A stretch of 64,000 nt of DNA from Saprospira sp. CCB-QB6. GTDB lineage: Bacteria > Bacteroidota > Bacteroidia > Chitinophagales > Saprospiraceae. The position numbers were made by a program, and so were the translations under genes. Within the stretch, counting starts at the first letter, position 1. Every line of letters begins with the position of its first letter. Location: NCBI RefSeq assembly GCF_028464065.1, contig NZ_CP116808.1, positions 1,199,886 through 1,263,885 of the forward strand, in the 5' to 3' direction. The notes under the pieces are model-generated. The model did no database searches. It saw only the letters and a program-made list of their open reading frames with translations, and was not told the origin of the DNA. This document shows, piece by piece, positions 1-64,000 of the stretch.

Positions 1-1252
1 TAAAATCATTGTCCCAAATTTGTTGGCCTGACAAATAGGCGTTCTGTTCTAAAAAGCTGGGGCGGAACTGCTGCATTTGTCCCCAAGCCGCTGCAGCTAG
101 TCCTTTAAACAAAGGACGTTCATACTGCAGTTGAAACTGATAGTCTAGGGCTTTATTGCCTCCTAAAATCTTGGCAGAAGCAGATAGGCCTTTAAGTTGG
201 TAATTGGCTCCAGCAAAAAGGCTATGGATATGTTCTAAGGCTAGTGGTTCTTGTTTTACCGCTTGGTATCTGTGTCCAAAATAAAGCTGCAGATTATTCA
301 TTCGATAAGTCAGCTGATTTTGGATCTTTTGCTGTTGCATGGCCATTCGCAAGCCGCGATTATTCACTTGAAGTGGGCCATAAAAGCTACTATCTGTAGC
401 CAGATTATTATCAAAAAACTTATAGCGCTCTTGTTGATAGCGTATTTGATGTTCCCAATTTTTCCAATTTTGGCGATAAAGCAATTCTAAAAAGCGATTT
501 TCCTGTCTGGGAGAGTCATTATCTCCTTCATTCAGTCCTATCTCTGCTGTTTCTAAAAAGTCATTGCTCAAGCCTTGCAAAGTCGTATCCTGAAGGCCTC
601 CATTTTCACTTTGATTCTGACTAGAGGAGACAAAAAACAGACTGCCTTTATAAGCTCCTTTTTTATAGTGAATTTGAGCGCCAAAATCTCGGTGTTGGCT
701 GGCCAAGCTATTAAAATAGCCTCTTTGGCTCAGCACACTATACTGTAGTCCATAATACAACTGATCATTATATTGCTGACTCAACTCGGCTTTGAGGGCA
801 ATATTTCTTAGGTTAATTTGACTATAATAGAGATTGGTTAGGGCCTTCTTATCTTCCACTTGATAAATCCGGAGCTGTTCGGGCCGAAGCCGGTAAGCTT
901 CCAGATGCTCTCCAGCGCCCAAGCGCGGCCCCAATTCTTTTTCTTCATATTGCCAAGTTTTGGCAAAAACGGGCGTTCCCCAATGGCCCAAATTCCCATA
1001 GTTTTCGGTCCAACTTTCGCCCCCCCAGCCCCAAGCAAAATCATGCATATAGCCTAAGCTAGTGTCTAACACTAGCCAGTCATTTTCTGAAAGCGCATAA
1101 CGCCATTCTATTTTTAAGCTATCGCCTAATTTCTGAAAGCGCTCGGCTTCTGTAGCCTTGGGCATACTATCCTGTTGCAGGCTATCTAAAGGGGTTTGGG
1201 CCCAACTGCTGTTTGCTAAAAAGAGGAAAACAGCCAAAAGAACAATTCGCAT
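1..1252 (-). CDS. Secreted / outer-membrane-like protein, C-terminus beyond window start (partial)
   Basis: ATG at 1252 on the minus strand. Reads MRIVLLAVFLFLANSSWAQ (signal peptide) and stays open to position 1. The product is Tyr/Gln/Trp-rich with alternating residues, like a beta-barrel. The ORF track omits it because there is no stop inside the window. Confidence 0.5.
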   Translation of the reverse strand, partial: MRIVLLAVFLFLANSSWAQTPLDSLQQDSMPKATEAERFQKLGDSLKIEWRYALSENDWLVLDTSLGYMHDFAWGWGGESWTENYGNLGHWGTPVFAKTWQYEEKELGPRLGAGEHLEAYRLRPEQLRIYQVEDKKALTNLYYSQINLRNIALKAELSQQYNDQLYYGLQYSVLSQRGYFNSLASQHRDFGAQIHYKKGAYKGSLFFVSSSQNQSENGGLQDTTLQGLSNDFLETAEIGLNEGDNDSPRQENRFLELLYRQNWKNWEHQIRYQQERYKFFDNNLATDSSFYGPLQVNNRGLRMAMQQQKIQNQLTYRMNNLQLYFGHRYQAVKQEPLALEHIHSLFAGANYQLKGLSASAKILGGNKALDYQFQLQYERPLFKGLAAAAWGQMQQFRPSFLEQNAYLSGQQIWDNDF

Positions 1253-1261
1253 AGAGCTTTA

Positions 1262-1312
1262 TTTTTTGCGCAAAAAAAAGCCATAGACACTTGGGGTCCA
1301 TGGCTTTTTATT
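1262..1312 (-). terminator. Rho-independent terminator downstream of hup
   Basis: Imperfect hairpin gccatagac..gtccatggc flanked by an A-run and a T-run, immediately 3' of the HU stop. Confidence 0.45.
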
Positions 1313-1335
1313 AAAACTTCGAAAGAAAAAGCAAC

Positions 1336-1659
1336 TTACTTTTTCTTCTTGTCAGCAGCAGCTTTAAGGCTAGTGCGTAGATCCTTGTTATCTACAGTAC
1401 CAGCAAGCTCTTTACCTGCCTTAAATTTTACAGTTACCTTATCGCTAATTTGGATTTCCTTCTGTGTAGAAGGGTTGATTCCTTTGCGAGCAGCACGATA
1501 GTTCACATCAAAAGTACCAAAACCAACCAAAGTGATTTTTTGGCCTGCTTTCAAAGTGTCTGCAATAGTTTCTAGGGTAGCGTTCAAGGCTGCAGCAGCA
1601 TCAGCTTTTTTCAAACCAGCAGCTTCTGCAATTTTGTCGATCAAATCTCCTTTGTTCAT
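1336..1659 (-). CDS. hup: DNA-binding protein HU (histone-like) with a short Lys-rich C-terminal tail
   Basis: MNKGDLIDKIAE...GFGTF...RAARKGINPSTQKEIQI matches the HU/IHF fold signature and ends in KKKK. Confidence 0.92.
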   Translation of the reverse strand: MNKGDLIDKIAEAAGLKKADAAAALNATLETIADTLKAGQKITLVGFGTFDVNYRAARKGINPSTQKEIQISDKVTVKFKAGKELAGTVDNKDLRTSLKAAADKKKK

Positions 1660-1894
1660 AGTTAAATTCTAGATTATCCAAATGATACAGTAATTCTTGC
1701 GCCCTGAAAAGCTAGCTTGGGGTAGTTTGAATAGAGCAGGGGGGCTCTCTGTCTAAGGCTTCTTACTGTTCTTCAAACCAATGGTCGAAGGTCTAGCTTT
1801 TGGCGCTTACAAATTTATGTCCTTTTGCAGCATTTCCAAACATTTCCCAAAAAAAAGCAGACAAAGGCCCTAAAAAAGGCCATTTTAGTACTGT

Positions 1895-2050
1895 TTCGGG
1901 GCCTCCGCAGCAAAGCTGCGGCGCTGCGTTTCAGGGCTCGCAGGTCTGCTCGGCCCTTCGCCAGCAAGCTGGCTCGGTCTGGCCTAGCGGCCACCCTTTC
2001 ACATCGCTAGGCCAGTTGGCCTTCGGCCAAGGCGGCTGCGCCGCCAAAAG
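1895..2050 (+). repeat. GC-rich interspersed element, variant B (GGGGCCTCCGC...GGGCTCGCAGG...CACATCGCTAGGCC)
   Basis: Shares conserved arms with more than 20 other copies in the window. The six-frame ORFs at 1800-2066 lie inside it and are artefacts. Confidence 0.85.
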
Positions 2051-2098
2051 GACCCGTCTAAAATAGCAACAGCCAGTCAGAAATCTGACTGGCTGTTG

Positions 2099-2170
2099 TT
2101 GGCCTACTAGGACTCGAACCTAGAATGACAGAACCAAAATCTGCTGTGTTACCAATTACACCATAGGCCA
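2099..2170 (-). tRNA. tRNA-Gln (anticodon UUG)
   Basis: The reverse complement folds as a cloverleaf: acceptor TGGCCTA/TAGGCCA, anticodon loop TTTTGGT, T-arm GGTTCGAGTCC. Confidence 0.85.
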
Positions 2171-2217
2171 ATAAAATCTTTGCTACGTAAAGGAGCCAAA
2201 CTCTCGTTTGAAAGTTG

Positions 2218-2289
2218 TTGGCCCACTAGGACTCGAACCTAGAATGACAGAACCAAAATCTGCTGTGTTACCAATTACACCATGGGCCA
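2218..2289 (-). tRNA. tRNA-Gln (anticodon UUG), second tandem copy
   Basis: Near-identical to the first copy with acceptor TGGCCCA/TGGGCCA, located 120 bp away. Confidence 0.85.
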
Positions 2290-2339
2290 ATTCCGTAGCG
2301 GCACAAATATAAGAAGGAAAATTAAACCTCCAAAACTTT

Positions 2340-2771
2340 TTACATTTTTTCTAGTAAAATTTGTCGTTTTCCTTCTTCTTGGACCAAGATCCGCAAATGC
2401 AGCGCATTTTCGGGCAACAAAGGTAACAAAATTTCTGGCCACTCCACAAAGAAATAATGCTCATCTTCTAGATAGTCCTCAATGCCAATTTCAAGGGCTT
2501 CTTCTAGGTTTTCTAGGCGGTAGAGGTCCGCATGCCGGACCAACAAAGGGCTATCCCTTAAGCCATACTCATTGATGAGGCTATAGCTAGGGCTACTGCT
2601 TTCTTCTTGGCCGCCTAGGGCCCTCACTAAATAATGGACCAAAGTGGTTTTTCCCGCCCCCATAGGCGCATCTAAAAAAACTTTGCGGTAAGTTTGCAGC
2701 GGTCCAGCAACTAGCTCTTGGGCCAGCGCCGCCAATTCGGCCAAATTATTTACCGTATAATCTGTTTGCAT
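2340..2771 (-). CDS. tsaE: tRNA threonylcarbamoyladenosine biosynthesis ATPase TsaE
   Basis: P-loop LDAPMGAGKTTLVHYLVRALG, about 144 aa. The start was trimmed to MQTDYTV at 2771. The longer ORF-track start at 2873 runs over the neighbouring gene. Confidence 0.8.
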   Translation of the reverse strand: MQTDYTVNNLAELAALAQELVAGPLQTYRKVFLDAPMGAGKTTLVHYLVRALGGQEESSSPSYSLINEYGLRDSPLLVRHADLYRLENLEEALEIGIEDYLEDEHYFFVEWPEILLPLLPENALHLRILVQEEGKRQILLEKM

Positions 2772-2772
2772 A

Positions 2773-3615
2773 ATGAATCTAATTTCTGCAAAGTTAGTCC
2801 AACTTAGCCTTGAAGCCAAAAAAATTGCGCTTCCCCTCTCCTTCTTTAGTCTTCTTTTTTTAGGCGCCTGCAAAAGTAGCAGCCCCCTCGCCTACTTACA
2901 AGCAGCCCCAACAAAGCAAATGCAAATTGATGGACAAAGTGAGGATTGGCCCAAAGGACTACAACGCCTAAGCGAAAGAATCAATATTCAATATGCAGCC
3001 AAAGAAGATGAGCAGTTTCTCTACCTATATATACGTATAGATGAGGCCAGCTACCAAAACTATATTTTGGCCAATGGTGCCCAAATCTGGATCGATAGCC
3101 TGGGCAAAGACAAAAAGAGCCTCGGCCTTAATTATCCCCTCCCCCTGGCCACTAACCGCCTAGAAGAATTGGCCCAAAAGGCTGGAGCAGATGAAGCTAA
3201 ATTTTTAACCCTCTATACTCAGGAATTACAAGAGTTTGAACTGCTCAATTTTGTCTCAGAAAATATTCGCGTGAGCAATTTGGCCTCTAAAGATTTTAAA
3301 ACAGCCGCCCATTTTGATGAAGGCAAACGCCTTTGCCTAGAATTTCAACTCCCTAAAAATCGCTTTGGCCTGAAAAAGAAAAGTAGTACTGCCTTTTCTT
3401 TTGGCTTTTTTGTCCGTGAAACGCCAAGTTCCCCCTTCGATCAAGCAGAACAGGCCGGAGGCAGCCTCTTTGATGAACAAGACCCCCAAAATGGAGTAAC
3501 CAGCAGTAACCCCATGCTAGGCGGCAGCAGCCAACAAATGGGCAGCCAAGGCATGTCTATGCCTACAAAAAATAATTTGCCCAAAGTTTGGATTCGCCTA
3601 GGCCAACAGCCCTAA
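2773..3615 (+). CDS. Lipoprotein, hypothetical
   Basis: Signal peptide with lipobox LFLGAC, 280-aa ORF. The exact start is uncertain because it abuts the tsaE start codon. Confidence 0.6.
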   Translation: MNLISAKLVQLSLEAKKIALPLSFFSLLFLGACKSSSPLAYLQAAPTKQMQIDGQSEDWPKGLQRLSERINIQYAAKEDEQFLYLYIRIDEASYQNYILANGAQIWIDSLGKDKKSLGLNYPLPLATNRLEELAQKAGADEAKFLTLYTQELQEFELLNFVSENIRVSNLASKDFKTAAHFDEGKRLCLEFQLPKNRFGLKKKSSTAFSFGFFVRETPSSPFDQAEQAGGSLFDEQDPQNGVTSSNPMLGGSSQQMGSQGMSMPTKNNLPKVWIRLGQQP

Positions 3616-3935
3616 AGCAAAAGCTTATTTAAATGTTTATTCAATTTTAGTGACAAAAGATTTCATCCAACTACTTTAGTCGAAAAATAGAGTCGCTTCT
3701 ATTTTTCTATTTCCTTAACACTTTTACAGGGGCTAAAAAAAGCCACCCCCCACAAAAATCACTGCAAATCAGCAATAAACATATAAAATAACTACAAGCC
3801 AAACCTATAGGTAAAACACCTAAAAAAGGAATTATAGGCCTTTTCCCGAAGTTAAAACAATCATAATACCCCATATTTGTAACACAACAAATAGTTACTG
3901 CTAAAGCAGAAAACTATTTGGGGTAAATAATGGGG

Positions 3936-3975
3936 ATTTTTATAAGCATCAAACTTGGGGGAGTTTGATGCTTTT
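3936..3975 (+). terminator. Terminator-like hairpin in an AT-rich spacer
   Basis: Perfect 12-bp stem aagcatcaaact/agtttgatgctt followed by TTTTGTTTGG. Confidence 0.35.
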
Positions 3976-3984
3976 GTTTGGTCC

Positions 3985-4150
3985 ATTTTGCGGTGGACAG
4001 GCGGCGAAGCCGCCGCAGGCTGAGGGATGGAAAAGGGTGGCCCGAAGGGCCAGACCCAGCAAAAATGCGAAGCATTTTTTGCGCAGGGCCGAGCGAGTAG
4101 CGAGCCCTGACACAGCCCGACCCGACCAAAGGGCGGGGCAGCCCCAAAAT
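3985..4150 (-). repeat. GC-rich interspersed element, variant A, reverse orientation
   Basis: Reverse complement of the 6664-6895 copy, including the gcaaaaaatgc..gcatttttgc hairpin. ORFs at 3914-4177 are artefacts. Confidence 0.85.
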
Positions 4151-4153
4151 ATC

Positions 4154-4840
4154 CTATTCTGGAATAGGATGATCTAGCATCTTGAAAGTAAAGAATTCGA
4201 GCATTTTAACGACTGCATCCAGCTGGCCTTTTTCTACAGAAACATCGGTAATAGAGGGGAAATGCTCGGCAAAATAGATATGATCGCTAGCCATTTCAAT
4301 TAGGGTAGAAGCTAGCGTATTGGGGTAGGGAAAATCGGGTTTTACAGCCTGAATGGCATCGGCAATGACCTTAGAAAGGGTTTTGTAGTTGAGAAAAAGC
4401 CCCTCCTTATTTTCATGATCGACCTCTTTGGTGTGGTAGGCCTTGATGCCCTCGGCCACGACAATGCGATGTAGGCGGTTTTCGTCTACATATTCTACAG
4501 CAGGGTTGGTTTGTGAAGAAGTGACCAAAGTGGTCAAGATTATTTTTAATCGCTTGGCGGGACAATCGATATTCATGCTATTATAATCAATTTGGAACAT
4601 GGTCCACTCCCAATACCAACAGACCAAATAGAGCAGCAATTTGTGCTTATTTTCAAAATAGCGATAAACAGAAGCCTCCGTTGATTGAATTTTGCTTGCC
4701 AGTTTTTTGAAGGTAAACTTCTCAAAACCGAGTTCCTCAATCAGGATAATGGCGTACTCAATGATTTTTCGGCCCAATTTGGTTTGCTGGGGGTCTCGTA
4801 GGTAAAGGTTCTCGTTGAGTTGAATATGAATAGCAACCAT
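4154..4840 (-). CDS. TetR/AcrR-family transcriptional regulator
   Basis: HTH KLASKIQSTEASVYRYFENKHKLL near the N-terminus. Start trimmed to M at 4840. Confidence 0.8.
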   Translation of the reverse strand: MVAIHIQLNENLYLRDPQQTKLGRKIIEYAIILIEELGFEKFTFKKLASKIQSTEASVYRYFENKHKLLLYLVCWYWEWTMFQIDYNSMNIDCPAKRLKIILTTLVTSSQTNPAVEYVDENRLHRIVVAEGIKAYHTKEVDHENKEGLFLNYKTLSKVIADAIQAVKPDFPYPNTLASTLIEMASDHIYFAEHFPSITDVSVEKGQLDAVVKMLEFFTFKMLDHPIPE

Positions 4841-4958
4841 GAAAGTGATTGTTAAGCGGTGGTTGATGAGCTGTTGGCAGCGCAAAGATAGACTTTAAAA
4901 AAGAAAAAACCCTTTTGCAACTACGCAAAAGGGCCTTATCCAAATCGCTAAGGGAAAA

Positions 4959-6581
4959 TTAGTCGGCTTCTAGCTCTAGCGGTTGTATCTGCTTGAGCTC
5001 TGCCAAGCTCTCCCCTTCCCTATCGAGGCCAAACCATTCCCAACGAATTTCTTTGAATTTGGCATAGGCCTTAAAATCCTCAAAAATATCAAGAATATCG
5101 GGATCAATATGAGCGGTTCGGCTAGCGTCAATAAGCAAATGACTTTGAGCAGGAACCTTTGATAGGTATTCCTTTAATGCACTTTTATTCAAAAAAGAAA
5201 GATCTTCTGATAGCTGAAGATGAATCCTATCGCCCTCCTTAATTTCCGTAAAAGGCAAACGATAATTATTGCGTAAAATATAGAAAATAGCCACAGCCAT
5301 CCCGATCGTAATCCCGACTAACAAATCGCTAAGCAAAATGGCGACAATCGTAACCACAAAAGGAATAAATTGCTTATACCCCTGCCTCCACATCTGTTTA
5401 AAGACGGTTGGATTAGCCAATTTGTAGCCCACCATAACCAAAATGGCCGCTAAACTGGCCAAGGGGATGAGGTTGAGCAAAAAAGGAATTGTCAAAACGG
5501 CCAAAAGCAAAAAGACCCCATGCAAAAAAGCCGCTGTCTTAGAACGTCCCCCTGACTGAATATTGGCCGAAGAGCGCACAATCACCTGAGTAACAGGCAA
5601 ACCACCCAACAAACCCGCTGCAATATTTCCCATTCCCTGGGCCTTGAGCTCTTGGTTGAGGTTGGTGGTCCGTTTATGCGGATCCAATTTATCGGTAGCT
5701 TCTGCACAAAGCAGAGACTCCATACTCCCCACAATCGCCAACGTTATGGCCGTACTATAAACGGCTGGATTAAAGAGCTCTGCAAAGTTTGGAAACTTCA
5801 TTTCATTAGAAAAGGCTGCCCAAGAATCAAAAATAGGCAAACTCACCAAATGCTCTGGGGCAATTTCCAGTTGTGGAATCCCCTTAAAGCCCAAATTCAG
5901 CAAAATGCCAGAAATAACCGCCACCAAAGGCCCCTGAATCCACAAGGCCCAAGGCTGCTTTTTAATCAGGTCCTGCTGCCAAATAATAAGAATGGTAAAA
6001 GCCACCAAAGCCGCTACCGCTGGCCCCCAATTGACATTCAAGCCCTCAAAAACATCTGTAAATGCCTTAAAAATTTCACTAAAAGTCGTCTCCCCATCTG
6101 GCTGCTGATAGGCCATCTCCCCCTCTGGGTCCTTGTCATCGCCCAAAGCATGCGGAATCTGCTTGAGGATGATAATCAAACCAATGCCCGACAACATCCC
6201 CTTAATGACCGAAGATGGAAAAAAATACCCAATGCTTCCCGCCTTCAAAAAACCGAGCAAAAGCTGAAAGATACCCGAAATCACTACCGCCAACAAAAAG
6301 GTTTCAAAACTACCCAATTGCTCAATAGCCGCAATGACAATGGCCACCAATCCAGCCGCTGGACCACTGACCCCCAAAGAGGAATTTGAAAAAAGCGTGA
6401 CCACCGTGCCCCCCACTATGCCCGCAATAATGCCCGACAAAAGAGAGGTGCCCGAAGCTAAAGCAATACCCAAACAAAGCGGTACCGCAACCAAAAAAAC
6501 GACGATAGCCGCAGGCAAATCGTTGCTTAAATACTTAAATGACAGAGGAGACTTCATAGCTATAATTGTATGTTTAGACAA
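4959..6581 (-). CDS. SulP-family anion (sulfate/bicarbonate) permease with C-terminal STAS domain
   Basis: 540 aa, multiple TM helices, C-terminal STAS-like region (LIDASRTAHIDPD...). Confidence 0.9.
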   Translation of the reverse strand: MSKHTIIAMKSPLSFKYLSNDLPAAIVVFLVAVPLCLGIALASGTSLLSGIIAGIVGGTVVTLFSNSSLGVSGPAAGLVAIVIAAIEQLGSFETFLLAVVISGIFQLLLGFLKAGSIGYFFPSSVIKGMLSGIGLIIILKQIPHALGDDKDPEGEMAYQQPDGETTFSEIFKAFTDVFEGLNVNWGPAVAALVAFTILIIWQQDLIKKQPWALWIQGPLVAVISGILLNLGFKGIPQLEIAPEHLVSLPIFDSWAAFSNEMKFPNFAELFNPAVYSTAITLAIVGSMESLLCAEATDKLDPHKRTTNLNQELKAQGMGNIAAGLLGGLPVTQVIVRSSANIQSGGRSKTAAFLHGVFLLLAVLTIPFLLNLIPLASLAAILVMVGYKLANPTVFKQMWRQGYKQFIPFVVTIVAILLSDLLVGITIGMAVAIFYILRNNYRLPFTEIKEGDRIHLQLSEDLSFLNKSALKEYLSKVPAQSHLLIDASRTAHIDPDILDIFEDFKAYAKFKEIRWEWFGLDREGESLAELKQIQPLELEAD

Positions 6582-6663
6582 TTAGATGATAGTAAAGCTA
6601 TCAAGTACAAAGGTAATTAACTTATTCTAGTTAGTTTCACTTTATTTTATCTTTTTCTCTTCT

Positions 6664-6895
6664 TTTTTGGGGCTGCCCCTCCCGCCGAGTTGAAACCGAT
6701 CGCAAAGCGGTATCGCTTTGCGAAGCGATACAAAATGAGGGTGGAAACCCTCATGAGTTATTGGTCGGGTCGGGCTGTGTCAGGGCTCGCTGCTCGCTCG
6801 GCCCTGCGCAAAAAATGCTTTGCATTTTTGCTGGGTCTGGCCCTTTGGGCCACCCTTTTCCATCCCTCAGCCGTTTGGCCTTCGGCCATTTTGAG
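6664..6895 (+). repeat. GC-rich interspersed element, variant A, with an extra hairpin insert
   Basis: TTTTGGGGCTGCCCC...GGGTCGGGCTGTG...CTCGCTCGGCCC...GGTCTGGCC..GGGCCACCC. The ORF at 6690-6932 is an artefact. Confidence 0.85.
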
Positions 6896-7084
6896 ACTGT
6901 TTGAAATTTTTTGTGCCCTTTTCTGTGCCTAGGGACAAGCCCCTAGGCGATTATTGGCTGAATCCTGCTTTTTACATAGCCAGTTATGTTTTTTACATAG
7001 CTAGTTAGCTCCCAGACATAACTTTTGCCCTTTTTGATTTTGTTACATTATTTCCATTTTTAACAGATCGATAATATATAGACA

Positions 7085-7122
7085 TAAAAAAAGGCCCAAA
7101 ACCTAGGTTTTGGGCCTTTTGC
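7085..7122 (-). terminator. Rho-independent terminator
   Basis: Perfect 24-bp palindrome ggcccaaaacctaggttttgggcc flanked by an A-run and a T-run, 3' of the 7133-7606 gene. Confidence 0.6.
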
Positions 7123-7132
7123 GGGGCATATT

Positions 7133-7606
7133 TTATTTGAGGTTAAAGCTGCCCATAAAATCTTGGATTTCTTCAGCTTTAACGGCTTGAGGTTGGCGGT
7201 TAACGATAAGGAGCTGATAGACCTTATTTTCTTTGCGGTAGAGGTCATAGACAGCGGCGGCATCGAAGCCCATAAGGGTATATCGTTTAGAATTTTTGCC
7301 CCAGGGGCCTTCTTCTCTTTGGACACTCATGGGTTGGAGGCGCATAGCGGCGCCCAGCAAGAGAATTTCGAAAAGGCTATCGGGGGCTAGGGCGAGTTGA
7401 GTTTCGCCTAACTTCATGCAGGCGGCTTGATACTCCCAGATAGAGTCTGGACTTTTGTAGAAATAGGCTTCTACTCCATTTTGTTCTAGGCTATCGAAGG
7501 GGGCGGGAAATTGGAGGCTATACTGGCCAAATTCGGAATGGGCCATTGTTTTTTGTTGGCAGGCGTAGAGGCTAAGGAGCAGGCAGAGGAGGCTAAGAAT
7601 TCGCAT
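7133..7606 (-). CDS. Small lipoprotein, hypothetical
   Basis: Start trimmed to MRILSLLCLLLSLYAC (lipobox). The longer ORF-track N-terminus lies inside the GC-rich repeat. Confidence 0.6.
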   Translation of the reverse strand: MRILSLLCLLLSLYACQQKTMAHSEFGQYSLQFPAPFDSLEQNGVEAYFYKSPDSIWEYQAACMKLGETQLALAPDSLFEILLLGAAMRLQPMSVQREEGPWGKNSKRYTLMGFDAAAVYDLYRKENKVYQLLIVNRQPQAVKAEEIQDFMGSFNLK

Positions 7607-7640
7607 AATTGATTTTGGGCCAAAAATAAGCTTTTTTTGG

Positions 7641-7812
7641 GAGGATTGGAGGCGGCGCAGCCGCCTTGGCCGCAGGCCAGTTGGCCCAGCGCTGCGGAGG
7701 GGTGGCCCGAAGGGCCAGACCAAAGCCGCCGCAGGCGGCTGCAGGGCCGAACAGCCCTGTGAGCCCCGCAGCATAGCGGCGGCCGCCCCTCATAAAAGGG
7801 CGGCCGCGGGCT
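7641..7812 (-). repeat. GC-rich interspersed element, variant B reverse, plus a GCGGCCGC hairpin module
   Basis: ccacc..gggtggcccgaagggccagacc..., then gcggcggccgcccc..ggggcggccgcgggc. ORF 7593-7793 is an artefact. Confidence 0.8.
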
Positions 7813-7813
7813 C

Positions 7814-8686
7814 CTAAAAAATACTTTGATTAGTTAGGCGGAGAGCAGCACGGAGGGCATTGAGCATATTTCCGTGAGTTTGAATTTCTTGGATATCGAG
7901 ACCAATATCGACAATAGTTTGGGCTACATTTCCGGAAATGCCAGAGAGCATAGCTTGGCAGCCCATGAGTTTGGCGGCTTTGCTCATTTTGATCAGGGCA
8001 TTGGCCACCTCGCTATCCATCACGGCGATGCCTCGGATATCGAGAATAAAGACCTTAGCATTTTTCTCGGCGATAGCTTCCAGCATAGCGTTAAGGACTT
8101 GTCGGGCTCGTTCGCTATCGAGGAAACCGACCAGAGGCAGGAGCAGGATACCTTCCCAGAGGGGGGTAATGGGGGTAGACATAGCCGAGAGGGTTTCCTC
8201 TTTTTCTTGGAGGAGTTCTTCTTGGGCTTTACTGTAGCCATCGGTCAGGGTGGAGATAGCGATTCCGGTCAGTTTTCGATAAGTTTTGAGCAGACTAAGC
8301 GTAAGCAGGCCTTCTCTTTCGAATAGGTCTTGGACCTCTTGGTGGTAATAATTTTGGAAAGCTAAATAGGCATCGAAGGGGATGCCTACACTGGCGAAGA
8401 CTTGGCCAAAAAACCGTTGGCGTTCGATATATTCGTCATCGGCTTGGCCAGCGAGCAGATCGTCCCAGAAAATATCTTCGCTATCTCGGATGGCTTGCAG
8501 GACATCCTCTGTATAATACTGTTGGAAGAAGGGGTGATTTTCTAGCCAGCTGTAGAAGCGCGAGTAGAGTTCATCTTTTTGATCATAAATTTTTTGGCCG
8601 GCTTGGGCAAGTTCTGCTAGGTCTTCATCGGTGAGAAAAAAGAGGGCTTGGTAATAGGGCCAATTTTTAGTGTTAGGATCAATCAT
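7814..8686 (-). CDS. RsbR-like protein with N-terminal globin-like sensor and C-terminal STAS domain
   Basis: C-terminal LLPLVGFLDSERARQVLNAMLEAI...FILDIRGIAVMDSEVANALIKM is a STAS/anti-sigma-antagonist fold. No RsbS or RsbT gene is adjacent. Confidence 0.75.
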   Translation of the reverse strand: MIDPNTKNWPYYQALFFLTDEDLAELAQAGQKIYDQKDELYSRFYSWLENHPFFQQYYTEDVLQAIRDSEDIFWDDLLAGQADDEYIERQRFFGQVFASVGIPFDAYLAFQNYYHQEVQDLFEREGLLTLSLLKTYRKLTGIAISTLTDGYSKAQEELLQEKEETLSAMSTPITPLWEGILLLPLVGFLDSERARQVLNAMLEAIAEKNAKVFILDIRGIAVMDSEVANALIKMSKAAKLMGCQAMLSGISGNVAQTIVDIGLDIQEIQTHGNMLNALRAALRLTNQSIF

Positions 8687-8692
8687 CTGTAC

Positions 8693-9712
8693 TTAATAGT
8701 TTTGGATATGCAGGAGGACGAGGGTTTGGTTGAGTAGCATGTAGCCCACTTCGCCAAAGGTAAAGGGGCCTTCATAATCGCCTACTTTCTGGCCATCTAG
8801 CTTAAAGTTTAGGTAATTTACGATACAGTTACAGGCAGTAACGGCATTAGTAATAGGCATTTCGTTAAGAAAGGCTTCTGGGCTATAATCAACTTTTTTG
8901 GCTAGATAATACAGTTGATCGGCCGAAACGGGGGCATAAAAATAGACAGCCTCCTCCTCTATGCGTTGGATAGTGGTATTGATTAGTGCGCCAGAGTAAT
9001 CGGCGATTAGGGGAAGGCTACCATCTATGCCATTGGCTTTGCAGTAGCTAGGAAAATCTTGTTTTTCGCCATTGATCAGGGCTTCGGAGGCGGAAAAGTC
9101 AGTTTTTAGAAACTGGATTTTATCGCCTTGGCCTTCTTCGTAGGGGTTATAAATTTCGATTTCGGCATATTGGGTATCGGCCAGTTCGACATGCATTAAG
9201 ACTGCTTTATTCGTTAACTTTTGGGCTGTTGGGCCATAATAAGTTGCTGGCAAATGAGTTTCAGGAGCCTCTAGTTGTCGGCCTGTGATCCAGCCTAGAA
9301 TGGGTTGATCATAGAGTGTTTCATATTGGCCAATTTCTAGGGCATAAGCTTTATGGACTTCAGAGAAAGCGGGCAATGCGATATAGCTAAAGCCATTTTG
9401 GGGGCGGTCGGCTAGTAACTGTTCGAGTTCTTGGGCCGAATAGCTTTTAATTTGGGCAGAAACGGCTAGCTGTGTTAGTTTAGTAACAAATAGTCGATTC
9501 AGTTCTTTTTTGGCCCCTTCTTTACTCATAAAGTAGGGGGTACTCCCGCCCAGCCATTGGCCTGCGGGCAGTTGGTCGAGTAATTTTTGGCTAGCGGCGA
9601 TTAGCAGTAGTTCGCCAGCTTTAATTAGCGCTTGCGTCTCTTCTAGAGTAAGTAATTCGTTTTGAAGCTTAGCCATATCGTTAGAAATTATAGGGTTATA
9701 AAATGAACTCAC
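8693..9712 (-). CDS. Hypothetical protein, tandem paralog 1 (possibly a FIST-like sensory domain)
   Basis: 339 aa, about 80% identical to the 9787-10770 product (LLIAxxQxLLDQLPAGQWLGGxxPYFMS). It ends 6 bp from the RsbR-like gene. Confidence 0.8.
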   Translation of the reverse strand: MSSFYNPIISNDMAKLQNELLTLEETQALIKAGELLLIAASQKLLDQLPAGQWLGGSTPYFMSKEGAKKELNRLFVTKLTQLAVSAQIKSYSAQELEQLLADRPQNGFSYIALPAFSEVHKAYALEIGQYETLYDQPILGWITGRQLEAPETHLPATYYGPTAQKLTNKAVLMHVELADTQYAEIEIYNPYEEGQGDKIQFLKTDFSASEALINGEKQDFPSYCKANGIDGSLPLIADYSGALINTTIQRIEEEAVYFYAPVSADQLYYLAKKVDYSPEAFLNEMPITNAVTACNCIVNYLNFKLDGQKVGDYEGPFTFGEVGYMLLNQTLVLLHIQNY

Positions 9713-9786
9713 AAAAAAGGAGGTCTAAAATGAGTTTTACAAAACGCTAAAATTCTTCAAAATCAGGAGGTTAGTTTAAAACTCAT

Positions 9787-10770
9787 TTACTTATTCTGAA
9801 TGTGCAAGAGGACGAGGGTTTGGTTGAGTAAAATATAAGCAATTTCTCCGAAGGTAAAGGGGCCGCCGTAGTTTCCGATTTGTTCTCCTTCTAATTGAAA
9901 ATTAGAATAAATAGAAATACAGTTAAAGGCCGTAATTGCTTCTTCTTTGGGCATAGCCTTTAGAAAAGCTTGGGGGCTGTAGTGAATATCTTTGGCCCAA
10001 TGATAAACTTGGTCGCGAGATACTGGGCCATAGAAATGGACTCTATCTTCGTCAATGCGTTCAATATCAATATTAATTAGGGCACCAGAGTAATTGGCGA
10101 CAACGGGTAGTTGGCCTTTAATCTTCTTTGCTCGGCAGTAGTGGGCAAAGTTTTGTTTTTCGTTATTGATTAGGACCTCGCCGGCGGAGAAATCATCTTC
10201 TAGAAACTGGATGCTATCGCCATTGGCTTGTTCGTAGGGATTATAGATTTCGATTTCGGCATATTGGGTTTCGGGCAATTCGATATGCATGAGTACTGCC
10301 TTATTAGCGAGGCAAGTTGCTGTTGGTCCATGATAGACTGCGGGGAACTGGTCATCCTGTTCACTAGCGTCCAAATCTTTTCCAGTTATCCATCCGAGGA
10401 TAGGTGAATCGTAGAGGGTTTCGTATTGATTTATTTCTACGGCATAGGCTTTATGAACCTCAGAAAAAACGGGTAGTGCGATATAGCTAAAGCCATTTTT
10501 GGGGCGGTCGGCTAAGAGTTCTTCAAACTCTTGAGTGGAATAACTTTTAATGCTGGCAGAGGCTGCCACTTGAGTGAGGTTACTAACAAAAAGGCGGTTA
10601 AGATCTTTTTTGGCCCCTTCTCCACTCATAAAGTAGGGAATGGTTCCGCCCAACCATTGGCCTGCGGGTAATTGGTCCAATAAATCTTGGTTGCCAGCAA
10701 TTAAAAGTAAATCCCCTTGCTCAATCAGTGCAGTGGTTTCCCTTAAGGTTAGGATTTGGTTATTGGGCAT
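9787..10770 (-). CDS. Hypothetical protein, tandem paralog 2
   Basis: 327 aa, closely related to paralog 1. Confidence 0.8.
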   Translation of the reverse strand: MPNNQILTLRETTALIEQGDLLLIAGNQDLLDQLPAGQWLGGTIPYFMSGEGAKKDLNRLFVSNLTQVAASASIKSYSTQEFEELLADRPKNGFSYIALPVFSEVHKAYAVEINQYETLYDSPILGWITGKDLDASEQDDQFPAVYHGPTATCLANKAVLMHIELPETQYAEIEIYNPYEQANGDSIQFLEDDFSAGEVLINNEKQNFAHYCRAKKIKGQLPVVANYSGALINIDIERIDEDRVHFYGPVSRDQVYHWAKDIHYSPQAFLKAMPKEEAITAFNCISIYSNFQLEGEQIGNYGGPFTFGEIAYILLNQTLVLLHIQNK

Positions 10771-10808
10771 AAGCTATATGGTTAAGCAGTAAGTTATCGT
10801 ATGGCCAA

Positions 10809-11792
10809 CTATAGTTGTTTAATATCTAGGATGACCATTGTTTGGTTAAGGACCAGATAGGCAATTTCGCCAAAGGTGAAGGGGTAAGTATAGTCTTTTG
10901 TATAATTTTCGTTCTGGCTCAATTGTAAAAAATTGGCTACACAATTATAGGCAAGCAAAGTACTTTCTGTTTTTGGGGGTAATTTAGATCGGAAACTAGC
11001 TTGTCGGTCAGCTATATTTTTGGCAAAGCGGTAAGTTTGGCTTTGGAAGACAGGAGAAGCAAAGTTTACAGCTTGGGCTCCTTCTTCGGCCTGATAAATA
11101 GAGGTATTGAGTTCGGCTCCAGCAAAATCGCCGACTAATGGGTAGTCTAGGTCTATCTGATGGGTTTGGAGATAGCTTAAAAAGTTTTGTCTCTCGCCAT
11201 CAATTAAACAATATTCAGCCTGATAACCATCTTGAAGAAACTGGATATCGGGGCCTTCATTTTGTTCATAGATATTGACAATAGACAGCTCGGCATACTT
11301 CTCGGCTGGCAAATGAGCATGTAAGGCAACCAACTGATCCAAATAAACAGTTCCATCTTGACCATTGACGACTATAGGAGCAGTGGCTTCTCCCCAAGCA
11401 ACTCCTGTTACCCAGCCTAAGGTAGGCACATCAAAAAGAGAAATATTTTGGCTAATCTCTAAGGCATAAGTTGCTTGCACATCCTGAAAAGCAGGCATGA
11501 GCAGATAGCAAAACCCATTTACTGGCCGATCGGCTAACATTTGTTCTAAGTCTTCGGCTCGATAAGCTTTAATACTAAAGTTTTCTATTTCTGTTGTTAG
11601 ATCTGTCACAAAAACCTGATCTCGGAGGAGAGCACCACCTTCTTCACTCATAAAGTAAGGGATGCTTCCTCCAATCCAGTTTCCCTTAGGCAACTGTTGT
11701 AAAAGAGCGGCATCTGCAGCGACAATTAAAGTTCGGCCCTCGCTAATCCATTGGGCACAACGTTCGGGGGAAATCAGTTGGTTTTTTTTCAT
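10809..11792 (-). CDS. Hypothetical protein, tandem paralog 3 (diverged)
   Basis: 327 aa, same length and motif positions as paralogs 1 and 2 (GxWIGGSIPYFMSEEGG...FTFGEIAY). Confidence 0.8.
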   Translation of the reverse strand: MKKNQLISPERCAQWISEGRTLIVAADAALLQQLPKGNWIGGSIPYFMSEEGGALLRDQVFVTDLTTEIENFSIKAYRAEDLEQMLADRPVNGFCYLLMPAFQDVQATYALEISQNISLFDVPTLGWVTGVAWGEATAPIVVNGQDGTVYLDQLVALHAHLPAEKYAELSIVNIYEQNEGPDIQFLQDGYQAEYCLIDGERQNFLSYLQTHQIDLDYPLVGDFAGAELNTSIYQAEEGAQAVNFASPVFQSQTYRFAKNIADRQASFRSKLPPKTESTLLAYNCVANFLQLSQNENYTKDYTYPFTFGEIAYLVLNQTMVILDIKQL

Positions 11793-11807
11793 GGGGAAGA
11801 ATGGGAA

Positions 11808-12029
11808 TTAGTGTTTAAAAATGGCTTTAAGATCGGCGGCATACATCTTTTCATTTTTGGCACAATAGGCCCAAAGCTGCTGCCTAGCGTCTTTTAAGCT
11901 TAAATTTCCTTTACGGATCTGTACCTTCAGGCTATTCAGTTTTAACTGAAGCGAGAGGCTTTTTAACTTGGGCTTGATTCGCTCTTCTAAGAGGGCAGCC
12001 CATTCTTCTTCTTGAGGATCTGCTAGCAT
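11808..12029 (-). CDS. Small hypothetical protein (73 aa)
   Basis: Co-oriented ORF 15 bp upstream of the paralog array. No similarity recognised. Confidence 0.35.
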   Translation of the reverse strand: MLADPQEEEWAALLEERIKPKLKSLSLQLKLNSLKVQIRKGNLSLKDARQQLWAYCAKNEKMYAADLKAIFKH

Positions 12030-12067
12030 GTTGTTAGTGATTTAGTGGTTTCTCCCTACAATTTAAT

Positions 12068-12098
12068 AAAAAAAGGCTTCAGATGGAAGCCTTTTTTT
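12068..12098 (-). terminator. Rho-independent terminator
   Basis: Hairpin ggcttc-agatg-gaagcc between an A-run and a T-run, 3' of the MORN lipoprotein gene. Confidence 0.55.
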
Positions 12099-12102
12099 AT
12101 TC

Positions 12103-12816
12103 TTATTTTAACGGTTCGCATTGCGGCCGCATTTTTTCAATTGTGCTTTTAGCAAAATCATTAACTCCTTCTACAGGGCCCTCCTTGGCTTTCCAAAAGG
12201 TTGCACAAGTCTTTAATTGACTGTCACAAAGCATTTTAGATTCTAAACTTCCTGTACTATCTTGATCGTAAATCCAGAGCTCACAATGCTCAATATTATC
12301 CACATACAAGCCTTTTGCTTTGAGTTGACCATTTTGATAAAACTCTTCAAAAGGACCATTGGCCATATTTTCCACCATAAAGACCCGCTCTTTGAGGCGG
12401 CCATTGGGGTAATAGGTTTTTAAGCTGTCTGCTAAAGCATCTGCCTGATAGTGTCCTTCCTGTTTAAGCTTACCATCAGGAAAATAGTACTTTACGGGGC
12501 CTTCTAATTGCCCTTTTTCATTGTATTGAAAGCTAGCAGCTAGTTGTCCGTTGGGGTAATATTGTTTCTCCTCTCCGCGACTCAAGCCATCTTTGATTGT
12601 TTTTTCTAGGAACAAAATTTTTTTCCCATCCACTAAATTATACTCCTTGTAATAACCATCTTTTTTTTGCTTGAGTGTATCAAATTCGTACTCAATCCAT
12701 AAATTTTCTTGCTGCTCCGTTTTTAGCACCTTCGTGCTTTTGCTTTTTTCTACCTCTGCGGTCTGACAGGCCAACATCAATAGCAATAGCCCTCCGAATA
12801 TTAATTTTTTCATCAT
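12103..12816 (-). CDS. Lipoprotein with MORN-variant repeats (YwqK-like)
   Basis: Signal peptide with lipobox LLMLAC and repeated YYPNGQLK / YYFPDGKLK / FYQNGQLK units. Confidence 0.75.
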   Translation of the reverse strand: MMKKLIFGGLLLLMLACQTAEVEKSKSTKVLKTEQQENLWIEYEFDTLKQKKDGYYKEYNLVDGKKILFLEKTIKDGLSRGEEKQYYPNGQLAASFQYNEKGQLEGPVKYYFPDGKLKQEGHYQADALADSLKTYYPNGRLKERVFMVENMANGPFEEFYQNGQLKAKGLYVDNIEHCELWIYDQDSTGSLESKMLCDSQLKTCATFWKAKEGPVEGVNDFAKSTIEKMRPQCEPLK

Positions 12817-12839
12817 TATTATAGTGTTTAGTTTTTATT

Positions 12840-12967
12840 TTTTTTGGGCCTCCGCCTCGCTGCGCTCGTCGGCGCTACGTTGCGGGGCTCGCAGGTCTGC
12901 TCGGCCCTTCGGCGGCTTTGCCGCCTCGGTCTAGCCTGCGGCCACCCCTCCACATCGCTAGGCCAAG
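12840..12967 (+). repeat. GC-rich interspersed element, variant B
   Basis: TTTTTGGGCCTCCGC...GGGGCTCGCAGG...CACATCGCTAGGCC. Confidence 0.85.
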
Positions 12968-13172
12968 TGCTCAATCATGAATTCAGCTGCTTAGCAAGAT
13001 AAAAATTTACCTTTTGCAAATCCCTCCTCTTTATATAGAAAAGTACAATCCCTTAAAAAGTTACGTTCTTTAAAAATCGGGGGCTTTACAAAATAGTTGT
13101 ATCTTTATATAGGCCCCGTTAAATCGACTCATTCAATTCCGCAAATCCATTTCTCCCCAACCTCAAGTTACT

Positions 13173-13688
13173 ATGAAATTTCACTTACTTCTTATTGCTT
13201 TATTTGCTTTCAGTCTCTTTTCTTGTCAATCTGGACAGCCTGGACAAATTTCCATAGAGGTGGCCCAAAAAGGGCCTTTTCCCGAAAAAGAGTTTGCAAA
13301 AATTGTCGCCTATGACTATGAGAGTATGCAAGGCGATTATATACTCAATCGAAAAGGAGAATTACATCCTTCAGTAAAGGCTCAAAAAGTGCTAAGCAAA
13401 GAGCAGGCAGCACTCTTAGTAGAGACTTTGAATAGTGAGAGTACTTATGGCGGTTCGGTAACCCGTTGTTTTTATCCTCGTTTGGGTTTTGTTTTTTATA
13501 ATGGCAGTGATGAGCCAGTAGGGCAAGTGAGTGTATGTTTTCAGTGTAACCAGCAAGTAGCTGGCCCTGAGATTCCTGTACAAGAAGCGCTGCTTACGGC
13601 TGGTAAACCAGCGGGTTATAGTTCTTTAGGACGGGAAAAGCTCAGTGCGCTTTGTCAAAGTTTAGGCTTTAGTAATTGTGCTGAATAA
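13173..13688 (+). CDS. Lipoprotein, hypothetical
   Basis: MKFHLLLIALFAFSLFSC lipobox, 171 aa, followed by a strong terminator. Confidence 0.65.
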   Translation: MKFHLLLIALFAFSLFSCQSGQPGQISIEVAQKGPFPEKEFAKIVAYDYESMQGDYILNRKGELHPSVKAQKVLSKEQAALLVETLNSESTYGGSVTRCFYPRLGFVFYNGSDEPVGQVSVCFQCNQQVAGPEIPVQEALLTAGKPAGYSSLGREKLSALCQSLGFSNCAE

Positions 13689-13703
13689 GTGATTATGTTA
13701 TAT

Positions 13704-13748
13704 AAAAATGGCCGTTTTCCCAAGCTGGAAAACGGCCATTTTATTTTG
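13704..13748 (+). terminator. Rho-independent terminator
   Basis: Perfect 16-bp stem aaaatggccgttttcc/ggaaaacggccatttt followed by a T-run. Confidence 0.65.
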
Positions 13749-13754
13749 CGTACT

Positions 13755-13850
13755 ACAGGGTCGCCGAAGGCGAAAGACCTAACGGGCGCAGCCTGCACAG
13801 GGCCAATCGAGCAGCAAGCTGCGACAACCCGCCCCAAAAAAGAGGCTATC
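13755..13850 (-). repeat. GC-rich interspersed element, degenerate or truncated copy
   Basis: gtcgccgaaggcgaaagacc..gggcgcagcc..gagcagcaagctgcgac..gccccaaaaaa resembles the reverse-orientation arm. Confidence 0.6.
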
Positions 13851-13855
13851 CCATT

Positions 13856-15304
13856 TTAATTTTCGGGGGTTAGCAAACCTTCTGTATTGGTTTTAATTAG
13901 TGTAACCATGGGGTTTGTGGCCAAGTTCATGGTCCCGGTCATGAGGTACCCCTTAAGTTCTCGGCGGGTAGTTCCAGGAACTAGCTCGCGGATGGGCATA
14001 ACTGTTCCTGCTTGGTTTCCAGCCAATGCTTGGCTACTATTATTTACAGAAGCGCGTCCAAATTCTCGAATTTGACCATCCCATTCAGGGGTTAAATCTG
14101 CGCTAATTTTGGCCATCACTAATTCATCTCCGAAATTGGCTTCATCATATTCTTTAACTGCGCTAATCACAAAGCTGGGGTCATTTCCCACAACATCTGA
14201 GGGGACCAATGCGATACTACCAGAGAGGAGGTCTTCTGTGGCATTGCTAAATCCTCCATTTGTTTTGCCTAGGTAGCGCCGCTGAATTTCTCCGAGGTCT
14301 TCACCGATTTGCAAGAGCATAAGGTCGCCTTCATTAACCTCATTTCGTGTGGGGTCACGATTTTCGACATGGCCTAAGATAGTAATTCGAGCATTGAGAG
14401 AATCGTAGCAAGATCCACCGGCTACAACAAACATATCTTGTCCGCCAAAGCCTTCTTGGCTAACTTCACCTCCAGAAGAGGCGCGAAATCGGATGGTAAG
14501 AATTTCAGTAGTAAAATTGGGATTGGCAGGAGTACTGTTCTCTTCATCTAGAGATTGAGAAGTTCCGATAACGATATAGGCGCCATTAATGACTTCTACA
14601 GAGACAGCACGATCTTCACCGACAAATCCTCTTTTTACTCTCCAGAGTACCTGGCCTTCAGTACTGAGTCGTACAGTAAGCATATCGGTTTTATCATACT
14701 CTGCATATTCTATGTATTCTGCTTTTACATTTAAATCTGTAGTTTCTCCAACTAGAACAAAGCCGCCATAGGGTAATTCTTTAATATCGTAAACAAAATC
14801 TTTATAGGTTTCTGAAGAAGCAAGCGTATTGCCATCAAAGAGCACTTTTTCCCAAACTATATTTCCATCTAGGTCTAGCTTATACAAAACGATATAAGTT
14901 GCATCTAGTGTAGATTGGCCACCGACTGTAACGACAGTTGTTCTGTTTCCGGCTACGAGGTAGCCAGATTCGTCAGAGAGGACCAGAACGCGATGTCCTG
15001 TTTCTTCGTAGCCATTTCCTCCATCACCAAAAGTTTTGCTCCATTCTTCATTCCCTAAAGAATCAGTTTTGATTAGGTAAAAGTCATTATAGCTAGAAGC
15101 ATTAACGAAAGAATTGGAAGAGCCTGCAATTATAAATCCTTTATCAGCTGTTTGTTTAACATCCTTTCCAATTTGGTCATTGACGTATCCGTAATATTTG
15201 ACAAAGGCATCTCCTTGGTTGGCTGGAGAGATATTCTCCTTTTTGCAGGAGGCTAGGCCAAGCAAGAGTAGGGCTGAGGCTGCCAGTAAATAGTGTTTTA
15301 ACAT
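13856..15304 (-). CDS. Lipoprotein, hypothetical (482 aa)
   Basis: MLKHYLLAASALLLLGLASC lipobox, long ORF with coding-like composition. Confidence 0.75.
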   Translation of the reverse strand: MLKHYLLAASALLLLGLASCKKENISPANQGDAFVKYYGYVNDQIGKDVKQTADKGFIIAGSSNSFVNASSYNDFYLIKTDSLGNEEWSKTFGDGGNGYEETGHRVLVLSDESGYLVAGNRTTVVTVGGQSTLDATYIVLYKLDLDGNIVWEKVLFDGNTLASSETYKDFVYDIKELPYGGFVLVGETTDLNVKAEYIEYAEYDKTDMLTVRLSTEGQVLWRVKRGFVGEDRAVSVEVINGAYIVIGTSQSLDEENSTPANPNFTTEILTIRFRASSGGEVSQEGFGGQDMFVVAGGSCYDSLNARITILGHVENRDPTRNEVNEGDLMLLQIGEDLGEIQRRYLGKTNGGFSNATEDLLSGSIALVPSDVVGNDPSFVISAVKEYDEANFGDELVMAKISADLTPEWDGQIREFGRASVNNSSQALAGNQAGTVMPIRELVPGTTRRELKGYLMTGTMNLATNPMVTLIKTNTEGLLTPEN

Positions 15305-15325
15305 AGGTGTAAATTTTAGGTAGAT

Positions 15326-16726
15326 TTATTTCTTCTTAATCTCAGAGGCTTTGTCTTTGATTTCATCAATCACCTTTGAGCTAGCGCGGCCACGGCGCAC
15401 ATCTTCAATGATACCAGGTTGGTCTCTTTCGAGTTCACGGACAAAGCTATTGAGTTCTTGTTTTAGTTCAGAGTCTGTAGTCCGTTTAGCGTTCCGTTTT
15501 TCTTTACTAATAATCTTATTCAGGCGACGATTGATAAAGACTTCATTGTACTGTCTTTTTTTTCTGGGTTTATAGAAAGATTTTTCAAAGCCGATTGTGA
15601 GAGAATAATTATCCATGCGAAAATCATTATCTACATGTCCGTATTCATAGAGTAGTTCTGGATTGCTATAGCGATTTTCTCTATTGACGGAATTCATTAG
15701 AAAGCGGTTGTACCGGGCTTCAATAATAACAAAATCGTGGCCCACTCGAATTTTGGCTCCAGCTCCAGCCAAAAGAGAGATATTAAATGATTCCCGTAGC
15801 GACAAGCGATCATTATTGGTTTCGCCAGTTTGTACTTCACCCTTCAGGCCAGAACCAGCAATAACAAAGCTACGTTCGCCACCTACCACGGCTCCACCTC
15901 CGTCAGATTCTCGGGTAGTACTTCTTTGAATATTTACCATACTTGCTGAGAGCAAGAAATTGGGGGCGCCTCCGATATAGGCATAAGGAATTACCTTTTT
16001 ATAGCGCTTAAAATAGTGTTCGTATCGGAGCATTAGGGGAATATCAATCCAGTATTGGCGTTCATCGAACTGTAGGTTAGAGTACAGTTGCTCAAACTGA
16101 GTTGGTGTTTGGCTGCTTGGAGACAAAAACATGCTATCTATTCCTCTGTAGCTTCTAAGTGCAAAATTTCCTTCTAAGGCAAGGGTAAAATCTCGCCAGA
16201 TTGGCATTTCCACGCCAATAGCTCCTGAAACACCCAACATAAACGTATTGTAGTTTTCTGAACGGCGGTTATTATTATCTACATTATAAGTTTCTAAGAT
16301 TTGCAATCGGCTATTATTCGCTCCAATATTTGCATAGATAGAAATGAGGGGTTTATGTCTGTAGGTTCTAGACAAATAAATTAGGTCATAAGAATTATTG
16401 GGGTTTAAAGAGTCTGCCTCATAGAGAGGGTTAATTTTGAGGAGTTCTTCAAAAGATCGAGTAGCATCGTCGAGGTCATTGCGGAACAAGTAACTTTCGG
16501 TAAGTAGTTTATAGCCTTCTTCTCTTTTTGCTTTTACAGGAAAGGCTTTTTTATTTGCTAGGCAGTCGCGGATTAGGTCGCCTACCTCTTCCAGTTGGCC
16601 TTCTTCATAAGATCTTTTGGCCTCATCTAGGTTATCGTTACAGAGATCTTCATCTAGTGATTGTGCAGATAAGATTTGAGGGCTGAGGGCTAGGGCAACA
16701 GCGGCCCAAAGCAATTTTAGTTTCAT
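15326..16726 (-). CDS. Secreted protein with an N-terminal TPR-like region and a putative beta-barrel
   Basis: Start trimmed to MKLKLLWAAVALALS (signal peptide). Co-oriented with, and 22 bp from, the upstream lipoprotein gene. Confidence 0.7.
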   Translation of the reverse strand: MKLKLLWAAVALALSPQILSAQSLDEDLCNDNLDEAKRSYEEGQLEEVGDLIRDCLANKKAFPVKAKREEGYKLLTESYLFRNDLDDATRSFEELLKINPLYEADSLNPNNSYDLIYLSRTYRHKPLISIYANIGANNSRLQILETYNVDNNNRRSENYNTFMLGVSGAIGVEMPIWRDFTLALEGNFALRSYRGIDSMFLSPSSQTPTQFEQLYSNLQFDERQYWIDIPLMLRYEHYFKRYKKVIPYAYIGGAPNFLLSASMVNIQRSTTRESDGGGAVVGGERSFVIAGSGLKGEVQTGETNNDRLSLRESFNISLLAGAGAKIRVGHDFVIIEARYNRFLMNSVNRENRYSNPELLYEYGHVDNDFRMDNYSLTIGFEKSFYKPRKKRQYNEVFINRRLNKIISKEKRNAKRTTDSELKQELNSFVRELERDQPGIIEDVRRGRASSKVIDEIKDKASEIKKK

Positions 16727-16804
16727 AATAAAAAGCGAATTAGTAATTATTAAACTCGAACTCATTTTGTGAGACGGCAGGCGTCTACATTGGCTTAGGG
16801 ATAG

Positions 16805-16925
16805 GTAGCAGGGCCACCGGAGGTGGCAGACCGAAGCCCGGAGGGCTGAAGGGCCGAGCGAACAGCGAGCTGCGATATAGCCCGACCCTAGCGCCTTTAG
16901 GCGCCTAGGGGAAGCCCCTAAATAA
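16805..16925 (-). repeat. GC-rich interspersed element, variant A reverse (degenerate)
   Basis: gggccaccgg..ggcagaccgaagcccg..gggccgagcgaacagcgagc..cccgaccc. Confidence 0.7.
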
Positions 16926-17005
16926 TAACGATAGCACCTAAAAAAGGGGAAAGCTAGCCCGGCTAGCCCTCCCCTGGCACTATCTTTTAGAGGTATATGC
17001 TAATA

Positions 17006-20000
17006 TTAGTCCCCTTGTTGGTATTCATTTCCACAGGTTGATAGAGGAACGCGTTCTCCCTCTGCGGTAATGATATAAAGGCGTTGATTACGTGGATCTC
17101 TTTCGGGATCATCTGTACCGATATATTTTCTCCATTCTTTATTAGAGAGATTTCGACGAACCATAGCACAAAGTTGGCTCGCATAGCGGAACATATCCAC
17201 TTCATAGATTTTAACTTCTCCATTAGCGCAGCCTGTGAGGACTTTTTGTCCGTCATGGGTAAAGGCAACAGAGAGCACCCAATCTTCATGGTCTTCTAAA
17301 CGGACGGGTTGGAATTTAGGATCTTTGAAGGGAAACTCCTCTTCATTATCATAATTTTCATAAGCTTGATTCCAGATTTGCCAGAGCGTTGCTCTTTTAT
17401 CTAGGCTACCTACGACTAGCATTGTTCCATCATCAGAAAAGCTAAGGTCACTAATTTTTGCACTATGATAAATTAGGCGTTCGGGGACATAACGATTTCC
17501 TTGGTGATCTAGGCCATTTTTGTAGTGATAAATGTCAAAGATTAGCAAAGATCCGTCTTGATAGCCTACAGCTACGAATCGGCCTGTGGGGCTAATAGCT
17601 ACAGCTGTCGCATTGCGTTTGTTATATGGGTTTTCGAGTTTAAAATCCTCTTGGCCAGACTTAATATTCCAAATAGAGACATCAGGAGAGCCCCCTGCAC
17701 CAGCGACATGTTGTCCGTCAGCAGAAATAGCGATTGAAGTTACACGATAAGGAGTACGTTCCACGATAGGCGTTACTTCTCCCTTCATATTCGTATACTT
17801 AATACTGCGATCATCTCCTGTTGAAATCACGGCATTGCCACTGGGTAAAAACCCAAGATCCCAGACACGGCGACCGCGGTGTACATCGACCTTAAGCATA
17901 CGTTCTTCTTTGGCTACATCCCAAATTTCCATATAATCTTCATCGCCGGCACGGACCAGGAACTTTCCTTGAGCATTCATATCCATGCAACGGTATACTC
18001 TATTATTACGGTTACGCGTCAATACCTGAGGAGCGCCAACAGTTCTTTGATCTTCTTTATTATCAAAAACCTCCAAGGGCCATTTAAATAACCAACCATC
18101 AGAACCTGTAGTATAGACTTTTTGATCCCATTCTCCTTCTGCGGTAGAGACAACGATAGAGCGCATAGCTCCTAAGTGCGAAAGGCCTTCGGGGGGAACA
18201 TTAAGGCTATTAAAGTCAGGGTTATCTCTAACCCCTTGCATTTTATCTATAGCTTTATAAAGTGCCTCATAAATATAGGCATCATGCTTTTTTCCTCCAT
18301 TTACACGATTGAGTTCAAAAGCTTCTTTAGCTAAGAGTGCTTCTAAATCTGGCTCTTCTACTTTCCAAGATTTTACAGCGACCGACTGGGCCAAAGAAAG
18401 GCCTTTTGTCATAATTGCGTTGCGGCGTTCTTCTTGAGCGCGTTTTTCAGAGGCTATTGCATCACGGCGTGCTTGCTCTGCCTTTAGTCTGGCAATTTCC
18501 GCTCTTTGACGCTCTAGCTCTGCTGTATCTAAAGCAATTAGGGCCTTAGAACGAGCTTGATTTGCAGCTCTTGACTTTAGTTCAGCAATATCTGAAGAGC
18601 GAATAGCTTTTTCAGTTGCCTGACGAGCCAAAAAGCTTTCTCTTTGTGCGCGGTTAGCATTAACCTTAGCCATATATCGGCTTTCGTTAGCTCTTTGTTT
18701 CGCTATTTCTGCCTGATAAGCGGCTAAACGAGCTTCTTTTTCTTTGCGCCCAGCAATTTGCGCTGATCGGCGAGCACTATCTAGTGCGACTCCAGCGAGG
18801 AGCAAAAGAATTAAACAAATAGCACCAAAGCCCAAAGAAAGATATGTGATAAGCATACGCGTTTTACGTTTGCGGTCATCATCCTCCTTTTTATCTCGAA
18901 GTTTTTTATCCGAGGCTTCATGACTTTTATGTAAAAAGTCAATCGTTTCATCATAAGTAGTATTGTAACGAGAAGCCCAAGCTTTAGTTGGTGCCAAGCG
19001 TTCAGGATGCTCCTCATCATAAGTATGTGGCTCATACCATTTCAGCCCTAAACTCAGTTCAGGCTCTACCCAAAGAGCCCCTTTCCCCTCAAAATAGAGA
19101 GCAGCAGCAGTAGACAAGCGCATATAGGTCTCAGCAGCTTCATGCTCCTCTTCTGCCCAATGCGCCAAACGATCCCAATAAGAAATAAGACTTTCATGTG
19201 TAATACTTATAACTGTATCTAGCTCTAAGTCATCTCTATTGGGGGGGGCCTGTAAAAAACGACGATCAGCCCGAGAAAAAGCAACAATAACAGGGGCTAA
19301 AGCTTCTATATTTTTATCTGTAAGCTTACAAAGTTCTCCAACTGTAGCTACTCTACGGCTGGCCGACCCATCGGCATTGCGCTCTGAAAGCGCCCGAAAC
19401 ATCCGTTGGCAAGTTACTTTTTGTTCCTCTGTTTTGAGCTTATTATAAGCTTCCTCTGCATGCACAGAAAGTGCCTCCTTAATTGTACCTACATTCTCAT
19501 AATGCTTAATACCTAAGGGCAAACTGGGGTCTGAATCTACCTCTACCCAATTATCCCAAACGCGCATCATCAAATGCTGTAAACGAGGTAAGTCATCAAA
19601 ATCCTCCCCAATATCGGCAATCATTCGACTCACAAGATCAGGTGCAATTGCTGCTCCTACAGCCTTAACTGGCATAATCATGACCTTTTTGAGTTCTTCT
19701 ACCTTCATCTTAGGAATTAAGAACTGCCCATCATTAATGGCCTCTGGTAAGCCCCTAAAATCTGTACAACGCCCAATATAATCCGAGCGCATTGTCAATA
19801 CAATATAAATGGGCGCCTCTCGCTGCCTAGATGCATTGAGCAATAAGTTGACAAAGGTGGCTGCATCTTCTTGTGCTGCTGAAGAAGTTTTTGCAAAAGC
19901 AAAAATCTCCTCAAACTGGTCAATGACTACCATCAAATTGGCCCGCTCTACATCCGCATCCTTATATGCGTCAACCAAACCCAAGCTTCCTCGGCGCAAG

Positions 20001-20365
20001 GTTTTCTCTACAATAGCAGGATAGTTGGGGTCCATTTTAGTATCAGGATGCAAAACCCCTCTAGAAGCCAACTGTCGACTTAAATTTCCAATAGGGTTAT
20101 TGCCAGGCTGACAAACTGCAACCCGCCAATTCTGCCCAGCCTGTCCAGCAAAACCATCATTTAGTTTAGGGACCAAGGCTGCCCGAACTAGCGAGGACTT
20201 ACCACTGCCTGCCCCCCCTACTAAAGCCAAAAAACGATTGCCACGAATCTTGCGTAACAATTCATCAAGCTGCTTATTTCTTCCAAAAAAAAGCTCTCTC
20301 TCTTTGGCCTCATAAGGACGCAAACCAGGATAAGGTTCCTTAGTTAAAATTTCAAAGGATGCCAT
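17006..20365 (-). CDS. STAND-type P-loop NTPase with one TM helix, a long coiled coil and a C-terminal WD40-like beta-propeller
   Basis: N-terminus PYPGLRPYE..FFGR..LALVGGAGSGKSSLVRAAL (Walker A), VVIDQFEE (Walker B), TM segment LITYLSLGFGAICLILLLLAGV, an Ala/Arg/Gln-rich coiled coil, then WD-like repeats. Confidence 0.85.
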   Translation of the reverse strand: MASFEILTKEPYPGLRPYEAKERELFFGRNKQLDELLRKIRGNRFLALVGGAGSGKSSLVRAALVPKLNDGFAGQAGQNWRVAVCQPGNNPIGNLSRQLASRGVLHPDTKMDPNYPAIVEKTLRRGSLGLVDAYKDADVERANLMVVIDQFEEIFAFAKTSSAAQEDAATFVNLLLNASRQREAPIYIVLTMRSDYIGRCTDFRGLPEAINDGQFLIPKMKVEELKKVMIMPVKAVGAAIAPDLVSRMIADIGEDFDDLPRLQHLMMRVWDNWVEVDSDPSLPLGIKHYENVGTIKEALSVHAEEAYNKLKTEEQKVTCQRMFRALSERNADGSASRRVATVGELCKLTDKNIEALAPVIVAFSRADRRFLQAPPNRDDLELDTVISITHESLISYWDRLAHWAEEEHEAAETYMRLSTAAALYFEGKGALWVEPELSLGLKWYEPHTYDEEHPERLAPTKAWASRYNTTYDETIDFLHKSHEASDKKLRDKKEDDDRKRKTRMLITYLSLGFGAICLILLLLAGVALDSARRSAQIAGRKEKEARLAAYQAEIAKQRANESRYMAKVNANRAQRESFLARQATEKAIRSSDIAELKSRAANQARSKALIALDTAELERQRAEIARLKAEQARRDAIASEKRAQEERRNAIMTKGLSLAQSVAVKSWKVEEPDLEALLAKEAFELNRVNGGKKHDAYIYEALYKAIDKMQGVRDNPDFNSLNVPPEGLSHLGAMRSIVVSTAEGEWDQKVYTTGSDGWLFKWPLEVFDNKEDQRTVGAPQVLTRNRNNRVYRCMDMNAQGKFLVRAGDEDYMEIWDVAKEERMLKVDVHRGRRVWDLGFLPSGNAVISTGDDRSIKYTNMKGEVTPIVERTPYRVTSIAISADGQHVAGAGGSPDVSIWNIKSGQEDFKLENPYNKRNATAVAISPTGRFVAVGYQDGSLLIFDIYHYKNGLDHQGNRYVPERLIYHSAKISDLSFSDDGTMLVVGSLDKRATLWQIWNQAYENYDNEEEFPFKDPKFQPVRLEDHEDWVLSVAFTHDGQKVLTGCANGEVKIYEVDMFRYASQLCAMVRRNLSNKEWRKYIGTDDPERDPRNQRLYIITAEGERVPLSTCGNEYQQGD

Positions 20366-20803
20366 ACTTTATATATAGTGTTAGTCTTGGGGAAGTTTTG
20401 GCAAAATAATGTTGCCTAGATGATTCTTCTCAGTGTAGTATGTTTTCAGCTTTAAGATAAGCGAATTATCCAGAATAATAAAACACCTCCTTAATTATTC
20501 CTTAAAATCAGAAGCGCCTTTTTTCTTTCTAACTTTACTTTTGCTTCTCCCCACTCGACACAAACCAACTACTGTATTAGTTCTAGCAAAAAGCTTGATG
20601 AAATACCAAAATTACCCATGAACAATAACTTAATATGCTTCAGAGACTAAACTATTCCCCAGAAAAAAATCTACTCTTTTGCACAAAATTTAATTTTGCC
20701 CTCCTACTTTAATTAGTATCTTAGCCCCGGAAAGCAGCATTTTCAGCATTCAATCCGCTTAAAATACTGCGACCCAATTCTTTAAGATCAAAACTTCAGG
20801 AAT

Positions 20804-21811
20804 ATGGCCAAGCGAAAAAAGAAGCCTGCTTTTTCAAAAGAACAGTACCTATCTTGGTACGAATTGATGTACCTCACACGCAAATTTGAAGAGCAGTGTA
20901 ATATTGTATATTATCAGAAAAAAATTCGTGGATTTCTCCACCTATGTATTGGCCAAGAAGCTATCTATGCCGCTATGCAGTCTGCCTGCCGCAAAGAAGA
21001 TTCTTGGATTACCGCCTACCGCGTTCACGGGATGGCACTAGCCGCTGGCATCTCCGCCAACGAAACTATGGCCGAACTCTATGGTAAGGCAACTGGCAAC
21101 GTTAAAGGCAAAGGAGGCTCTATGCACTTCTTTAATGCCGAACGCAATTTTTATGGCGGCCACGGTATCGTGGGCGGCCAAATCGGCCTCGGCGCAGGTA
21201 TCGCCTTTGCCGATAAATATAAAGGAAATGACAATGTAACCCTCGCCCTCTTCGGCGATGGCGCCTCTCGCCAAGGTATCCTACACGAGAGCTTTAATAT
21301 GGCCATGACCTGGAAACTTCCCGTGCTCTTTATTTGCGAAAATAATAAGTACGCTATGGGCACCTCTGTAGAACGTACCTCGAATGTGACCAACCTTCAC
21401 CTCCTAGGAGAAAGCTACAAAATGCCCAATAAAGCCATTAACGGCATGGACGTAGAAGTTCTTCACAACGAATTGAGCGAAGCTATCGACTATATCCGCC
21501 AAGGTAATGGCCCCATGCTGCTCGAAATCGAAACTTACCGCTACAAGGGCCACTCTATGTCTGACCCCGCTAAATACCGGACCAAAGACGAAGAGAAAGA
21601 ATATAAGGAGAAAGACCCCATCGGTCGCGTAGAACACATTCTCCTAGAAAACAACATGATTACGGAAGAAGAATTGAAGGAAATTCAAAACCGTCTCAAG
21701 GAAGAAGTGAAGGCCGCTGTAGATTTTGCAGAAAATTCACCCCTCCCCCAACCCGAGCAATTGTACGAAGATATGTATGTACAAGAAGATTACCCTTTTA
21801 TCAAGGATTAA
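20804..21811 (+). CDS. pdhA: Pyruvate dehydrogenase E1 component alpha subunit
   Basis: TPP-binding region GDGASRQG..ENNKYAMGT and a typical E1-alpha N-terminus. Confidence 0.92.
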   Translation: MAKRKKKPAFSKEQYLSWYELMYLTRKFEEQCNIVYYQKKIRGFLHLCIGQEAIYAAMQSACRKEDSWITAYRVHGMALAAGISANETMAELYGKATGNVKGKGGSMHFFNAERNFYGGHGIVGGQIGLGAGIAFADKYKGNDNVTLALFGDGASRQGILHESFNMAMTWKLPVLFICENNKYAMGTSVERTSNVTNLHLLGESYKMPNKAINGMDVEVLHNELSEAIDYIRQGNGPMLLEIETYRYKGHSMSDPAKYRTKDEEKEYKEKDPIGRVEHILLENNMITEEELKEIQNRLKEEVKAAVDFAENSPLPQPEQLYEDMYVQEDYPFIKD

Positions 21812-21882
21812 ATAAATCTAGCCCTCGGGACACAAAGAGCAATGGAAGCTAATTCTATTGCTCTTTGTTATGTTTTGGGGCC

Positions 21883-22130
21883 TCCCGCCACAGGCGGGCG
21901 GTTACTCCTTTTAGTCGTCGAACTGCGGCCTAAAGGCCTTGTTGTCGTTCCGCAGCTCGCTGCTGTTTTGGGGCCTCCCGCCTGCGGCGGGCGCTACGTT
22001 CCGCAGCTCGCTATTCGCTCGGCCCTGCGGCGGCTTTGCCGCCTGGGTCTGGCCCTTTGGGCCACTGCTGCACATCGCTAGGCCTGCGGCCCTTCGGGCC
22101 TGTAGATCGCAACTCCCAAAACTTTTGGCC
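21883..22130 (+). repeat. Composite GC-rich element: GTTACTCC...GTCGTCGAACTGCGG module followed by variant B
   Basis: Two abutting modules. ORFs 21842-22313 are artefacts. Confidence 0.85.
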
Positions 22131-22131
22131 C

Positions 22132-22169
22132 AAAAAAGAGCAACTGAAAATTTTCAGTTGCTCTTTTTT
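22132..22169. terminator. Bidirectional rho-independent terminator
   Basis: Perfect palindrome aaaaaagagcaactgaaaa/ttttcagttgctctttttt at the 3' end of the minus-strand injection-system cluster. Confidence 0.65.
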
Positions 22170-22183
22170 AATGATATATCTAA

Positions 22184-22975
22184 TTACTCATCCGAATCAT
22201 CATCTAAGTTCATCGCTGTAGATTGTCCCTTAGGCATCATACTCGTATCATCCCAAAGTTTAGACACCCAAAAGCGAAGAACCGCCTGTTTCTTTTCCTC
22301 TTTATCAAGATAACCATAATTTCCAGCTGTCTTGGCTTCTAATCGGAAATTGGTTTCTGTTCCCGTCCAACGGAAACTAATTTTTCGCCAAAGCAAACCA
22401 TAACTAGCTTTAACGTGCTTTACTACACCTTGACCATAAGTAGCCGTAGCAATGGCATAAGTCAAAGCATATTTAGCTCTTTTCTTTCGTCCCGCAGCAT
22501 GCGCAATAATTTCAAAGGCTTGTACGCCCTCCAAATCGGAAACGATTGGGTGCCAGCGACCATCGGCAGGGATTTCTCCTTGAACAAAGGTACCTACGCG
22601 GCCATTTGCCCCAAGCATTCCATTTACCTCTAGCTTAAAGTTGGGCAAAGTGGTCCCAATTCCAACATTACCTCCTTTGCGTAAGAAAAGGAGACTTTCA
22701 TTTTCGCCATCATTAAAGCTTAAGCCCTCGCTATGTGGAGTGGGATTCATAGAAACGCTAAACGAGGCTTGCGGGTCCCGAATGCTTTCATAGAAGCTCA
22801 TCAAGCGCTTATTTGGGCCTTGAGTGGCCAACATAAGGCCCTCCGTAGAACTTTGAGAAAAACCATCATCAACCTTATTGACGGTAGAGTCGATAAGGTC
22901 GGCAAAGTTTACTTCTGTGGGGACCATGCCCCTCTTGAATAGATTCTTGAGCGTGCTACGCGTGAGTAAAGCCAT
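22184..22975 (-). CDS. Putative baseplate-attached or tail-fibre-like protein (last gene of the cluster)
   Basis: 263 aa, co-oriented and downstream of the baseplate gene. The N-terminus (LKNLFKRGMVPTEVNFADLIDS) resembles phage fibre anchors only loosely. Confidence 0.6.
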   Translation of the reverse strand: MALLTRSTLKNLFKRGMVPTEVNFADLIDSTVNKVDDGFSQSSTEGLMLATQGPNKRLMSFYESIRDPQASFSVSMNPTPHSEGLSFNDGENESLLFLRKGGNVGIGTTLPNFKLEVNGMLGANGRVGTFVQGEIPADGRWHPIVSDLEGVQAFEIIAHAAGRKKRAKYALTYAIATATYGQGVVKHVKASYGLLWRKISFRWTGTETNFRLEAKTAGNYGYLDKEEKKQAVLRFWVSKLWDDTSMMPKGQSTAMNLDDDSDE

Positions 22976-23117
22976 TGGGTTAAATACTTTAACTTAGGTA
23001 AAGGCGGGTGAATGCCTCCAAATTTAAAAAATTGTTTGGAAAAGGCGCAGCCAAAACGATTTTATAATTTAGATTTTCTTAATAACGCCTTTATTTATTG
23101 TTTTTTGCTGCTTTTGA

Positions 23118-23285
23118 GGTGGCGGAGCCGCCTGTGAGCGAAGCGAGCCATGGCCCAGCGCTGCGCAGCAGTGGCCGCAGGCCAGACCTAGCGGGCGCAG
23201 CCCGCGCAGGGCCGAGCAGACTTGCGAGCTGCGAAGCATAGCGGCGGCCGCCCCACTATAAAGGGCGGCCGCGGGCCCCTAAAAA
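23118..23285 (-). repeat. GC-rich interspersed element, variant A reverse, plus a GCGGCCGC hairpin module
   Basis: gccagacc..gggccgagcag..., then agcggcggccgcccc..gggcggccgcgggc. Confidence 0.8.
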
Positions 23286-23307
23286 TGGTTATTCTAGGCC
23301 TAAAAAA

Positions 23308-23342
23308 GGCCCAAAAGTGCGGAAACTTCTGGGCCTAAGTTT
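23308..23342 (-). terminator. Terminator or attenuator after the baseplate gene
   Basis: On the minus strand, the hairpin ggcccagaag..cttttgggcc is followed by TTTTTT, immediately 3' of the stop at 23362. Confidence 0.45.
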
Positions 23343-23361
23343 TTATAATTTTCTAGCTCGT

Positions 23362-26300
23362 TTAATCGTCTAGTTCACGCTCTTCGGTCATTACAAAGTC
23401 TCCATCGAGCATCATATTGTCTAATCCAGCCTTGGCAGGTGATTGGAAAGCCACCTCGTCTAATAAGTAGAGTGGGTTTTTCTCGAAAGGAATGAGGACC
23501 GACCAAGGGGTAGTTGCCTTAAGTAAGGGAGAAGAAGAATTATCGATTGCGGTATCGCCTACATCAAAGCCTTCTCCGCTAGGGAATACCTGTACGGCAG
23601 AGAATTTCGTGACAAAATCGACATATTCTCTTTTTTCGATAAAGCTGAGGAGAACGTCTTTAGCTAGTGTTCCTCCTAGTTCTAATTCTCTTTGGCCGCC
23701 ATACATCCAGGGGCAGACAAAGTCCATAATATCCTTATTCAATTTTTTGAGAAAAGTACCGTTGTTCATGCCTTTTTGGAAGCGCAGACCGCCGGCTACT
23801 TTTACTCTTTCGTAAATAGGGTTACGGAGTTTAATATCGACAAAGGGGGAAGCTAAAGGAGTAAGATAATCTCGGATAGCCTCAAGAGTAGCGTTATTTA
23901 CCATAGGTAGGCGACCTTGATGAGCAGCCTTAATTCGAGGAACGACAACAAGGACCACTTGGCCTTTATCGACAAATTCTTCATGGCCAATATGGGTAAC
24001 GCATTTCACTTGAAAAATGTCGGGAAATTGATCGAGTACTAAGCGTTCATAATCCCAAGCAGACACTGCTCTTCCTTTATGGCGGAGGCGTTCGCTACTT
24101 CGGGTATAGAACTCTTTTTTATTTTCGCCAGGTCGTCCTTCAAAAGAGCCAAAAGGCTGTTGGACAGATCGAATTTGGACCAATGGATTGACCAAATTTT
24201 TGATCTTATTAGCGGCTAGTTTTTCTTCTAAGTGTTCTACTTCGTCTTCGGGTTCTCCAGCCCAGGTTGCAGAAATAGCTTGTGTTGATAGGTGAAGGAC
24301 AGTGGGCATTCGGCTTGCATCTCCGCGGAGAGAGGCTCGCAGCCAAAACTTACCTTTTTCGAAGATCGTGTTATTCTCAGAAATATCTCTGGGGATATCG
24401 AAGGTGATAATTCCAGAATTATTAAAGAAATTGGTGGTATCGTTTAGAATTTGTGTCTGAGAGAACTCCTTCCACTCATCATTTACGAGAAAGCTCCATA
24501 CAATTTCGGCTTGTTTGGCCTCACTGCTTCGGCCCTTCATCATAGAGAAATAGTCTTGATTCTCTTTGAGCTCGAAGTAGACAGAAAGAGTTGCTGGTGG
24601 GTTGAAGTCTTTGATTCCGAGGAAGAGATAAGCATCCTCGTCATAAGCGGGCAAAAGTGTGGGCTTAATTGGGCGGCCTTGAGAGAAGTTACGCATCACG
24701 CCAAAGGGGTGAATATGGAAGAGTTCTTCTACTACACCGCCAGAGCTATTCACTGTACCGATAGACATAATATTAACTTGAGCGGTTGCTGTATAGTCAA
24801 TACTCATGTTTCTGATTACAGGAGTAAAAGGTTGATTCGGAAGCTTTTTCTTCTCTTTAGTTTTGGGGTCTGCGTTATAAGCAGCCACATCAGCATAAAG
24901 ATTTGGAAACTCATCATGGGCGAATGCAGAGGGTGGATTTGTTAATTCCATACGGAAGTAGCCAGTCTGCGTTTCGCTGGTATAAGTGTCTAGTTGTTTA
25001 AGGTCTGCTTGAGGTTCGAGATCAAAAAGCTTAAGATCGATATTATCTAGGCAAGTGGCCGAGCTAATACCGTGAACGTTATCTTCATCCTGTTCAAAGA
25101 GGAAATATTCTTTGACATTATTCTTAGCTTCAGGGAAGAACTCTCCTTCTCGCAAAGCGGATAGTTTGATTCGGTAATCCTCATTTCGAACTCCTAGGCC
25201 ATACTCACGATAGTAGCCTCGGAGGCCTTTTGTATTATCGGGTAGATTATGCCAGTTAATATTGATTTTCAGATTGGTCAGTTCCTTTTTAAAGAGCTCT
25301 GTTTTTCCGATGAGAAGATAAGAACCAAGTTTTGGTGTAGGGCCAAAAGCTTGAAAAGGGATACTGCCTTCTAGTTGGCCATATTCATTGCTGAGGTTTA
25401 GGCGTTTAATTCCTTTAACCTCTACGTCGATGTTAATTCTTTCTAGGCTTAGCTCTTTAAGGAAAGAGTAAGAGTAGGTCACATTTTCATTTTGGTGAAG
25501 GACCTTCATCACAGGAAGAGTCGTGTCGAAGTCGGGGCCTAAAACGGCAGCATCGTAGCCTACAATAGCAGGAGCATTGGCTGAAACGGTAGCGAGCAGA
25601 CTAAACTCAGGGATGTTCCAATTTTCTGGAGGGAGTAGTTCGCAGCTTTTTGCTTCAATCCATCCTTCTTCTCCAGAGAGGAGTAGTTTCAGGCTATTTT
25701 TAAAAATTTTAGAGAAGGCATCTTCTTTAGAGAGCCCTTGATTACGGCTAATATCCTTAATTAAGAGATTAAGGGTATACATAGAAGACTTGTCAAATCG
25801 CATGCGCAATTTAATGCTTCTGTGTCCTTCTTCCATTTCTAAGATAGGAGCGGCCATAGCCCAACCTACTTCGGCATAGACCATTTGGCGTTCATCGGCT
25901 GCTTTCTCGAGTAGTTCTTCTCCGAAAGCGGGCCATTCCTCTTCATTATTGATAAAGCGTTTGCCTAAGCCATCTCTAGAGTTGGCAATAGGTGCGGCAT
26001 ACATATTAGTAATTAGGCGGTAAGAGCTACCGATACCAATTTTTGGATTTTTGCTTACAAAAAGCGTCTTCACCGAATCAACTTTAGCTTGATTCAATTC
26101 GATACCATAATCAGTTTTATAGCGAATAGGCTTGCCATTTTCGTCTACTCCAGCATCGAGTAGTGTACCTGCAGGCAAGAAAAAGCTATCAATATGTTTA
26201 GCTAAATTGAAATAGACATTCACCTGATCGGGTTGTAAGCCTCTTTCTTGCATTTTAAGCACATCGTAATAGTAAAAATCGAGATGCTTTTCGGTTAGGG

Positions 26301-27132
26301 TATTTAGGTGGTCCTGATTATGTTTAAAGAGTTTAACAAAAGCGATAAATAATGCTAAATCAGGGCGGTGATCATCTTTTTCTTTAAGTGATTTCTCTAG
26401 GTATTTTGGTGCTTCTTGTACGATATAGGAAAGCACACTATAAAAGGTCCGGAATTGCAGGCGGATCTTTTTGGTATAATCTTGAATTTTAAAATTGGCT
26501 CTAGGATCTTCTACTTCAATAGCGCGAGCAGAGAGCAACTTTTTAGAGGGGAACCAAATGCTATGAAAGTTCTCTTCAATTTCGTTGGGGCTATAAATCC
26601 CTGTTTGGTGAAACTCTAGATAGCGATCTTGTTCTAAGAGTTCGAGTAGGTTAGAAGAAAGCTGTTGTTTAATTGCGTTTTCCAATTCATTTTCCAGTTC
26701 ATCGGTATCGCCTGGTTGCAAGGTATTCATTTTGAGTGCATGCTCATACCAATCATTGAACTGTTTGGCCATATCGAAGACCTGGGTATACAGAGCCTTA
26801 AGCGCTTCTAGGCGACCAGCTGTGCGGGCTGCATTTTCTAGCTCAGTAATATATTTGGCGTGTTCCTGCTCAATTTTTTTAAGGTCGGTTGCAATAATTG
26901 AGGCCAAAAATACAGAAAGGTCATTGCGCAAAAAGCGCGACCAATCTCCTGCGGGGGAGTTAGTTTGGTCATAGAACTGGACCATTTCGGCATATTTGGC
27001 AGAAAAGGCAAGGAGGTCACTAGTAGAGCGTTCATCTACCTTAATATATTCTGGGATGAGGGCTTTGAGCAATCGTTGGCTCTGCGTTACGCCATTCCAG
27101 GATAGGCTAGATTTATTCTTTTTGGTACTCAT
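23362..27132 (-). CDS. Large baseplate protein (Afp11/gp6 baseplate-J-like, possibly fused with a gp7-like part)
   Basis: 1256 aa, directly downstream of the gp25-like and PAAR genes. Size and position match eCIS baseplate wedge proteins. No motif confirmed by eye. Confidence 0.7.
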   Translation of the reverse strand: MSTKKNKSSLSWNGVTQSQRLLKALIPEYIKVDERSTSDLLAFSAKYAEMVQFYDQTNSPAGDWSRFLRNDLSVFLASIIATDLKKIEQEHAKYITELENAARTAGRLEALKALYTQVFDMAKQFNDWYEHALKMNTLQPGDTDELENELENAIKQQLSSNLLELLEQDRYLEFHQTGIYSPNEIEENFHSIWFPSKKLLSARAIEVEDPRANFKIQDYTKKIRLQFRTFYSVLSYIVQEAPKYLEKSLKEKDDHRPDLALFIAFVKLFKHNQDHLNTLTEKHLDFYYYDVLKMQERGLQPDQVNVYFNLAKHIDSFFLPAGTLLDAGVDENGKPIRYKTDYGIELNQAKVDSVKTLFVSKNPKIGIGSSYRLITNMYAAPIANSRDGLGKRFINNEEEWPAFGEELLEKAADERQMVYAEVGWAMAAPILEMEEGHRSIKLRMRFDKSSMYTLNLLIKDISRNQGLSKEDAFSKIFKNSLKLLLSGEEGWIEAKSCELLPPENWNIPEFSLLATVSANAPAIVGYDAAVLGPDFDTTLPVMKVLHQNENVTYSYSFLKELSLERINIDVEVKGIKRLNLSNEYGQLEGSIPFQAFGPTPKLGSYLLIGKTELFKKELTNLKININWHNLPDNTKGLRGYYREYGLGVRNEDYRIKLSALREGEFFPEAKNNVKEYFLFEQDEDNVHGISSATCLDNIDLKLFDLEPQADLKQLDTYTSETQTGYFRMELTNPPSAFAHDEFPNLYADVAAYNADPKTKEKKKLPNQPFTPVIRNMSIDYTATAQVNIMSIGTVNSSGGVVEELFHIHPFGVMRNFSQGRPIKPTLLPAYDEDAYLFLGIKDFNPPATLSVYFELKENQDYFSMMKGRSSEAKQAEIVWSFLVNDEWKEFSQTQILNDTTNFFNNSGIITFDIPRDISENNTIFEKGKFWLRASLRGDASRMPTVLHLSTQAISATWAGEPEDEVEHLEEKLAANKIKNLVNPLVQIRSVQQPFGSFEGRPGENKKEFYTRSSERLRHKGRAVSAWDYERLVLDQFPDIFQVKCVTHIGHEEFVDKGQVVLVVVPRIKAAHQGRLPMVNNATLEAIRDYLTPLASPFVDIKLRNPIYERVKVAGGLRFQKGMNNGTFLKKLNKDIMDFVCPWMYGGQRELELGGTLAKDVLLSFIEKREYVDFVTKFSAVQVFPSGEGFDVGDTAIDNSSSPLLKATTPWSVLIPFEKNPLYLLDEVAFQSPAKAGLDNMMLDGDFVMTEERELDD

Positions 27133-27196
27133 GCTAAGGTGCGCTTAAGAGGATGGTTATTGTTGTTCTGATAGTGATAGTTGGGGCTATAGTGAT

Positions 27197-27613
27197 TTAG
27201 AGCTCGGTACCTTCTGCAAGGTAGAAAGGATAGACCATGTTATTACGAGCATTCACCCCCTTAATTTCATAAACTACATTTACATTTACACGGCCACGGA
27301 GTTGTTCGCTTTCATCTACATCGACAGAGATGAGGCGAATACGGGGCTCATGATACAGGATGGCTGTAGTAATGAGATCTTGAATCCGAATTCGGGTAGC
27401 ATTGTTAATGCTTTGAAAAGCTTGGCTATGGATATCGCAACCATAGCTAGGGTTCATGATTCGTTCGCCGGGGAGTGTAGATAATAAGATATTAAGAGAC
27501 TCCTTAATATCTTCTTCGTCTTGAGACATAACAATTCCGCGGGTAGAGTCGCTAAAACGTGGAGGGAAGCTCCAGCCTGAGCCTAAAAATGATTTTTGGA
27601 TATCGTCTGACAT
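27197..27613 (-). CDS. gp25-like baseplate wedge protein (GPW/gp25 family, Afp9-like)
   Basis: 138 aa with LSTLPGERIMNPSYGCDIH, matching the GPW_gp25 core motif. Confidence 0.85.
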   Translation of the reverse strand: MSDDIQKSFLGSGWSFPPRFSDSTRGIVMSQDEEDIKESLNILLSTLPGERIMNPSYGCDIHSQAFQSINNATRIRIQDLITTAILYHEPRIRLISVDVDESEQLRGRVNVNVVYEIKGVNARNNMVYPFYLAEGTEL

Positions 27614-27679
27614 GCTTAGAAATTTCTTATCGTCTAAAAAATTGGGATCAACTATTTATTTTAGGAGCAAAGCAGGCGC

Positions 27680-27808
27680 TGAATTGGCCTAGCGCTGTGG
27701 AAGGGTGGCCCTCAGGCCAGACCGAGGCGGCAAAGCCGCGGCCGAAGGGCCGAGCAGTCCTGCGAGCCCTGAAACCTAGCGCCGCAGCAAAGCTGCGGAG
27801 GCCCCTAA
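27680..27808 (-). repeat. GC-rich interspersed element, variant B reverse, inside the cluster
   Basis: cctagcgctgtgg..gccagaccgaggcggcaaagccgc..cctgcgagccc..gcagctttgctgcggaggcccc. Confidence 0.85.
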
Positions 27809-27812
27809 ACTA

Positions 27813-28103
27813 CTAACCAATAAGCACCGTAGGGGCTCCAGCTACCACTGCTCCGCCATGGCCACAAGAATCACCAATACGGGCAGCGGGTTTACCTTCA
27901 ATCATGACTGTTCCTGAGCCAGAAGCAATAGAGTCGCCAGCGCAGGCACAGACGGCAGAATCGCCAAGGCGGGCCGCGGGGATTCCAGTCACCATAACAG
28001 TTCCGGCACCGCTAACAATAGGTCCTCCAACATGAGGAGCTGGACCGGGGCAAACGGCGGGGCAAACGTGCATATCGCCAATTCGGGCAGAGGGCATTCC
28101 CAT
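27813..28103 (-). CDS. PAAR-domain spike tip protein
   Basis: 96 aa, Gly/Ala-rich, with two PAAR motifs (GIPAARLGD, GKPAARIGD). Confidence 0.85.
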   Translation of the reverse strand: MGMPSARIGDMHVCPAVCPGPAPHVGGPIVSGAGTVMVTGIPAARLGDSAVCACAGDSIASGSGTVMIEGKPAARIGDSCGHGGAVVAGAPTVLIG

Positions 28104-28124
28104 AGTATATTGATTTTAAACGTA

Positions 28125-29969
28125 CTAGTTAATTTTCACTAAACCACCTTTCACTTCACATAGTCCGCCGCCTTCTAGCTTAGCAGAGGCAGAACCTTTG
28201 AGTTCCATAGTGGTTGAGCCTTCTCCTTTTACAGCCAAGGCCTTAATAGAGAAATTGGCTGTGGCTTCCATTTTTGTATCGGAACCTGATTTGGTCTCGA
28301 TGTTAATGTCTGCCTCCATTTTAATATTTTTCTTGGCTTTAACGACAAAGTCTCCATCCGTTTCGAAGAGAATTCCATTTTTGTCCATCAACATTTTGTT
28401 GACATTCACGGGGTCTTCGATCAAGATCGTATCTTCATCGTCATTAAGCTCCACGATCATTTTATCCTCTGTAATAATCTTGACGATATTTTTGCCAGGA
28501 TCATCTTGAAGTTCGATACGTGTTTTTCCTTTATTGATAGAGATAGCTTTAAAGATATTGGGATCGGCAGGAATATGCGTTTCCTCGGTGGTAATACCTC
28601 TTCCGCTACTATACATAGAGCCCAAAATGACGGGATAAGTGGGATCAGCATTAAAAAAGCCAACAACCACTTCATCGCCTACTTCGGGATAAAATACAAA
28701 TCCGCAATCTTCGGTGGCATAATAATGCGCCATACGCGCCCAAACGCCTTCACCAGCTTGATCATCAATAATTGGGATATTGATTAAAACGCGAAACTCA
28801 CCATCTGGATCTGAGTCAATTTGCTTAACTACACCATGTTGTAGGCCATGAATAGCCGGTAAAGTTCCTCCTGCTGGGCGAGAGCTGGCCGTAAGGTTGG
28901 CCTCCATATAAGGTTGAGGATCCATACCTAAGCCCACCTCTGTTAACCATTGTCCTTTAAGGATAGTGTGGCGAACTTTGCTTACATAAGCATCGCCGAC
29001 AAAGCGGGTTCCAAAACCAAAAAGCTCAATTGTTTTACCCAATTCTGCTTTGGCCGAACCATAAAACTTCAGACTACCTCGAATTCGAGAGAGATGTCCT
29101 CTTTGATAAACGGAGTCTGCCCAAGACTGGATCACATCTTTAGTTACAGGAGGAGTGGTTTTGACCGTATTTTTGGGTTCAATAACGGCCCCCAACTTAG
29201 CAGAGTCCAAGTCTCCCTGTGCATTAACCTTTGGTTTAGCGCCATCAGCTGTTACAATAGCCAAATCTGTATGACTCCAACTGGTTGCACCAACCTCTTT
29301 ATATTGATAGGTTGAGTCAATATTCATATCCATCTCTACCAAGTCATTTCCATAAGAAATAACGAGTTCAGACTTCTCACTAACCGTAGGTTTCTTAATA
29401 CTAATTTCACCATCATCAATGATAGTCACCAAGCTATTCACATCAGCCCGAGAGTGTATAAAATCCCAATCAGTGCTCCAATATTGAATTAACTTCTTGT
29501 GCTTTCCTTTCGTTGCTTCCACATCCGCAGAAAGTCCAGCCTCACTCACAACTGCCGAAATAATATCCGAATCAAGCTGATCATAAAAAACCTTGTTTTT
29601 CCGGCCAACAGTTAGTTTAAGCGCTTTATCCTTACACTTGAGCACTAGAGCTGCTCCACTATAATTAGACTGCTTAATACCATGCTCTACTAAGATACCT
29701 TTATAAAGGGTTTGCTCTTTACCAGGACCATAACCTGCTTTTACCTCCACTTCTTTTCCCGGCTCAAACATGGCATCCTCAGAGGTCGGAAACTTCTGTT
29801 CCCGAGTATCTCCGTCCTTAAGCGTAATAAGAGCATAAGGAATCTTATTCAATTCCTTTACAATATCTACGCTCTCCACGACCATTGTTTTAGGCACCTC
29901 GGTTCCATCTATCAGTACAAGTACCGACAGATAGCCTTCGCCCATGCCTTTTACTGGAGAATCTGCCAT
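28125..29969 (-). CDS. VgrG / phage late-control-D-like spike protein (gp27-gp5-like, Afp8-like)
   Basis: 614 aa, with beta-rich repeats at the C-terminus and the expected position between the tube genes and PAAR. Confidence 0.75.
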   Translation of the reverse strand: MADSPVKGMGEGYLSVLVLIDGTEVPKTMVVESVDIVKELNKIPYALITLKDGDTREQKFPTSEDAMFEPGKEVEVKAGYGPGKEQTLYKGILVEHGIKQSNYSGAALVLKCKDKALKLTVGRKNKVFYDQLDSDIISAVVSEAGLSADVEATKGKHKKLIQYWSTDWDFIHSRADVNSLVTIIDDGEISIKKPTVSEKSELVISYGNDLVEMDMNIDSTYQYKEVGATSWSHTDLAIVTADGAKPKVNAQGDLDSAKLGAVIEPKNTVKTTPPVTKDVIQSWADSVYQRGHLSRIRGSLKFYGSAKAELGKTIELFGFGTRFVGDAYVSKVRHTILKGQWLTEVGLGMDPQPYMEANLTASSRPAGGTLPAIHGLQHGVVKQIDSDPDGEFRVLINIPIIDDQAGEGVWARMAHYYATEDCGFVFYPEVGDEVVVGFFNADPTYPVILGSMYSSGRGITTEETHIPADPNIFKAISINKGKTRIELQDDPGKNIVKIITEDKMIVELNDDEDTILIEDPVNVNKMLMDKNGILFETDGDFVVKAKKNIKMEADINIETKSGSDTKMEATANFSIKALAVKGEGSTTMELKGSASAKLEGGGLCEVKGGLVKIN

Positions 29970-30005
29970 TTTTCTTTATTTATCTTCTAGTTAATTGAGT
30001 CAATT

Positions 30006-30194
30006 CTATCGATTCATTTTGTACTCCCAAGCTTCCATTGCCCGTCGTACTGCTTCCTGAATCAAAATTTCTTTATCTTTTTCGGTCATTCCCTTTCCCT
30101 GATCCTTCCCATCTTTTTTCCCTTGACCTTTGCCTCCACCATTTTCTGCATTCACATTGGTGTTGACATTCATCTCTTTTACTGTTACTGCCAT
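30006..30194 (-). CDS. Small Lys/Gly-rich protein (62 aa), Afp6-like position
   Basis: Co-oriented small ORF between the Afp5-like tube and the spike genes. Confidence 0.45.
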   Translation of the reverse strand: MAVTVKEMNVNTNVNAENGGGKGQGKKDGKDQGKGMTEKDKEILIQEAVRRAMEAWEYKMNR

Positions 30195-30228
30195 AAGGTT
30201 AGTGTTTTATCTTTGAGCAGATTATTTA

Positions 30229-30346
30229 GGGGCCTGCGGGCTACGCCCGCCGCTATGTTTCAGGGCTCGCAAGCCTGCTCGGCCCTTCAGCCGCCTTTGG
30301 CGGCTTCGGTCTGGCCCTGCGGGCCACCCTTCCACAGCGCTAGGCC
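30229..30346 (+). repeat. GC-rich interspersed element, variant B, inside the cluster
   Basis: GGGGCCTGCGGG...GGGCTCGCAAG...CACAGCGCTAGGCC. Confidence 0.85.
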
Positions 30347-30360
30347 ATAAACGGCTTCGC

Positions 30361-31050
30361 TTAATGTGCTACTACCTTAGAGAATGCATAAGAAAGTTCA
30401 ATCTCCTGAACCAACAAATCCTCTGAAGTAGAATTCAATGAGCTCAAACTCATTTTAGACGGATACGCAAAATTAAATTCCATAGAAATCAAAATCTGCG
30501 GCTTTCCCGATTGTGTAAGGTTAGGATGCATAACATTAACCTGAACTCCCTTCAACTTAAGCTGCTTATTCCAAGAAGCCATAGCATCAAAACTCTCCTC
30601 ACACCACTGTGTCCAAGGGTCAGAACTTTTAATCACATCTGGCCGAACTAGACGCTTAAGCGTAATTGCAGAGTTTTTCATCTTATCAGGTAAGTCAATA
30701 GGATAATTGTATCCCCCCTCATTATAAGTCTTCTTCCCCTCTAGTCCAATCTCTAATCCACTCACCTCTATAAATGAGTTGTGAATATTGGTGTCGCCTG
30801 GCGTAGGCAAGCCATTCGCACCACCACCATCAAGTTTGTTAATCCCCTGTTTAAGCAATCCTCCGGCCATGCCCCCAACAAAAGTATCGACAGCTCCTTT
30901 GGCTACTCCTGCCAAAAAGCTATTTCCCTCATGCTTTTGATCATACATCTGCACATCAAAGTAAAAAGCGGGAATGGGCGAGGTTGTTTTCTCGTCCTCT
31001 TTCATTACTTCATCTAAAAAGCGCTCAAATGGGCTAATGGTATTATTCAT
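30361..31050 (-). CDS. Tube-family protein with insertion (Afp5/Pvc5-like)
   Basis: PAFYFDVQM...FIEVSGLEIGLE echoes the tube-protein core of the two neighbouring tube genes. Confidence 0.65.
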   Translation of the reverse strand: MNNTISPFERFLDEVMKEDEKTTSPIPAFYFDVQMYDQKHEGNSFLAGVAKGAVDTFVGGMAGGLLKQGINKLDGGGANGLPTPGDTNIHNSFIEVSGLEIGLEGKKTYNEGGYNYPIDLPDKMKNSAITLKRLVRPDVIKSSDPWTQWCEESFDAMASWNKQLKLKGVQVNVMHPNLTQSGKPQILISMEFNFAYPSKMSLSSLNSTSEDLLVQEIELSYAFSKVVAH

Positions 31051-31110
31051 ATCTTATTGGGATTATCTATAGCTATTGGTCTAAAAGTTAATTTGCTAAG
31101 CAGTTTCAAT

Positions 31111-31569
31111 TTAACCGCCTACCTGCGTTTCAAAATGACGGAAGGCAAATTCCATCTCCTCTACCGCTACTTCATTTTCAGATTCAGCATCAAAATTAGA
31201 GGGAATGTACTTTGTAATAAAAGCCTTTTCAAGCCGCCAAATAAACTGCGTCTCCATATTGTGATCCAAGAGATGAATTTCAATTGTCCGACGAGAAGTA
31301 TACTCCCGACTCACCGCTACCTGATCAAACAAACGACTCATTTGATCATCCTGAGAGAAAGAGCCTTTCTTAAGTGTAATCCGACTATATTGCAACATGC
31401 CAGGCATGCGCTCCTTTCCAAAAAAGGGAGAATTACCATCTCGGTACTCAATCACCCCAATCTCCGCTTCCAAACCATCTACAGTCTGAAAAGACATTTC
31501 AATTGGACCAATAAACACCCGAAAGCTAAAGCGCGTTAGGGGCCATGTCATTGTGGAATCTGAACTCAT
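31111..31569 (-). CDS. Phage-tail tube protein (T4 gp19 / Hcp-like fold), copy 2
   Basis: WPLTRFSFRV...FQTVDGLEAEIGVIEYRDGN, paralogous to the 31818-32273 product. Confidence 0.85.
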   Translation of the reverse strand: MSSDSTMTWPLTRFSFRVFIGPIEMSFQTVDGLEAEIGVIEYRDGNSPFFGKERMPGMLQYSRITLKKGSFSQDDQMSRLFDQVAVSREYTSRRTIEIHLLDHNMETQFIWRLEKAFITKYIPSNFDAESENEVAVEEMEFAFRHFETQVGG

Positions 31570-31757
31570 AACATCTATTTTTAAGAAAGCAGCTGCCCAA
31601 GTTAACTAGCTAAATACTAGCGTCAAGGCATGGATTTTTTGGGCCTATGCCCTGAAAATAGCGCTTAGCGATATCACCTTTAATAATCAGGCAGTTAAGA
31701 CTCGCTATAAGTTAAGCGCTTTAGGCTACTAAATTAAAGAAAAAATCTTAATAGCAC

Positions 31758-31792
31758 AAAAAAAACCTAGCAGGTTTTTACCTGCCAGGTTT
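31758..31792 (-). terminator. Hairpin plus T-run (attenuator) after the major tube gene
   Basis: On the minus strand, the hairpin cctggcagg..cctgctagg is followed by T8, directly 3' of the stop at 31818. Confidence 0.45.
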
Positions 31793-31817
31793 AATTTATT
31801 GCTAAGCTAAATTAAGC

Positions 31818-32273
31818 TTATGCAGTTTCCATAGTCCACTCTTCGCAGCAGAACTCAAGTTCTTCGATAGCGACTTCAGAGTCAGCTTCTGCGTCAAAAG
31901 GAGTAGGAGTAAACTTAGTAACGAAAGCGTTGAGAAGAGTCCAAGTGAAAACGATCTCATCAGCTTCATTCATCAAGTGAATGATTACAGTACGACGCTC
32001 AGTGTGCTGGTGGTCAACTGAAAGCTCTTTGTACCACTGATATAGGTAGTCATCGCTCTGGAAAGTACCCTTCTTCAAGGTGATGTTGCTATAAGACATC
32101 AAACCAGGACGCTTAGTCTTGTAGAAGTTGGTAGAGTTACCTGCGCGGTACTCCATTACAGAAATCTCAGTCTCAAGACCTTCGATTGTCTGGAAGCCCA
32201 AAGTGTTGGGGATATTGTCAATCTCGATAGAGAAGTAAAACTTAGGCAGTGGCCATTCTGTTGTTGCAGACAT
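31818..32273 (-). CDS. Phage-tail tube protein (T4 gp19-like, Afp1/Pvc1-like), major copy
   Basis: WPLPKFYFSIEI...FQTIEGLETEISVMEYRAGN. Codon usage is strongly biased, consistent with high expression. Confidence 0.9.
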   Translation of the reverse strand: MSATTEWPLPKFYFSIEIDNIPNTLGFQTIEGLETEISVMEYRAGNSTNFYKTKRPGLMSYSNITLKKGTFQSDDYLYQWYKELSVDHQHTERRTVIIHLMNEADEIVFTWTLLNAFVTKFTPTPFDAEADSEVAIEELEFCCEEWTMETA

Positions 32274-32385
32274 GATATATGGCGTTTAAAAGTATGATCT
32301 AAATTTAAATTGTTGATGCTCTCTTGTTTAAGCCCAAGAGAAAGGCTCAATGCTTTAGATGTCATCTCTAAGTTAAGCGCAAAGC

Positions 32386-33879
32386 TTACTCAGCACCACC
32401 GGGCATTTTTTGCTGGAAGGTGATAACGATGAATTCAGCAGGACGAGAGATAGCTACTTTCACAGAAACTTTCATGTAACCATCTAGGATATCCTGAGGA
32501 GTCATAGTTGTACCCAAACCAACTTCTACTTGGAAAGCTTGGTCTTCAGTAGCACCTACCAAAGCACCTGCTTGCCACTGGCTACGCAAGAATGAACCAA
32601 TCATTGATTTAACTGCGATCCAAGTGTTAGCGTCATTGGGACGGAATACGAAAGGCTCACAAGCGAACTTCACAGACTGCTCCAACATGATCATAGTACG
32701 ACGTACGTTGATGTAGCGCCAGTCTTGGCTGTTACCGTCTAGAGTACGAGCACCCCATACCAAAGTACCTTTTCCAACGAAAGGACGGATAGCGTTGATT
32801 GCTTTACCACTCAAAGGCAAGTTCAAGTCTTCTTGCTCAGTAGCAGAAATGTTAACAGTAGGTCCAGTTACAGAAGAAACTGATACGTTAGCAGGAGCTT
32901 TGAATACACCTACAGTGCTGTCTACCAAAGAGTAAAGACCAGCGATAGCACCAGAAGGAGGCAATACGTTCAACATATCGCGCATTTGACCCAATACATC
33001 GTTGTATACAGGGCTTACAGCCTTCATGATGTTGTGTACAGCAGTTACGTTAGCATCAGCGTCAGCCATCTTAGCGATCTCAGCTTTGATCAACTCACCT
33101 TTTTCAGCTTTAACGAAACCAGCAGCTACGTTGTCATCAACTTCTTTGTTAAGCAATTCAACGAAACCTTCTAGGTTAGCAACGTTAGTGTAGTCAAACT
33201 CATCAGCTTGAACAACAGTAGCTTTCAACCAAGGGTAGTAAGCAGCACCAAAGTCTAGGAAGTTGTTGCCATAAGCCTCACGAGCGCGAGTTACAACATC
33301 ATCATCTAGCATGCTGCGAGATTCGTTACCGTTCCATACATCTAGGATAGCGAAGCGGCTGCGAGTATCAGCACCACAGTGCTTCAACATAGCTTGCTGT
33401 ACAGTAGCACAGTCACCTTCTTCCAAAGAGATAGCATCGGGAACTACAACCAAAGTAGGCTCTTGCTCCTTCAACAAAGCAGTGATACCACCGCCGTTCT
33501 CAGTACCAACTAGTGTTTTGGGAGAAACGTCATCGCCGTATCCACCAACAGAAACGATGTAGCAAGTTCCACCACCGTTAGCGTAGAACATTTGAAGGCT
33601 ACGGAACAACATGTAGTTACCGCCATCAACAGAAACGGTGTAGTTGTCACCTTCAGCATCAACGTTGAAAGTAGTTTTGGGAGCACCACCGAAGTAAGAT
33701 AGGTACTCAACCAAAGAAGTAATGCGCATTGGCGTGTTAGTCAAGTCGCGCTTACCAGCAGCGGCTTTCTCAGTGTGGCCAATGAAAGCAGGGATAGCAG
33801 TTCCTACTGCTACAACAGAATTCGAGAAGGCGCTTTTTTCTTCGATATAAACGCCTGGTGTTGCATACTGTTTTGCCAT
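32386..33879 (-). CDS. Contractile tail sheath protein
   Basis: N-terminus MAKQYATPGVYIEEKS is the phage/eCIS sheath signature. 497 aa with strongly biased codon usage (gct/ggt/gtt/aac/gaa). Confidence 0.9.
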   Translation of the reverse strand: MAKQYATPGVYIEEKSAFSNSVVAVGTAIPAFIGHTEKAAAGKRDLTNTPMRITSLVEYLSYFGGAPKTTFNVDAEGDNYTVSVDGGNYMLFRSLQMFYANGGGTCYIVSVGGYGDDVSPKTLVGTENGGGITALLKEQEPTLVVVPDAISLEEGDCATVQQAMLKHCGADTRSRFAILDVWNGNESRSMLDDDVVTRAREAYGNNFLDFGAAYYPWLKATVVQADEFDYTNVANLEGFVELLNKEVDDNVAAGFVKAEKGELIKAEIAKMADADANVTAVHNIMKAVSPVYNDVLGQMRDMLNVLPPSGAIAGLYSLVDSTVGVFKAPANVSVSSVTGPTVNISATEQEDLNLPLSGKAINAIRPFVGKGTLVWGARTLDGNSQDWRYINVRRTMIMLEQSVKFACEPFVFRPNDANTWIAVKSMIGSFLRSQWQAGALVGATEDQAFQVEVGLGTTMTPQDILDGYMKVSVKVAISRPAEFIVITFQQKMPGGAE

Positions 33880-33935
33880 GATTTAATTTATTTTGAAAAG
33901 TTTAATTGATTTACAAATTTATTTCTATCAACTGA

Positions 33936-35063
33936 TTACAAATATACAATTATTTCGGAAAACACAGCATCCTCAACGTTAAAATCTGTTTTTAATATTG
34001 ATTTTGCTGAATGATTAGGTAAATCTGTAATCCATTCAATTCCATTTTTGCCTCTTTTGGTCCTGAGTTTAAAGCGACTAAGTTGTTTCTCCTTAAAGGG
34101 AACAGGCTCTGAAGTTTTGACCAATATAGCCATTTCGCCAGAAGGCATTTCCACCTCTTCCGCTTCTTCAAAGTCTACTGTTTCGCCAGCTCGACCATTA
34201 TCGTAAGCTTCATGTCCTTTGTGCTGCTTATCCTCTGACATTTCCACTATATAGTAGTGCCAAGGCAGTGAACGAGCGGGAAAATGAATATTATAATCTC
34301 TTTTGGGCAACAACTTCCCTTCTGCATCAAAAAAGCGGTAAGGGCTGTCATCCTCCTTGTCAATATAAATATCCACTACGCCCCAAATACCTGCGGTTCC
34401 TTCTGGAGCCATATAAAAAGTATATTCTTCCAAACCATCTAGCTGCAAAATATACTTTCCGGCAGGTGCATCAGGCATGACCACATCTACATGTGCATTT
34501 TCGCCCTCCTGTTCCAAAAAGAAATAAGATTGACCCAATTCATCAACGACCTCAATTTCCGCATCTTCCTCTTCATCATCAAATTCGTAGCGAAAAACGG
34601 GGCCTTCAATTGGTAAGCGATCCATTTCAGAAACTAACTCATCATTAGAGAGATTGCCAGCTTCATCTTCAATCTTATCTTCAGCCCGGTTAGTGAAGTG
34701 ATAAAGATAGTCACCAAACTCATAAGGAAGACCTGTATAGTTAAGGAAGAAAGCATCTTCTACCTTCATCCAAAAACTAAGCTTTAGGGGCTTTTCCAAA
34801 CTTTCTAAAGCAGGGCCTCCTGAAACTGTTTCCCCATAACCAATCAGCAAATTATTGCCTTCAAAGGCAGTTTTAAGCTGAGTTTGTTTTAGGCGAAAAA
34901 CCGTGTCGGAAGTAGGGCTAAGAACTACATCTTGACAGATCTGCTCATCAAAGTAATCGTGCAATATAGCTATGTTCAATAGCTGATTATAGCGAGTTTG
35001 GATGTTCAGCAGCATATGATGCTCCATCGGATTCCGTCGCCTGCTAATTTTACGTCTCTTCAT
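33936..35063 (-). CDS. Acidic hypothetical protein (375 aa) between the cap and sheath genes
   Basis: Long co-oriented ORF. The N-terminus may start later (MEHHMLL). No recognisable domain. Confidence 0.6.
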   Translation of the reverse strand: MKRRKISRRRNPMEHHMLLNIQTRYNQLLNIAILHDYFDEQICQDVVLSPTSDTVFRLKQTQLKTAFEGNNLLIGYGETVSGGPALESLEKPLKLSFWMKVEDAFFLNYTGLPYEFGDYLYHFTNRAEDKIEDEAGNLSNDELVSEMDRLPIEGPVFRYEFDDEEEDAEIEVVDELGQSYFFLEQEGENAHVDVVMPDAPAGKYILQLDGLEEYTFYMAPEGTAGIWGVVDIYIDKEDDSPYRFFDAEGKLLPKRDYNIHFPARSLPWHYYIVEMSEDKQHKGHEAYDNGRAGETVDFEEAEEVEMPSGEMAILVKTSEPVPFKEKQLSRFKLRTKRGKNGIEWITDLPNHSAKSILKTDFNVEDAVFSEIIVYL

Positions 35064-35251
35064 TAAGCTCTTCTGCTTTAAGTCCCTTAAAATTAGAGAA
35101 TTTAATTTTGGTCTGCAAAGTTTATATGCAGTTTTTTTTCATTTTTTTTAACAAAAGCTAAAATTTAGCTGAAGTTAAGTCTAGAAGCCCGATGAGCAGG
35201 GCTTTTCGCCTCATTAGTTAACTGTCTGAGGCTTTAGCGCTAGCTCATTTT

Positions 35252-35370
35252 GGCCTAGCGATGTGTAGGGGTGGCCGAAGGCCAGACCGAAGCGCGCAGC
35301 GCTGAAGGGCCGAGCGAACAGCGAGCCCCGAAACGTAGCGCCGACGAGCGTAGCGAGACGGAGGCCCCAA
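35252..35370 (-). repeat. GC-rich interspersed element, variant B reverse, inside the cluster
   Basis: ggcctagcgatgtg..gccagaccgaagcg..gggccgagcgaacagcgagcccc..ggaggcccc. Confidence 0.85.
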
Positions 35371-35376
35371 ATTCTT

Positions 35377-35937
35377 CTAAATCTTGCGAATAGATGGAAT
35401 TTCTAGCTCTGGTTTCTTATGCTCAATCGGAATCGTTTTGAAACGATAAAGGACCGAAGGCAAATACTTGGCCCCTACCCCATTCCAAACATTAGATACA
35501 TCCCTAAAATCAGGAGAAACCATTTCGGCCACCAAACGCGTAAGGCTACCCGAAAGCGCTGGCGTATTTTGCTCATTAAAGACGCCTTGGCGACTCTGGA
35601 AAAAAGCAATCACCGAGCTCACAAACTTAAGGCCCTCCAAATAATTTTCATTGGTAAAATAGGCCGAAAACAACATATATATATTGACTTCAACCGGCGG
35701 AATAACCTTAGTAAAATTCCCTCGCTTGTTGGGCTGATAGGTAGCCGTCGTGCTCTTATTTCGCTCTGCCTCAATATTGATGATCGTCATCACGATCTTA
35801 TCGGCCTCTTGCACCGCCATCGATCCATCGGCATTTACTAGATGCGAAATGATGACCTTATCCTCTAAAATATTGTGTTTAGACTGCAAAAAGCGATTGA
35901 GCTCGCCCACCACAGCCGTGACAACTTTATCAATCAT
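35377..35937 (-). CDS. Tail terminator / cap protein, DUF4255-like (Afp16-like)
   Basis: 186 aa. It is the first gene upstream of the sheath module, as in many eCIS loci. The assignment rests on size and position only. Confidence 0.55.
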   Translation of the reverse strand: MIDKVVTAVVGELNRFLQSKHNILEDKVIISHLVNADGSMAVQEADKIVMTIINIEAERNKSTTATYQPNKRGNFTKVIPPVEVNIYMLFSAYFTNENYLEGLKFVSSVIAFFQSRQGVFNEQNTPALSGSLTRLVAEMVSPDFRDVSNVWNGVGAKYLPSVLYRFKTIPIEHKKPELEIPSIRKI

Positions 35938-35942
35938 AATCC

Positions 35943-36200
35943 TTATTCTTCTTCCTCCTCAGGCTCTGGCTGAGTCAGTGTTTTGATAGAAAGCGCAATA
36001 AAACGCATAATATAAATGCCCAAAAAAGAGGTAAAATACCCTATCAAGTACATCCAGAATACCCAGTTGCGCTCAATTTCACTCATATTTACCACCTCTC
36101 TGGTATAACCAAAGAACCAAAGGAACACCACCGCCATGGGCAGCGAGACGATCAGGGCCACAATCAGCCAAATGAACTCTCTTGCGATTATTTTAAACAT
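35943..36200 (-). CDS. Small membrane protein (2 TM helices, poly-Glu C-terminus)
   Basis: 85 aa ending 6 bp before the cap gene, with hydrophobic segments LIVALIVSLPMAVVFLWFF and MYLIGYFTSFLGIYIM. Confidence 0.5.
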   Translation of the reverse strand: MFKIIAREFIWLIVALIVSLPMAVVFLWFFGYTREVVNMSEIERNWVFWMYLIGYFTSFLGIYIMRFIALSIKTLTQPEPEEEEE

Positions 36201-36252
36201 GCTCTATTTTTGTTAGCCTCGATATCGCACAAGGTTGTTTTTGATTTTTATG

Positions 36253-36405
36253 TTTTGGGGCTGCCCCTCCTTTCAGTCGGGTCGGGCTGTGCCGTGGCTC
36301 GCTAATCGCTCGGCCCTGCGCCAGCAAGCTGGCTGGGTCTGCGGCTTCGCCGCACCACTTTCCATCCCTCAGCCTGCGGCGGCTTTGCCGCCTGCTCACC
36401 GCAAA
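36253..36405 (+). repeat. GC-rich interspersed element, variant A
   Basis: TTTTGGGGCTGCCCC..GGGTCGGGCTGTG..CTCGCT..CGGCCC. ORF 36193-36507 is an artefact. Confidence 0.85.
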
Positions 36406-36410
36406 AGGAC

Positions 36411-38588
36411 CTAAGGCAATCGTTTTTGCTGGCGCTTGAGCAACATACTGGCTACCCAAGTCAGAATCCCCCCCAAAATGGTTCCTACCAAAAAGGTAGC
36501 TACCCAATTATTAAACAAGCCCAAATTATTGCCGATGAACAAAACGATTGTGGCAAAAAGGACCAAGTAGAAAATTCGAAAAGCACCACTATAAAACATT
36601 ACATCTCGCACCTTCCAATCTAATAAAGAGAAGGCAAAACCCACAGCCATAAAAAATAACATGGCCAAAAGGGTCGAGAACACCACCCCATTTGCCTTTT
36701 TGATTTGATAAGCTATGGTGTAATGAATTTTATTGCTCTTTGCTACTTTATAGCGTTCAATTTTCTCCAACTTGGTATTCCAAACCTCTCTGGCCGCAAA
36801 CTTTTCTTCCAAGGTGCGCCACAATTCGGTATACCCATGATCATAACTAAGGGCCCAAACAGCAACTCCCCCCATTTTCTTCTCTAGGGCCAAGTCCATC
36901 TTCAAGCCCAAACTCGTCGAGTTATCAAAGTAAATCTCTTTGAGCGGATTGCCCAAAGTATCTACCAAAACGCCAATCATGCTATTGTGCATTTTGTCAT
37001 AACGCACTTTTAATCGGTTGGCCCGAGCCAGATTTCGAATTTCTGAATAAGCCATATAGCCCTCAAAACTTACCCCTGCATCACCTTCCAAGGCCCAAAC
37101 TGCCCCATGATAAGGCAGGGCAAGGACAAGACTAGTACTATGTTTGGCTCCAATTGCTTGAATGTAGCGATCAATAGTTTCCTCCAGACTTTCTTCCAAG
37201 CTATCCGATTCCGAAATAATCCCCTCTAAACCAGAGAAAAGATCAAATTCATGAATCTGAATAGTATCCTGTTCAGGTTCGAACAAGAACATATTGATTG
37301 GATTTCGGGCCGCATAATATTTAGCCAACTCAGCCTGGCAAGCAGTTGCTTTTAATGCTCTGCGGAGATACGGATTATCACGAAGCTCTTTGGTCGCTCG
37401 GATAATGCCCAAAACAGTCCCCAAATCATAGGTATTATACTCCAAATTTGTAATCCCCGCTCTGAGGATGTACATGTTTAAGGTATCCAGCAACTGTCGT
37501 TGATAACCTTCTGTATGTAGCAGTTCAATATTCTTAATTGCAGAAGAAGTCCGAAGCACAGAGTCTAAGCTAATCTTCTCTGAGTAACTCATATAGCTAC
37601 GCTTCCATTTTGCTTCGGGCTTGAGCAAAGGCGTCAAAGGTCCTTTGCTTACGCCTGTTGGTCGCAAATGAAAATTGTAGGCAGAAACAATAAAAATATC
37701 TACCCAATTTTGCAAAAAGCCTAGATCATAGACCTTTTCAGGATCGCGTAAAGGCAAGCTCATCGCAATAGTAAAGTTGGGATTTTCTTCGCGTAGTGCA
37801 AAAGAGAGCTCACGAACAAAATCCTCAAAATCTGCTTTATACTCGATAGGTAATTCTTCAAAGTTAATTTCTACTCCATCTCCCCCAGCATAATTGAGCA
37901 CAGCAATCAAGCTATCAATAAGGTTGCGTTGAACTACCTTTGCTGAAGTAAAAAAGATTTCACTACGCTCCCCTCTATGGCAAGAAAGCGTAAGCATAGC
38001 TTTACAACTATCTTTATGCGCTGTTTTTACAAAATCCCCATTCTTAAACTGATCAATGGCTTCAAAATCTTCATAGCCACCAGTAAAGGGATTCAATTTA
38101 TAGGCATAAAAAGAGGCATGGGTCAATAAACCAAAATTATAGTTGTGGTATTTTTCGCCGGCCCAAGAGGGATGCCAACCCCAAACCACCAAGTTTTGCT
38201 TACTATTGATTTCGGTAGACTGAACATAGAGTGCTGGCTCTTGCTCATACATCTCCTCTGCGCCCAATGGTTTTTCATAACGCGAATAGCGTCCCTTGGC
38301 CATTACTTTAAGGTCCGTTTCTGTCGGCATGCCCCACCAATGGCGAGCTAGCGTTCTAAAACGAGTTTGGCTTAGTTCTAAGACCACCTTATTTTCAATA
38401 ATAGTATCCTTCTCCCGAAGCTTTTCGAGTCGTTGCAAACGCAACTCTGAAGAATCCTCTGCCGTAGGGGTTAGGATTTGGGTGCCATTCAATTCTTTAC
38501 CGTCTAGCTGTGCCAAAAGACCAGAAGTTGCCCAGGCAAAACAAAAGAGTAAGAGTAAAATGGTCCGTATATGTGTCCACATCAACAT
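36411..38588 (-). CDS. Membrane-anchored protein with a GH18 (chitinase-like) domain carrying a degenerate catalytic motif, copy 1
   Basis: Signal peptide, then GGDGVEINFEEL in place of DGxDxDWE, then three C-terminal TM helices. 725 aa. Confidence 0.8.
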   Translation of the reverse strand: MLMWTHIRTILLLLFCFAWATSGLLAQLDGKELNGTQILTPTAEDSSELRLQRLEKLREKDTIIENKVVLELSQTRFRTLARHWWGMPTETDLKVMAKGRYSRYEKPLGAEEMYEQEPALYVQSTEINSKQNLVVWGWHPSWAGEKYHNYNFGLLTHASFYAYKLNPFTGGYEDFEAIDQFKNGDFVKTAHKDSCKAMLTLSCHRGERSEIFFTSAKVVQRNLIDSLIAVLNYAGGDGVEINFEELPIEYKADFEDFVRELSFALREENPNFTIAMSLPLRDPEKVYDLGFLQNWVDIFIVSAYNFHLRPTGVSKGPLTPLLKPEAKWKRSYMSYSEKISLDSVLRTSSAIKNIELLHTEGYQRQLLDTLNMYILRAGITNLEYNTYDLGTVLGIIRATKELRDNPYLRRALKATACQAELAKYYAARNPINMFLFEPEQDTIQIHEFDLFSGLEGIISESDSLEESLEETIDRYIQAIGAKHSTSLVLALPYHGAVWALEGDAGVSFEGYMAYSEIRNLARANRLKVRYDKMHNSMIGVLVDTLGNPLKEIYFDNSTSLGLKMDLALEKKMGGVAVWALSYDHGYTELWRTLEEKFAAREVWNTKLEKIERYKVAKSNKIHYTIAYQIKKANGVVFSTLLAMLFFMAVGFAFSLLDWKVRDVMFYSGAFRIFYLVLFATIVLFIGNNLGLFNNWVATFLVGTILGGILTWVASMLLKRQQKRLP

Positions 38589-38630
38589 AAGTCTTGGGAA
38601 TAAAATCGTCTGAATAAGAAATTGGGAGAA

Positions 38631-40517
38631 TTAAGGGGCTTTGGCTTGTTGCTTATCTACTAAATAGATGATACCATAAGTAAAGAATCCCCCAATAACC
38701 AGCCCCAACAATAAAATAGATGCTCCACCACGGAAAAGTCCATAGTAAGACCCCACCATAAGCAAGAGAGCCGAAAACCAGCCCAGATAAAGCATTCTAA
38801 AACGTCCATTATTAAAGAGGGTTCTGCGCACCTGCTTATTAAAGAGGGCCATGCAAAAACCAGCAGAAGCAAAAATGGCCCAGAAAAGGAGTACTGCTAA
38901 AAGCGTAGCCCCCCAACTTCTAGCCGCCTTACTTGCTGCCCCTAATTTTTCATATGCTTCTAATTGAGGCATCTCTATGGTTGTAAACTCCGAAGAAAGC
39001 GTATTCCATACATTATAATAGCCCAAATCATACCCCAAAGGCCAAACACCTACACCAGCCAAGCCCATATCATTGATAAATTGATACTTGAGCTGTAAAG
39101 TCCGCACATCATCATAATAAAGCTCCGTCCGTACGATATCATCAATTTGTAAGGCTCCTCCTACTTTCTTGAACAAAGTATCTTCTTTGGACCAAACATA
39201 AGAGTAGTAGTTCGAGTCAATTCCCACGGCCTTACTATCACGCATTACAAAATCATTTTGGATTTTGCTATAGGGTACATATCCCTCTAAATCAAAGCCC
39301 CGATTACTACTCTTCCAAAGTGTTCCATAATTGGGCAAAGCCAAAATGAGACGATTCGCTGCATCTCTACCAATAGATGCAATATAATGCTCTACCGATG
39401 AGCGAATATCTTCTTCGCCTGAGGCTGCCGTAAAATTGAGTGGAGCAACAGGCTTCTTAATGATTTCTCCCGTCTTGGGATCATTGTGGTAATCAACCGC
39501 CTTAATAATAAAGAAATCGACATGTTCTTTTAATTTGCTCAAATTAAATACGCCCTCAATATCCACAGCTGGCACACTCATGCAAACTGCTAAATCTGGA
39601 GAGACCGCCCGCAAGGTGAATGAAAGCTGTCGTACAAATTTGAGGAATTCTATTTGAGCAAGAGCAGGTACATTTTCAAAGTTAATTTCTACTCCATCGG
39701 CCTTAGAGGTATCCATCAAATAGACAATATTATCTATGAGGTTTTGCCGCTGCTTTGCATTTTCAGGCGCCAAGAAAAAAGCATTGTTATCATAACTATG
39801 ACTCGTAATACTCAACAAAACTTTACAGTCTTTGGCATGAGCCGTAGGCACAATCCCATTATCAGGATCATCCCCACCCAAAAAGTCATGTATCACTGTC
39901 GAATCTAAAGCTTCGCCTGTATAAGGATCAATATCATAACCATAATAAGCAATAGCCGAAAGCAACCCATAATCATAGGTCTTATATGCATTGCCATTAA
40001 AATGCGCATGCCAACCAAAGACAGTAACAAATTGGCTAGCTGTCCCTTTTACCAGTTTGGGCACCCGAAATTCCGAGCTATCAATTGCACTAATAGAATC
40101 TCTTTGACGCTCAAACTTCAATTTAGCTTCCAAATCAGCATCACTAGGCGTCATCCACCACTGCCCCAAAAGATCAATAAAACGCTTTTTGTTATTGGGG
40201 TTTTCTATTTCCCGCTTTGCATTTTCGTCCTCTATCAACTCTTCTAAAGTAGGATCGTTCTCTGGGATAAAATCTTCCTTCTTAAAAGAAGGCAATTGCT
40301 TATACTCATCAGATTTGGTCCGATAAGCATTCTTAACGGTAGTTTTTCGACTCTCAAACTCATCCCGTAAGGCCCTAGTCGCTTTTTTCTCTAGAGCATT
40401 TCCACCACCTTTTTTGGCAGTTTGGATGGCAATACGGCTCTGTCCCCAGCTATTTGTTGCCAATAATAAGCAACTTAACAAGAGTAGTTTGGCCGTTGTA
40501 TTGATGAAAATTCGCAT
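38631..40517 (-). CDS. Membrane-anchored GH18-like protein, copy 2 (paralog)
   Basis: 628 aa with ADGVEINFENV and the same C-terminal TM architecture. Confidence 0.8.
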   Translation of the reverse strand: MRIFINTTAKLLLLSCLLLATNSWGQSRIAIQTAKKGGGNALEKKATRALRDEFESRKTTVKNAYRTKSDEYKQLPSFKKEDFIPENDPTLEELIEDENAKREIENPNNKKRFIDLLGQWWMTPSDADLEAKLKFERQRDSISAIDSSEFRVPKLVKGTASQFVTVFGWHAHFNGNAYKTYDYGLLSAIAYYGYDIDPYTGEALDSTVIHDFLGGDDPDNGIVPTAHAKDCKVLLSITSHSYDNNAFFLAPENAKQRQNLIDNIVYLMDTSKADGVEINFENVPALAQIEFLKFVRQLSFTLRAVSPDLAVCMSVPAVDIEGVFNLSKLKEHVDFFIIKAVDYHNDPKTGEIIKKPVAPLNFTAASGEEDIRSSVEHYIASIGRDAANRLILALPNYGTLWKSSNRGFDLEGYVPYSKIQNDFVMRDSKAVGIDSNYYSYVWSKEDTLFKKVGGALQIDDIVRTELYYDDVRTLQLKYQFINDMGLAGVGVWPLGYDLGYYNVWNTLSSEFTTIEMPQLEAYEKLGAASKAARSWGATLLAVLLFWAIFASAGFCMALFNKQVRRTLFNNGRFRMLYLGWFSALLLMVGSYYGLFRGGASILLLGLVIGGFFTYGIIYLVDKQQAKAP

Positions 40518-40554
40518 TTCTTTCTGCTTTTCAAATTCTCAATGGGGTGTCTGA

Positions 40555-41595
40555 CTAGCCTTCTTCGGCCTTGAATACTGGAATCTTCTTTTGCAAAAAG
40601 ATCTCTTGGACTCGCTCCCGCTTGATAATCTCCAAGATTTCGGCTCGCTTGAGTTGAAATTTGGCCACCTTAATATAAACCCGCACTCCTGTCACCGTAT
40701 TGAGGTTCCTAAAACACATTTTCAACTGCTTGTAGGTACCCGCCTTATAAGCAGGGATTACCCCAAATGGAGGAGGATTCAAGCCCTGCGTCCCCACATA
40801 ATTATCATTGGCCCTAGGATCCTTAAAATCATAGCGAAGGTTTCGAGCCAAAGAATTATTTGCCATCGGCAAAGTTTCTGTCAAACCTAAACCATACGCC
40901 ATAAGCGGTTCCGTCACCTCTGCCGCAATCCAACTAAGCTTAGGGTTGCTCTTGAGATTTTGATACTCTTGATGGGCCTTATCCCCAATGCCAATCCAAT
41001 AGACAGCATATTGATAATCCCCCTCCAATAAAGCTTCCGTAATGCAACTATCGGCCAAAGACTGATAGTCTAGGGCCGGCTGTAGATCCAACTGAATTTC
41101 TGTAATATCTGGATAGGGAATCGTATCGGGATAAGCCGTGCGCATGGTATCTATTGAGGTCGTTACCATCACATCATCCAATACCAAAGAGTCTTGAAAA
41201 GACATGGCCGGAAACTTATAAATCTGCATACGAAAAGCACGACCAAACAACCCCCGATTTTTCATCACAAAATTATGCACTCCATCCTTAGACGCAATAA
41301 ATGACTCCCGCTCTAAACTACGCACCTTCTTCATGCGCATCTTAAACTGAGTGCCTGGCAATTCCACAATGAGACGGCCCAATTTACGGGCGCCAATGGT
41401 TTGCATATCAATAACAACCTGCTCGCCTTGCTTGAGGTCATAGGAAAGTAGCTTCTTTTTCCAAGCGCCTAATTCTACCAACTCATCAAAGAGAACAATG
41501 CGTTCATCATAAGATTGTTGGGCCTGCATGGGGCTATACAGTAGGCATAACAATAGGGCAAACCACTGCCAATGCAGCTTTTTGGGTATTCTCAT
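40555..41595 (-). CDS. Secreted hypothetical protein
   Basis: Start trimmed to MRIPKKLHWQWFALLLCLLYSPMQAQQ (signal peptide). First gene of the co-oriented block. Confidence 0.65.
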   Translation of the reverse strand: MRIPKKLHWQWFALLLCLLYSPMQAQQSYDERIVLFDELVELGAWKKKLLSYDLKQGEQVVIDMQTIGARKLGRLIVELPGTQFKMRMKKVRSLERESFIASKDGVHNFVMKNRGLFGRAFRMQIYKFPAMSFQDSLVLDDVMVTTSIDTMRTAYPDTIPYPDITEIQLDLQPALDYQSLADSCITEALLEGDYQYAVYWIGIGDKAHQEYQNLKSNPKLSWIAAEVTEPLMAYGLGLTETLPMANNSLARNLRYDFKDPRANDNYVGTQGLNPPPFGVIPAYKAGTYKQLKMCFRNLNTVTGVRVYIKVAKFQLKRAEILEIIKRERVQEIFLQKKIPVFKAEEG

Positions 41596-41790
41596 ATATC
41601 CGTAGCATCTAAGGTTCTGGGGCAAAATTGGCAATTAAAAGTATAGTGTGTGGGCCAAAATCTGCTAGTACAAGCCCAAATTAAAGCTTTTTTCAAAATT
41701 AACCTTAAAATTCTAGGGCCTTTTCTAAACAAAACCTTAAAGGTCCATCAATCGTCTAGCTGTCAAAGTTTTAACAGAGATTAGTTTTTT

Positions 41791-41923
41791 GTGAACTGTT
41801 TTTTTGGGGCCTCCGCTGCGGCTTCGCCTTGCGGCGCTACGTTCCGCAGCTCGCTCTTCGCTCGGCCCTGCGGCGCAAGCGCCTTGGTCTGGCCTGACGG
41901 CCACTGCTGCACATCGCTAGGCC
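41791..41923 (+). repeat. GC-rich interspersed element, variant B
   Basis: TTTTTGGGGCCTCCGC..CGCAGCTCGCT..CACATCGCTAGGCC. Confidence 0.85.
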
Positions 41924-41964
41924 AAATGGATACCCTCCGCTTCAAATATCCTTTCTAATCTTTT

Positions 41965-42258
41965 GGATGGCATATATCTGCGCAAAAAATAGTGGTCCAA
42001 GCTTTCAGATGGTATGTATCTGCGCAAAAAATAGTGGTCCAAGCTTTCGGATGGCATGTATCTGCACAAAAAATAGCCGTCTAAGCTTTTGGACGGCATA
42101 TATCTGTGCAAAAAATAGCTGTCTAGGCTTTTAGACGACACATATCTCCACAAAAAATAACCGTCTAGGCTTTTGGACGACACATATCTCCACAAAAAAT
42201 AACCGTCTAGGCTTTTGGACGATACATATCTCCACAAAAAATAGCGGTCAACTCTTGG
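41965..42258. repeat. Tandem direct repeat, 42-bp unit x 7
   Basis: Units ggatggcatatatctgcgcaaaaaatagtggtccaagctttc diverge progressively. Copies 5 and 6 are identical. No spacers, so it is not a CRISPR array. Confidence 0.9.
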
Positions 42259-42304
42259 GGAGGGGGTATAAGTTGCCTAGAGACAATAAAAGCAGGGACA
42301 ACGC

Positions 42305-42452
42305 CCTAGCTGCGGCTTGGCAGCCGCAGCATCGGCCTAGCGATGTGGAGGGGGGGCCGCAGGCCAGACCGAGGCGGCAAAGCCGCCGAAGGGCCGAGCG
42401 AATAGCGAGCCCCGCAACGTAGCGCCGCAGCTTTGCTGCGGAGGCCCCAAAA
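42305..42452 (-). repeat. GC-rich interspersed element, variant B reverse
   Basis: ggcctagcgatgtgg..gccagaccgaggcggcaaagccgcc..gcagctttgctgcggaggcccc. Confidence 0.85.
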
Positions 42453-42524
42453 ACAAAAAAGCCTAACCCTAATAGAGTTAGACCTTTTTGATTACATCAA
42501 ACGTGAATAATGGGGAAAATTAGC

Positions 42525-45200
42525 TTAGTGTTGGATGACCAACTTTTGGCTCTTAATGAGTTTTCCGGCTTTGTTGCGGAGTAAAACCACATAATGGCCA
42601 TTAGTCCAAGACTGAATATTAAGTTCTAGGCTACCTTCAGCGGCTAAGCCTTGGCGTTGGAAGACCGATTTACCATCTAGGTTAATGATGCCAATTTGCA
42701 AACCTGCTTCTTCGGCAGCAAAGCGCAGTTGGAGCATTGTTGCGGCTGGATTAGGATTAACCAAGAGATAGTTACCCGCAGTCAAACTAATTCCTCCATT
42801 ATTGGGCAAAGTTCCTGCATTTAGGCTATCGCAATCTTGAAATAGCTGAACATGGCCGAGGCATTCTTGTTGGCAGCCGTTAAGATCGATAAGTTGGTAA
42901 GTATATTGGCCAGCGGCTAGGCCTGTAAACTGACCATTGTTGTTATTCTGTACCGTTTGAGTACTCAAGTTAGCTAGGCTAATTTGGAAGGGGGGAGTTC
43001 CGCCGCTAACGGCTAGTTGTAATGCGCCATCATTATTTGCACAGCTAGGCTCTTGGCTACTTAGCACAGCTAAGTTAATGGGAGCGGGTTCAACTATGAT
43101 TACTTGAGTTTGTTCTGTACAGCCGCTAGAGTCTGTTACTTCTACGGTATAGGTTCCAGCGCAGAGTTGGTTAATTTGATTAGTTGTTGCACCGTTGCTC
43201 CAGTTATAGGTATATCCAGAGCTACCTGAGGCGACTACCGTTGCGCTACCATTGCAATCACCAGCACAGCTAAGGCTAGTCACTTTAGTTCTTAAACCAA
43301 AGTTGGGGGTACTACTTAGCGTAACGGTTGTATCATAAGAACAGCCGTTGACATCCATTAGAGCAATTTGGTAGGTACCTTCGGCTAGGCCTGTGATTGT
43401 GTTGCCTACGGATTGTCCGTTAGCAGTTAGGATATAGGGGGCTGTTCCGCCTGATACATTTAGGCTAATGCTTCCGTTGGCTTGGCCACAATTAGGTGCA
43501 GTAAGGCCTGTAAAATAGAGATCCAAGGGGGCGGGGATCGTTACTGTTACTGAATCGACAAAAGCACAGCCGTTGGCATCTAGGACCACCACTTGATAAT
43601 TTCCTGCGGCCAATTGATTAAACTGCGGGTCAGACGAGAAGCCAGCACCGATAGAATAGAGATAGGGAGCGGTACCGCCAAAGGCCGCAATTCCGATACT
43701 TCCGCCATCTCCGCTTGTGGCGCAACTTGGATTTATCACATCAATTTGGGCATTTAGGGGGCGGACTTGGCCATCAATTTCGAAAGAGAGACTAGAGCAA
43801 TTGGGTTCGCAGCCGTTGGCATCTTCTACCCAGATTCCATATTGGCCAGCAGTAAGGTTAGTGAAGACACCTGAGCTATTTTGGAAAATCTCTCCTGTGG
43901 TCCAGTTAATCACTGAATATTGGTAGGGGGCCGCTCCGCCTGTAGCGTTAATCATAGCTTGGCCATCATTGGTTGTGCAAGCTAGGTCTTGGATGGTATC
44001 CAGATTGACGATTAAGCCAGCGCAGTTGGAGCTATCATTATTTCCACCGACTACATTGATAGAGTAGGTATAAGTATTTTGGCCCACCAAGGGACAGGCA
44101 TCATCTTGCACATTGAGGGTAAAGCTATGAAATCCTAGGTCTGCGGCGCTGGGGGTCCAGCAGAACAATCCGTTTTGGAAAGGGTTGCCAGAGGTTGTAA
44201 ATACTGCGTTAGGAATAGCGTTATTGCCGTAAATAAAAGTCTGTTGTCCGGAGTCTACATCATAGGAAAGCACCTCAAAGCAAAGTTGTTGCCCCACGGC
44301 AATTGTGGTGTCGAAAACGGCTCCGCCATTCATACCCGTTAGTGTGGGGGCTTGGTTTTGGCAGTTGACCACGGTAAATTGGATATCGCGAACAATTTCT
44401 CCGATTTTCTGGCCATTTCTAAATTCTTCGACCAATACACAAAGAACCCCCACCTGTGGAGATGAGGGAGTAAAACTGATTGCCCCAGTAGCGGGATTGA
44501 TACTCACGCCATTGTTCGTTATTAGCGGTGAGCTAGCAGAGATCCCTTGAGTAGCATCATAGGTTACGGGAGTATTGGCTGCGCTATAGCAATCTGTGAG
44601 TGAATAATATAGCGAATCGCCGTCTGTGTCTACTGCTCCATGATTATAGAAGACCGATTGGCCGACGCAAGCAAAGGGCGTAGGGTTATTGAGAAAAGTG
44701 GGCGAGTTGTTGCAGGCTGCTAGTCCAGTATTTAGTTCTGTCTCTACATACATTGTATTAGAGCCTGGATTAGTTAGAGTAGTAATGGCATTATTTCTAC
44801 AACAGAGGCTCCAGCTTGCCGTCCAATCTGTACAAGTAGTGGGAATGGTTACAGTTGCTTCGTAGGTATATTTTTCGATACCATAAATACCGTTACCGCC
44901 ATTGCAGGCTGTACCTACAATACCAGGACAAGAGGGGGTAATTTCTACAATAGAAGTTCTTACCATAGTAGTTGTAAATGCGCTACAATTGGGGGAGCTT
45001 AACCTTAGGTTTGTAGTAGTTCCCATATACACGCCATTACAATCTCTATAAGCTTGTAGGCTAAACTTATATTGATTGTTGCCTAGGCAGACATAGGTTA
45101 AATCGACTCCCATAACGTGGGTAGCCTTGGCTTCTTGGGAGGAGAATCCTAGCAAGAAGAGCATAAAGAACAGCATTGTTCTTAGCATAGATGTTTGCAT
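42525..45200 (-). CDS. SprB-repeat cell-surface adhesin with a T9SS (Por) C-terminal sorting domain
   Basis: Signal peptide, repeated GGxAPYxYS motifs, and a C-terminal roughly 80-aa CTD ending KLIKSQKLVIQH. Confidence 0.85.
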   Translation of the reverse strand: MQTSMLRTMLFFMLFLLGFSSQEAKATHVMGVDLTYVCLGNNQYKFSLQAYRDCNGVYMGTTTNLRLSSPNCSAFTTTMVRTSIVEITPSCPGIVGTACNGGNGIYGIEKYTYEATVTIPTTCTDWTASWSLCCRNNAITTLTNPGSNTMYVETELNTGLAACNNSPTFLNNPTPFACVGQSVFYNHGAVDTDGDSLYYSLTDCYSAANTPVTYDATQGISASSPLITNNGVSINPATGAISFTPSSPQVGVLCVLVEEFRNGQKIGEIVRDIQFTVVNCQNQAPTLTGMNGGAVFDTTIAVGQQLCFEVLSYDVDSGQQTFIYGNNAIPNAVFTTSGNPFQNGLFCWTPSAADLGFHSFTLNVQDDACPLVGQNTYTYSINVVGGNNDSSNCAGLIVNLDTIQDLACTTNDGQAMINATGGAAPYQYSVINWTTGEIFQNSSGVFTNLTAGQYGIWVEDANGCEPNCSSLSFEIDGQVRPLNAQIDVINPSCATSGDGGSIGIAAFGGTAPYLYSIGAGFSSDPQFNQLAAGNYQVVVLDANGCAFVDSVTVTIPAPLDLYFTGLTAPNCGQANGSISLNVSGGTAPYILTANGQSVGNTITGLAEGTYQIALMDVNGCSYDTTVTLSSTPNFGLRTKVTSLSCAGDCNGSATVVASGSSGYTYNWSNGATTNQINQLCAGTYTVEVTDSSGCTEQTQVIIVEPAPINLAVLSSQEPSCANNDGALQLAVSGGTPPFQISLANLSTQTVQNNNNGQFTGLAAGQYTYQLIDLNGCQQECLGHVQLFQDCDSLNAGTLPNNGGISLTAGNYLLVNPNPAATMLQLRFAAEEAGLQIGIINLDGKSVFQRQGLAAEGSLELNIQSWTNGHYVVLLRNKAGKLIKSQKLVIQH

Positions 45201-45370
45201 AATAATTTAGTTTTAACACGTTTGATGATGTATTAAGGTAACGATTTGTTAAGATATTTGGCTGCTTTAGGGGAATATAATTCCTTATTCGTGAAATGTT
45301 TAGTGGGTTTAATTTAACAATTGTTAAAGTTGATAATTCTATATAACAATGTTGAAAAAGCTACTACATT

Positions 45371-45847
45371 GTGCGCCTAATAGCTACAATACCACTCATT
45401 AGATTGATGAAACAATTAGATCACATACAGCCAAAATGCTCTACATTCTCCTATTTGGGACGAATGCTTTTGCTGTTTTTGTTTCTCTTTAATGCGGGAG
45501 CTGGTTTTGCTGCTCATCCTATTCAGCAGCAGGATCATCATTTGAGTTTTAGCAAGAAGCCAGCATCAGACTGGCAGCAACATCTTTATGATTTTGATGG
45601 CGAGGAGAAAGACACCAATGAGGAAGAAATAGAGGGAGAAGAAGCTGAAGAACTAAAACAGCTCTTGTTTTGGTCTATAGATGTTCTTCCTTCTTTTTCT
45701 AGATGGTCTCCTCCCCTTCCTTCCTTTCACAGTTTTTTTATTCCTAAGCCGCATCCTTCTGCTTGTCGCTTTTTGCCTAATACAGAGGCTCAAAAGCAGC
45801 AGAAGCTCTATTTGCGCTTACATTCCTTGAAATTAGATTTGGCTTAA
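45371..45847 (+). CDS. Hypothetical low-complexity protein
   Basis: ORF only. Contains an acidic low-complexity stretch. The start is uncertain. Confidence 0.25.
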   Translation: MRLIATIPLIRLMKQLDHIQPKCSTFSYLGRMLLLFLFLFNAGAGFAAHPIQQQDHHLSFSKKPASDWQQHLYDFDGEEKDTNEEEIEGEEAEELKQLLFWSIDVLPSFSRWSPPLPSFHSFFIPKPHPSACRFLPNTEAQKQQKLYLRLHSLKLDLA

Positions 45848-45983
45848 GTCTATCTGCATTTAGGCAGATACACACACCTATTGATTTACAACAGTTTGTA
45901 AATCCAATAACCTATTTCCTTTATTCAACTAGGTATTGGGCAACTTCTTTCTGTCCAATATGTAGACTTAAGCCTTCTGAATC

Positions 45984-46967
45984 ATGAATTTTCTTTTTGA
46001 TATGTCTATGGTGACTGGTAACATCCTTTCACCTCCCGTTCTCTTCTTCTTTTTGGGCCTTATTGCCGTTGCCCTCAAATCTGATCTCGAAATTCCGCAG
46101 CCGCTGCCCAAACTCTTTTCGCTATATCTCTTGATGGATATTGGCTTGCATGGTGGGCATGAGCTTTATCATAGTGGTTTTTCTTGGGAATTGGTTACTG
46201 TATTAGGCGCTTGTTTCCTTATGGCTTCTGCTATACCTATTTATAGTTTCTTTATTCTCAAAGCTCGATTTGGAACAGCCGATGCTGCTGCTATTGCGGC
46301 CACCTTTGGTTCTATTAGTGCCGTTACCTTTATTACAGGGATATCTTTCCTCGAAAGCCAGCAAGTAGCCTATAAAGGATATATGGTTGCGGGCATGGCG
46401 CTTATGGAGTCTCCTGCGATTATTATTGGGGTACTTCTCTATAATATCTATGGCAAAAAGGAACAAAACAGTAACAAGAAAACCAATTGGGGACATATTC
46501 TCCGAGATGCCTTTTTCAATGGCTCTATTTTGCTTCTAGTTGGCGCGCTGCTCATTGGTATCCTTTCTGGAGATAAGGGCTGGCACGACTTCCAACCCTT
46601 TGATAGTATCTTTAAAGGTATGCTTTGCTTCTACCTACTTGATAATGGTATTGTAGCGGCTCGTCGTCTAAAAGCTTTGCGTGGAAACCTTGGTTTCTTG
46701 CTTTCTTTTAGTGTGCTTATGCCTCTATTCAACGCTGCCTTAGGAATCGGTATCGCCTACCTGATTGGCCTAAGCAAAGGGAACGCCCTTTTGTTCTGTC
46801 TACTTACGGCTAGTGCCTCTTATATTGCCGTTCCTGCGGCTATGCGCTTGGCCATTCCAAAATCTAATCCCGCCTTTACGGTCCCTGTGGCCTTAGGTAT
46901 TGTTTTCCCCTTTAACGTAATTGTAGGGATTCCTCTCTACTATTATATCATCCAACAAATTCTCTAA
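45984..46967 (+). CDS. sbtA: SbtA-like sodium-dependent bicarbonate transporter (DUF897 family permease)
   Basis: About 10 TM helices and an internal repeat. Followed within 3 bp by a PII-like gene. Confidence 0.75.
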   Translation: MNFLFDMSMVTGNILSPPVLFFFLGLIAVALKSDLEIPQPLPKLFSLYLLMDIGLHGGHELYHSGFSWELVTVLGACFLMASAIPIYSFFILKARFGTADAAAIAATFGSISAVTFITGISFLESQQVAYKGYMVAGMALMESPAIIIGVLLYNIYGKKEQNSNKKTNWGHILRDAFFNGSILLLVGALLIGILSGDKGWHDFQPFDSIFKGMLCFYLLDNGIVAARRLKALRGNLGFLLSFSVLMPLFNAALGIGIAYLIGLSKGNALLFCLLTASASYIAVPAAMRLAIPKSNPAFTVPVALGIVFPFNVIVGIPLYYYIIQQIL

Positions 46968-46969
46968 TT

Positions 46970-47269
46970 ATGAATATTGTAAAATCGGTCAAAATAGAGG
47001 TCATCCTTGAAAGTATTCAGGTGGAGCGCTTTATTGAAATGCTTGAAGAAGCAGGCGCTCATGGCTATACGCTTTTTGGCAATATTTCGGGTAAGGGCCA
47101 AAATGGCATGCTCGACCATAACTGCCGAGCCAAAATTTTCTCTAATAGCTACCTCTTTACGATCTGCTCTGAAGAGCTGGCCCAAGAAATCCTCCCTCAG
47201 ATTGCCCTCTTTTTAGAGGATTGTTCGGGGACCTGTTTCACCTCTGAGGTGAATCATCTAAAGGCGTAA
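46970..47269 (+). CDS. sbtB: PII-like signalling protein SbtB
   Basis: 99 aa. KIEVILESIQVERFIEMLEEAGAHGYTLFGNISGKG fits the GlnB-like fold. Confidence 0.7.
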   Translation: MNIVKSVKIEVILESIQVERFIEMLEEAGAHGYTLFGNISGKGQNGMLDHNCRAKIFSNSYLFTICSEELAQEILPQIALFLEDCSGTCFTSEVNHLKA

Positions 47270-47342
47270 AAGGGCGTTTTTATCCCTTTTCTTTTTTGTA
47301 GCTTGGGACCGTCAGTTTTCTGATGGTCCCTTTTTTTATTCT

Positions 47343-47610
47343 TTTTTGGGGCCTCCGCAGCAAAGCTGCGGCGCTATGTGTACTCCCGTTGGTCATCGAA
47401 CTGGCGCCCCTATAGGGGCTGGTTGTCGCAGCTCGCAAGGCTGCTCGGCCCTTCGTATTTCGCTATGCTCAATACTCGGTCTGGCCTACGGCCACCCCTG
47501 CACAGCGCTAGGCCCTTGCAGCGGCAAAGCCGCTGCAAAATCGCATTTTGTTTAGACAGCCCTGCGGGCTGAATGGACCCGGCCGGCGGTAGGCGGCTGG
47601 TCCGTTTTTT
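47343..47610 (+). repeat. Composite GC-rich element (variant B plus a GTCATCGAACTG module and extras)
   Basis: TTTTTGGGGCCTCCGCAGCAAAGCTGCGG ... CACAGCGCTAGGCC ... ORFs 47346-47572 are artefacts. Confidence 0.8.
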
Positions 47611-47664
47611 CTTCGCTCCAATTTAATTTTGGTCCTCAATATATTTCATTTCAGGCTAAGAGTG

Positions 47665-47908
47665 TAGCAAAGCCGCCTCCGCCTGGGGGCAGCTAGATTT
47701 TGGCCTTGGGGGCCAAAACTAGCTGCATAGCCTTCGGCCCTTCGGGCCTCAGCTCTTGGATATTGCAGGCGGCAAAGCCGCCGCAGGCTGAGGGGCTGGA
47801 GCAGGGCCGCCGAAGGCGGCAGACCAAGGTGCTGCAAGCGCCGCAGGGCCGAGCGAGCAGCGAGCTGCGCAATGGCCCGACCCGACCGAAGGGAGGGGCA
47901 GCCCCAAA
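47665..47908 (-). repeat. GC-rich interspersed element, variant A reverse (extended)
   Basis: ...gggccgagcgagcagcgagc..cccgacccgac..gggaggggcagccccaaaac. ORFs 47646-48014 are artefacts. Confidence 0.8.
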
Positions 47909-47970
47909 ACAAAAACATCCAGCCCCTCAAAAGAGACTGGATGTTTTGCTTATCGAAAAAGAGAGATCAA

Positions 47971-49998
47971 TTACTCTTTTTCTTCTGTATCCTCTTCGCC
48001 TAATTCAGGCTTAGGATCTTGTAAGGTATCTACGCCATGATTTTCGCTAACGGCCTCGCCATCTTCGCCAGGCAGCTCATCAAAAGGACGTTTACCGATC
48101 AATTGTTCTACGGCATCCTTGTTAAGGACCTCCTTATTGAGGAGTTCATTGGCCAATAATTCTAGTTCTTGGCGTTTTTCTCTCAACAAGTTTTTGGCGC
48201 GTTCATATTGGGCTTCAATTAGCTTGCGGGTTTCCTGATCGATTAGGTCGGCTGTAGCCTCAGAATAAGGCTTACTAAAGCCGCCGCTTTCGTTCATCAT
48301 GCCATAATAAGAGACATTACCGACCTTTTCATTCATACCATAAACCGTAATCATAGAATAAGCCATGCGGGTAACATGATCAAGGTCAGATTGTGCGCCA
48401 GTAGAAATCTTTCCGAAAATAATTTCTTCTGCAGCGCGGCCCCCCATAGTCATACACATTCGGTCCAGTAGCTGCTCTACGGTAGTAATGTGTTGTTCTT
48501 TGGGCAAATATTGGGCATAACCGAGGGCAGCGATACCGCGGGGGACAATCGTCACCTTAACTAGCGGCATGGCATTTTCCAAAAACCAGCCACAGAGGGT
48601 ATGTCCAGCCTCATGATAAGCAATCACGCGTTTTTCTTCTGGAGAGATCAATTTGTTCTTTTTCTCCAAACCGCCGATTACTCTGTCAATAGCGTCATTA
48701 AAGTCATTCATTTCTACAAACTGCTTGCCTCGGCGGGCAGCAATAAGGGCAGCCTCATTACAAACATTGGCAATTTCGGCACCAGCAAAACCGGGAGTTT
48801 GGGTGGCCAAATTCTTGGCATCCACATCTCCAGAGATTTTGATATTTTTGAGGTGAACGGCAAAGATTTGCTCACGTCCAACCAAGTCAGGTTTATCGAT
48901 AGAAATTTGGCGATCGAAGCGGCCTGGGCGCAAAAGCGCTTGGTCCAAAATATCGGGGCGGTTAGTGGCCGCCATCATAATCACGCCTTTTTCGGTGCTA
49001 AAGCCATCCATTTCGACCAACAACTGGTTGAGGGTATTTTCTCTTTCGTCATTGCCACCTTGCATGGCTCCTCGTCCGCGAGCGCGACCGATAGCATCGA
49101 TTTCATCAATAAAGATAATACAGGGGGCTTTTTCGCGAGCTTGGCGGAAGAGGTCACGAACTCTAGATGCACCAACTCCGACAAACATTTCTACGAAATC
49201 GGAACCAGAGATGCTGAAGAAAGGCACGCCAGCCTCGCCGGCAACGGCTTTGGCCAAAAGCGTTTTACCCGTACCGGGAGGGCCTACCAAAAGTACACCT
49301 TTGGGGATTTTACCGCCTAGAGAGGTGTATTTTTTAGGTTTTTTCAGGAAGTCGACCACTTCCATAACTTCTTCCTTAGCCTCATCAAGGCCAGCAACAT
49401 CTTTAAAGCTAGCATTTACTTTACCATCTTTATCAAATAAAGTGGCTTTAGAGCGGCCAATATTAAAGATTTGCGAGCCTGGTCCAGCACCACCACCGCC
49501 AACGCGGCGCATGATAAAGATCCAGATAATGATTAGAATAGCGAAAGGCAGAATCCAGCTTAGCAAGCCGCCGACATAATCGTAGCGGATTTCATTTTTT
49601 AGGTTAATGCCAAAGTTAGGATCATCTTGAGCAATTTTTTGCTCCAAATTGTCCAACTTATTGAGGAAGTACTCCATATCGCCCACGGTATAGCTATAAT
49701 TGGGCGCATTGTTATTGAAGGAAGAGCGGGGTAATTTGCTGTACTCCTCTTTTTTTAGGGCATCTTCGGTCAAGTAAATTTCTGCTTGACTTTTATTGAC
49801 GATGATAATTTTATCAACATCTTTTTGAGCGATAATTGGCTCTAACTCATTCCAACTTAGTTCTGTGGTTTTGGGACCTACCCAAATCAGGTTGACACTA
49901 ATGAGCAACAGGGCAAGAAGACCATAAATCCAATAATAATTGAATTTTGGGCCGTTATTCTTATCTCCCTGTGGTTGGTTATTGGGATTGTTTTGCAT
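47971..49998 (-). CDS. ftsH: ATP-dependent zinc metalloprotease FtsH
   Basis: Walker [12 protein letters not shown] region and the HEAGH zinc site. 675 aa. Confidence 0.95.
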
Positions 49999-50113
49999 AA
50001 TAAAATATCAGAAAATGTATAATAATGGGCCGATGGAAAAGATAGGCCCAAACTATGAGAAAGACAAGATTGCCTTTGTGTTCGTTCTTACTGAATGCTA
50101 ATCTATATCAAGT

Positions 50114-50470
50114 CTAGACTGCAGGATATTCCTTGCGTTTAGCATCGCTCCACAAACCTTCTAGGTTATAAAACTCTCTTTTCTCTTTACCGAAAACATG
50201 GATAACTAATGTGAAGTAATCCAATAGCCGCCAATGTCCACCTTGTTTACCTTCGATATGATTTGGGCGCTCGCCCAATTCTTCCCAAAGTGTTTTTTCT
50301 ATATTTTTGGCAATGCCGTTGATATGTGTAGAGGAATTACCATGACAAATCAAGAAAATGTTTGTGCTAGCCTCATCTACTGCAGAGAGGTCCAAAGAGA
50401 CGATATCTATAGCCTTACGGTCTTGCATAGCTTCTACAGCAACAGCTAGTAGGTCCTGTAATTGAGGCAT
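50114..50470 (-). CDS. rsfS: Ribosomal silencing factor RsfS (Iojap)
   Basis: IDIVSLDL..IFLICHGNS..DYFTLVIHVFGKEKREFYNLEGLW. Start trimmed to M at 50470. Confidence 0.8.
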   Translation of the reverse strand: MPQLQDLLAVAVEAMQDRKAIDIVSLDLSAVDEASTNIFLICHGNSSTHINGIAKNIEKTLWEELGERPNHIEGKQGGHWRLLDYFTLVIHVFGKEKREFYNLEGLWSDAKRKEYPAV

Positions 50471-50599
50471 TTTTTCTTCTTTTTGCGAAAGCTCTTGTTT
50501 ATTCAAATCGACTTATATTAAATTGTGGTCCTATTAAAAGACCAAGGAAAAATGAAAAGCCCTAAAGTTAGGGTTTAAATTCAAAAAAGCAGCTATGTT

Positions 50600-51373
50600 A
50601 TGCCCAAGCAATCAGATAACAGTCTTTTTGTCGGAAAGGTTGCCATCCGTCATAAACGCCTAGATTCGACCAACCGCTATGCGCTTGACTTCTTGTCAAA
50701 AAGTTTACCAACGGAAGGAACTGCCATTATTGCAGACGAACAGTGGGCTGGTCGTGGCCAAAAAGGCAATGCTTGGCTATCCGAAGCGGGGCAAAACATA
50801 GCTTTAAGCCTAATATTGCGTCCAAAGTTCCTTTTAGTCAAAGAGCAATTCCTTTGGAACATAGTGATTTCCTTAGCGGTGCATGAGGTACTGACAAATT
50901 GCCAGCTTAAACTGCCGCACTACATTAAGTGGCCCAATGATATTTATGTGGGTGACTTCAAAGTTGGAGGTATTCTGATTGAGAACCAATTGCGGAGCAG
51001 TTATCTTGACTGGTCTGTGGTGGGTATCGGGCTCAATATTTTCCAAAAAAGCTTTCACCCTAACTTACCTAACCCCAATGCTTTAGCCTCTCTTACAGAT
51101 AAAAAGTTGAACATTGATTCAATTCTTTCACAACTATATGTAGCGATAGAGCGTCTATACCTCAAACTGCGGCAGGGAGACCAAAACCAAGCGCTTTGGG
51201 CCCAATACGAAAGCAAGCTTTGGCGCTATAAGGAATGGGCAAAATTTCGCTGGCAGGGCCAAGAGCGAGAAGGTCGTATTTGGGGCGTAGCGCCTACGGG
51301 CCAGCTCAAAATTATTGACCGCCAAGGCCAATTACAGTTATTCAACTTTAAAGAAGTAGAATATATACTATAA
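50600..51373 (+). CDS. birA: Biotin--[acetyl-CoA-carboxylase] ligase
   Basis: GRGQKGNAWLSEAG matches the BPL motif GRGRRGRxWxS. 257 aa with no N-terminal HTH. Confidence 0.85.
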   Translation: MPKQSDNSLFVGKVAIRHKRLDSTNRYALDFLSKSLPTEGTAIIADEQWAGRGQKGNAWLSEAGQNIALSLILRPKFLLVKEQFLWNIVISLAVHEVLTNCQLKLPHYIKWPNDIYVGDFKVGGILIENQLRSSYLDWSVVGIGLNIFQKSFHPNLPNPNALASLTDKKLNIDSILSQLYVAIERLYLKLRQGDQNQALWAQYESKLWRYKEWAKFRWQGQEREGRIWGVAPTGQLKIIDRQGQLQLFNFKEVEYIL

Positions 51374-51489
51374 TTTCCTTTTTATGGGGCATATTATTTG
51401 ATATTAGATTTTTTACAATACTGACGATGTTGTAAGTTAGAGAATTCGAGGGACGAGCTTGGATTCTCTTTTTTCATGCCCTTGAGACA

Positions 51490-51921
51490 CTACTGCAGTA
51501 ATGGCGGTTCTTCTTTATCTTTGCCCTCCTCCTTAATTTCTTCTATATCTGAAAAGGGGATGTCTAAAGGTTTTTTTTCCTTTTTGGCAGACAATAAGGT
51601 CGAGCTACCAAAATCCCAAAGTGTTTTTAAGTATAAAAAGCCCAAGAATGGGCTAAAGGCTGCGATGGCCAATAAAGTTGCGCCTAGTCCCAACCAGATA
51701 TTTTTGGTATATAGTCCTTTAATGTAGTTATAAATTCTACGCAATAGCTGCCGATTGATGAGCAGAACCCCAACCGACAAAGCCGCAACGATCCACCAAA
51801 CAAACTGTTTGAGGAAACCAATTACCAAATAAATGACTATGGCCACAACAATCAGGGCTAATAGTAATTGTATAAAACGAGCCAAGGGGCTGCTCTTTTC
51901 TTTTTCTTCTAAGTTCAACAT
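51490..51921 (-). CDS. Hypothetical membrane protein
   Basis: 143 aa with three predicted TM helices. Confidence 0.5.
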   Translation of the reverse strand: MLNLEEKEKSSPLARFIQLLLALIVVAIVIYLVIGFLKQFVWWIVAALSVGVLLINRQLLRRIYNYIKGLYTKNIWLGLGATLLAIAAFSPFLGFLYLKTLWDFGSSTLLSAKKEKKPLDIPFSDIEEIKEEGKDKEEPPLLQ

Positions 51922-51994
51922 AGATCCTTATCTTTAGTCTGCTTTAAATATAGACACTTTTTGAAGGAGCTGCCTTATATTGCCTCCCTTTTTA

Positions 51995-52145
51995 GCTGCT
52001 ACAGAGGCGCGAAGCGCCTTGGCTGAGGGATGGAAAGTGGTGCGGCGCAGCCGCAGACCCAGCGGGCGTAGCCCGCGCAGGGCCGAGCGAACAGCGAGCC
52101 ACGACACAGCCCGACCCGCCCGCAGGGTGGGGCAGCCCCAAAATA
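51995..52145 (-). repeat. GC-rich interspersed element, variant A reverse
   Basis: ...gggccgagcgaacagcgagcc..cacagcccgacccg..ggggcagccccaaaat. Confidence 0.85.
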
Positions 52146-52179
52146 AAATGCCAAACAAGCCGCCAATTTTTAGTCTATT

Positions 52180-53991
52180 ATGAATAAAGAGGATTACCAA
52201 AAGCTTTTGCCCAGCTTGCCTACAGATCCGGGTGTTTATCGATTTATTGGGGCTGATGAGGAGATTTTATACATTGGAAAAGCCAAAAATCTCAAGAAGC
52301 GGATTGCCTCCTATTTTACGAGTCGCAAAGATATGCGCCGTAAAACGAAGCGGATGGTTATGGCTGCCAAAAAGCTCAATTATACGCTGGTAGAAACGGA
52401 GCAAGATGCGCTTTTGCTAGAGGCCACGTTAATCAAAAAGCATCAGCCGCGTTATAATGTGGCGCTCAAACACAGCCGCCCCTACCCTTATATTTGCATC
52501 AAAAAAGAGCGTTTTCCGAGGATTATGATTAGCCGAAAAGTGGTACAGGATGGCTCTAAATATTATGGCCCATATGTCTCTAAAAAGCGGATGTACACGC
52601 TCTTAGAGCTAATCAAAGAGTTGTTCCAACTGCGCAGTTGTGCCCTCAATTTATCAGAGGAAAGCATTGCGGCGGGCAAGCATAAAGTTTGCCTTGAGTA
52701 CCATATTAAAAACTGCAAAGCGCCCTGTGTGGGTTTTGAATCTGAGGCCAATTATATGGACAAAATGGAGCAGGTCCAAAATATGCTAAAAGGCCAGTTG
52801 GGAGCGGTGCGCAAATACCTCAAATCGGAAATGGGTCGCTATGCCGAGGAGCTCAATTTTGAGCAGGCGCAGCGGACTAAGGTTCAATTAGCTTTGCTTG
52901 AAAATTATCAGGGAAAATCGACGGTGGTCAATGCCAATATCCGAGATTTGGATGTATTTACCTTGGCCCAAGATGAAAAAGGCGAGATGGCGTACATCAA
53001 TTACCTCAAGGTAGTGGAAGGGGCGATTATTAACACCTTTATGCTGGAGCTCAAGCAGAATTTGGATACCGAAGCTGAGGATTTACTGCTTTTTGGGATT
53101 CGAGAATTACGGGAGAAATTCCAAAGTATTGCTCCTGAAATTGTTGCGCCCTTCGAGGTTCAGCTCCCTTGGTCCGAGATCCAGCTGACGGTCCCAAAAA
53201 TTGGCGATAAGAAAAAACTGCTGGAGCTTTCTGAGAAAAATGCCAAATATTTCATCCTCCAAAAGCAAAAACAAGCCTTGGCCAAGGCCAACAAAATGGG
53301 CAAGGCCGAGCAGCTCTTAGAGATCATGAAAAAAGACCTACAAATTGATGATTTGCCCATTCATATTGAGTGTTTTGACAACTCCAATTTGCAGGGAAAC
53401 CAGCCTGTTTCGGCTATGGTGGTCTTCAAAAATGGGCGACCAGCCAAAAAAGAATATCGGCATTATCATGTCAAAACGGTAGTTGGTCCAGATGATTTTG
53501 CCTCTATGGAAGAGGTCGTTTTTCGCCGATACAAGCGCCTTTTGGAAGAGAAAAAGCCCCTCCCCCAACTGATTGTAATTGATGGGGGCAAGGGACAGCT
53601 TTCTGCGGCTGTCAAAAGCCTCAAAGCACTAGGCATTTTTGAGCGTTTGGCCATTATTGGCATTGCCAAGCGACTAGAGGAAATCTTCTTTCCCAATGAT
53701 CCCGTTCCGCTTTTGCTCTCTAAAAAATCGCCTACGCTCAAGGTCATTCAGCAAGCTCGAGATGAGGCTCACCGCTTCGCGATTAGCTTCCACCGAGATG
53801 TTCGCTCTAAGCAATTTTTGCAAAATGAGCTGCGGCAAATTCCGGGCGTTGGCGAAAAAAACCAAGAGAAATTGCTCTTGGCCTTGGGCTCTGTCAAAGA
53901 GGTCAAAAAGGCCAATTTAAGCCAATTAGAAGCCATTGTTGGGCTCAATTTGGCCCAAAAAATCCGTACTTACTTCGATGAACAAAGCTGA
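52180..53991 (+). CDS. uvrC: Excinuclease ABC subunit C
   Basis: GIY-YIG N-terminus GVYRFIGADEEILYIGKAKNLKKR, a UvrBC-like region and a C-terminal HhH. 603 aa. Confidence 0.95.
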   Translation: MNKEDYQKLLPSLPTDPGVYRFIGADEEILYIGKAKNLKKRIASYFTSRKDMRRKTKRMVMAAKKLNYTLVETEQDALLLEATLIKKHQPRYNVALKHSRPYPYICIKKERFPRIMISRKVVQDGSKYYGPYVSKKRMYTLLELIKELFQLRSCALNLSEESIAAGKHKVCLEYHIKNCKAPCVGFESEANYMDKMEQVQNMLKGQLGAVRKYLKSEMGRYAEELNFEQAQRTKVQLALLENYQGKSTVVNANIRDLDVFTLAQDEKGEMAYINYLKVVEGAIINTFMLELKQNLDTEAEDLLLFGIRELREKFQSIAPEIVAPFEVQLPWSEIQLTVPKIGDKKKLLELSEKNAKYFILQKQKQALAKANKMGKAEQLLEIMKKDLQIDDLPIHIECFDNSNLQGNQPVSAMVVFKNGRPAKKEYRHYHVKTVVGPDDFASMEEVVFRRYKRLLEEKKPLPQLIVIDGGKGQLSAAVKSLKALGIFERLAIIGIAKRLEEIFFPNDPVPLLLSKKSPTLKVIQQARDEAHRFAISFHRDVRSKQFLQNELRQIPGVGEKNQEKLLLALGSVKEVKKANLSQLEAIVGLNLAQKIRTYFDEQS

Positions 53992-54470
53992 GTAATGGCC
54001 GTCTGCATCAAAATGCCAAAACTGACGGCTACATTCAAACAAGAGGTTTGTCCATGCCCTTCAATATAAATTTTCTGATCGATCAAGGGCGCAATTTCTT
54101 CAGGCAAACCCGTTTTTTCATTGCCCACAATTAGCAAATCCTGGGCTTCAAACTGGACCTCATGCAGCATTTTGGCGCTAGGATCTACCCAAGTGGCCAT
54201 TTTTCGGCCTGAATAATTGGCGAGAAAATCGGCTACATTCAGAACGGGAATCACTTCAATGTGCTCAATGGCGCCAGCCGTCCAAACCCTAGCCATTTTC
54301 TCCATTTCGGCTCTGGCAAATTTGCTCTTGCCTGGCGGTAGCAACAAATCGTTTTGGTCGTAAATATAGATTTTCTTCAAGCCATAAAATTCTGCGGTCC
54401 GAATCATCGAGGATAAGTTCGGGCGATATTGAGGCGCATGTAATAAGGCGGCAAGTTGAGGTACTGACAT
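53970..54470 (-). CDS. SpoU/TrmH-family RNA 2'-O-methyltransferase
   Basis: LLIVGNEKTGLPEEI...SLNVAVSFGI, the SPOUT motifs. 166 aa. Confidence 0.8.
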   Translation of the reverse strand: MSVPQLAALLHAPQYRPNLSSMIRTAEFYGLKKIYIYDQNDLLLPPGKSKFARAEMEKMARVWTAGAIEHIEVIPVLNVADFLANYSGRKMATWVDPSAKMLHEVQFEAQDLLIVGNEKTGLPEEIAPLIDQKIYIEGHGQTSCLNVAVSFGILMQTAITQLCSSK

Positions 54471-54483
54471 ATTTATTTTTGTT

Positions 54484-54745
54484 TTTTTGGGGCGTTACTC
54501 CTTACAGTCGTCGAACTGCGGCTTGTAGCCTTGTTGTCTGCCTGCGGCAGGCGGTTACTCCCTTCGGTCGTCGAACTGCGCCCTAAAGGGCTTGTTGTCG
54601 TTTCGCAGCTCGCTATTACTTGCTTCGCTGCGTCGGCTCCCGTTGGTCGGGTCGCTCGGCCCTGCGCGGGCTTCGCCCGCTGGGTCTGCGGCTAAGCCGC
54701 CCCCCTCCACATCGGTTATTCCCTTCGGTCATCGAACTGCGGACT
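54484..54745 (+). repeat. Composite GC-rich element (three GTTACTCC..GTCGTCGAACTGCGG modules plus variant A core)
   Basis: Triplicated module with different hairpin stems (gcggcttgtagcc / gcgccctaaagggc / gcggactaaagtcc). Confidence 0.8.
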
Positions 54746-54823
54746 AAAGTCCTTGTTGTGGCCAAAAAAGAGAGCCCCCAGCTAGCTGCGCTGGCTGGGG
54801 GCTCTTGCGTAATAGAGCAAAGT

Positions 54824-55765
54824 CTAGAGCTTCACTTCCATCAAGTTTTGGAAAGCTTTCTTACGAGCATTCAAAGCAGCCTCATCAATTTCTTTGAGGC
54901 GGTTAGGACCAAAAGCTTCAACACAGAAAGAAGCGACTACAGAACCATAAACCAAAGCACGCTTCATGCTTTCCAAAGAGTGGTCATCTTCCTGAGCCAA
55001 ATAGCCCATGAATCCACCAGCAAAGCTATCACCAGCTCCAGTAGGATCAAATACTTCTTCCAAAGGCAAAGCAGGAACAAAGAAAGTAGATTCGCCATGG
55101 AACAATAAGGCGCCATGCTCTCCTTTCTTAATTACCAAATATTTGGGCCCCATTTCACGGATTACACGAGCAGCTTTTACCAAAGAGTACTCCCCAGACA
55201 ACTGACGAGCTTCCTCATCATTGATAATTAAAATATCTACCTGCTTTAGAGCCTCTTTGAGCTCCTCCATGGCAATATCCATCCAGAAGTTCATCGTATC
55301 CATAGCGACCAATTTAGGGCGCTTTTCTAGCTGGTTCAAGACCTGCATTTGTACAGCTGGGGCAAAGTTACCCAACAAAAGATATTCTGGGCTTTTATAG
55401 CTTTCGGGCAATTGAGGGCTATAATTCTCCAATACATTGAGCTCTGTGGCCAAGGTATCCCGAGCATTCATATTCATGTGATAACGCCCTGCCCAAAAGA
55501 AAGACTTTTCGCCTTCGCGTTTCTCCAATCCATCCAAATTAACGCCTCTGGCTTCCAAAGCCGCCAACTCCTCAGCAGGAAAATCCTCACCAATTACAGA
55601 TAGCAATTGTAAATCTTTGTGAAAATGAGAAGCTGCCCAAGCAATATAAGTACCAGCACCACCAATGATGCGGTCTGCCTTGCCAAAAGGAGTTTCAATG
55701 GTATCAAAGGCAACAGTGCCCAATGTCAATAAGCTCATAGTAAAATTGATTTTTTTTCTGGGCAC
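54824..55765 (-). CDS. PfkB-family carbohydrate kinase (ribokinase-like)
   Basis: DPTGAGDSFAGGFMGYL is the PfkB signature 2. 313 aa. Confidence 0.85.
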   Translation of the reverse strand: MPRKKINFTMSLLTLGTVAFDTIETPFGKADRIIGGAGTYIAWAASHFHKDLQLLSVIGEDFPAEELAALEARGVNLDGLEKREGEKSFFWAGRYHMNMNARDTLATELNVLENYSPQLPESYKSPEYLLLGNFAPAVQMQVLNQLEKRPKLVAMDTMNFWMDIAMEELKEALKQVDILIINDEEARQLSGEYSLVKAARVIREMGPKYLVIKKGEHGALLFHGESTFFVPALPLEEVFDPTGAGDSFAGGFMGYLAQEDDHSLESMKRALVYGSVVASFCVEAFGPNRLKEIDEAALNARKKAFQNLMEVKL

Positions 55766-55936
55766 AAAAAAACAGAAAAAGGCCGAAAAAACGGCAGCCT
55801 AGCCTCCTTTTTTTGCCCTAGTCCAAAGAAACTCCATTTTTTTTATGTCTTTTTTTGCAAAAAGTTTGGCAAAACCAAAAAGGGCTCCTATATTTGCATA
55901 CGCAAAGAGGGAACAGCCCTCTAAATGCAAATATAC

Positions 55937-56010
55937 GCTTCCATAGCTCAGTTGGTTAGAGCATCTGACTGTTAATCAGAGGGTCCCTGGTTCGAGCCCA
56001 GGTGGGAGCG
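55937..56010 (+). tRNA. tRNA-Asn (anticodon GUU)
   Basis: Cloverleaf: acceptor GCTTCCA/TGGGAGC, anticodon loop CTGTTAA, T-arm GGTTCGAGCCC. Confidence 0.9.
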
Positions 56011-56035
56011 CTACTCATACACAACAATATATTTT

Positions 56036-56109
56036 GCTTCCATAGCTCAGTTGGTTAGAGCATCTGACTGTTAATCAGAGGGTCCCTGGTTCGAGCCCAG
56101 GTGGGAGCG
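56036..56109 (+). tRNA. tRNA-Asn (anticodon GUU), identical tandem copy
   Basis: Same sequence as the first copy, 26 bp downstream. Confidence 0.9.
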
Positions 56110-56112
56110 CAA

Positions 56113-56148
56113 AAGCCTGACTTCATTTGAAGTTGGGCTTTTTTATTC
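56113..56148 (+). terminator. Terminator-like hairpin after the tRNA pair
   Basis: agcctgacttca..tgaagttgggct followed by TTTTTT. Confidence 0.4.
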
Positions 56149-56991
56149 CTGCAAGCGCTTTAAGGCCTTAGGCCGCAAGCGCCACAACTTGGCCCCCGAT
56201 AAAATTGAGCGCTCTGTAGTTAAATATAATTCCGCATCTGGCCCAAAACAAAGGGCCTCTTGCTGCCGCAAAGGCAGAGCTATGCGCTGCTCTAATGGAC
56301 CAAAACGGCCCCGCTCAAAAGAAAAGCGGTACAAATGCCGCATACTTAATAAATAAAGACTTTGCTCTTCTTCTCGATAAGCTGCGGCCGTAACCGATTG
56401 CCATAAACCGCCTCTTTTTAGCTGTACACTATCGCAGAGGCGGGCCGCTTGCGGCCCCGCCTCTTTGCCCAAGGCATAGAGATAATGCCAGCCATCATGC
56501 GGGCGATGGCGGTTTTTGGTCACTATATACAAGCTATCGCCTTGGGCAAAAAGGGCCTCGGCATCAAAGTGGCGCTGCCAAGGGGCGGCGGGAAAAGCAA
56601 TTTGCTCTGGATAATAAAAGCTAATTTTTTGAGGCTGAATTTCTTTTTGGTCCAAAGCCGATTTGGGGAAAAAATAGATGCAAAGATCTTTGCGCTGATT
56701 TAAATTATTGCCCATATCGGCCAAATAGATAAATGCGCTATCAGTAGAAAGCGCCTCCCAATCTACATTAGGTGCTAAAATGTTTATACTGCGCTGCAAA
56801 TGCCCTTTTTGGTCCAATACATAAAGTAAAGCGGGATTTCCACCATCATTATGGGTATAAAAACTGCCACTGCTGTCAATCCAAAGACCAGAACTTTCCG
56901 AAATAGGCAGGCGGCCCAAAGAGCTCAAGCGGCAAGCCGATAAACTTAGGCAAAGAAGCAAAATGCCAATACAACTTTTCATAGACAGCAA
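56143..56991 (-). CDS. Lipoprotein, hypothetical (possibly a beta-propeller fold)
   Basis: MLSMKSCIGILLLCLSLSAC lipobox, 282 aa. Confidence 0.65.
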   Translation of the reverse strand: MLSMKSCIGILLLCLSLSACRLSSLGRLPISESSGLWIDSSGSFYTHNDGGNPALLYVLDQKGHLQRSINILAPNVDWEALSTDSAFIYLADMGNNLNQRKDLCIYFFPKSALDQKEIQPQKISFYYPEQIAFPAAPWQRHFDAEALFAQGDSLYIVTKNRHRPHDGWHYLYALGKEAGPQAARLCDSVQLKRGGLWQSVTAAAYREEEQSLYLLSMRHLYRFSFERGRFGPLEQRIALPLRQQEALCFGPDAELYLTTERSILSGAKLWRLRPKALKRLQE

Positions 56992-56994
56992 TTT

Positions 56995-57232
56995 TTGCGG
57001 TGGACAGGCGGCGAAGCCGCCGCAGGCTGAGGGATGGGCAGCAGTGGCCGCAGGCCAGACCGAAGCCCGCAGGGCTGAAGGGCCGAGCGAATAGCGAGCT
57101 GCGAAACGTAGCGCCCGCCGAAGGCGGGAGGCCCCAAAACAGCAGCGAGCTGCGAAACGACAACAAGGCCTTTAGACCGCAGTTCGACGACCAAAGGGAG
57201 TAACCGCCGACGAGCAAAGCGAGACGGAGGCC
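56995..57232 (-). repeat. Composite GC-rich element (variant reverse core plus GTTACTCC module reverse)
   Basis: gcggtggacaggcggcgaagccgcc..., then cgcagttcgacgaccaaagggagtaacc. ORFs 56876-57247 are artefacts. Confidence 0.8.
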
Positions 57233-57274
57233 CAAATAAAAAGGCATCTAGCCTAAGCCAAATGCCTTTATCTC

Positions 57275-58417
57275 TTAATCGACAATCATGGTATTTTTAT
57301 CCAGTTCTTGTTGACGAATATTTTCGGGTAGTTCTAAATACTCATATTCCTGATTGCGCAATTGCGGGCGGAAACCTGCCTCGCGGATGGCGTCTTGAAT
57401 CCCTTGGGCCGTAAATCGGAAGGCAGCACCAGCGGCAGAAACCACATTTTCCTCAATCATAATGCTTCCAAAATCGTTGGCGCCAGCATGTAGACAAGCT
57501 TGGGCCACCTGTTTCCCTACGGTCAGCCAAGAAGCCTGAATATTGGTCACATTGGGCAACATAATGCGGCTGAGGGCAATCATGCGGATATATTCATCGC
57601 CGCTCACATCTCGGCGTTTGATTTTCAGGCGAGACAAAATCGTGTCTTCATCCATAAACGGCCAGGGAATAAAGGCCAAAAAGCCCTTGGCGTCCTTGGG
57701 TTTTTCGTTTTGCACCTCTCTCAACCAAACCAAATGCTCCATGCGCTCATAATTGGTCTCGATATGGCCAAACATCATGGTTCCGCTGGTCGTCAGATGC
57801 AGTTGATGAGCAGCCCGCATCACATCTAGCCACTCTTGGCCCCCGCATTTTCCTCGAGAAATACGGCGACGCACCCGATCATTGAGAATTTCGGCTCCAG
57901 CCCCAGGCAAAGAATCTAGGCCCGCTTCTTTGAGGCGGCTGAGCACCTCGGTATGCGAAAGCTGATCAATTTTGGCGATATGCGCGATTTCGGGCGGGCC
58001 CAAAGCATGCAATTTGAGGTTCGGATAAAGCGATTTAAGCTCCTTAAACAAGTCGCAATAGTAATCAATGCCCAAATCGGGATGGTGTCCACCTTGCAAA
58101 AGCAACTGCTGGCCGCCATACTCCATCAACTCATCAATTTTGCGCTTATAAGTATCTATAGAAGTAATATATGACTCCTCATGGCCAGGGCGGCGGAAGA
58201 AATTACAAAACTTACAGTTGGCAATACAGACATTGGTGGTATTCGAGTTGCGGTCGATAATCCAGGTCACCACATCATTAGGGACATGATGCTGCCGCAG
58301 GCGGTTGCCCACATACATCAACTCGGCGGTGCTTGCCTCTTCCAGCAAAAAAACACCCTCCTCAATACTGAGCTCTTCTAGTTGCAGGGCTCTATGCAAT
58401 AAATCGCTTACATTCAT
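57275..58417 (-). CDS. Radical SAM enzyme of the MqnC/MqnE (CofH-like, futalosine pathway) family
   Basis: CIANCKFC (CxxxCxxC). About 380 aa. Start trimmed to MNVSDLL. The longer N-terminus is possible but approaches the repeat. Confidence 0.75.
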   Translation of the reverse strand: MNVSDLLHRALQLEELSIEEGVFLLEEASTAELMYVGNRLRQHHVPNDVVTWIIDRNSNTTNVCIANCKFCNFFRRPGHEESYITSIDTYKRKIDELMEYGGQQLLLQGGHHPDLGIDYYCDLFKELKSLYPNLKLHALGPPEIAHIAKIDQLSHTEVLSRLKEAGLDSLPGAGAEILNDRVRRRISRGKCGGQEWLDVMRAAHQLHLTTSGTMMFGHIETNYERMEHLVWLREVQNEKPKDAKGFLAFIPWPFMDEDTILSRLKIKRRDVSGDEYIRMIALSRIMLPNVTNIQASWLTVGKQVAQACLHAGANDFGSIMIEENVVSAAGAAFRFTAQGIQDAIREAGFRPQLRNQEYEYLELPENIRQQELDKNTMIVD

Positions 58418-58513
58418 AGCTTTTTGTTTCCAGATTCTCTCTTTTAACAGCCCTTTGGGCCTATGGTTGCCGCAAAGATACAACTTTTTTCATCTGTTAT
58501 TGAAAGTAGGAAT

Positions 58514-58660
58514 ATTTTGGGGCTGCCCCTGCGGCCGTTGGCCTTGGGTCGGGCTGTCTCGCAGCTCGCTGTTCGCTCGGCCCTTCGCCGCCTATGGCGG
58601 CTCGGTCTGGCCTTCGGCCACTGCTGCCCATCCCTCAGCCAAGGCGCTGCGCGCCTTTCT
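58514..58660 (+). repeat. GC-rich interspersed element, variant A
   Basis: TTTTGGGGCTGCCCC..GGGTCGGGCTGTCTCGCAGCTCGCT..CGGCCC.. ORFs 58305-58836 are artefacts. Confidence 0.85.
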
Positions 58661-58865
58661 ATAGCTTGGAGCAAAGGGGTAGGGACAAAAAAATGAGCAG
58701 CTACTTTCCCCAAAGTAACTGCTCTGTAATCCCCATGATTTACCCCAAACTTAATTGAAGTTAGAGCAAGTATTTCCTTTTGCTCTATTGCAAATCTACG
58801 ATAAGCAATAATCAGTTTTCTAGGCCATTTAGGCAAAACTAGAAATTAGGTATTTCTCTTATAAT

Positions 58866-61800
58866 TTAATTTTGTGCTTCTAGCTTTTGTAGATAAGCCA
58901 CCACCTCCATGGCCATATTGTCCAACTCAGGTTGTACGGCCTCTACGGCATTGCGCTCTTCTAACCAAGCAAAATACTTCTGCTCAAACTCTCTCATCTC
59001 GTTAATATCCAGATAATAGAAGTTGATGTTAATATGCGCAGGCGCATTCACACTAAATACAGCATGCATAAGGTCTTGAAAGTCCTCATTTTGGAAACGA
59101 GAGGGCCAAGAGGGCAAAATGATACTCATATCTAATGAATAGAAGTCGTGGCGAACATCCAAATTGGGACGTTCTTCCAAAAAGAACTGAATGTTACTTT
59201 GCAAAGGAATAGCTCCAGACTTAAAGCTATACACATAGGCTACAATATCATCAATCTGTTCTTTGGCACCTTCTAGGGTATAGAAAATCTCTGGACAGCG
59301 AGCAATTTTATGATCATACTCCTTCAATACCACCTGATAACTTTCGCCATCTTCCAAGGTTTCTACAATGAAGTTCTCTTTTTTGCTGGCCAACAAATCT
59401 AGTTGATTACTCAAGTTGCGCTGCTCATCAAAAGCTCCAAATTCATAGCTTTCGAGCAAGGGGCGATCCTGATCATTAACCAAGCGGAAAGCGTGACGAT
59501 CTTGGGCCTGTGGACGAAGCAAAATATGCTCGACCACATGCATCCCCTCCGTTTGGTGGTTGATGCGAGCAAAGAATTTAATCAGCTTTTCCAACTCGAC
59601 CTGAGCCGCCAAAATGCTACTATATTCTCTAATCTTTACACAACCTAAATCGGGATTTCCCTTATAGTATACACTATACATTTCCTCCCCATCGCGATCT
59701 TCCAATAGGGCCAAATAATTATAGCTAAAAATACCATTGGCCAAAAGATCTTGCATGAGCTCATCCATGTCCTGCGCTCTAAAGATAAATTTAGAGCGGT
59801 AGTCTAGGGTTTCGGGCAATCGCTCAGGAGCGGGACCAGGATCTTCTCCTTTTTCAATTTTTTCCAAACGCTCTAGCTCTACATCTAAGTCCACATAGCC
59901 TTCAGGCAACATAGGTGATTCAATCTGTATCAAATCATGGAAGCTATCGATGCCATCTTCCAAAGGAATGTTTTCATCCTCCTCAAAAATGCGAACCAAT
60001 GACTCATTCCCCCCCTGATTGAGGTTGAGCAACAAACAAACCCGACGCTCTAAGCCAGCTACTTCCGTCTCTAGCAATTCCAACATCTTCTGGGTATATT
60101 TCAAATTGGTCTCTGAAATAGCCGCTGTCAAGGTTTCGGGCAAATCGAGATCTTTGAGCATTTTTTTCGTCTGCTCTTTGGCTACATCCTCTGGTTTGCG
60201 ATAGTTAATCGCCATAGAAAAAGCATCTTTCTGATGCTGACGAAGCGGATAGTTCTCCCGTAGCTGTTGATACTGCTTGCGAATCAAATCTCTTTCCGCC
60301 TCTTCTTTATATTGCTTAATGAGCGGCTCAAAAAGCTCTGCCCACTCTAACTCTTGCTCATAAATGACATTGTACAAGGCCATGTAATTAAAGCCACGAC
60401 TACGGTTGCGACTAATGTCTACATAGTTACGCAAAAACTCCAACTTGGCATTGACCAACTCATGCTCTGGACTCTTGGCCTCCCCTTCCGACATATCATA
60501 ACCCACATACTGACTCACCTTCAATAGAAAGTCCGTAGTGAAACGCTCCCCAAAACGAGCCAATAAATGGTCCAGCAAACGGTTGCGACGCTCCACAAAA
60601 GGATCAAATTCCTCTACCGTTTCCTCTAGCTTCTTTAACCTCGCCTCATTGTCTTTCCCCTTCAAGATGTATTGCATCTCAGGCATATTCTCTGGCAATT
60701 GCGAGAAATAACTGCGATCCAAATCGCTATCCAAAGAGAAAAACTTCTTCACATTGCCCAATTGGGCCAAGTAATTCGCCATCAACTGCTCAAAAAAGGA
60801 CAAATACCCTCTGAGCTGCTTAATCATGCCCAAACGCTCCCGAGTAGGACGCACACTATTGGGCAAGCCAAAAGGACTCAAACCATAAGTCGCCGGAAAA
60901 GTATTCTGTACCGAATAGTAACGCTTGATGTCCTCCTCTTTCAATACCGAGGGATAATCCTTCTCATTATAGAGCATCTTCATCTGATAGCCCTTCTTAT
61001 AACGAGCATAAAGCGAATACAACAACTGACTGGCCGTATTCAAATCCAAATCATAATTCAAGCTCCCTCGCTGAAAACGAATCGGATAAGCATCAGTTTT
61101 CCAACGTGCATCAATCGTGTCCATATCCAAAACGGGATAAGTCTTTTCGGCAATCCGAATGACATCTCCCTCCACAGGAAAACCATCTTTCTCTACCCGA
61201 AAATAATTGATGCGACGAACGCCCTCAATATCCGAGATGATTTCAATAATCTTCGAAATATAAACCTCCCGCTTCATGGCTTTGAGGTCCTCTTTTTTAA
61301 TGATACCATGCACCGGCACAGGACCATCAAAAATATCTTCGATCGCATAGCCCTCTTCCAAAAGCTCATCAATCGTATGATACTGAATGGAGGGCGTGAG
61401 ATGCTCCTCTAACTTAAAGAGAATTTCGGCCAACACTTCCTCCGCCACCACATCCGAACTAATGTCCAAATCAGTATAGATGATAATCTTGTCTACATCC
61501 AAGATCTCTATGGCCTCCAAATCCTCACAAAGATTGCGATGCGCCGCAAACAAAGCATATACTTCTCTCTTGATCTCTTTCATCCGCTGCGGATGACGAG
61601 CACTGTCGCTCACCTGCAACAAAATCCGATACAAGCCCTTAATCCCTTGCAAATGATCCCGTACAGGCTCTACCCAGGCATTTTTCACCCCATTCACCCG
61701 ATCAATAATCAAGCGGCGATAATCCTCTATCGTTACCGGATTGGTCGGCAATATCTCCGAAGCATCGTAAAAGGTGTTGTTCAAAGCCTTACGACGGCCC

Positions 61801-62036
61801 TTCCCTCTCGCATTCAATAAATCCTGAATGCTAAAATCCGTGCGAAAGCCCAAATCGGCCAATGCATAACAAAGTTGCTCCAAAATGGTCACCCCAGGGT
61901 CATGGGTGTTGTAATCGGTCCAAACTTTACCCGATAGTTCTTGCACCATCTGCAATCCCTCTTCCTTCAAAAAGAAGAAGTCCATACTCTTGTGCGGCGG
62001 GGTTTCGCGGAAAATCTGAATTGGTTTCTGCGCCAT
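58866..62036 (-). CDS. Large hypothetical protein (1056 aa), no recognisable domain
   Basis: Long ORF with uniform coding composition. Acidic, no TM helix or signal peptide. Confidence 0.8.
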   Translation of the reverse strand: MAQKPIQIFRETPPHKSMDFFFLKEEGLQMVQELSGKVWTDYNTHDPGVTILEQLCYALADLGFRTDFSIQDLLNARGKGRRKALNNTFYDASEILPTNPVTIEDYRRLIIDRVNGVKNAWVEPVRDHLQGIKGLYRILLQVSDSARHPQRMKEIKREVYALFAAHRNLCEDLEAIEILDVDKIIIYTDLDISSDVVAEEVLAEILFKLEEHLTPSIQYHTIDELLEEGYAIEDIFDGPVPVHGIIKKEDLKAMKREVYISKIIEIISDIEGVRRINYFRVEKDGFPVEGDVIRIAEKTYPVLDMDTIDARWKTDAYPIRFQRGSLNYDLDLNTASQLLYSLYARYKKGYQMKMLYNEKDYPSVLKEEDIKRYYSVQNTFPATYGLSPFGLPNSVRPTRERLGMIKQLRGYLSFFEQLMANYLAQLGNVKKFFSLDSDLDRSYFSQLPENMPEMQYILKGKDNEARLKKLEETVEEFDPFVERRNRLLDHLLARFGERFTTDFLLKVSQYVGYDMSEGEAKSPEHELVNAKLEFLRNYVDISRNRSRGFNYMALYNVIYEQELEWAELFEPLIKQYKEEAERDLIRKQYQQLRENYPLRQHQKDAFSMAINYRKPEDVAKEQTKKMLKDLDLPETLTAAISETNLKYTQKMLELLETEVAGLERRVCLLLNLNQGGNESLVRIFEEDENIPLEDGIDSFHDLIQIESPMLPEGYVDLDVELERLEKIEKGEDPGPAPERLPETLDYRSKFIFRAQDMDELMQDLLANGIFSYNYLALLEDRDGEEMYSVYYKGNPDLGCVKIREYSSILAAQVELEKLIKFFARINHQTEGMHVVEHILLRPQAQDRHAFRLVNDQDRPLLESYEFGAFDEQRNLSNQLDLLASKKENFIVETLEDGESYQVVLKEYDHKIARCPEIFYTLEGAKEQIDDIVAYVYSFKSGAIPLQSNIQFFLEERPNLDVRHDFYSLDMSIILPSWPSRFQNEDFQDLMHAVFSVNAPAHININFYYLDINEMREFEQKYFAWLEERNAVEAVQPELDNMAMEVVAYLQKLEAQN

Positions 62037-62116
62037 AGGTCTTATAAATCTGATAGGGCCTTGCCCTTGGGGTTCTGTTCCGTTCTAAAATATCTTGCGG
62101 TAGTGTGTGCTTGTCC

Positions 62117-62299
62117 TTATTTGTCCAATTGCTTGGGGGGCTCTTCTGCATGCATCTGGGCATTCGCCTGCTCATGAATCTTTCCGATCAACTCATAAAC
62201 TTCATTAAAGGGACGCTGCCCCAATGCCTGCAAAATCTTATTGATTTCTTGCATATCCAACTGCAAAAGCAAAGGTTTTTCTTCTTTTGTCTTGCCCAT
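62117..62299 (-). CDS. Small hypothetical protein (60 aa)
   Basis: Co-oriented ORF 80 bp upstream of the 1056-aa gene. Weak support. Confidence 0.3.
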   Translation of the reverse strand: MGKTKEEKPLLLQLDMQEINKILQALGQRPFNEVYELIGKIHEQANAQMHAEEPPKQLDK

Positions 62300-62402
62300 C
62301 GATCTTGTTTTTGTAAAAGCCTAGCGAATTTAAGAAAAAAAGCGCTTTGTGCCAATTTATACAAATTTGATTATAGAATTATAGAAGTACGGATTCTTTT
62401 TA

Positions 62403-62555
62403 TTTTGGGGCTGCCCCACCCTTCGGGCGGGTCGGGCTGTGTCGCAGCTCGCTACTCGCTCGGCCCTTCGGCGCTTGCAGCGCCTCGGTCTGGCCTACGC
62501 GCCCCCCCTGCCCATCCCTCAGCCAAGAAAAGCTGGCTGCGCCAGCCCCCAAAAC
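62403..62555 (+). repeat. GC-rich interspersed element, variant A
   Basis: TTTTGGGGCTGCCCCACCC..GGGTCGGGCTGTGTCGCAGCTCGCTACTCGCTCGGCCC.. ORF 62105-62698 is an artefact. Confidence 0.85.
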
Positions 62556-62609
62556 AAAAAAAAGCTCCAGTTGAATTAACTGGAGCTTTTGCGCAAATTA
62601 AGGCCTCGC

Positions 62610-63977
62610 CTATTCTGCATTGTTTATTTCCATGGCCCATTTGTCCCGATCATCAGGAGAAAAAGCCCAAGGCGCACCATTGTTTTCAATGGTGTTGAAC
62701 ATCCCGTTCCACTCTTCTGGAGAATCAGATTGCTCCAAAATTAAGTTGCGACGCAACTCTATAATAATATCTAATGGATTGATCAATACAGGACAAGCCT
62801 CTACACAAGCATTACAAGAGGTACAAGCCCGCAATTCTTCCGCACTGATGTAGTCAAATAGCGTTTTGCCATCATCATAATTGGCCGCCGTTAACTTAGA
62901 GGTTTCTGCCTTCTGCTCCTCATTGATGAACTCGGTCTTGTTGAGGTCCAAATTCTGCCCAACTTCATCAGCACGATCCCGAACGTCCATCATGATTTTA
63001 CGAGGCGATAATTTCTTGCCCGTCAAGTTAGCGGGACACATAGAAGTACAACGACCACATTCCGTACAAGTATAAGCACTCATGATCTGCTGACGCTTGA
63101 GATCAAAGACATCGCTTACCCCAAACTTGGGAATCTCCTCCGATACAGGCGCATCAAAGGCAGCGTTGGGATCCATCATAGAAGCTACTTCTTCTTGGAC
63201 CTCTTTCATGTTGGCCATTTCGCCCTTTTTGTTCAATCTGGCCCAAAAGGTATTCGGAAAAGCAAAGATGATGTGCAAATGCTTAGAATAAGGCAAATAA
63301 CCCAAAAAGACAAAGACCATCAAAATGTGCCCCCACCAGCCAATGCGCTCCAAAATGTGCAAGCTCTCATTGCTGATGCCCTCCCAAATGGGAGAAATCA
63401 ACCCACTGACCAAAAAGCCATACTCATTGCGATGAATCGCCATGTCTGTACTGTTCATCAAAAAGATGCAACAAACCAAAATGATCTCCGCAAAGAGGAT
63501 GAGGTTTGCATCTAGCTTGGGCCAACCGTTCATCTCCGATTTGACAAAACGAGGCAGCTTGAGCAAATTGCGTCTAGACAAAAAGGCAAAAGTAGCCACT
63601 AAAGCCATGACCGACAAAACCTCTATGAAACTGACCAAAAAGGTATAAAAGCCACGGAGGAAGTCGCTGCCTTCCCACCAAGCCCAAAACAAACGATGCT
63701 GGCCCGTTAAACCATCAATTACGATCTCAATCAACTCGATTTGCGTAACTAGAAAGGCAGCATACACACAAAGGTGTAGAAAAGCCGCCAAGGGCCGCTT
63801 GAACATTTTTTGCTGGCCCAAAGCCACCATGATGGTATTGCGCCAACGCTCTGGACTAGGCTGCGCTTCCTCATCTACTTTTCCCAGCTGTATGTTACGA
63901 ATAACAAAGCTGTACTTTTTGTAGGAAAAGGCCGCCGTCCCTAGCAATACTAGCGCAAAAAGGATAGGTCCTATCAT
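62610..63977 (-). CDS. Membrane-bound (Fe-S)-binding protein with two 4Fe-4S ferredoxin-type motifs (HdrD/GlpC-like)
   Basis: N-terminal roughly 250-aa multi-TM domain, then CTECGRCTSMCP and CTSCNACVEACP cluster motifs. Confidence 0.8.
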   Translation of the reverse strand: MIGPILFALVLLGTAAFSYKKYSFVIRNIQLGKVDEEAQPSPERWRNTIMVALGQQKMFKRPLAAFLHLCVYAAFLVTQIELIEIVIDGLTGQHRLFWAWWEGSDFLRGFYTFLVSFIEVLSVMALVATFAFLSRRNLLKLPRFVKSEMNGWPKLDANLILFAEIILVCCIFLMNSTDMAIHRNEYGFLVSGLISPIWEGISNESLHILERIGWWGHILMVFVFLGYLPYSKHLHIIFAFPNTFWARLNKKGEMANMKEVQEEVASMMDPNAAFDAPVSEEIPKFGVSDVFDLKRQQIMSAYTCTECGRCTSMCPANLTGKKLSPRKIMMDVRDRADEVGQNLDLNKTEFINEEQKAETSKLTAANYDDGKTLFDYISAEELRACTSCNACVEACPVLINPLDIIIELRRNLILEQSDSPEEWNGMFNTIENNGAPWAFSPDDRDKWAMEINNAE

Positions 63978-64000
63978 AATTAAATTGTATTTGAATTGAT

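What the first reader, a model, noticed from the sequence alone, without database searches (positions are those of the whole stretch)
23118..35370. Repeat elements are inserted between genes inside the injection-system operon
Copies lie between the 263-aa gene and the baseplate gene (23118-23285, with a terminator-like hairpin at 23308-23342), between the gp25-like and PAAR genes (27680-27808), between the 62-aa and Afp5-like genes (30229-30346), and between the 375-aa and cap genes (35252-35370). They would be co-transcribed as structured RNA segments. They may act as mRNA stability or attenuation determinants that set the expression stoichiometry of structural components.
Basis: partly seen in the sequence, partly recalled or inferred. 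Interest (0 to 1): 0.5.

Follow-up and report, generated by a model that had tools for sequence, protein, structure and literature searches.

The report
Genome-wide REP-like folded repeats in Saprospira
The GC-rich segments between the injection-system genes are real insertions. They belong to a family of folded repeats of about 120 nt that sits in roughly every third intergenic gap of Saprospira grandis, in either orientation, so nothing ties them to tuning this operon.

Summary
Observation confirmed. All four stretches are full-length copies of one repeat (covariance-model E-values 1e-16 to 1e-19). The window is Saprospira grandis and holds 22 copies, about one per 2.9 kb, 11 on each strand, among housekeeping genes as well as in the operon. 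A fifth copy lies inside the conserved cluster at 36257-36374.

Sister Saprospira and Aureispira clusters lack the element and have 12-47 nt spacers where S. grandis has 166-313 nt. A second S. grandis strain shares every copy at the same site and orientation.

The unit is about 118 nt with a branched fold. Across 150 copies, 98.9% of cells are paired and 23 of 28 pairs show compensatory changes.

- Loops are mostly C(GNA)G triloops on one strand (175 GNA against 4 on the complement), the signature of DNA mini-hairpins.
- A GTAG tag sits at the foot of the 3' hairpin.
- All 25 adjacent pairs are head-to-head.
- Orientation relative to transcription is random (32 sense, 28 antisense).

Best reading: a previously uncatalogued, compound REP/BIME-like mobile element that folds as single-stranded DNA. 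The operon copies are co-transcribed passengers. The stoichiometry idea is unsupported: the conserved attenuator after the tube gene is an ordinary terminator, also present in relatives without repeats.

The parts
23118..23289 (+). Repeat copy 1. It has an optional 5' hairpin module (23118-23151), a 118-position core (23152-23279) and an A-rich tail. It is antisense to the operon and lies downstream of the operon terminator, upstream of the 263-aa gene.
   Evidence: Model R1 scores 84.9 bits, E 1e-16. Sequence. The orthologous copy is in L001 at 20614-20753.
27686..27809 (+). Repeat copy 2 (type A), between the PAAR gene and the gp25 gene, antisense to the operon. Its 3' end lies 7 nt from the PAAR stop codon.
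   Evidence: Model R1 scores 96.8 bits. The junction is 199 nt here against 28-47 nt in L002, L005 and L006.
30229..30346 (-). Repeat copy 3 (type A), between the Afp5-like tube gene and the DUF5908 gene, in sense with the operon. Its 5' end lies 14 nt after the stop codon, and 34 nt remain before the next ATG.
   Evidence: Model R1 scores 93.5 bits. The junction is 166 nt against 20-32 nt in relatives.
35252..35372 (+). Repeat copy 4 (type A), between the Pvc16-like cap gene and the 375-aa gene, antisense to the operon. Its 3' end lies 8 nt from the cap stop codon.
   Evidence: Model R1 scores 105.1 bits. The junction is 313 nt against 15-30 nt in relatives.
36257..36406 (-). Repeat copy 5 (type B, with the 5' hairpin module), between the 725-aa GH18 gene and the 85-aa gene.
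   Evidence: Model R1 scores 110.6 bits. The junction is about 210 nt against 12-37 nt in relatives.
41806..42448 (.). Head-to-head pair of copies (41806-41923 minus, 42334-42448 plus) at the upstream edge of the cluster. The pair encloses a 42-nt tandem repeat array (41960-42249).
31763..31792 (-). Intrinsic terminator/attenuator hairpin (13-bp stem plus a T-run) after the major tube gene. It is not a repeat copy and is conserved in relatives.
   Evidence: Conserved position with a covarying stem in L001, L002, L005, L006, L007, L011, L013 and L018.
23307..23336 (-). Intrinsic terminator (12-bp stem plus TTTTTT) after the 1256-aa baseplate gene.
   Evidence: Conserved in L001.

Best explanation
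The four segments are copies of a genome-wide, non-autonomous interspersed repeat of Saprospira grandis. A related family occurs in some other, mostly unidentified, metagenome lineages.

The unit is a compound REP/BIME-like element. It has a core of about 118 nt with a long irregular stem (P1-P4) topped by a junction carrying two variable hairpins. A conserved single-stranded core reads AGACC ... GGGCCGAGCGAAYAGCGAGC. A 3' arm has the anatomy of a classical REP: a GTAG foot, a hairpin, then CC-AAAA.

Inferred mechanism:
- One specific strand folds as single-stranded DNA and is recognised by a trans-acting enzyme. A REP-associated HUH tyrosine transposase (RAYT) of the kind known in Bacteroidetes is the most likely candidate.
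- This spread the element into intergenic spacers. Gene conversion between copies then shuffled the hairpin modules.
- Selection kept only insertions that spare coding sequence and the 25-35 nt or more ahead of the next start codon. That is why copies sit just after stop codons in tight operon junctions.

The operon copies are passengers. Three or four are probably transcribed with the operon and form stable hairpins in the mRNA, but there is no sign that they were recruited to set the stoichiometry of the injection system.
For: Shown here:
- One family, 22 copies in 64 kb, 11 per strand, among FtsH, UvrC, RsfS, tRNA and transporter genes as well as the injection-system cluster.
- Lineage-specific insertion. 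There are no model hits in 19 related cluster loci, including Saprospira sp. and Aureispira, or in 61 further Bacteroidota loci (1.03 Mb). Junctions there are 12-47 nt.
- All seven cluster copies are shared by strain DSM 2844 at the same site and orientation.
- The fold is real. In 150 copies 98.9% of cells are paired, against 77.8% when shuffled and 48% or less when slid. Compensatory changes occur in 23 of 28 pairs.
- The fold is strand-specific. G-U to A-C counts are 81:8. GNA triloops number 175, of which 155 are C(GNA)G, against 4 on the complement. Only 11 GNRA and 4 UNCG occur among 130 tetraloops. With DNA parameters the canonical strand folds better than its complement for all four operon copies.
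- A GTAG/ATAG/CTAG tag sits at the foot of the 3' hairpin in type A copies and in most diverged lineages.
- All 25 adjacent pairs are head-to-head, in mixed gene contexts.
- There is no bias relative to transcription: 32 sense, 28 antisense, 24 convergent, 21 divergent.
- Orthologous copies differ by whole-hairpin swaps, loop flips (AAA/TTT) and one type A/type B replacement, while their flanks stay nearly identical. Element identity is 64-84% against 83-96% for coding DNA.

From the literature:
- d(GCGNAGC) mini-hairpins are extraordinarily stable in DNA and much less so in RNA. They occur at single-strand DNA initiation signals (PMC13037366).
- REP families carry a GTAG tag and form mostly head-to-head dimers, with head-to-tail dimers absent. 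They lie downstream of genes and are thought to be mobilised by RAYTs acting on single-stranded REP DNA (PMC3733652).
- Bacteroidetes have TnpA-REP subclasses 2.4 and 2.6. [quoted passage not shown]
Against: - No transposase of any kind lies in the window.
- No HUH/Y1 reading frame was found in about 2.3 Mb of fetched loci, by tblastn with remembered RayT and IS200 TnpA sequences and by a motif scan. No multi-copy gene was found next to the repeats.
- No empty or filled polymorphism was available, so the exact ends, target site and any duplication are unknown.
- Copies are 11:11 on the two strands of a window with monotonic GC skew. This is not what lagging-strand-dependent IS200/IS605 transposition predicts.
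- The unit is three to five times longer and far more elaborate than any described REP.
- The long conserved single-stranded core across lineages of 34-59% G+C would also fit a functional RNA or a host-used DNA signal.
- The pair counts were made on model-fitted alignments, which lean towards the model.
- The DNA-versus-RNA argument rests on loop statistics, not on measurement.
Confidence: 0.6

Rival explanations
1. One reading: the operon copies are co-transcribed RNA structures. They act as mRNA-stability or attenuation determinants and set the stoichiometry of structural components.
For: Three copies lie between genes with no predicted terminator or promoter on the operon strand. As RNA they fold very stably in either orientation, at -56 to -58 kcal/mol. 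REP, ERIC and similar repeats are known to alter the decay of flanking mRNA segments (background in PMC3733652). Related families have independently entered the same kind of operon in L022 and L173.
Against: The density equals the genome background. Orientation in the operon is mixed (three antisense, two sense), and orientation relative to transcription is random genome-wide. Copies are equally common in divergent promoter regions. Loops are of the DNA type, not the RNA type. The boundary between high-copy and low-copy proteins is already served by a conserved classic terminator after the tube gene, present in relatives without repeats. One of the four copies lies beyond the operon terminator.
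Confidence: 0.12
2. The element is a structured RNA: a small RNA gene, a ribozyme, or the template of an RNA-mediated (SINE-like) retroelement. Copies would be made from master transcripts, and the conserved CC-AAAA 3' end would serve as a priming or recognition site.
For: There is strong covariation in a branched fold, with a long conserved unpaired core shared by lineages of very different G+C. The fold is strand-specific. The 3' stem+CC+A(3-7) is conserved. Insertion orientation is random, as expected for retroposition.
Against: No Rfam family matches at gathering or permissive thresholds. There are 376 triloops against 130 tetraloops, and almost no GNRA or UNCG, which is atypical of natural structured RNAs. 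The A-run is short and fixed (about 4 nt), not a variable tail. No reverse transcriptase lies in the window, and no multi-copy gene recurs beside the repeats in the fetched loci. The strict head-to-head dimers and the GTAG tag match REP biology.
Confidence: 0.08
3. The repeats are host-used single-strand or duplex DNA signals. Examples would be priming (ssi-like) sites, or binding sites for gyrase or nucleoid proteins as proposed for BIMEs. In this reading they are maintained for chromosome function, not as selfish DNA.
For: C(GNA)G mini-hairpins characterise single-strand initiation signals such as the phage G4 origin and RSF1010 ssiA (PMC13037366). The core is conserved across lineages. Spacing is regular at about 3 kb.
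Against: The element is absent from the closest sister species and from 80 other Bacteroidota loci, so it is not needed for general chromosome function. There is no strand bias relative to the replication direction implied by GC skew. Orthologous copies diverge faster than coding DNA and are patch-replaced.
Confidence: 0.1
4. A conventional MITE, moved as double-stranded DNA by a DDE transposase that recognises short terminal inverted repeats (TTTTGG...CCAAAA).
For: The ends form a short inverted repeat: 5' TTTTG(C/G)GG or TTTTGGCC, and 3' GGCCCCAAAA. Copy number is high and the location is intergenic.
Against: The terminal repeats are only about 6-8 bp. The interior is asymmetric and under strand-specific structural constraint, with G-U pairs and GNA loops on one strand only. 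A double-strand mechanism does not predict this. No DDE transposase or multi-copy reading frame was found in the sampled DNA. No target-site duplication is evident.
Confidence: 0.07

Closest known systems
REP / BIME / REPIN elements with their RAYT (TnpA-REP) transposases, the 'GTAG-tagged' REP superfamily
   Same: - High-copy intergenic repeats that often lie just downstream of genes and inside operons.
- A GTAG tetranucleotide at the foot of a hairpin (the 3' arm here).
- Singletons plus head-to-head dimers, with no head-to-tail dimers.
- Heterodimers of two subtypes, like Y/Z in BIMEs.
- A mosaic of optional modules.
- Inferred recognition as folded single-stranded DNA.
- Vertical persistence within a lineage and absence from sister species.
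   Different: - The unit is about 118 nt with five to six covarying helices and a 20-nt conserved unpaired core, not a single 20-40 nt imperfect palindrome.
- Type B copies lack GTAG.
- No higher-order clusters were seen.
- No RAYT was found in the DNA available.
ERIC/IRU elements of enterobacteria and Correia (NEMIS) elements of Neisseria
   Same: They are 100-150 nt repeats inserted in transcribed intergenic regions in either orientation. They are co-transcribed and fold into stable RNA structures that can change the stability of neighbouring mRNA segments.
   Different: Those are long simple palindromes built from terminal inverted repeats (Correia elements have a TA duplication and RNase III sites). 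The Saprospira element is asymmetric and branched, its helices are only 4-7 bp long, and its loops have a DNA-type signature.
BOX elements of Streptococcus pneumoniae
   Same: A modular build from conserved and variable/optional modules, intergenic location, stable folds and occasional effects on neighbouring genes.
   Different: There is no sequence or architectural similarity. BOX has boxA-(boxB)n-boxC with tandem module repeats. Here the variable parts are interchangeable hairpins at fixed positions in one fold.
Single-strand DNA initiation signals (phage G4 origin, ssiA of RSF1010)
   Same: These are orientation-specific folded single-stranded DNA of 40-150 nt, containing C(GNA)G mini-hairpins.
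   Different: They are single-copy origin components recognised by primases. Nothing here shows priming, and the repeats show no bias relative to the direction of replication.

Membership tests
REP (repetitive extragenic palindrome) / REPIN | Unit is a short (about 20-40 nt) single imperfect palindrome | tested here: not met
   The unit is about 118 nt with 28 modelled pairs in 8-9 helices. Only the 3' arm (GTAG plus hairpin) resembles a REP.
REP (repetitive extragenic palindrome) / REPIN | GT[AG]G tetranucleotide at the foot of the hairpin | tested here: inconclusive
   In about 83 type A copies the tag is GTAG in 57, ATAG in 14 and CTAG in 4. It is GTAG or ATAG in most diverged lineages. About 55 type B copies have CAGCCCGA or a close variant instead.
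REP (repetitive extragenic palindrome) / REPIN | High copy number, almost exclusively intergenic | tested here: met
   There are 22 copies in 64 kb and 201 in 0.61 Mb of searched loci. The only 'intragenic' cases are short reading frames of about 100 aa that the element itself creates.
REP (repetitive extragenic palindrome) / REPIN | Inverted dimers preferred (head-to-head), head-to-tail dimers absent | tested here: met
   All 25 adjacent pairs are head-to-head, with no tail-to-tail and no tandem pairs. Compare PMC3733652.
REP (repetitive extragenic palindrome) / REPIN | Cognate single-copy RAYT (HUH Y1 transposase) gene flanked by the repeats | not testable with these tools
   None was found in the window or in about 2.3 Mb of fetched loci.
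MITE (DDE-transposase dependent) | Terminal inverted repeats of 10 bp or more matching an autonomous insertion sequence, and a target-site duplication | tested here: not met
   Only about 6-8 bp of T/A-run plus GG/CC symmetry at the ends. No duplication is visible. No matching insertion sequence was found.
Described structured RNA family (Rfam 15) | Match to a curated covariance model | tested here: not met
   Only four tRNAs reach gathering scores in the window. Permissive scans of three copies give only chance-level hits with E>0.4.
   For location and orientation: 32 sense, 28 antisense, 24 convergent and 21 divergent, with no enrichment in the operon. The effect on mRNA levels is not testable with these tools.

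The most novel reading that the evidence does not exclude
The element is a new class of structured single-stranded DNA motif. It would be a five- to six-helix, 118-nt fold with a conserved unpaired core, kept across several bacterial lineages of 34-59% G+C. A dedicated enzyme would recognise it as a three-dimensional DNA structure. Candidates are a Bacteroidetes-type TnpA-REP of subclass 2.6 or 2.4, or a primase-like protein. This would make it the most elaborate REP-type substrate known and a natural example of covariation-constrained DNA tertiary architecture.
Probability: 0.25. Interest if true: 0.65.

Novelty: new variant of a known kind. Interest (0 to 1): 0.4.

Why it matters
For the injection-system operon it matters little. 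The repeats are passengers, and the conserved terminator after the tube gene is the more credible expression-ratio device.

The family itself is of moderate interest.
- It is absent from Rfam, and I found no description of it in the papers I could search.
- It makes up roughly 4-5% of the window.
- It shows unusually clean covariation for a bacterial repeat.
- Three signatures point to a single-strand DNA life cycle: one-strand C(GNA)G triloops, a GTAG foot and strict head-to-head pairing.

If a cognate HUH enzyme exists, this would extend the REP/RAYT paradigm to Bacteroidota with a far more complex substrate. It could explain the 'atypical secondary structures' reported around Bacteroidetes TnpA-REP genes.

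Practically, these repeats create spurious reading frames of about 100 aa and will fragment short-read assemblies of Saprospira.

Tried and rejected
- **Rfam.** A gathering scan of the whole window and permissive scans of three copies found no family.
- **Viral contigs.** No match to the core pattern, so nothing suggests a phage origin.
- **Mobilising gene.** No transposase in Pfam scans of 40 window proteins. All-against-all clustering of 690 reading frames from the repeat-bearing loci found no multi-copy gene. No shared neighbour gene next to diverged copies. The tblastn search and HUH-motif scan found only one weak hit (L103), which lies on the antisense strand of a dehydrogenase gene and is spurious.
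- **Empty sites.** The only overlapping loci (L001, L187) share all copies, so ends and target duplication remain undefined.
- **Promoter or terminator roles.** The tail plus flank does not fit the Bacteroidetes -7 motif, judged by eye from the flank profile. No copy is followed by a T-run on either strand.
- **Poly-A-like tail.** The A-run is short and fixed in length.
- **Type A/B pairing rule in dimers.** The counts (AB 13, AA 6, BB 3) fit random assortment.
- **Literature.** Searches for Saprospira repeats and for the core sequence string returned nothing relevant. Saprospira is not in the held supplements of the HUH survey.

Full report
**Source and setting**

The window is Saprospira grandis. 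The sheath protein is 99% identical to that of strain DSM 2844 (L001), and an 18.8-kb stretch aligns at 87% nucleotide identity.

The genes on the minus strand from about 41.6 kb to 22.2 kb form an Afp/PVC-like contractile injection cluster. In transcription order they are:
- a 359-aa protein and two GH18-domain proteins;
- an 85-aa protein, a Pvc16-like cap and a 375-aa protein;
- the sheath, three gp19-type tube proteins and a DUF5908 protein;
- a VgrG-like spike, PAAR, gp25 and a 1256-aa baseplate protein;
- after a gap, a 263-aa protein.

The same gene order is found in Saprospira sp., Aureispira and other Saprospiraceae loci.

Each of the four intervals is about 70% G+C in a 44% G+C window. 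Each matches a covariance model built from the window's copies over its full length, with E-values of 1e-16 to 1e-19.

Four details need correcting.
- The first interval also contains an optional 5' hairpin module.
- The hairpin at 23308-23342 is a genuine intrinsic terminator of the minus strand: a 12-bp stem plus TTTTTT, directly after the baseplate gene. Copy 1 therefore lies beyond the end of that transcription unit.
- A fifth copy (36257-36374) lies within the conserved cluster, and a head-to-head pair lies at its upstream edge.
- Relative to the operon, copies 23152, 27686 and 35252 are antisense, while 30229 and 36257 are sense.

**The copies are not special to the operon**

The window holds 22 copies, 11 on each strand, or one per 2.9 kb. 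They lie next to tRNA-Gln genes, a sulfate permease, FtsH, RsfS, UvrC, a SpoU methylase and others. The cluster has 5 copies in 19.5 kb, and the rest of the window has 17 in 44.5 kb. For a genome of about 4.25 Mb (PMC10508125) that density extrapolates to roughly 1,400 copies. This figure is an inference, not a count.

**They are insertions, and not recent ones**

Junction lengths in nt:

| Junction | S. grandis (window / DSM 2844) | L002, L003, L005, L006 (Saprospira sp. genomes and a Saprospiraceae genome; sheath 82-85% identical) |
|---|---|---|
| cap -> 375 aa | 313 / 313 | 15-30 |
| Afp5 -> DUF5908 | 166 / 184 | 20-32 |
| PAAR -> gp25 | 199 / 195 | 28-47 |
| GH18 -> 85 aa | ~210 / 223 | 12-37 |

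The model finds no copy in those loci, in Aureispira loci, or in 61 further Bacteroidota injection-system loci totalling 1.03 Mb.

DSM 2844 has all seven copies of this region at the same sites and orientations. Its coding DNA here is only 83-96% identical to the window. The insertions therefore predate the split of these strains and postdate the split from the sister Saprospira lineage.

**Anatomy**

Read in the orientation that ends in CCCC-AAAA, a copy has these parts in order:
- P1: GGCCT/AGGCC in type A, GGCTG/CAGCC in type B;
- short helices P2 and P3, then P4 (for example GGGG/CCCC, CAGC/GCTG, GTGG/CCAC);
- a hairpin P5;
- the invariant AGACC;
- a variable hairpin P7 enclosed by a CC/GG clamp;
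- a conserved unpaired GGGCCGAGC-GAAYA-GCGAGC;
- a 3' arm made of a tag (GTAG in type A), a variable hairpin P8 and the 3' strand of P1;
- finally CC and AAAA.

Many copies add a 5' hairpin module (TTTTGCGGTGRRCAG-hairpin-CGCA). Some carry a third kind of 3' arm.

Covariation is strong. In 150 copies, 98.9% of cells form standard pairs, against 77.8% after shuffling and 48% or less when partners are slid. Compensatory double changes occur in 23 of 28 pairs (smaller sets). These counts come from model-fitted alignments and so lean towards the model, but the compensations are plain in the raw sequences.

**Distribution beyond S. grandis**

Most come from one metagenome with Saprospira-like composition and carry many copies each. 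One of them, L187, is orthologous to window 45.1-52.0 kb.

About 20 other contigs, with 34-59% G+C, carry diverged but full-length homologues. In these, P1 covaries again (GCGTG/CACGC, CTGTG/CACAG, GGCAT/ATGCC). The unpaired motifs, the GTAG/ATAG tag and the stem-CC-A(n) end are retained.

Two of these lineages have their own insertions inside injection-system clusters. In L022 they lie after PAAR and gp25. In L173 one lies between the sheath and tube genes.

**Which molecule folds**

The fold is strand-specific in three respects.
- On the canonical strand, G-U pairs outnumber A-C mismatches 81 to 8, or 17 to 8 without one dominant pair.
- Among perfect hairpins there are 376 triloops and 130 tetraloops. 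Of the triloops, 175 are GNA (155 closed by C-G), against 4 TNC, which would be GNA on the other strand. GNRA (11) and UNCG (4) tetraloops, the hallmarks of structured RNAs, are nearly absent.
- With DNA energy parameters the canonical strand beats its complement in all four operon copies, with z-scores of -2.8, -2.5, -3.7 and -0.2 against -1.7, -1.5, -2.4 and +0.9.

C(GNA)G is the 'mini-hairpin' motif d(GCGNAGC). It is extraordinarily stable as DNA, much less so as RNA, and is known from single-strand DNA initiation signals (PMC13037366). I infer that the selected fold is a single-stranded DNA fold. This rests on loop statistics, not on measurement.

**Behaviour in the genome**

- Of 105 classifiable copies, 32 are in sense between co-directional genes and 28 antisense. 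A further 24 lie between convergent genes and 21 between divergent genes.
- Copies sit closer to the upstream stop codon (median 53 nt, often 2-14 nt) than to the next start codon (median 140 nt, essentially never under about 25 nt). This is what selection against hitting ribosome-binding sites and promoters would leave.
- All 25 pairs of neighbouring copies (gap 600 nt or less) are head-to-head. None is tail-to-tail or tandem. This holds in every gene context, with random type A/B assortment.
- Orthologous copies in the two strains keep nearly identical flanks. They differ by wholesale replacement of hairpins, concerted changes on both sides of P4, loop flips (AAA/TTT) and, at one site, type A against type B. 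Their identity is 64-84%, below that of coding DNA. This patchy pattern fits gene conversion among many copies.

**Comparison with known elements**

The GTAG foot, the head-to-head dimers without head-to-tail forms, heterodimers, the position downstream of genes, the mosaic modules and inferred single-strand DNA recognition all match REP/BIME/REPIN biology. That biology and its link to RAYT transposases are described in PMC3733652.

Bacteroidetes are reported to carry TnpA-REP subclasses 2.4 and 2.6. [quoted passage not shown]

The Saprospira unit fails the size and simplicity criterion of a REP. It is a 118-nt branched fold with a 20-nt conserved unpaired core, and type B lacks GTAG. I therefore class it as a new variant of the REP-like kind, not as a member. 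I could not find the enzyme, and the genome-wide scan needed to look for it was no longer available.

**Consequences for the operon**

Copies 27686, 30229 and 35252 (and 36257) are probably transcribed within the polycistronic message, where they would form stable hairpins in either orientation. They lengthen junctions that are otherwise tight enough for translational coupling. A REP-like side effect on mRNA decay is therefore possible.

Nothing indicates recruitment. Orientation is mixed, density equals the background, and the family is absent from sister species with the same cluster. The one feature that looks like a stoichiometry device is the strong terminator directly after the major tube gene (31792-31763). 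It is an ordinary hairpin plus T-run, conserved with compensatory stem changes in S. grandis, Saprospira sp. and Aureispira alike.

**Verdict**

The element family is an uncatalogued, compound REP-like repeat with a single-strand DNA signature. Interest is moderate for the family and low for the operon claim.

Noticed in passing
window 31763-31792 (minus strand); L001, L002, L005, L006, L007, L011, L013, L018 just after the tube1 gene: A strong intrinsic terminator (13-bp stem plus a T-run) sits directly after the major tube gene. It is conserved in position, with covarying stem sequences, across S. grandis, Saprospira sp. and Aureispira. It is a likely attenuator separating sheath/tube genes from baseplate genes.
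   Followed up: partly
window+L001+metagenome loci (e.g. window 41806-41923/42334-42448, 47348-47514/47786-47905; L175 1855-2137): Every one of 25 neighbouring copy pairs is head-to-head, with 5' ends facing and A-tails outward. None is tail-to-tail or tandem, whatever the gene context. The cause is unknown; it could be a dimer as the mobile unit, targeted insertion, or loss of other arrangements.
   Followed up: partly
window 41960-42249: A 42-nt tandem repeat of 6.9 units (88% matches) lies between the two heads of a repeat pair, upstream of the 359-aa first gene of the cluster. It creates a spurious 106-aa reading frame (41917-42237).
   Followed up: no
window 21893-21961, 47374-47407, 54489-54775 (three copies), 57144-57208: This is a third kind of 3' arm or module (GACAACAAGG-hairpin-GCAGTTCGACGACC-GAAG-GGAGTAACCGCC). 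It is appended to or nested in core copies, and the 21897-22031 and 57074-57208 stretches are 94% complementary over 135 nt. It shows that the family is a mosaic of interchangeable modules.
   Followed up: partly
window 4018-4129 and 6761-6872: These are the two most similar copies in the window (97% over 112 nt). They are inverted and bracket a TetR-family regulator gene and a sulfate-permease gene. This could reflect a recent duplication or conversion, or a composite arrangement.
   Followed up: no
L022 7457-7542, 17305-17424, 18735-18890; L173 6730-6854: Other lineages carry related repeats that entered their own injection-system clusters independently. In the Saprospiraceae genome L022 (50% G+C) they lie after PAAR, after gp25 and before the 85-aa gene; in the metagenome contig L173 one lies between the sheath and tube genes. 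In L022 the type-B 3' arm alone (ATAGCCCGACCCCGCG...GGGGGCACGCCCAAAAAAA) recurs as a free-standing unit.
   Followed up: partly
L082, L113, L178 (55-59% G+C); L180, L181, L124, L122 (34-38% G+C): Full-length homologues of the element occur in metagenome contigs of very different base composition. P1 covaries and the unpaired core is conserved. The organisms are unidentified.
   Followed up: no
window 36411-40517 and orthologous positions in L001-L018: Two GH18 (chitinase-like) proteins and a 359-aa protein are syntenic with the injection-system genes in all Saprospira and Aureispira loci examined. They may be cargo or accessory components.
   Followed up: no
window 17006-20365 (minus): A 1119-aa nSTAND1 NTPase with WD40 repeats lies about 1.8 kb beyond the 263-aa gene at the downstream end of the cluster, separated from it by a convergently transcribed E1 dehydrogenase gene.
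   Followed up: no
window 8693-11792 (minus); 2098-2289 (minus); 55937-56110 (plus): Three tandem paralogues of a DUF6976 protein, with 67-76% nucleotide identity between neighbouring units. There are also tandem duplicate tRNA-Gln(ttg) and tRNA-Asn(gtt) genes, and a repeat copy lies immediately downstream of the tRNA-Gln pair.
   Followed up: no
window 7133-7774, 21939-22313, 47646-47930, 58305-58664 and similar: The G+C-rich repeats generate or extend open reading frames of about 100 aa or more on either strand. Gene callers may annotate these as hypothetical proteins.
   Followed up: no

What the first reader, a model, noticed from the sequence alone, without database searches (positions are those of the whole stretch)
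31758..33879. Sheath and major tube genes carry strong high-expression codon bias and are followed by an attenuator hairpin
In 32386-33879 and 31818-32273, codons such as GCT, GGT, GTT, CGT, AAC and GAA dominate, unlike the flanking cluster genes including the second tube copy. A hairpin plus T8 (31758-31792, minus strand) follows the major tube stop. This fits a design in which sheath and tube are made in large excess over baseplate and spike components, as for abundantly produced tail-like particles.
Basis: seen in the sequence. Interest (0 to 1): 0.5.

Follow-up and report, generated by a model that had tools for sequence, protein, structure and literature searches.

The report
Sheath–tube high-expression cassette with terminator
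In the contractile injection ("rhapidosome" / type VI-like) gene cluster of Saprospira grandis, the sheath and inner-tube genes, whose products are needed in hundreds of copies, form a codon-optimised mini-operon that ends in a strong, conserved transcription terminator; this is an ordinary way of matching gene output to assembly stoichiometry, documented cleanly here.

Summary
The sheath gene (32386-33879, minus strand) and the first tube gene (31818-32273) are the two most codon-biased of 45 ORFs in the window. The bias points the same way as in the HU gene, the only classic high-expression gene present. The flanking cluster genes, including the 47%-identical second tube paralog, show none of it. 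Synonymous divergence from S. grandis DSM 2844 is 5-10 times lower in these two genes than in their neighbours. The hairpin plus T8 (31792-31758) is a canonical intrinsic terminator (-20.1 kcal/mol). A hairpin sits at the same place in the 22 Saprospira/Aureispira relatives, and 11 of its 12 stem pairs show compensatory changes. The "high-output sheath and tube" reading is therefore supported. The word "attenuator" is not established. The hairpin is at least as strong as the cluster-end terminator. Its T-tract ends in a TTTG that lies 20 nt upstream of a conserved near-consensus Bacteroidetes -7 box, which suggests a weak restart promoter for the baseplate and spike genes. A conserved TATATTTG -7 box lies upstream of the sheath gene, so the cassette looks promoter-to-terminator bounded. 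This is a new, well-supported example of a known design, of modest interest. A codon adaptation index against ribosomal-protein genes could not be computed here.

The parts
33939..33946 (-). TATATTTG, candidate -7 box of a dedicated sheath promoter. It is embedded in the last codons (V-Y-L-stop) of the upstream 375-aa gene.
   Evidence: The same octamer is the -7 box upstream of the tRNA-Gln and tRNA-Asn genes in this window. A TAnnTTTG lies 62-145 nt upstream of the sheath ATG in all 22 clade loci listed: TATATTTG in 21 and TACCTTTG in L017. It is free-standing in L010, L011, L018, L019 and L022, where the coding copy is lost. Background frequency is 0.05 per kb-strand. No canonical -33 TTTG lies at 19-21 nt.
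33914..33921 (-). TAAATTTG, second candidate -7 box, 34 nt upstream of the sheath ATG. The TTTG of the first box lies 17 nt upstream of it.
   Evidence: Present in both S. grandis strains. In freshwater Saprospira loci it is degenerate (TAAATTTC), so it is less conserved.
32386..33879 (-). Sheath gene (Cis2 / Afp2-4 type), 497 aa, strongly codon-biased.
   Evidence: Pfam Phage_sheath_1C, E = 6e-14. Closest solved structure is the SalCIS sheath 9R9H, E = 6.5e-155. Nc 32.3. dS 0.158 against DSM 2844.
32274..32385 (-). Sheath-tube1 spacer (112 nt). It has no terminator and contains one copy of the 12-mer GCGCTTAACTTA (32380-32369).
   Evidence: No significant fold (z -0.77). Only weak hairpins occur here across the clade. 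12-mer.
31818..32273 (-). Tube1, the major inner-tube gene (Cis1 / Hcp-like), 151 aa, strongly codon-biased.
   Evidence: Pfam Phage_T4_gp19, E = 3.5e-34. Best solved match is the SalCIS tube 9r9h_B, E = 2e-30. Nc 35.7. dS 0.091. In nearly all 80 loci it is the ORF most like the sheath in codon usage.
31758..31792 (-). Intrinsic terminator: 13-bp stem, 4-nt loop, T8.
   Evidence: The hairpin is identical in DSM 2844. Hairpins lie at the same position in 18 related loci; 99% of cells pair and 11 of 12 pairs show compensatory changes.
31729..31760 (-). Candidate weak restart promoter: -33 TTTG (the end of the terminator T-tract plus G), 20-nt spacer, -7-like TAATTTAG.
   Evidence: It is one of 11 window matches to TTTG-N19-21-TAnnTT[T/A]G, against 2.5 expected; the others include the HU, tRNA-Gln, tRNA-Asn and SbtA upstream regions. 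The same TTTG-N20-TAnnTTAG follows the terminator in L007, L009, L010, L011, L012, L014, L018 and L019.
31570..31728 (-). Remainder of the 248-nt tube1-tube2 gap, the putative 5' leader of the downstream genes. It contains the second copy of GCGCTTAACTTA (31719-31708) and two AGCGCT palindromes.
   Evidence: 88.6% identical between strains, against 71% at third codon positions of tube2. Moderately structured (z -2.05). No exact TAnnTTTG.
31111..31569 (-). Tube2, a Cis1 paralog of 152 aa, 47% identical to tube1, with background codon usage.
   Evidence: dS 0.69.
23362..31050 (-). Low-bias downstream genes: tube-like 229 aa (Cis5-like), DUF5908, VgrG-like spike, PAAR, gp25, and a 1256-aa baseplate protein.
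   Evidence: Pfam. The 229-aa protein matches the baseplate chain 9rce_I. Nc 40-54.
23307..23336 (-). Cluster-end intrinsic terminator (12-bp stem, T6).
   Evidence: -18.9 kcal/mol.

Best explanation
The window comes from Saprospira grandis. The cluster is its contractile injection system, the rhapidosome / T6SS subtype iv type. Within the cluster, sheath and tube1 form an insulated high-output cassette.

Inferred: a conserved TATATTTG -7 box at the very end of the upstream gene starts or boosts transcription.

Shown: both ORFs carry the genome's high-expression codon set. Selection on their synonymous sites has kept dS 5-10 times below that of neighbouring genes.

Shown as a conserved structure, termination itself inferred: a strong intrinsic terminator 25 nt after the tube1 stop ends most transcripts.

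Inferred: the genes needed in 1-12 copies per particle (tube paralogs, spike, PAAR, gp25, baseplate) receive only terminator read-through, initiation at a weak promoter whose -33 TTTG overlaps the terminator T-tract, or both. The outcome is a large excess of the two polymerising subunits. These are 6 per layer over many layers, by established CIS architecture.

The codon bias is a consequence and a marker of high expression. It is not the switch itself.
For: Identity: sheath 99% identical to S. grandis DSM 2844. Pfam finds sheath, three gp19-type tube genes, VgrG, PAAR, gp25 and Pvc16_N. Solved homologues are SalCIS, AlgoCIS and tCIS.

Bias. With the sheath as CAI reference, HU (0.61) and tube1 (0.59) rank first, against a median of 0.30. 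With HU as reference, the sheath ranks first at 0.69. AAC, at 93% in the sheath, is the Watson-Crick codon of the tRNA-Asn(GUU) genes in the window.

Selection: dS is 0.158 for the sheath and 0.091 for tube1. It is 0.49-2.6 for Pvc16N, PAAR, tube2, VgrG, tube3 and g40555. Third-position identity is 90% and 95%, against 60-77% in neighbours, with sharp changes at gene borders.

Conservation: in 20 of 20 clade loci the sheath has the lowest Nc of all long ORFs, and tube1 exceeds the next tube gene in C3.

Terminator: a hairpin plus T-run of -13 kcal/mol or stronger lies within 100 nt of the stop for 82% of tube1 genes. The figure is 14% for sheath, 3% for other tube paralogs and 11% for other ORFs. 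Covariation was counted.

Promoters.

Literature: the Saprospira sheath protein SCFP forms cytoplasmic fibrils (PMC3486910). Rhapidosomes are likely T6SSiv structures, and S. grandis Cis2 clusters with that of Aureispira.
Against: No expression data were available, so promoter use, termination efficiency and protein ratios are all inferred.

The high-expression reference is a single 107-aa gene (HU). Ribosomal-protein genes of this genome could not be reached.

The sheath -7 box has no canonical -33 TTTG at 19-21 nt. In most loci it overlaps a conserved protein C-terminus (SE-I/L-x-VYL), so part of its conservation is coding constraint.

The restart -7 box deviates from the consensus (TTAG instead of TTTG).

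The hairpins used for covariation were picked because they fold, which inflates the percentage paired.

Low dS could partly reflect recombination between strains.
Confidence: 0.7

Rival explanations
1. Pure attenuator. The whole cluster is one transcript. The hairpin stops a fixed fraction of polymerases, and the downstream genes are expressed only by read-through, possibly modulated by an antiterminator.
For: There is no exact TAnnTTTG between the hairpin and tube2 in the window or in most clade loci. All genes are co-oriented. The downstream genes are essential parts of the same machine. From my own knowledge: RfaH-like antitermination (AnfA1) controls the Serratia Afp cluster, and NusG-like UpxY proteins act in Bacteroides.
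Against: The hairpin with T8 is as strong as or stronger than the cluster-end terminator. No competing antiterminator fold was found. The gap after the hairpin is always long in the clade (134-891 nt), far more than an attenuator needs. It is more conserved between strains than synonymous sites. A canonical-spacing TTTG-N20-TAnnTTAG element follows the hairpin in S. grandis and in 8 Aureispira-type loci. No NusG/RfaH-type domain appeared among the 45 ORFs scanned.
Confidence: 0.3
2. The hairpin acts mainly as a 3' stabiliser or processing barrier. Long transcripts are made, 3'-to-5' exonucleases stop at the hairpin, and a long-lived sheath-tube1 mRNA accumulates while distal segments decay. 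This is how the puf and pap operons work.
For: The stem is stable and conserved. This reading is compatible with all the sequence evidence. A 12-mer is repeated after the sheath stop and again in the gap and could be a processing signal.
Against: The uninterrupted T8 right after the stem, kept as a T-run in nearly all relatives, is the hallmark of termination. A mere exonuclease block does not need it.
Confidence: 0.12
3. The codon bias does not reflect expression. It comes from foreign origin, local base composition, or recent recombination between strains.
For: The bias covers a contiguous 2-kb block, and that block is unusually similar between the two S. grandis strains.
Against: GC and GC3 of the block match the neighbours. 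The bias points the same way as in HU. It is reproduced independently in 20 of 20 relatives whose sequences are saturated at synonymous sites. It stops exactly at ORF borders. The sheath's first ~24 codons are exempt, as in a typical 5' ramp.
Confidence: 0.03

Closest known systems
Aureispira sp. CCB-QB1 T6SS subtype iv, and the Saprospira 'rhapidosomes' (Lien et al., bioRxiv 10.1101/2024.01.29.577165; Science 2024)
   Same: The cluster is homologous. Aureispira-type loci share 74-79% sheath identity and the order upstream gene, sheath, tube, gap, tube paralogs, spike. They also share the codon bias and the post-tube hairpin. The paper states that S. grandis Cis2 groups with Aureispira Cis2 and that rhapidosomes are likely T6SSiv structures.
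   Different: The paper as held contains no 'operon', 'transcriptom' or 'RNA-seq', so it does not cover this layer. The regulation it describes is IS insertion and excision. Membrane anchoring and function of the S. grandis system were not examined here.
SalCIS of Salmonella enterica subsp. salamae (PDB 9R9H, 9RCE; PMC13266070), with AlgoCIS and the cyanobacterial tCIS, eCIS clade Ib
   Same: These are the closest solved sheath (E = 6.5e-155) and tube (E = 2e-30) structures. A minor tube-like baseplate chain matches the 229-aa gene.
   Different: They come from different phyla, and the regulatory architecture was not compared. The 375-aa gene upstream of the sheath has no solved sequence relative.
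Operon-internal terminators that set subunit ratios: the E. coli rplKAJL-rpoBC attenuator, the cyanobacterial cpcBA hairpin ahead of the linker genes, and phage T7 T-phi after major capsid gene 10 (my own knowledge, not checked here)
   Same: Abundant structural subunits come first. A stable hairpin follows, and low-copy partners lie downstream in the same orientation.
   Different: In those cases partial read-through has been measured. Here it is unknown, and a restart promoter overlapping the T-tract is an added candidate feature.
Bacteroidetes primary-sigma promoter, -33 TTTG / -7 TAnnTTTG (Bayley et al. 2000; Chen et al. 2007; my own knowledge)
   Same: The window's tRNA-Gln, tRNA-Asn and HU genes have TTTG-N19/20-TA(T/A)ATTTG. 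The sheath has the same -7 octamer as the tRNA genes.
   Different: The sheath box lacks a canonical -33. The post-terminator element has a canonical -33 and spacing but an imperfect -7 (TAATTTAG).

Membership tests
Contractile injection system, eCIS clade Ib / T6SS subtype iv type | Sheath, inner tube, VgrG-like spike, PAAR, gp25-like wedge and a cap (Pvc16-type) gene in one co-oriented cluster | tested here: met
   Pfam hits; solved homologues.
Contractile injection system, eCIS clade Ib / T6SS subtype iv type | Sheath groups with Aureispira, Amoebophilus and AlgoCIS sheaths | tested here: met
   74-79% identity to Aureispira-type loci. Best solved matches are SalCIS, then AlgoCIS, then tCIS. 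The literature gives the same grouping. No tree was built here.
Contractile injection system, eCIS clade Ib / T6SS subtype iv type | Intracellular, membrane-anchored firing (T6SS mode) rather than release as free particles | not testable with these tools
   This needs imaging or genetics.
Intrinsic (Rho-independent) terminator | Stable G+C-containing stem-loop followed directly by a U-tract, downstream of a stop codon | tested here: met
   13-bp stem, -20.1 kcal/mol, T8, 25 nt after the stop.
Intrinsic (Rho-independent) terminator | The structure, not the sequence, is conserved at the same position in relatives | tested here: met
   Of 19 sequences, 99.1% of cells pair, against 77.6% in shuffles and 26-45% when partners are slid. 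11 of 12 pairs have compensatory changes. The sequences were chosen as hairpins, which favours pairing.
Intrinsic (Rho-independent) terminator | Transcripts end there in vivo or in vitro | not testable with these tools
   No transcript data are available.
Regulated transcription attenuator (leader type) | Mutually exclusive terminator and antiterminator folds, or a leader peptide, ligand or protein sensor | tested here: not met
   The minimum-energy and centroid folds show only the terminator and a small separate hairpin over the stop codon. No Rfam family matched. The element lies at a 3' end, not in a leader.
Translationally selected (high-expression) codon usage | Low effective codon number and enrichment of the same codons as known highly expressed genes of the genome | tested here: inconclusive
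   Met against HU, the only reference in the window.
Translationally selected (high-expression) codon usage | Reduced synonymous substitution rate relative to neighbouring genes | tested here: met
   dS 0.09-0.16, against 0.49-2.6 in neighbours.
Translationally selected (high-expression) codon usage | C-ending preference in two-fold pyrimidine families, matching GNN anticodons | tested here: met
   C3 is 0.75, against a window range of 0.10-0.56. AAC is at 93%, and tRNA-Asn(GUU) is present.
Bacteroidetes -33/-7 promoter (upstream of sheath) | -7 TAnnTTTG | tested here: met
   TATATTTG at 33946-33939 and TAAATTTG at 33921-33914. A TAnnTTTG is present upstream of the sheath across the clade.
Bacteroidetes -33/-7 promoter (upstream of sheath) | -33 TTTG at a spacing of 19-21 nt | tested here: not met
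   None for TATATTTG. The spacing is only 17 nt for TAAATTTG.
Bacteroidetes -33/-7 promoter (after the terminator) | -33 TTTG, 19-21 nt spacer, -7 TAnnTTTG | tested here: inconclusive
   TTTG-N20-TAATTTAG has one mismatch in the -7 box. The arrangement is conserved in 8 Aureispira-type loci.

The most novel reading that the evidence does not exclude
The terminator and the element that follows form one conserved composite 'stop-and-restart' module. The U-tract that releases the abundant sheath-tube mRNA also supplies the -33 TTTG of a deliberately weakened promoter (TAnnTTAG) for the baseplate and spike genes. This would hard-wire the sheath-to-baseplate ratio across ixotrophic Saprospiraceae. 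The repeated GCGCTTAACTTA motif may add a shared post-transcriptional control.
Probability: 0.3. Interest if true: 0.4.

Novelty: new member of a known kind. Interest (0 to 1): 0.27.

Why it matters
The analysis gives a concrete, testable map of how a T6SS-iv / rhapidosome cluster could produce hundreds of sheath and tube subunits per baseplate. The map has a dedicated promoter box, codon-optimised ORFs, a conserved terminator and a candidate restart promoter.

It helps anyone who wants to express or engineer these Bacteroidota injection systems. It also marks sheath and tube1 as probably among the most highly expressed genes of S. grandis, which fits the classic abundance of rhapidosomes.

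The principle is textbook, so the value lies in annotation and experimental design. It is not a conceptual surprise.

Tried and rejected
- **Ribosomal-protein reference for a true CAI.** The exact sheath protein is not on record in the contig collection. HU is found only on short metagenome contigs without ribosomal genes. tblastn with E. coli EF-Tu, S12, GroEL and DnaK found nothing in the window or the 80 loci.
- **The partial Porin_10 gene next to HU as a second high-expression control.** It is not biased (T3 0.25, C3 0.18), so it is uninformative.
- **Sigma-70-type promoter scan.** It is at chance level (37 found, 35.9 expected) and is not appropriate for Bacteroidota.
- **Rfam search of 22-42.5 kb.** Only two sub-threshold eukaryotic families overlapped the hairpin.
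- **Structured RNA in the spacers.** The sheath-tube1 spacer is not significant (z -0.77). The tube1-tube2 gap is marginal (z -2.05).
- **Identity of the 375-aa gene upstream of the sheath.** There is no Pfam hit and no solved-structure sequence match.
- **Literature on codon usage or internal terminators in CIS clusters.** Nothing relevant was found in the held library.
- **Hairpin as a dispersed repeat.** Rejected, because it is unique in the window.
Full report
**What the region is.** The window has about 44% G+C. It carries a co-oriented minus-strand cluster, read here 5' to 3':
- a Pvc16_N cap gene (35377-35937);
- an unannotated 375-aa gene (33936-35063);
- a phage-type sheath gene (32386-33879);
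- three gp19/Hcp-type tube genes: 31818-32273, 31111-31569 and 30361-31050;
- DUF5908, a VgrG-like spike, PAAR, gp25, and a 1256-aa baseplate protein that ends at 23362.

A scan of one genome per species found the sheath 99% identical to Saprospira grandis DSM 2844. It also returned 79 further related loci. The nearest 21 are Saprospira, Aureispira and Saprospiraceae MAGs with 74-85% sheath identity.

The closest solved structures are the SalCIS sheath and tube (9R9H; E = 6.5e-155 and 2e-30), followed by AlgoCIS and the cyanobacterial tCIS. According to the literature held, the Saprospira sheath protein (SCFP) forms cytoplasmic fibrils (PMC3486910). The classic rhapidosomes are likely T6SS subtype iv structures, and S. 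grandis Cis2 groups with Aureispira Cis2 (bioRxiv 10.1101/2024.01.29.577165).

**The codon bias is real and large.**
- Of 45 ORFs, the sheath (Nc 32.3) and tube1 (Nc 35.7) have the lowest effective codon numbers.
- They also have the highest share of T-ending four-fold codons (0.72 and 0.68) and of C-ending two-fold pyrimidine codons (0.75 for both).
- The rest of the window spans Nc 38.7-61, T3 0.14-0.64 and C3 0.10-0.56.
- Tube2 is 47% identical to tube1 in protein yet sits at 44.3, 0.34 and 0.15.
- Heterogeneity against the rest of the window is chi2 = 410 (p = 2e-62) for the sheath and 114 (p = 9e-9) for tube1.
GAA is not (52% vs 60-62%). ACT, ATC, TTC, TAC and TTG should be added to the list.

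**The bias is a high-expression signature.** No ribosomal-protein gene could be reached, so four indirect tests were used.
1. The third most biased ORF is HU (1336-1659), a canonical abundant protein. With the sheath alone as CAI reference, HU (0.61) and tube1 (0.59) rank first against a median of 0.30. With HU alone as reference, the sheath ranks first at 0.69.
2. The pattern is the standard one for translational selection. For example, AAC is the cognate codon of the tRNA-Asn(GUU) genes in the window.
3. Against DSM 2844, dS is 0.158 for the sheath and 0.091 for tube1. It is 0.49-2.6 for six neighbouring cluster genes. Third-position identity is 90% and 95%, against 60-77%, and it changes sharply at ORF borders.
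4. In 20 of 20 clade loci with background genes, the sheath has the lowest Nc of all long ORFs. In all 20 clade loci that have a second tube gene, tube1 exceeds that next tube gene in C3. Across all 80 loci, the ORF most like the sheath in codon usage is almost always tube1.

In more distant Bacteroidota loci the effect persists but is weaker, with a median Nc difference of -3.5 against -11.8 in the clade. Base composition does not explain the bias.

**The hairpin is a conserved intrinsic terminator.**
- It is a 13-bp stem with a 4-nt loop and T8, at -20.1 kcal/mol (z -5.6). It begins 25 nt after the tube1 stop codon.
- It ranks first among terminator-like sites in 22-42 kb. The second-ranked site (23336-23307, -18.9 kcal/mol, T6) closes the cluster.
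- It is unique in the window and identical in DSM 2844.
- In the 22 clade loci, a hairpin plus T-run of -13 kcal/mol or stronger lies within 100 nt of the stop for 82% of tube1 genes. The figures are 14% for sheath genes, 3% for other tube paralogs and 11% for other ORFs.
- L012 and L014 carry the hairpin about 180 nt downstream, outside that 100-nt window. In the two loci with no strong site (L008, L016), a matching hairpin followed by an interrupted T-run can be read in the spacer printed.
- The hairpin sequences fall into several unrelated families. Aligned, 99.1% of cells pair, against 77.6% in shuffles and 26-45% when partners are slid. 11 of 12 pairs show compensatory changes. One caveat applies: these sequences were selected as hairpins.
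- No comparable site lies between sheath and tube1, so the two genes are most simply co-transcribed.

**Promoters.** The sigma-70 scan is at chance level, so the Bacteroidetes motif was used instead.
- TTTG-N19-21-TAnnTT[T/A]G occurs 11 times in the window against 2.5 expected. The hits include the regions upstream of tRNA-Gln, tRNA-Asn, HU and SbtA.
- The tRNA genes use TATATTTG as their -7 box.
- The same octamer lies 60 nt upstream of the sheath ATG, inside the last codons of the 375-aa gene. A TAnnTTTG is found 62-145 nt upstream of the sheath in all 22 clade loci listed: TATATTTG in 21 and TACCTTTG in L017.
- Where the coding copy is lost (L010, L011, L018, L019, L022) a free-standing TATATTTG appears. 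L017 instead has a full TTTG-N19-TACCTTTG.
- This argues for constraint at the DNA level, although the sheath box has no canonical -33.

**Attenuator or terminator plus restart?** Nothing in the sequence marks the hairpin as leaky, and no antiterminator fold is seen.
- Its T8 plus the following G forms a TTTG. Exactly 20 nt downstream lies TAATTTAG, which is one mismatch from the -7 consensus.
- The same TTTG-N20-TAnnTTAG follows the terminator in eight Aureispira-type loci even though their spacers differ.
- The gap after the hairpin is always long in the clade (134-891 nt).
- That gap is more conserved between strains (88.6%) than synonymous sites in tube2 (71%).

A weak restart promoter is therefore at least as likely as pure read-through. 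Both would yield the same stoichiometric outcome. Only transcript mapping can separate them.

**Verdict.** The reading of sheath and tube made in excess is supported by several independent lines of indirect evidence. The label "attenuator" is not established. The design is a new, well-documented instance of a familiar principle.

Noticed in passing
window 33805-33876 (sheath codons 2-25, minus strand): The first ~24 codons of the sheath gene escape the bias. Only 7 of 19 informative codons are preferred, against 312 of 385 in the rest (Fisher p = 5e-5). This looks like a 5' codon 'ramp' or a low-structure start region. Tube1 shows a weaker version.
   Followed up: partly
window 32369-32380 and 31708-31719 (minus strand): The exact 12-mer GCGCTTAACTTA occurs only twice in 64 kb. 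One copy lies 6 nt after the sheath stop. The other lies in the tube1-tube2 gap, just downstream of the candidate restart promoter. Similar GCTTAA-type motifs can be read in the same spacers of freshwater Saprospira loci. Its function is unknown.
   Followed up: partly
L002:12206-14653, L005:12267-14561, L006:9730-11334, L009:12320-13339, L015:12631-14025: In related Saprospira and Aureispira MAGs the second tube paralog is a 339-815 aa protein. Its gp19/Hcp domain sits at one end, and the other end is a long extension with no Pfam match. This recalls 'evolved Hcp' cargo fusions. In the window tube2 is only 152 aa.
   Followed up: partly
window 2098-2334 (minus strand), 55865-56110 (plus strand), 1810-1840 (minus strand): Tandem duplicate tRNA-Gln(UUG) and tRNA-Asn(GUU) genes, and the HU gene, each lie downstream of a textbook TTTG-N19/20-TA(T/A)ATTTG element. 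These give a local promoter consensus for this genome.
   Followed up: yes
L010, L011, L018, L019 (about 95 nt upstream of the sheath ATG): The free-standing TATATTTG is flanked by sequence that still resembles the 3' coding end of the upstream gene in other loci (...ATTATTCCnAAtTATTnG TATATTTG TAA). It looks as if a relic of the gene end had been kept as a promoter.
   Followed up: partly
window 23362-41634 compared with L001: The two S. grandis strains are very divergent at synonymous sites in most cluster genes. dS is 0.5-2.6, and nucleotide identity is 82-91% in the genes other than sheath, tube1 and the 85-aa ORF 35943-36200 (95%). Proteins stay 94-100% identical where measured. The window therefore comes from a strain clearly distinct from DSM 2844.
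   Followed up: no
window 36411-40517 and 42525-45200 (minus strand): Two large GH18 (chitinase-like) proteins lie just upstream of the cap gene in the same orientation. Beyond them is an 891-aa SprB-repeat protein with a T9SS C-terminal sorting domain. They are possible effectors or surface partners of the injection system.
   Followed up: no
window 8693-11792 and 17006-20365 (minus strand): There are three tandem DUF6976 paralogs. A 1119-aa nSTAND1 NTPase with WD40 repeats lies a few kb beyond the cluster end.
   Followed up: no

What the first reader, a model, noticed from the sequence alone, without database searches (positions are those of the whole stretch)
35943..41634. Two tandem membrane-anchored GH18-like proteins with degenerate catalytic motifs, co-oriented upstream of the injection system
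Genes 36411-38588 and 38631-40517 are paralogs. Each has a signal peptide, a chitinase-like GH18 region where DGxDxDWE is replaced by DGVEINFE(E/N), and three C-terminal TM helices. A 2-TM small protein and a secreted protein complete an unbroken co-directional run into the cap gene. Catalytically compromised GH18 domains usually bind glycans. Tethered to the membrane beside a contractile machine, they could be an envelope anchor or conduit (a functional analogue of a T6SS membrane complex) or a self-protection factor. Nothing equivalent is part of canonical Afp/PVC loci.
Basis: partly seen in the sequence, partly recalled or inferred. Interest (0 to 1): 0.7.

Follow-up and report, generated by a model that had tools for sequence, protein, structure and literature searches.

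The report
Membrane-anchored GH18 pair of a contractile injection system
Two neighbouring genes encode inner-membrane proteins with a cell-wall-facing chitinase-like domain; they always travel with a phage-tail-like injection machine in Bacteroidota and match a protein type (SalCis20) first described in 2026, so they are a duplicated example of a recently recognised accessory, not something unprecedented.

Summary
Genes 40517-38631 (628 aa) and 38588-36411 (725 aa) are full-length paralogs. Each has a signal peptide, a GH18 barrel carrying DGVEINFE, and three C-terminal TM helices. They sit in a co-directional run: secreted protein, GH18a, GH18b, 2-TM protein, cap, cap-adaptor-like gene, sheath, tubes, spike.

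The window is Saprospira grandis-like, so the machine is the Saprospiraceae T6SSiv-type system ("rhapidosome").

The GH18+3TM architecture is a large Bacteroidota family. In 48 of 60 loci it lies beside injection-system core genes, usually as the first gene before the cap. Soluble GH18 relatives never do (0 of 18). Its presence follows sheath relatedness.

The motif is not simply degenerate. The catalytic Glu is kept in about 94% of members. Exactly one acidic residue sits at motif position 4 or 6. Glu is lost almost only in the upstream copy of duplicated pairs.

A published counterpart exists: SalCis20 of the Salmonella salamae system (Nat Commun 2026). It has a Sec signal, a SleL-like periplasmic domain and three TM helices, and was proposed to remodel peptidoglycan and anchor the machine to the inner membrane.

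Verdict: a duplicated member of that kind. It is also a candidate part of the still unidentified Saprospiraceae trans-envelope complex. Moderate interest.

The parts
40555..41595 (-). sec359: secreted protein (signal peptide ending MQA|QQ) with no family assignment; first gene of the run
   Evidence: The ORF is. It has no Pfam, NCBIfam or PHROG hit. Homologs lie directly upstream of the GH18 genes in Saprospira, Aureispira and other Saprospiraceae loci, with weaker hits in a few Flavobacteriaceae and Lewinella loci. The start at M14 was checked.
38631..40517 (-). GH18a (628 aa): signal peptide, disordered/helical N-region, GH18 barrel (about residues 160-510), three TM helices, C-terminal Pro
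39675..39698 (-). GH18a catalytic-strand motif DGVEINFE (D274..E281). Glu281 is the general acid position and Asn279 replaces the usual Asp.
38640..38912 (-). GH18a three-helix membrane domain with a K/R-rich cytoplasmic loop (NKQVRRTLFNNGRFR) and tail
36411..38588 (-). GH18b (725 aa): paralog with the same architecture plus an insertion of about 110-140 aa in the barrel
37857..37880 (-). GH18b motif DGVEINFE (D237..E244)
37194..37616 (-). GH18b-specific insertion (about residues 325-465) between the sixth strand region and the following helix. Predicted helical at low confidence. Shared with its 727-aa ortholog P0030.
36420..36692 (-). GH18b three-helix membrane domain
35943..36200 (-). tm85: conserved 2-TM hairpin protein (N-in/C-in by charge) with an acidic tail; a partner gene of GH18+3TM
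   Evidence: Co-occurrence with GH18+3TM: both present 50, GH only 11, tm85 only 2, neither 14.
35377..35937 (-). Cap protein (Pvc16_N; equivalent to Alg16A/Cis16a)
   Evidence: AlgoCIS paper PMC8894135.
33936..35063 (-). 375-aa protein in the position of the cap adaptor (Alg16B/SalCis16b); assigned by synteny only
   Evidence: No PDB sequence hit.
32386..33879 (-). Sheath
   Evidence: The closest solved sheaths are SalCis2 9r9h, AlgoCIS 7adz and tCIS 7b5h.
30361..32273 (-). Three tube-family (gp19) genes
22184..29969 (-). Spike (VgrG-like), gp25, a 1256-aa gp6-like baseplate/cage protein, and a 263-aa protein with a weak tail-fibre hit (candidate Cis13-like)

Best explanation
GH18a and GH18b are a duplicated pair of Cis20-type accessory proteins of the Saprospira T6SSiv-like contractile injection system.

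Shown or computed: each is exported by Sec and loses its signal peptide, which ends before Gln as is typical in Bacteroidota. Each stays in the inner membrane through a three-helix C-terminal domain. Its basic loop and tail face the cytoplasm, and its GH18/SleL-like barrel faces the peptidoglycan. The gene family is co-inherited with the machine, as the first gene of the cap-sheath-tube operon, together with a small 2-TM partner.

Inferred: the periplasmic barrel binds peptidoglycan glycan strands at the site where the baseplate docks, and in at least one copy per system probably cleaves them. Cleavage would be GlcNAc-dependent, using the retained Glu. This would open or hold a passage for the tube. 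The membrane domain, with tm85, would give the baseplate (cage protein and fibre-like protein) a docking point on the inner membrane.

SalCis20 is a homodimer, so the two Saprospiraceae paralogs most likely form a heterodimer in which the copies have begun to divide the catalytic and structural roles.
For: Architecture.

Association: 48 of 60 loci with a GH18+3TM gene carry injection-system core genes within 10 kb, against 0 of 18 for soluble GH18 relatives (Fisher p 4e-10). The order GH18TM-tm85-cap-p375-sheath-tube-spike-gp25-cage is conserved from Saprospiraceae to Flavobacteriaceae, Cytophagales, Chitinophagales and Bacteroidales.

In an independent sheath-seeded metagenome sample, 24 of 39 loci with enough upstream sequence have the gene. 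The 15 without it mostly form a separate sheath cluster.

Active site: Glu is kept in 84 of 89 members. Motif positions 4 and 6 covary as (D/E,N) or (N/T/C/H,D). Four of the five Glu losses are in the upstream copy of duplicated pairs whose downstream copy keeps it.

The membrane domain and the last residue (Pro) are conserved across the family.

Published counterpart: SalCis20 has the same architecture, a solved homodimer and membrane localisation. Its authors proposed MltE-like wall remodelling and anchoring through SalCis13/SalCis11 (PMC13266070).

The Aureispira T6SSiv has an inner-membrane anchor and a trans-envelope complex of unknown composition and no TssJLM (preprint 10.1101/2024.01.29.577165). 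Aureispira MAG loci carry the same sec359-GH18a-GH18b-tm85-cap run.
Against: No activity, localisation, interaction or expression data exist for these proteins.

Direct homology to SalCis20 could not be tested. PDB 9R9A did not appear in any sequence or fold search here.

The loci whose sheath is closest to SalCis2 showed no GH18+3TM gene within 10 kb of the sheath.

Both window copies carry Asn in place of the second catalytic Asp. GH18a has also lost the Tyr of the YD motif (KAVDYH), and GH18b has YN. Both could therefore be inactive.

Twelve of 60 GH18+3TM loci show no core gene nearby. One of them lies between 2-oxoglutarate dehydrogenase and a BrkB gene.

The function of SalCis20 itself is only proposed. 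Deleting it did not prevent particle assembly.
Confidence: 0.6

Rival explanations
1. Both proteins are non-catalytic structural parts (pseudoenzyme lectins). Together with tm85 and the secreted 359-aa protein they build the inner-membrane and periplasmic parts of the C6 trans-envelope complex seen in Saprospiraceae T6SSiv. The barrel would only grip peptidoglycan or another glycan.
For: The motif departs from DxxDxDxE. The YD-motif Tyr or Asp is also changed in the window copies. In some lineages one copy loses the Glu altogether. The duplication and sec359 are restricted to Saprospiraceae, the group with the elaborate trans-envelope complex.
Against: Glu is kept in 94% of members over sequence identities down to about 25%. 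It is never lost in both copies of a pair, which argues that Glu-dependent chemistry is needed. N-x-E is a working catalytic pair in the related family GH85 (own knowledge, not tested here). The single-copy family outside Saprospiraceae often has the SleL/YdhD-type DG(V/I)NIDFE motif.
Confidence: 0.22
2. The pair tm85 plus GH18 is a lysis module, with tm85 acting like a holin and GH18 like an endolysin. It would release assembled particles from the producer, as extracellular injection systems are thought to leave by lysis.
For: A small 2-TM N-in/C-in protein with a charged tail lies next to a wall-hydrolase-like gene. The two genes co-occur strongly. Saprospira rhapidosomes were historically seen in lysates (mentioned in the ixotrophy preprint).
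Against: GH18 has its own Sec signal and a permanent three-helix anchor, so it needs no holin. tm85 has no holin family hit in Pfam or PHROGs. The Aureispira systems fire from living cells while bound to the inner membrane. No particle release was detected for SalCIS. The genes sit at the head of the structural operon.
Confidence: 0.1
3. The genes are ordinary wall- or chitin-metabolism enzymes, or an effector/immunity pair, that merely lie beside the injection system.
For: Twelve of 60 GH18+3TM loci show no core gene within 10 kb. Source databases name the family 'spore germination protein YaaH' or 'glycosyl hydrolase family 18'.
Against: Synteny is conserved across several orders and is congruent with sheath relatedness. 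Several of the 12 exceptions are truncated contigs, or have other system genes next door: eCIS_core, the STAND NTPase or p263. A Sec signal plus a membrane anchor is incompatible with loading into the tube. No eCIS_core/DUF4157 domain is present.
Confidence: 0.05

Closest known systems
SalCis20 (SalCis19 in the preprint) of the Salmonella enterica subsp. salamae contractile injection system; PDB 9R9A; PMC13266070
   Same: Both have a Sec signal peptide, a large periplasmic hydrolase domain of the SleL (GH18) fold and three C-terminal TM helices. Both are encoded inside a clade Ib injection-system operon. The proposed roles are the same: wall remodelling and inner-membrane association. The authors state that putative homologues exist in clade Ib genomes.
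   Different: Here there are two tandem paralogs instead of one, so a heterodimer is likely rather than a homodimer. The proteins are shorter (628 and 725 aa, against a periplasmic domain reaching residue 775). One copy has a private helical insertion. The motif is E-x-N-x-E. They are accompanied by a conserved 2-TM gene and a secreted protein. The host is a Saprospiraceae predator whose system has a trans-envelope complex. Sequence or structural homology to 9R9A itself could not be checked here.
SleL / YaaH / YdhD spore-cortex GH18 enzymes of Bacillus (4s3j, 4s3k, 3cz8)
   Same: These are among the closest solved folds and sequence relatives. They act on peptidoglycan rather than chitin. They have the motif type DG-x-x-I-D-F-E, lacking the middle Asp, which many single-copy family members share.
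   Different: The Bacillus enzymes are soluble, have LysM domains and no membrane anchor, and function in germination. The window proteins have Asn where these have Asp before the Glu.
Wall-remodelling helpers of canonical T6SS (MltE recruited by TssM in E. coli; TagX in Acinetobacter) and the TssJLM membrane complex
   Same: The proposed job is the same: make or hold a passage through peptidoglycan and tie the baseplate to the envelope.
   Different: The folds and families are unrelated. No TssJ/L/M homologs are present in the window cluster or in Aureispira. The resemblance is functional only.
CisA of Streptomyces coelicolor (membrane protein needed for firing of a cytoplasmic injection system; 10.1101/2024.06.25.600559)
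   Same: Both are dedicated membrane accessories encoded with a non-canonical injection system.
   Different: The architecture is different, with no GH18 domain to my knowledge. This comparison was not examined here beyond the title and abstract.

Membership tests
Cis20-type membrane hydrolase of clade Ib injection systems (SalCis20) | [quoted passage not shown] | tested here: met
   Both proteins have a hydrophobic N-terminus followed by a small residue and Gln. The family consensus is 'AQ'.
Cis20-type membrane hydrolase of clade Ib injection systems (SalCis20) | Large periplasmic domain with a SleL-like hydrolase fold | tested here: met
Cis20-type membrane hydrolase of clade Ib injection systems (SalCis20) | Three C-terminal transmembrane helices, C-terminus in the cytoplasm | tested here: met
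   Hydropathy, positive-inside charge distribution and model helices 536-558, 571-591 and 599-626.
Cis20-type membrane hydrolase of clade Ib injection systems (SalCis20) | Encoded within a clade Ib contractile injection system operon | tested here: met
   The genes lie directly upstream of the cap, sheath and tube genes. The sheath is closest to SalCIS, AlgoCIS and tCIS sheaths. Synteny is conserved in 48 of 60 loci.
Cis20-type membrane hydrolase of clade Ib injection systems (SalCis20) | Detectable sequence or structural homology to SalCis20 (9R9A), including its membrane domain | not testable with these tools
   9R9A never appeared in PDB sequence searches or fold searches. The SalCis20 sequence could not be obtained.
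Cis20-type membrane hydrolase of clade Ib injection systems (SalCis20) | Dimer in the membrane; envelope localisation | not testable with these tools
   This requires multimer modelling or experiment.
Glycoside hydrolase family 18 | (beta/alpha)8 barrel matching the family profile | tested here: met
Glycoside hydrolase family 18 | Full DxxDxDxE catalytic motif | tested here: not met
   The motif is D-G-V-E-I-N-F-E. The first Asp and the Glu are kept, the middle Asp is Glu and the third Asp is Asn. The same deviation occurs in 41 of 70 family members.
Glycoside hydrolase family 18 | Catalytic acid Glu present | tested here: met
   E281 and E244 are present. Glu is kept in 84 of 89 family members.
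Glycoside hydrolase family 18 | Hydrolytic activity on GlcNAc-containing glycans | not testable with these tools
   An enzyme assay is needed.
Holin-endolysin lysis cassette | Small membrane protein belonging to a holin family | tested here: not met
   tm85 has no Pfam, PHROG or meaningful NCBIfam hit. Only its size and 2-TM topology resemble a holin.
T6SS membrane complex TssJLM | Homologs of TssJ, TssL or TssM | tested here: not met
   Proteins of the cluster gave no such Pfam hits. Only a sub-threshold TssQ-like hit (17.6 bits against a cut-off of 65) was seen on the 479-aa outer-membrane protein.

The most novel reading that the evidence does not exclude
GH18a and GH18b form a heterodimer. 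Together with tm85 and the secreted 359-aa protein, and possibly the conserved 479-aa outer-membrane barrel and its 482-aa neighbour, they would be the so far unidentified C6 trans-envelope complex and inner-membrane anchor of the Saprospiraceae T6SSiv. That would make a wall-hydrolase fold the scaffold of a secretion-system envelope complex, evolutionarily unrelated to TssJLM. One copy would keep wall-cutting activity and the other would be turned into a structural subunit.
Probability: 0.25. Interest if true: 0.75.

Novelty: new member of a known kind. Interest (0 to 1): 0.45.

Why it matters
How non-canonical injection systems (T6SSiv and relatives) are fixed to the cell envelope and pass the cell wall is an open question. 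TssJLM is absent from these systems. The trans-envelope complex imaged in Aureispira has no assigned proteins.

This locus, and the survey made here, give named candidates: two GH18+3TM paralogs, a 2-TM partner and a secreted protein. They lie at the head of the structural operon in exactly the bacteria that show the complex.

The survey also adds three points:
- The SalCis20-type protein is a widespread, vertically co-inherited accessory of a large Bacteroidota sub-lineage.
- It almost always comes with a small 2-TM partner.
- Its catalytic Glu is under selection, which argues for real chemistry on the wall and not mere tethering.

All of this is computational. The function of the family is still only proposed, even for SalCis20.

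Tried and rejected
1. Direct comparison with SalCis20 failed. PDB 9R9A was not returned by any of these searches:
- phmmer with either paralog;
- the family profile;
- the membrane tail alone, as a single sequence or as a profile;
- Foldseek;

A homolog search seeded with a SalCis2-like sheath returned only Bacteroidales, Dysgonomonas and metagenome proteins, not Salmonella. The Bacteroides ovatus locus fetched from that search was only a sheath+tube remnant.

2. Whether AlgoCIS has the gene stayed open. A homolog search with a Cytophagales-type member listed no Algoriphagus among the top 120 hits, and the AlgoCIS paper mentions no such gene. This is suggestive of absence, not proof.

The sheath was used instead.

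4. The afdb50 fold library was unavailable.

5. The supplementary tables of the ixotrophy and SalCIS papers were not held. It therefore remains unknown whether those authors list the Aureispira or Saprospira genes.

6. The sigma-70 promoter scan is uninformative for Bacteroidota, and its hit count was at the shuffle level.

7. Rejected readings:
- Effector: the proteins have a Sec signal and a membrane anchor, and no eCIS_core domain.
- Immunity or self-protection: the genes are not placed near effectors.
- Chance adjacency: excluded by the synteny statistics.
Full report
**What is there**

On the minus strand the window carries an uninterrupted co-directional series of genes:
- a 359-aa secreted protein (41634/41595-40555);
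- a 628-aa protein (40517-38631);
- a 725-aa protein (38588-36411);
- an 85-aa two-TM protein (36200-35943);
- a Pvc16_N cap (35937-35377);
- a 375-aa protein (35063-33936);
- the sheath (33879-32386);
- three gp19-type tube genes;
- a VgrG-like spike;
- gp25;
- a 1256-aa gp6-like baseplate protein;
- a 263-aa protein.

Both large proteins exceed the Pfam GH18 gathering score. They are paralogs over the whole length, including the membrane region. The motif DGVEINFE occurs in both, at the place where chitinases have DGxDxDWE and YdhD has GGVTIDFE.

AlphaFold2 models were built with 70-79 homologs. They give a barrel at pLDDT above 95 with the usual alpha+beta insertion. They also show a poorly ordered N-terminal region with helices and three C-terminal TM helices. 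Fold searches return GH18 enzymes, with SleL among them.

Charge distribution places the barrel in the periplasm and the TM1-TM2 loop and the tail in the cytoplasm. GH18b carries an extra segment of about 110-140 residues that is predicted helical at low confidence. Only its 727-aa ortholog shares it.

**Where it comes from**

The best genomic match is Saprospira grandis DSM 2844, at 96% protein identity with the same gene order (L001). Saprospira and Aureispira are the ixotrophic predators whose "rhapidosomes" are T6SSiv-type systems. In Aureispira these systems are bound to the inner membrane. They are connected to a C6 trans-envelope complex and extracellular antennae whose proteins are not identified, and TssJLM is absent (preprint 10.1101/2024.01.29.577165). 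Aureispira MAG loci show the same sec359-GH18a-GH18b-tm85-cap run.

**Is the neighbourhood meaningful?**

A scan of one genome per species found at least 580 loci encoding relatives, and the best 79 were analysed. The GH18 relatives fall into two classes:
- Proteins of about 560-740 aa (a few near 1000 aa) with two to three predicted C-terminal TM helices and a terminal Pro. They lie next to injection-system core genes in 48 of 60 loci.
- Soluble proteins of about 400-440 aa (Tenacibaculum, Lacinutrix, Aquimarina). They never do (0 of 18; Fisher p 4e-10).

The order GH18TM, tm85, cap, p375, sheath, tube, tube, spike, gp25, cage protein recurs in Saprospiraceae, Lewinella, Cytophagales, Chitinophagales, Flavobacteriaceae and Bacteroidales MAGs.

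Of the 12 exceptions:
- four are contigs that end right after the gene;
- three have another system-related gene next door (p263, eCIS_core or the STAND NTPase);
- five show nothing within 10 kb, and in one of these the gene lies between 2-oxoglutarate dehydrogenase and BrkB genes.

An independent sample was seeded with the sheath and drawn from metagenomes. It gave 24 loci with the gene and 15 without, among the loci that had at least 5.5 kb upstream.

Clustering the sheaths places most gene-less loci in a separate group. That group is the one closest to Bacteroidales systems and to the solved SalCis2 sheath. The gene is therefore inherited with a sub-lineage of the machine.

tm85 is nearly always its companion (both present 50, GH only 11, tm85 only 2, neither 14). 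tm85 is a conserved N-in/C-in hairpin.

A profile search of 1.84 billion representatives gave 2137 proteins at E up to 1e-30. About 119 of the best 150 match through the membrane tail. The family is therefore large.

**Is the active site dead?**

The motif departs from DxxDxDxE, but in a patterned way. In 70 aligned members, positions 4/6/8 are (D or E, N, E) in 41, (N/T/C/H/A, D, E) in 17 and (D, D, E) in one.

In 89 membrane-class proteins from the loci, Glu is kept in 84. Four of the five losses are in the upstream copy of duplicated pairs whose downstream copy keeps Glu.

Such conservation at about 25% overall identity argues that the Glu is used. The N-x-E pair is the catalytic arrangement of the related family GH85. 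This comes from my own knowledge and is a lead, not a test.

In the window copies further catalytic-site residues are changed: the YD motif reads VD in GH18a and YN in GH18b. Their own activity is therefore uncertain. The pattern fits a pair that is dividing labour.

**What is known**

The Salmonella salamae system paper (PMC13266070) describes SalCis20. It has a Sec signal, a periplasmic SleL-like domain and three TM helices. The paper reports a 2.73 A homodimer (9R9A) and signal-dependent envelope localisation.

The authors propose wall remodelling analogous to MltE, and transient anchoring of the baseplate through the fibre-like SalCis13 and the cage protein SalCis11. They state that putative homologues occur in clade Ib genomes.

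The window proteins meet every architectural and contextual criterion of that type. Direct homology could not be tested because 9R9A was not retrievable here.

The paper calls SleL an amidase. To my knowledge SleL is a GH18 N-acetylglucosaminidase, which fits the reading given here.

No other paper found links GH18 proteins to these systems.

**Mechanism and rivals**

- Best supported (0.6): a system-dedicated inner-membrane module. Its periplasmic barrel engages the wall at the firing site, and in at least one copy probably cuts it. Its membrane domain, with tm85, offers the baseplate a docking point.
- A purely structural, non-catalytic role in the trans-envelope complex is the main rival (0.22). 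It overlaps with the most novel reading.
- A lysis module (0.1) is disfavoured by the protein's own Sec signal and permanent anchor, and by the anchored firing seen in Aureispira.
- Chance adjacency or an effector role (0.05) is disfavoured by the synteny and the topology.

**Transcription**

A strong terminator follows the upstream SprB-like gene, and none of comparable strength lies inside the run. The gaps before tm85 and before p375 hold copies of a dispersed GC-rich repeat. A 42-bp tandem array lies upstream of the first gene. Co-transcription is plausible but unproven.

**Verdict**

The pair is a duplicated member of the recently described Cis20-type accessory. The added value is the family-wide synteny, the tm85 partnership, the selected catalytic Glu and the link to the unassigned Saprospiraceae envelope complex.

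Noticed in passing
window 41960-42249: A tandem array of 6.9 copies of a 42-bp unit (88% matches). It lies in the 0.9-kb intergenic region between the terminator of the SprB-like gene and the first gene of the run. It may be a regulatory element; its function is unknown.
   Followed up: partly
window 36201-36410 and 35064-35376; other copies near 1950-2014, 3986-4149, 6665-6809, 12846-12966, 16827-16870, 21990-22045, 41832-41926, 42334-42427, 47476-47911, 52021-52143, 56993-57233, 58564-58621, 62403-62496: A dispersed GC-rich intergenic repeat (REP/MITE-like, about 60-120 bp, 84-100% identity between copies). It fills the only two sizeable gaps inside the operon. It could affect transcript processing or termination.
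   Followed up: partly
window 13856-20365 (minus strand); also L021, L023, L027, L036, L038, L084, L093, L101 and others: An nSTAND1-WD40 NTPase (1119 aa), a 479-aa outer-membrane beta-barrel protein (with a sub-threshold TssQ-like N-terminus) and a 482-aa SBBP-like protein recur beside GH18TM-bearing injection clusters in other Bacteroidota. They are candidates for a regulator and an outer-membrane component.
   Followed up: partly
L008, L013, L015, L083 (upstream GH18 paralog): In duplicated pairs the catalytic Glu is replaced (by Ser or Pro) only in the upstream copy, while the downstream copy keeps it. In L008 the downstream copy even has the canonical DGLDLDFE motif.
   Followed up: yes
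last residue of GH18a/GH18b and of almost all family members (alignments A1, A2, A5): The C-terminal residue is a nearly invariant Pro preceded by a basic stretch (...KAP, ...RLP, ...ELP). No explanation is known; it may be a recognition or docking signal on the cytoplasmic side.
   Followed up: no
window 42525-45200 (minus strand): An 891-aa protein with SprB repeats and a type IX secretion C-terminal sorting domain lies directly upstream. It is also adjacent in L001, and a SprB-like hit occurs in L014. Surface adhesins of this kind cooperate with the injection system in ixotrophy according to the Aureispira study.
   Followed up: no
window 8693-11792 (minus strand): Three tandem paralogs of DUF6976 (339, 327 and 327 aa).
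   Followed up: no
L160 (Bacteroides ovatus GCA_918279245.1, 10001-11982): A sheath and a tube gene stand alone next to Rnf genes with no other injection-system genes. This looks like a remnant or a split cluster.
   Followed up: no
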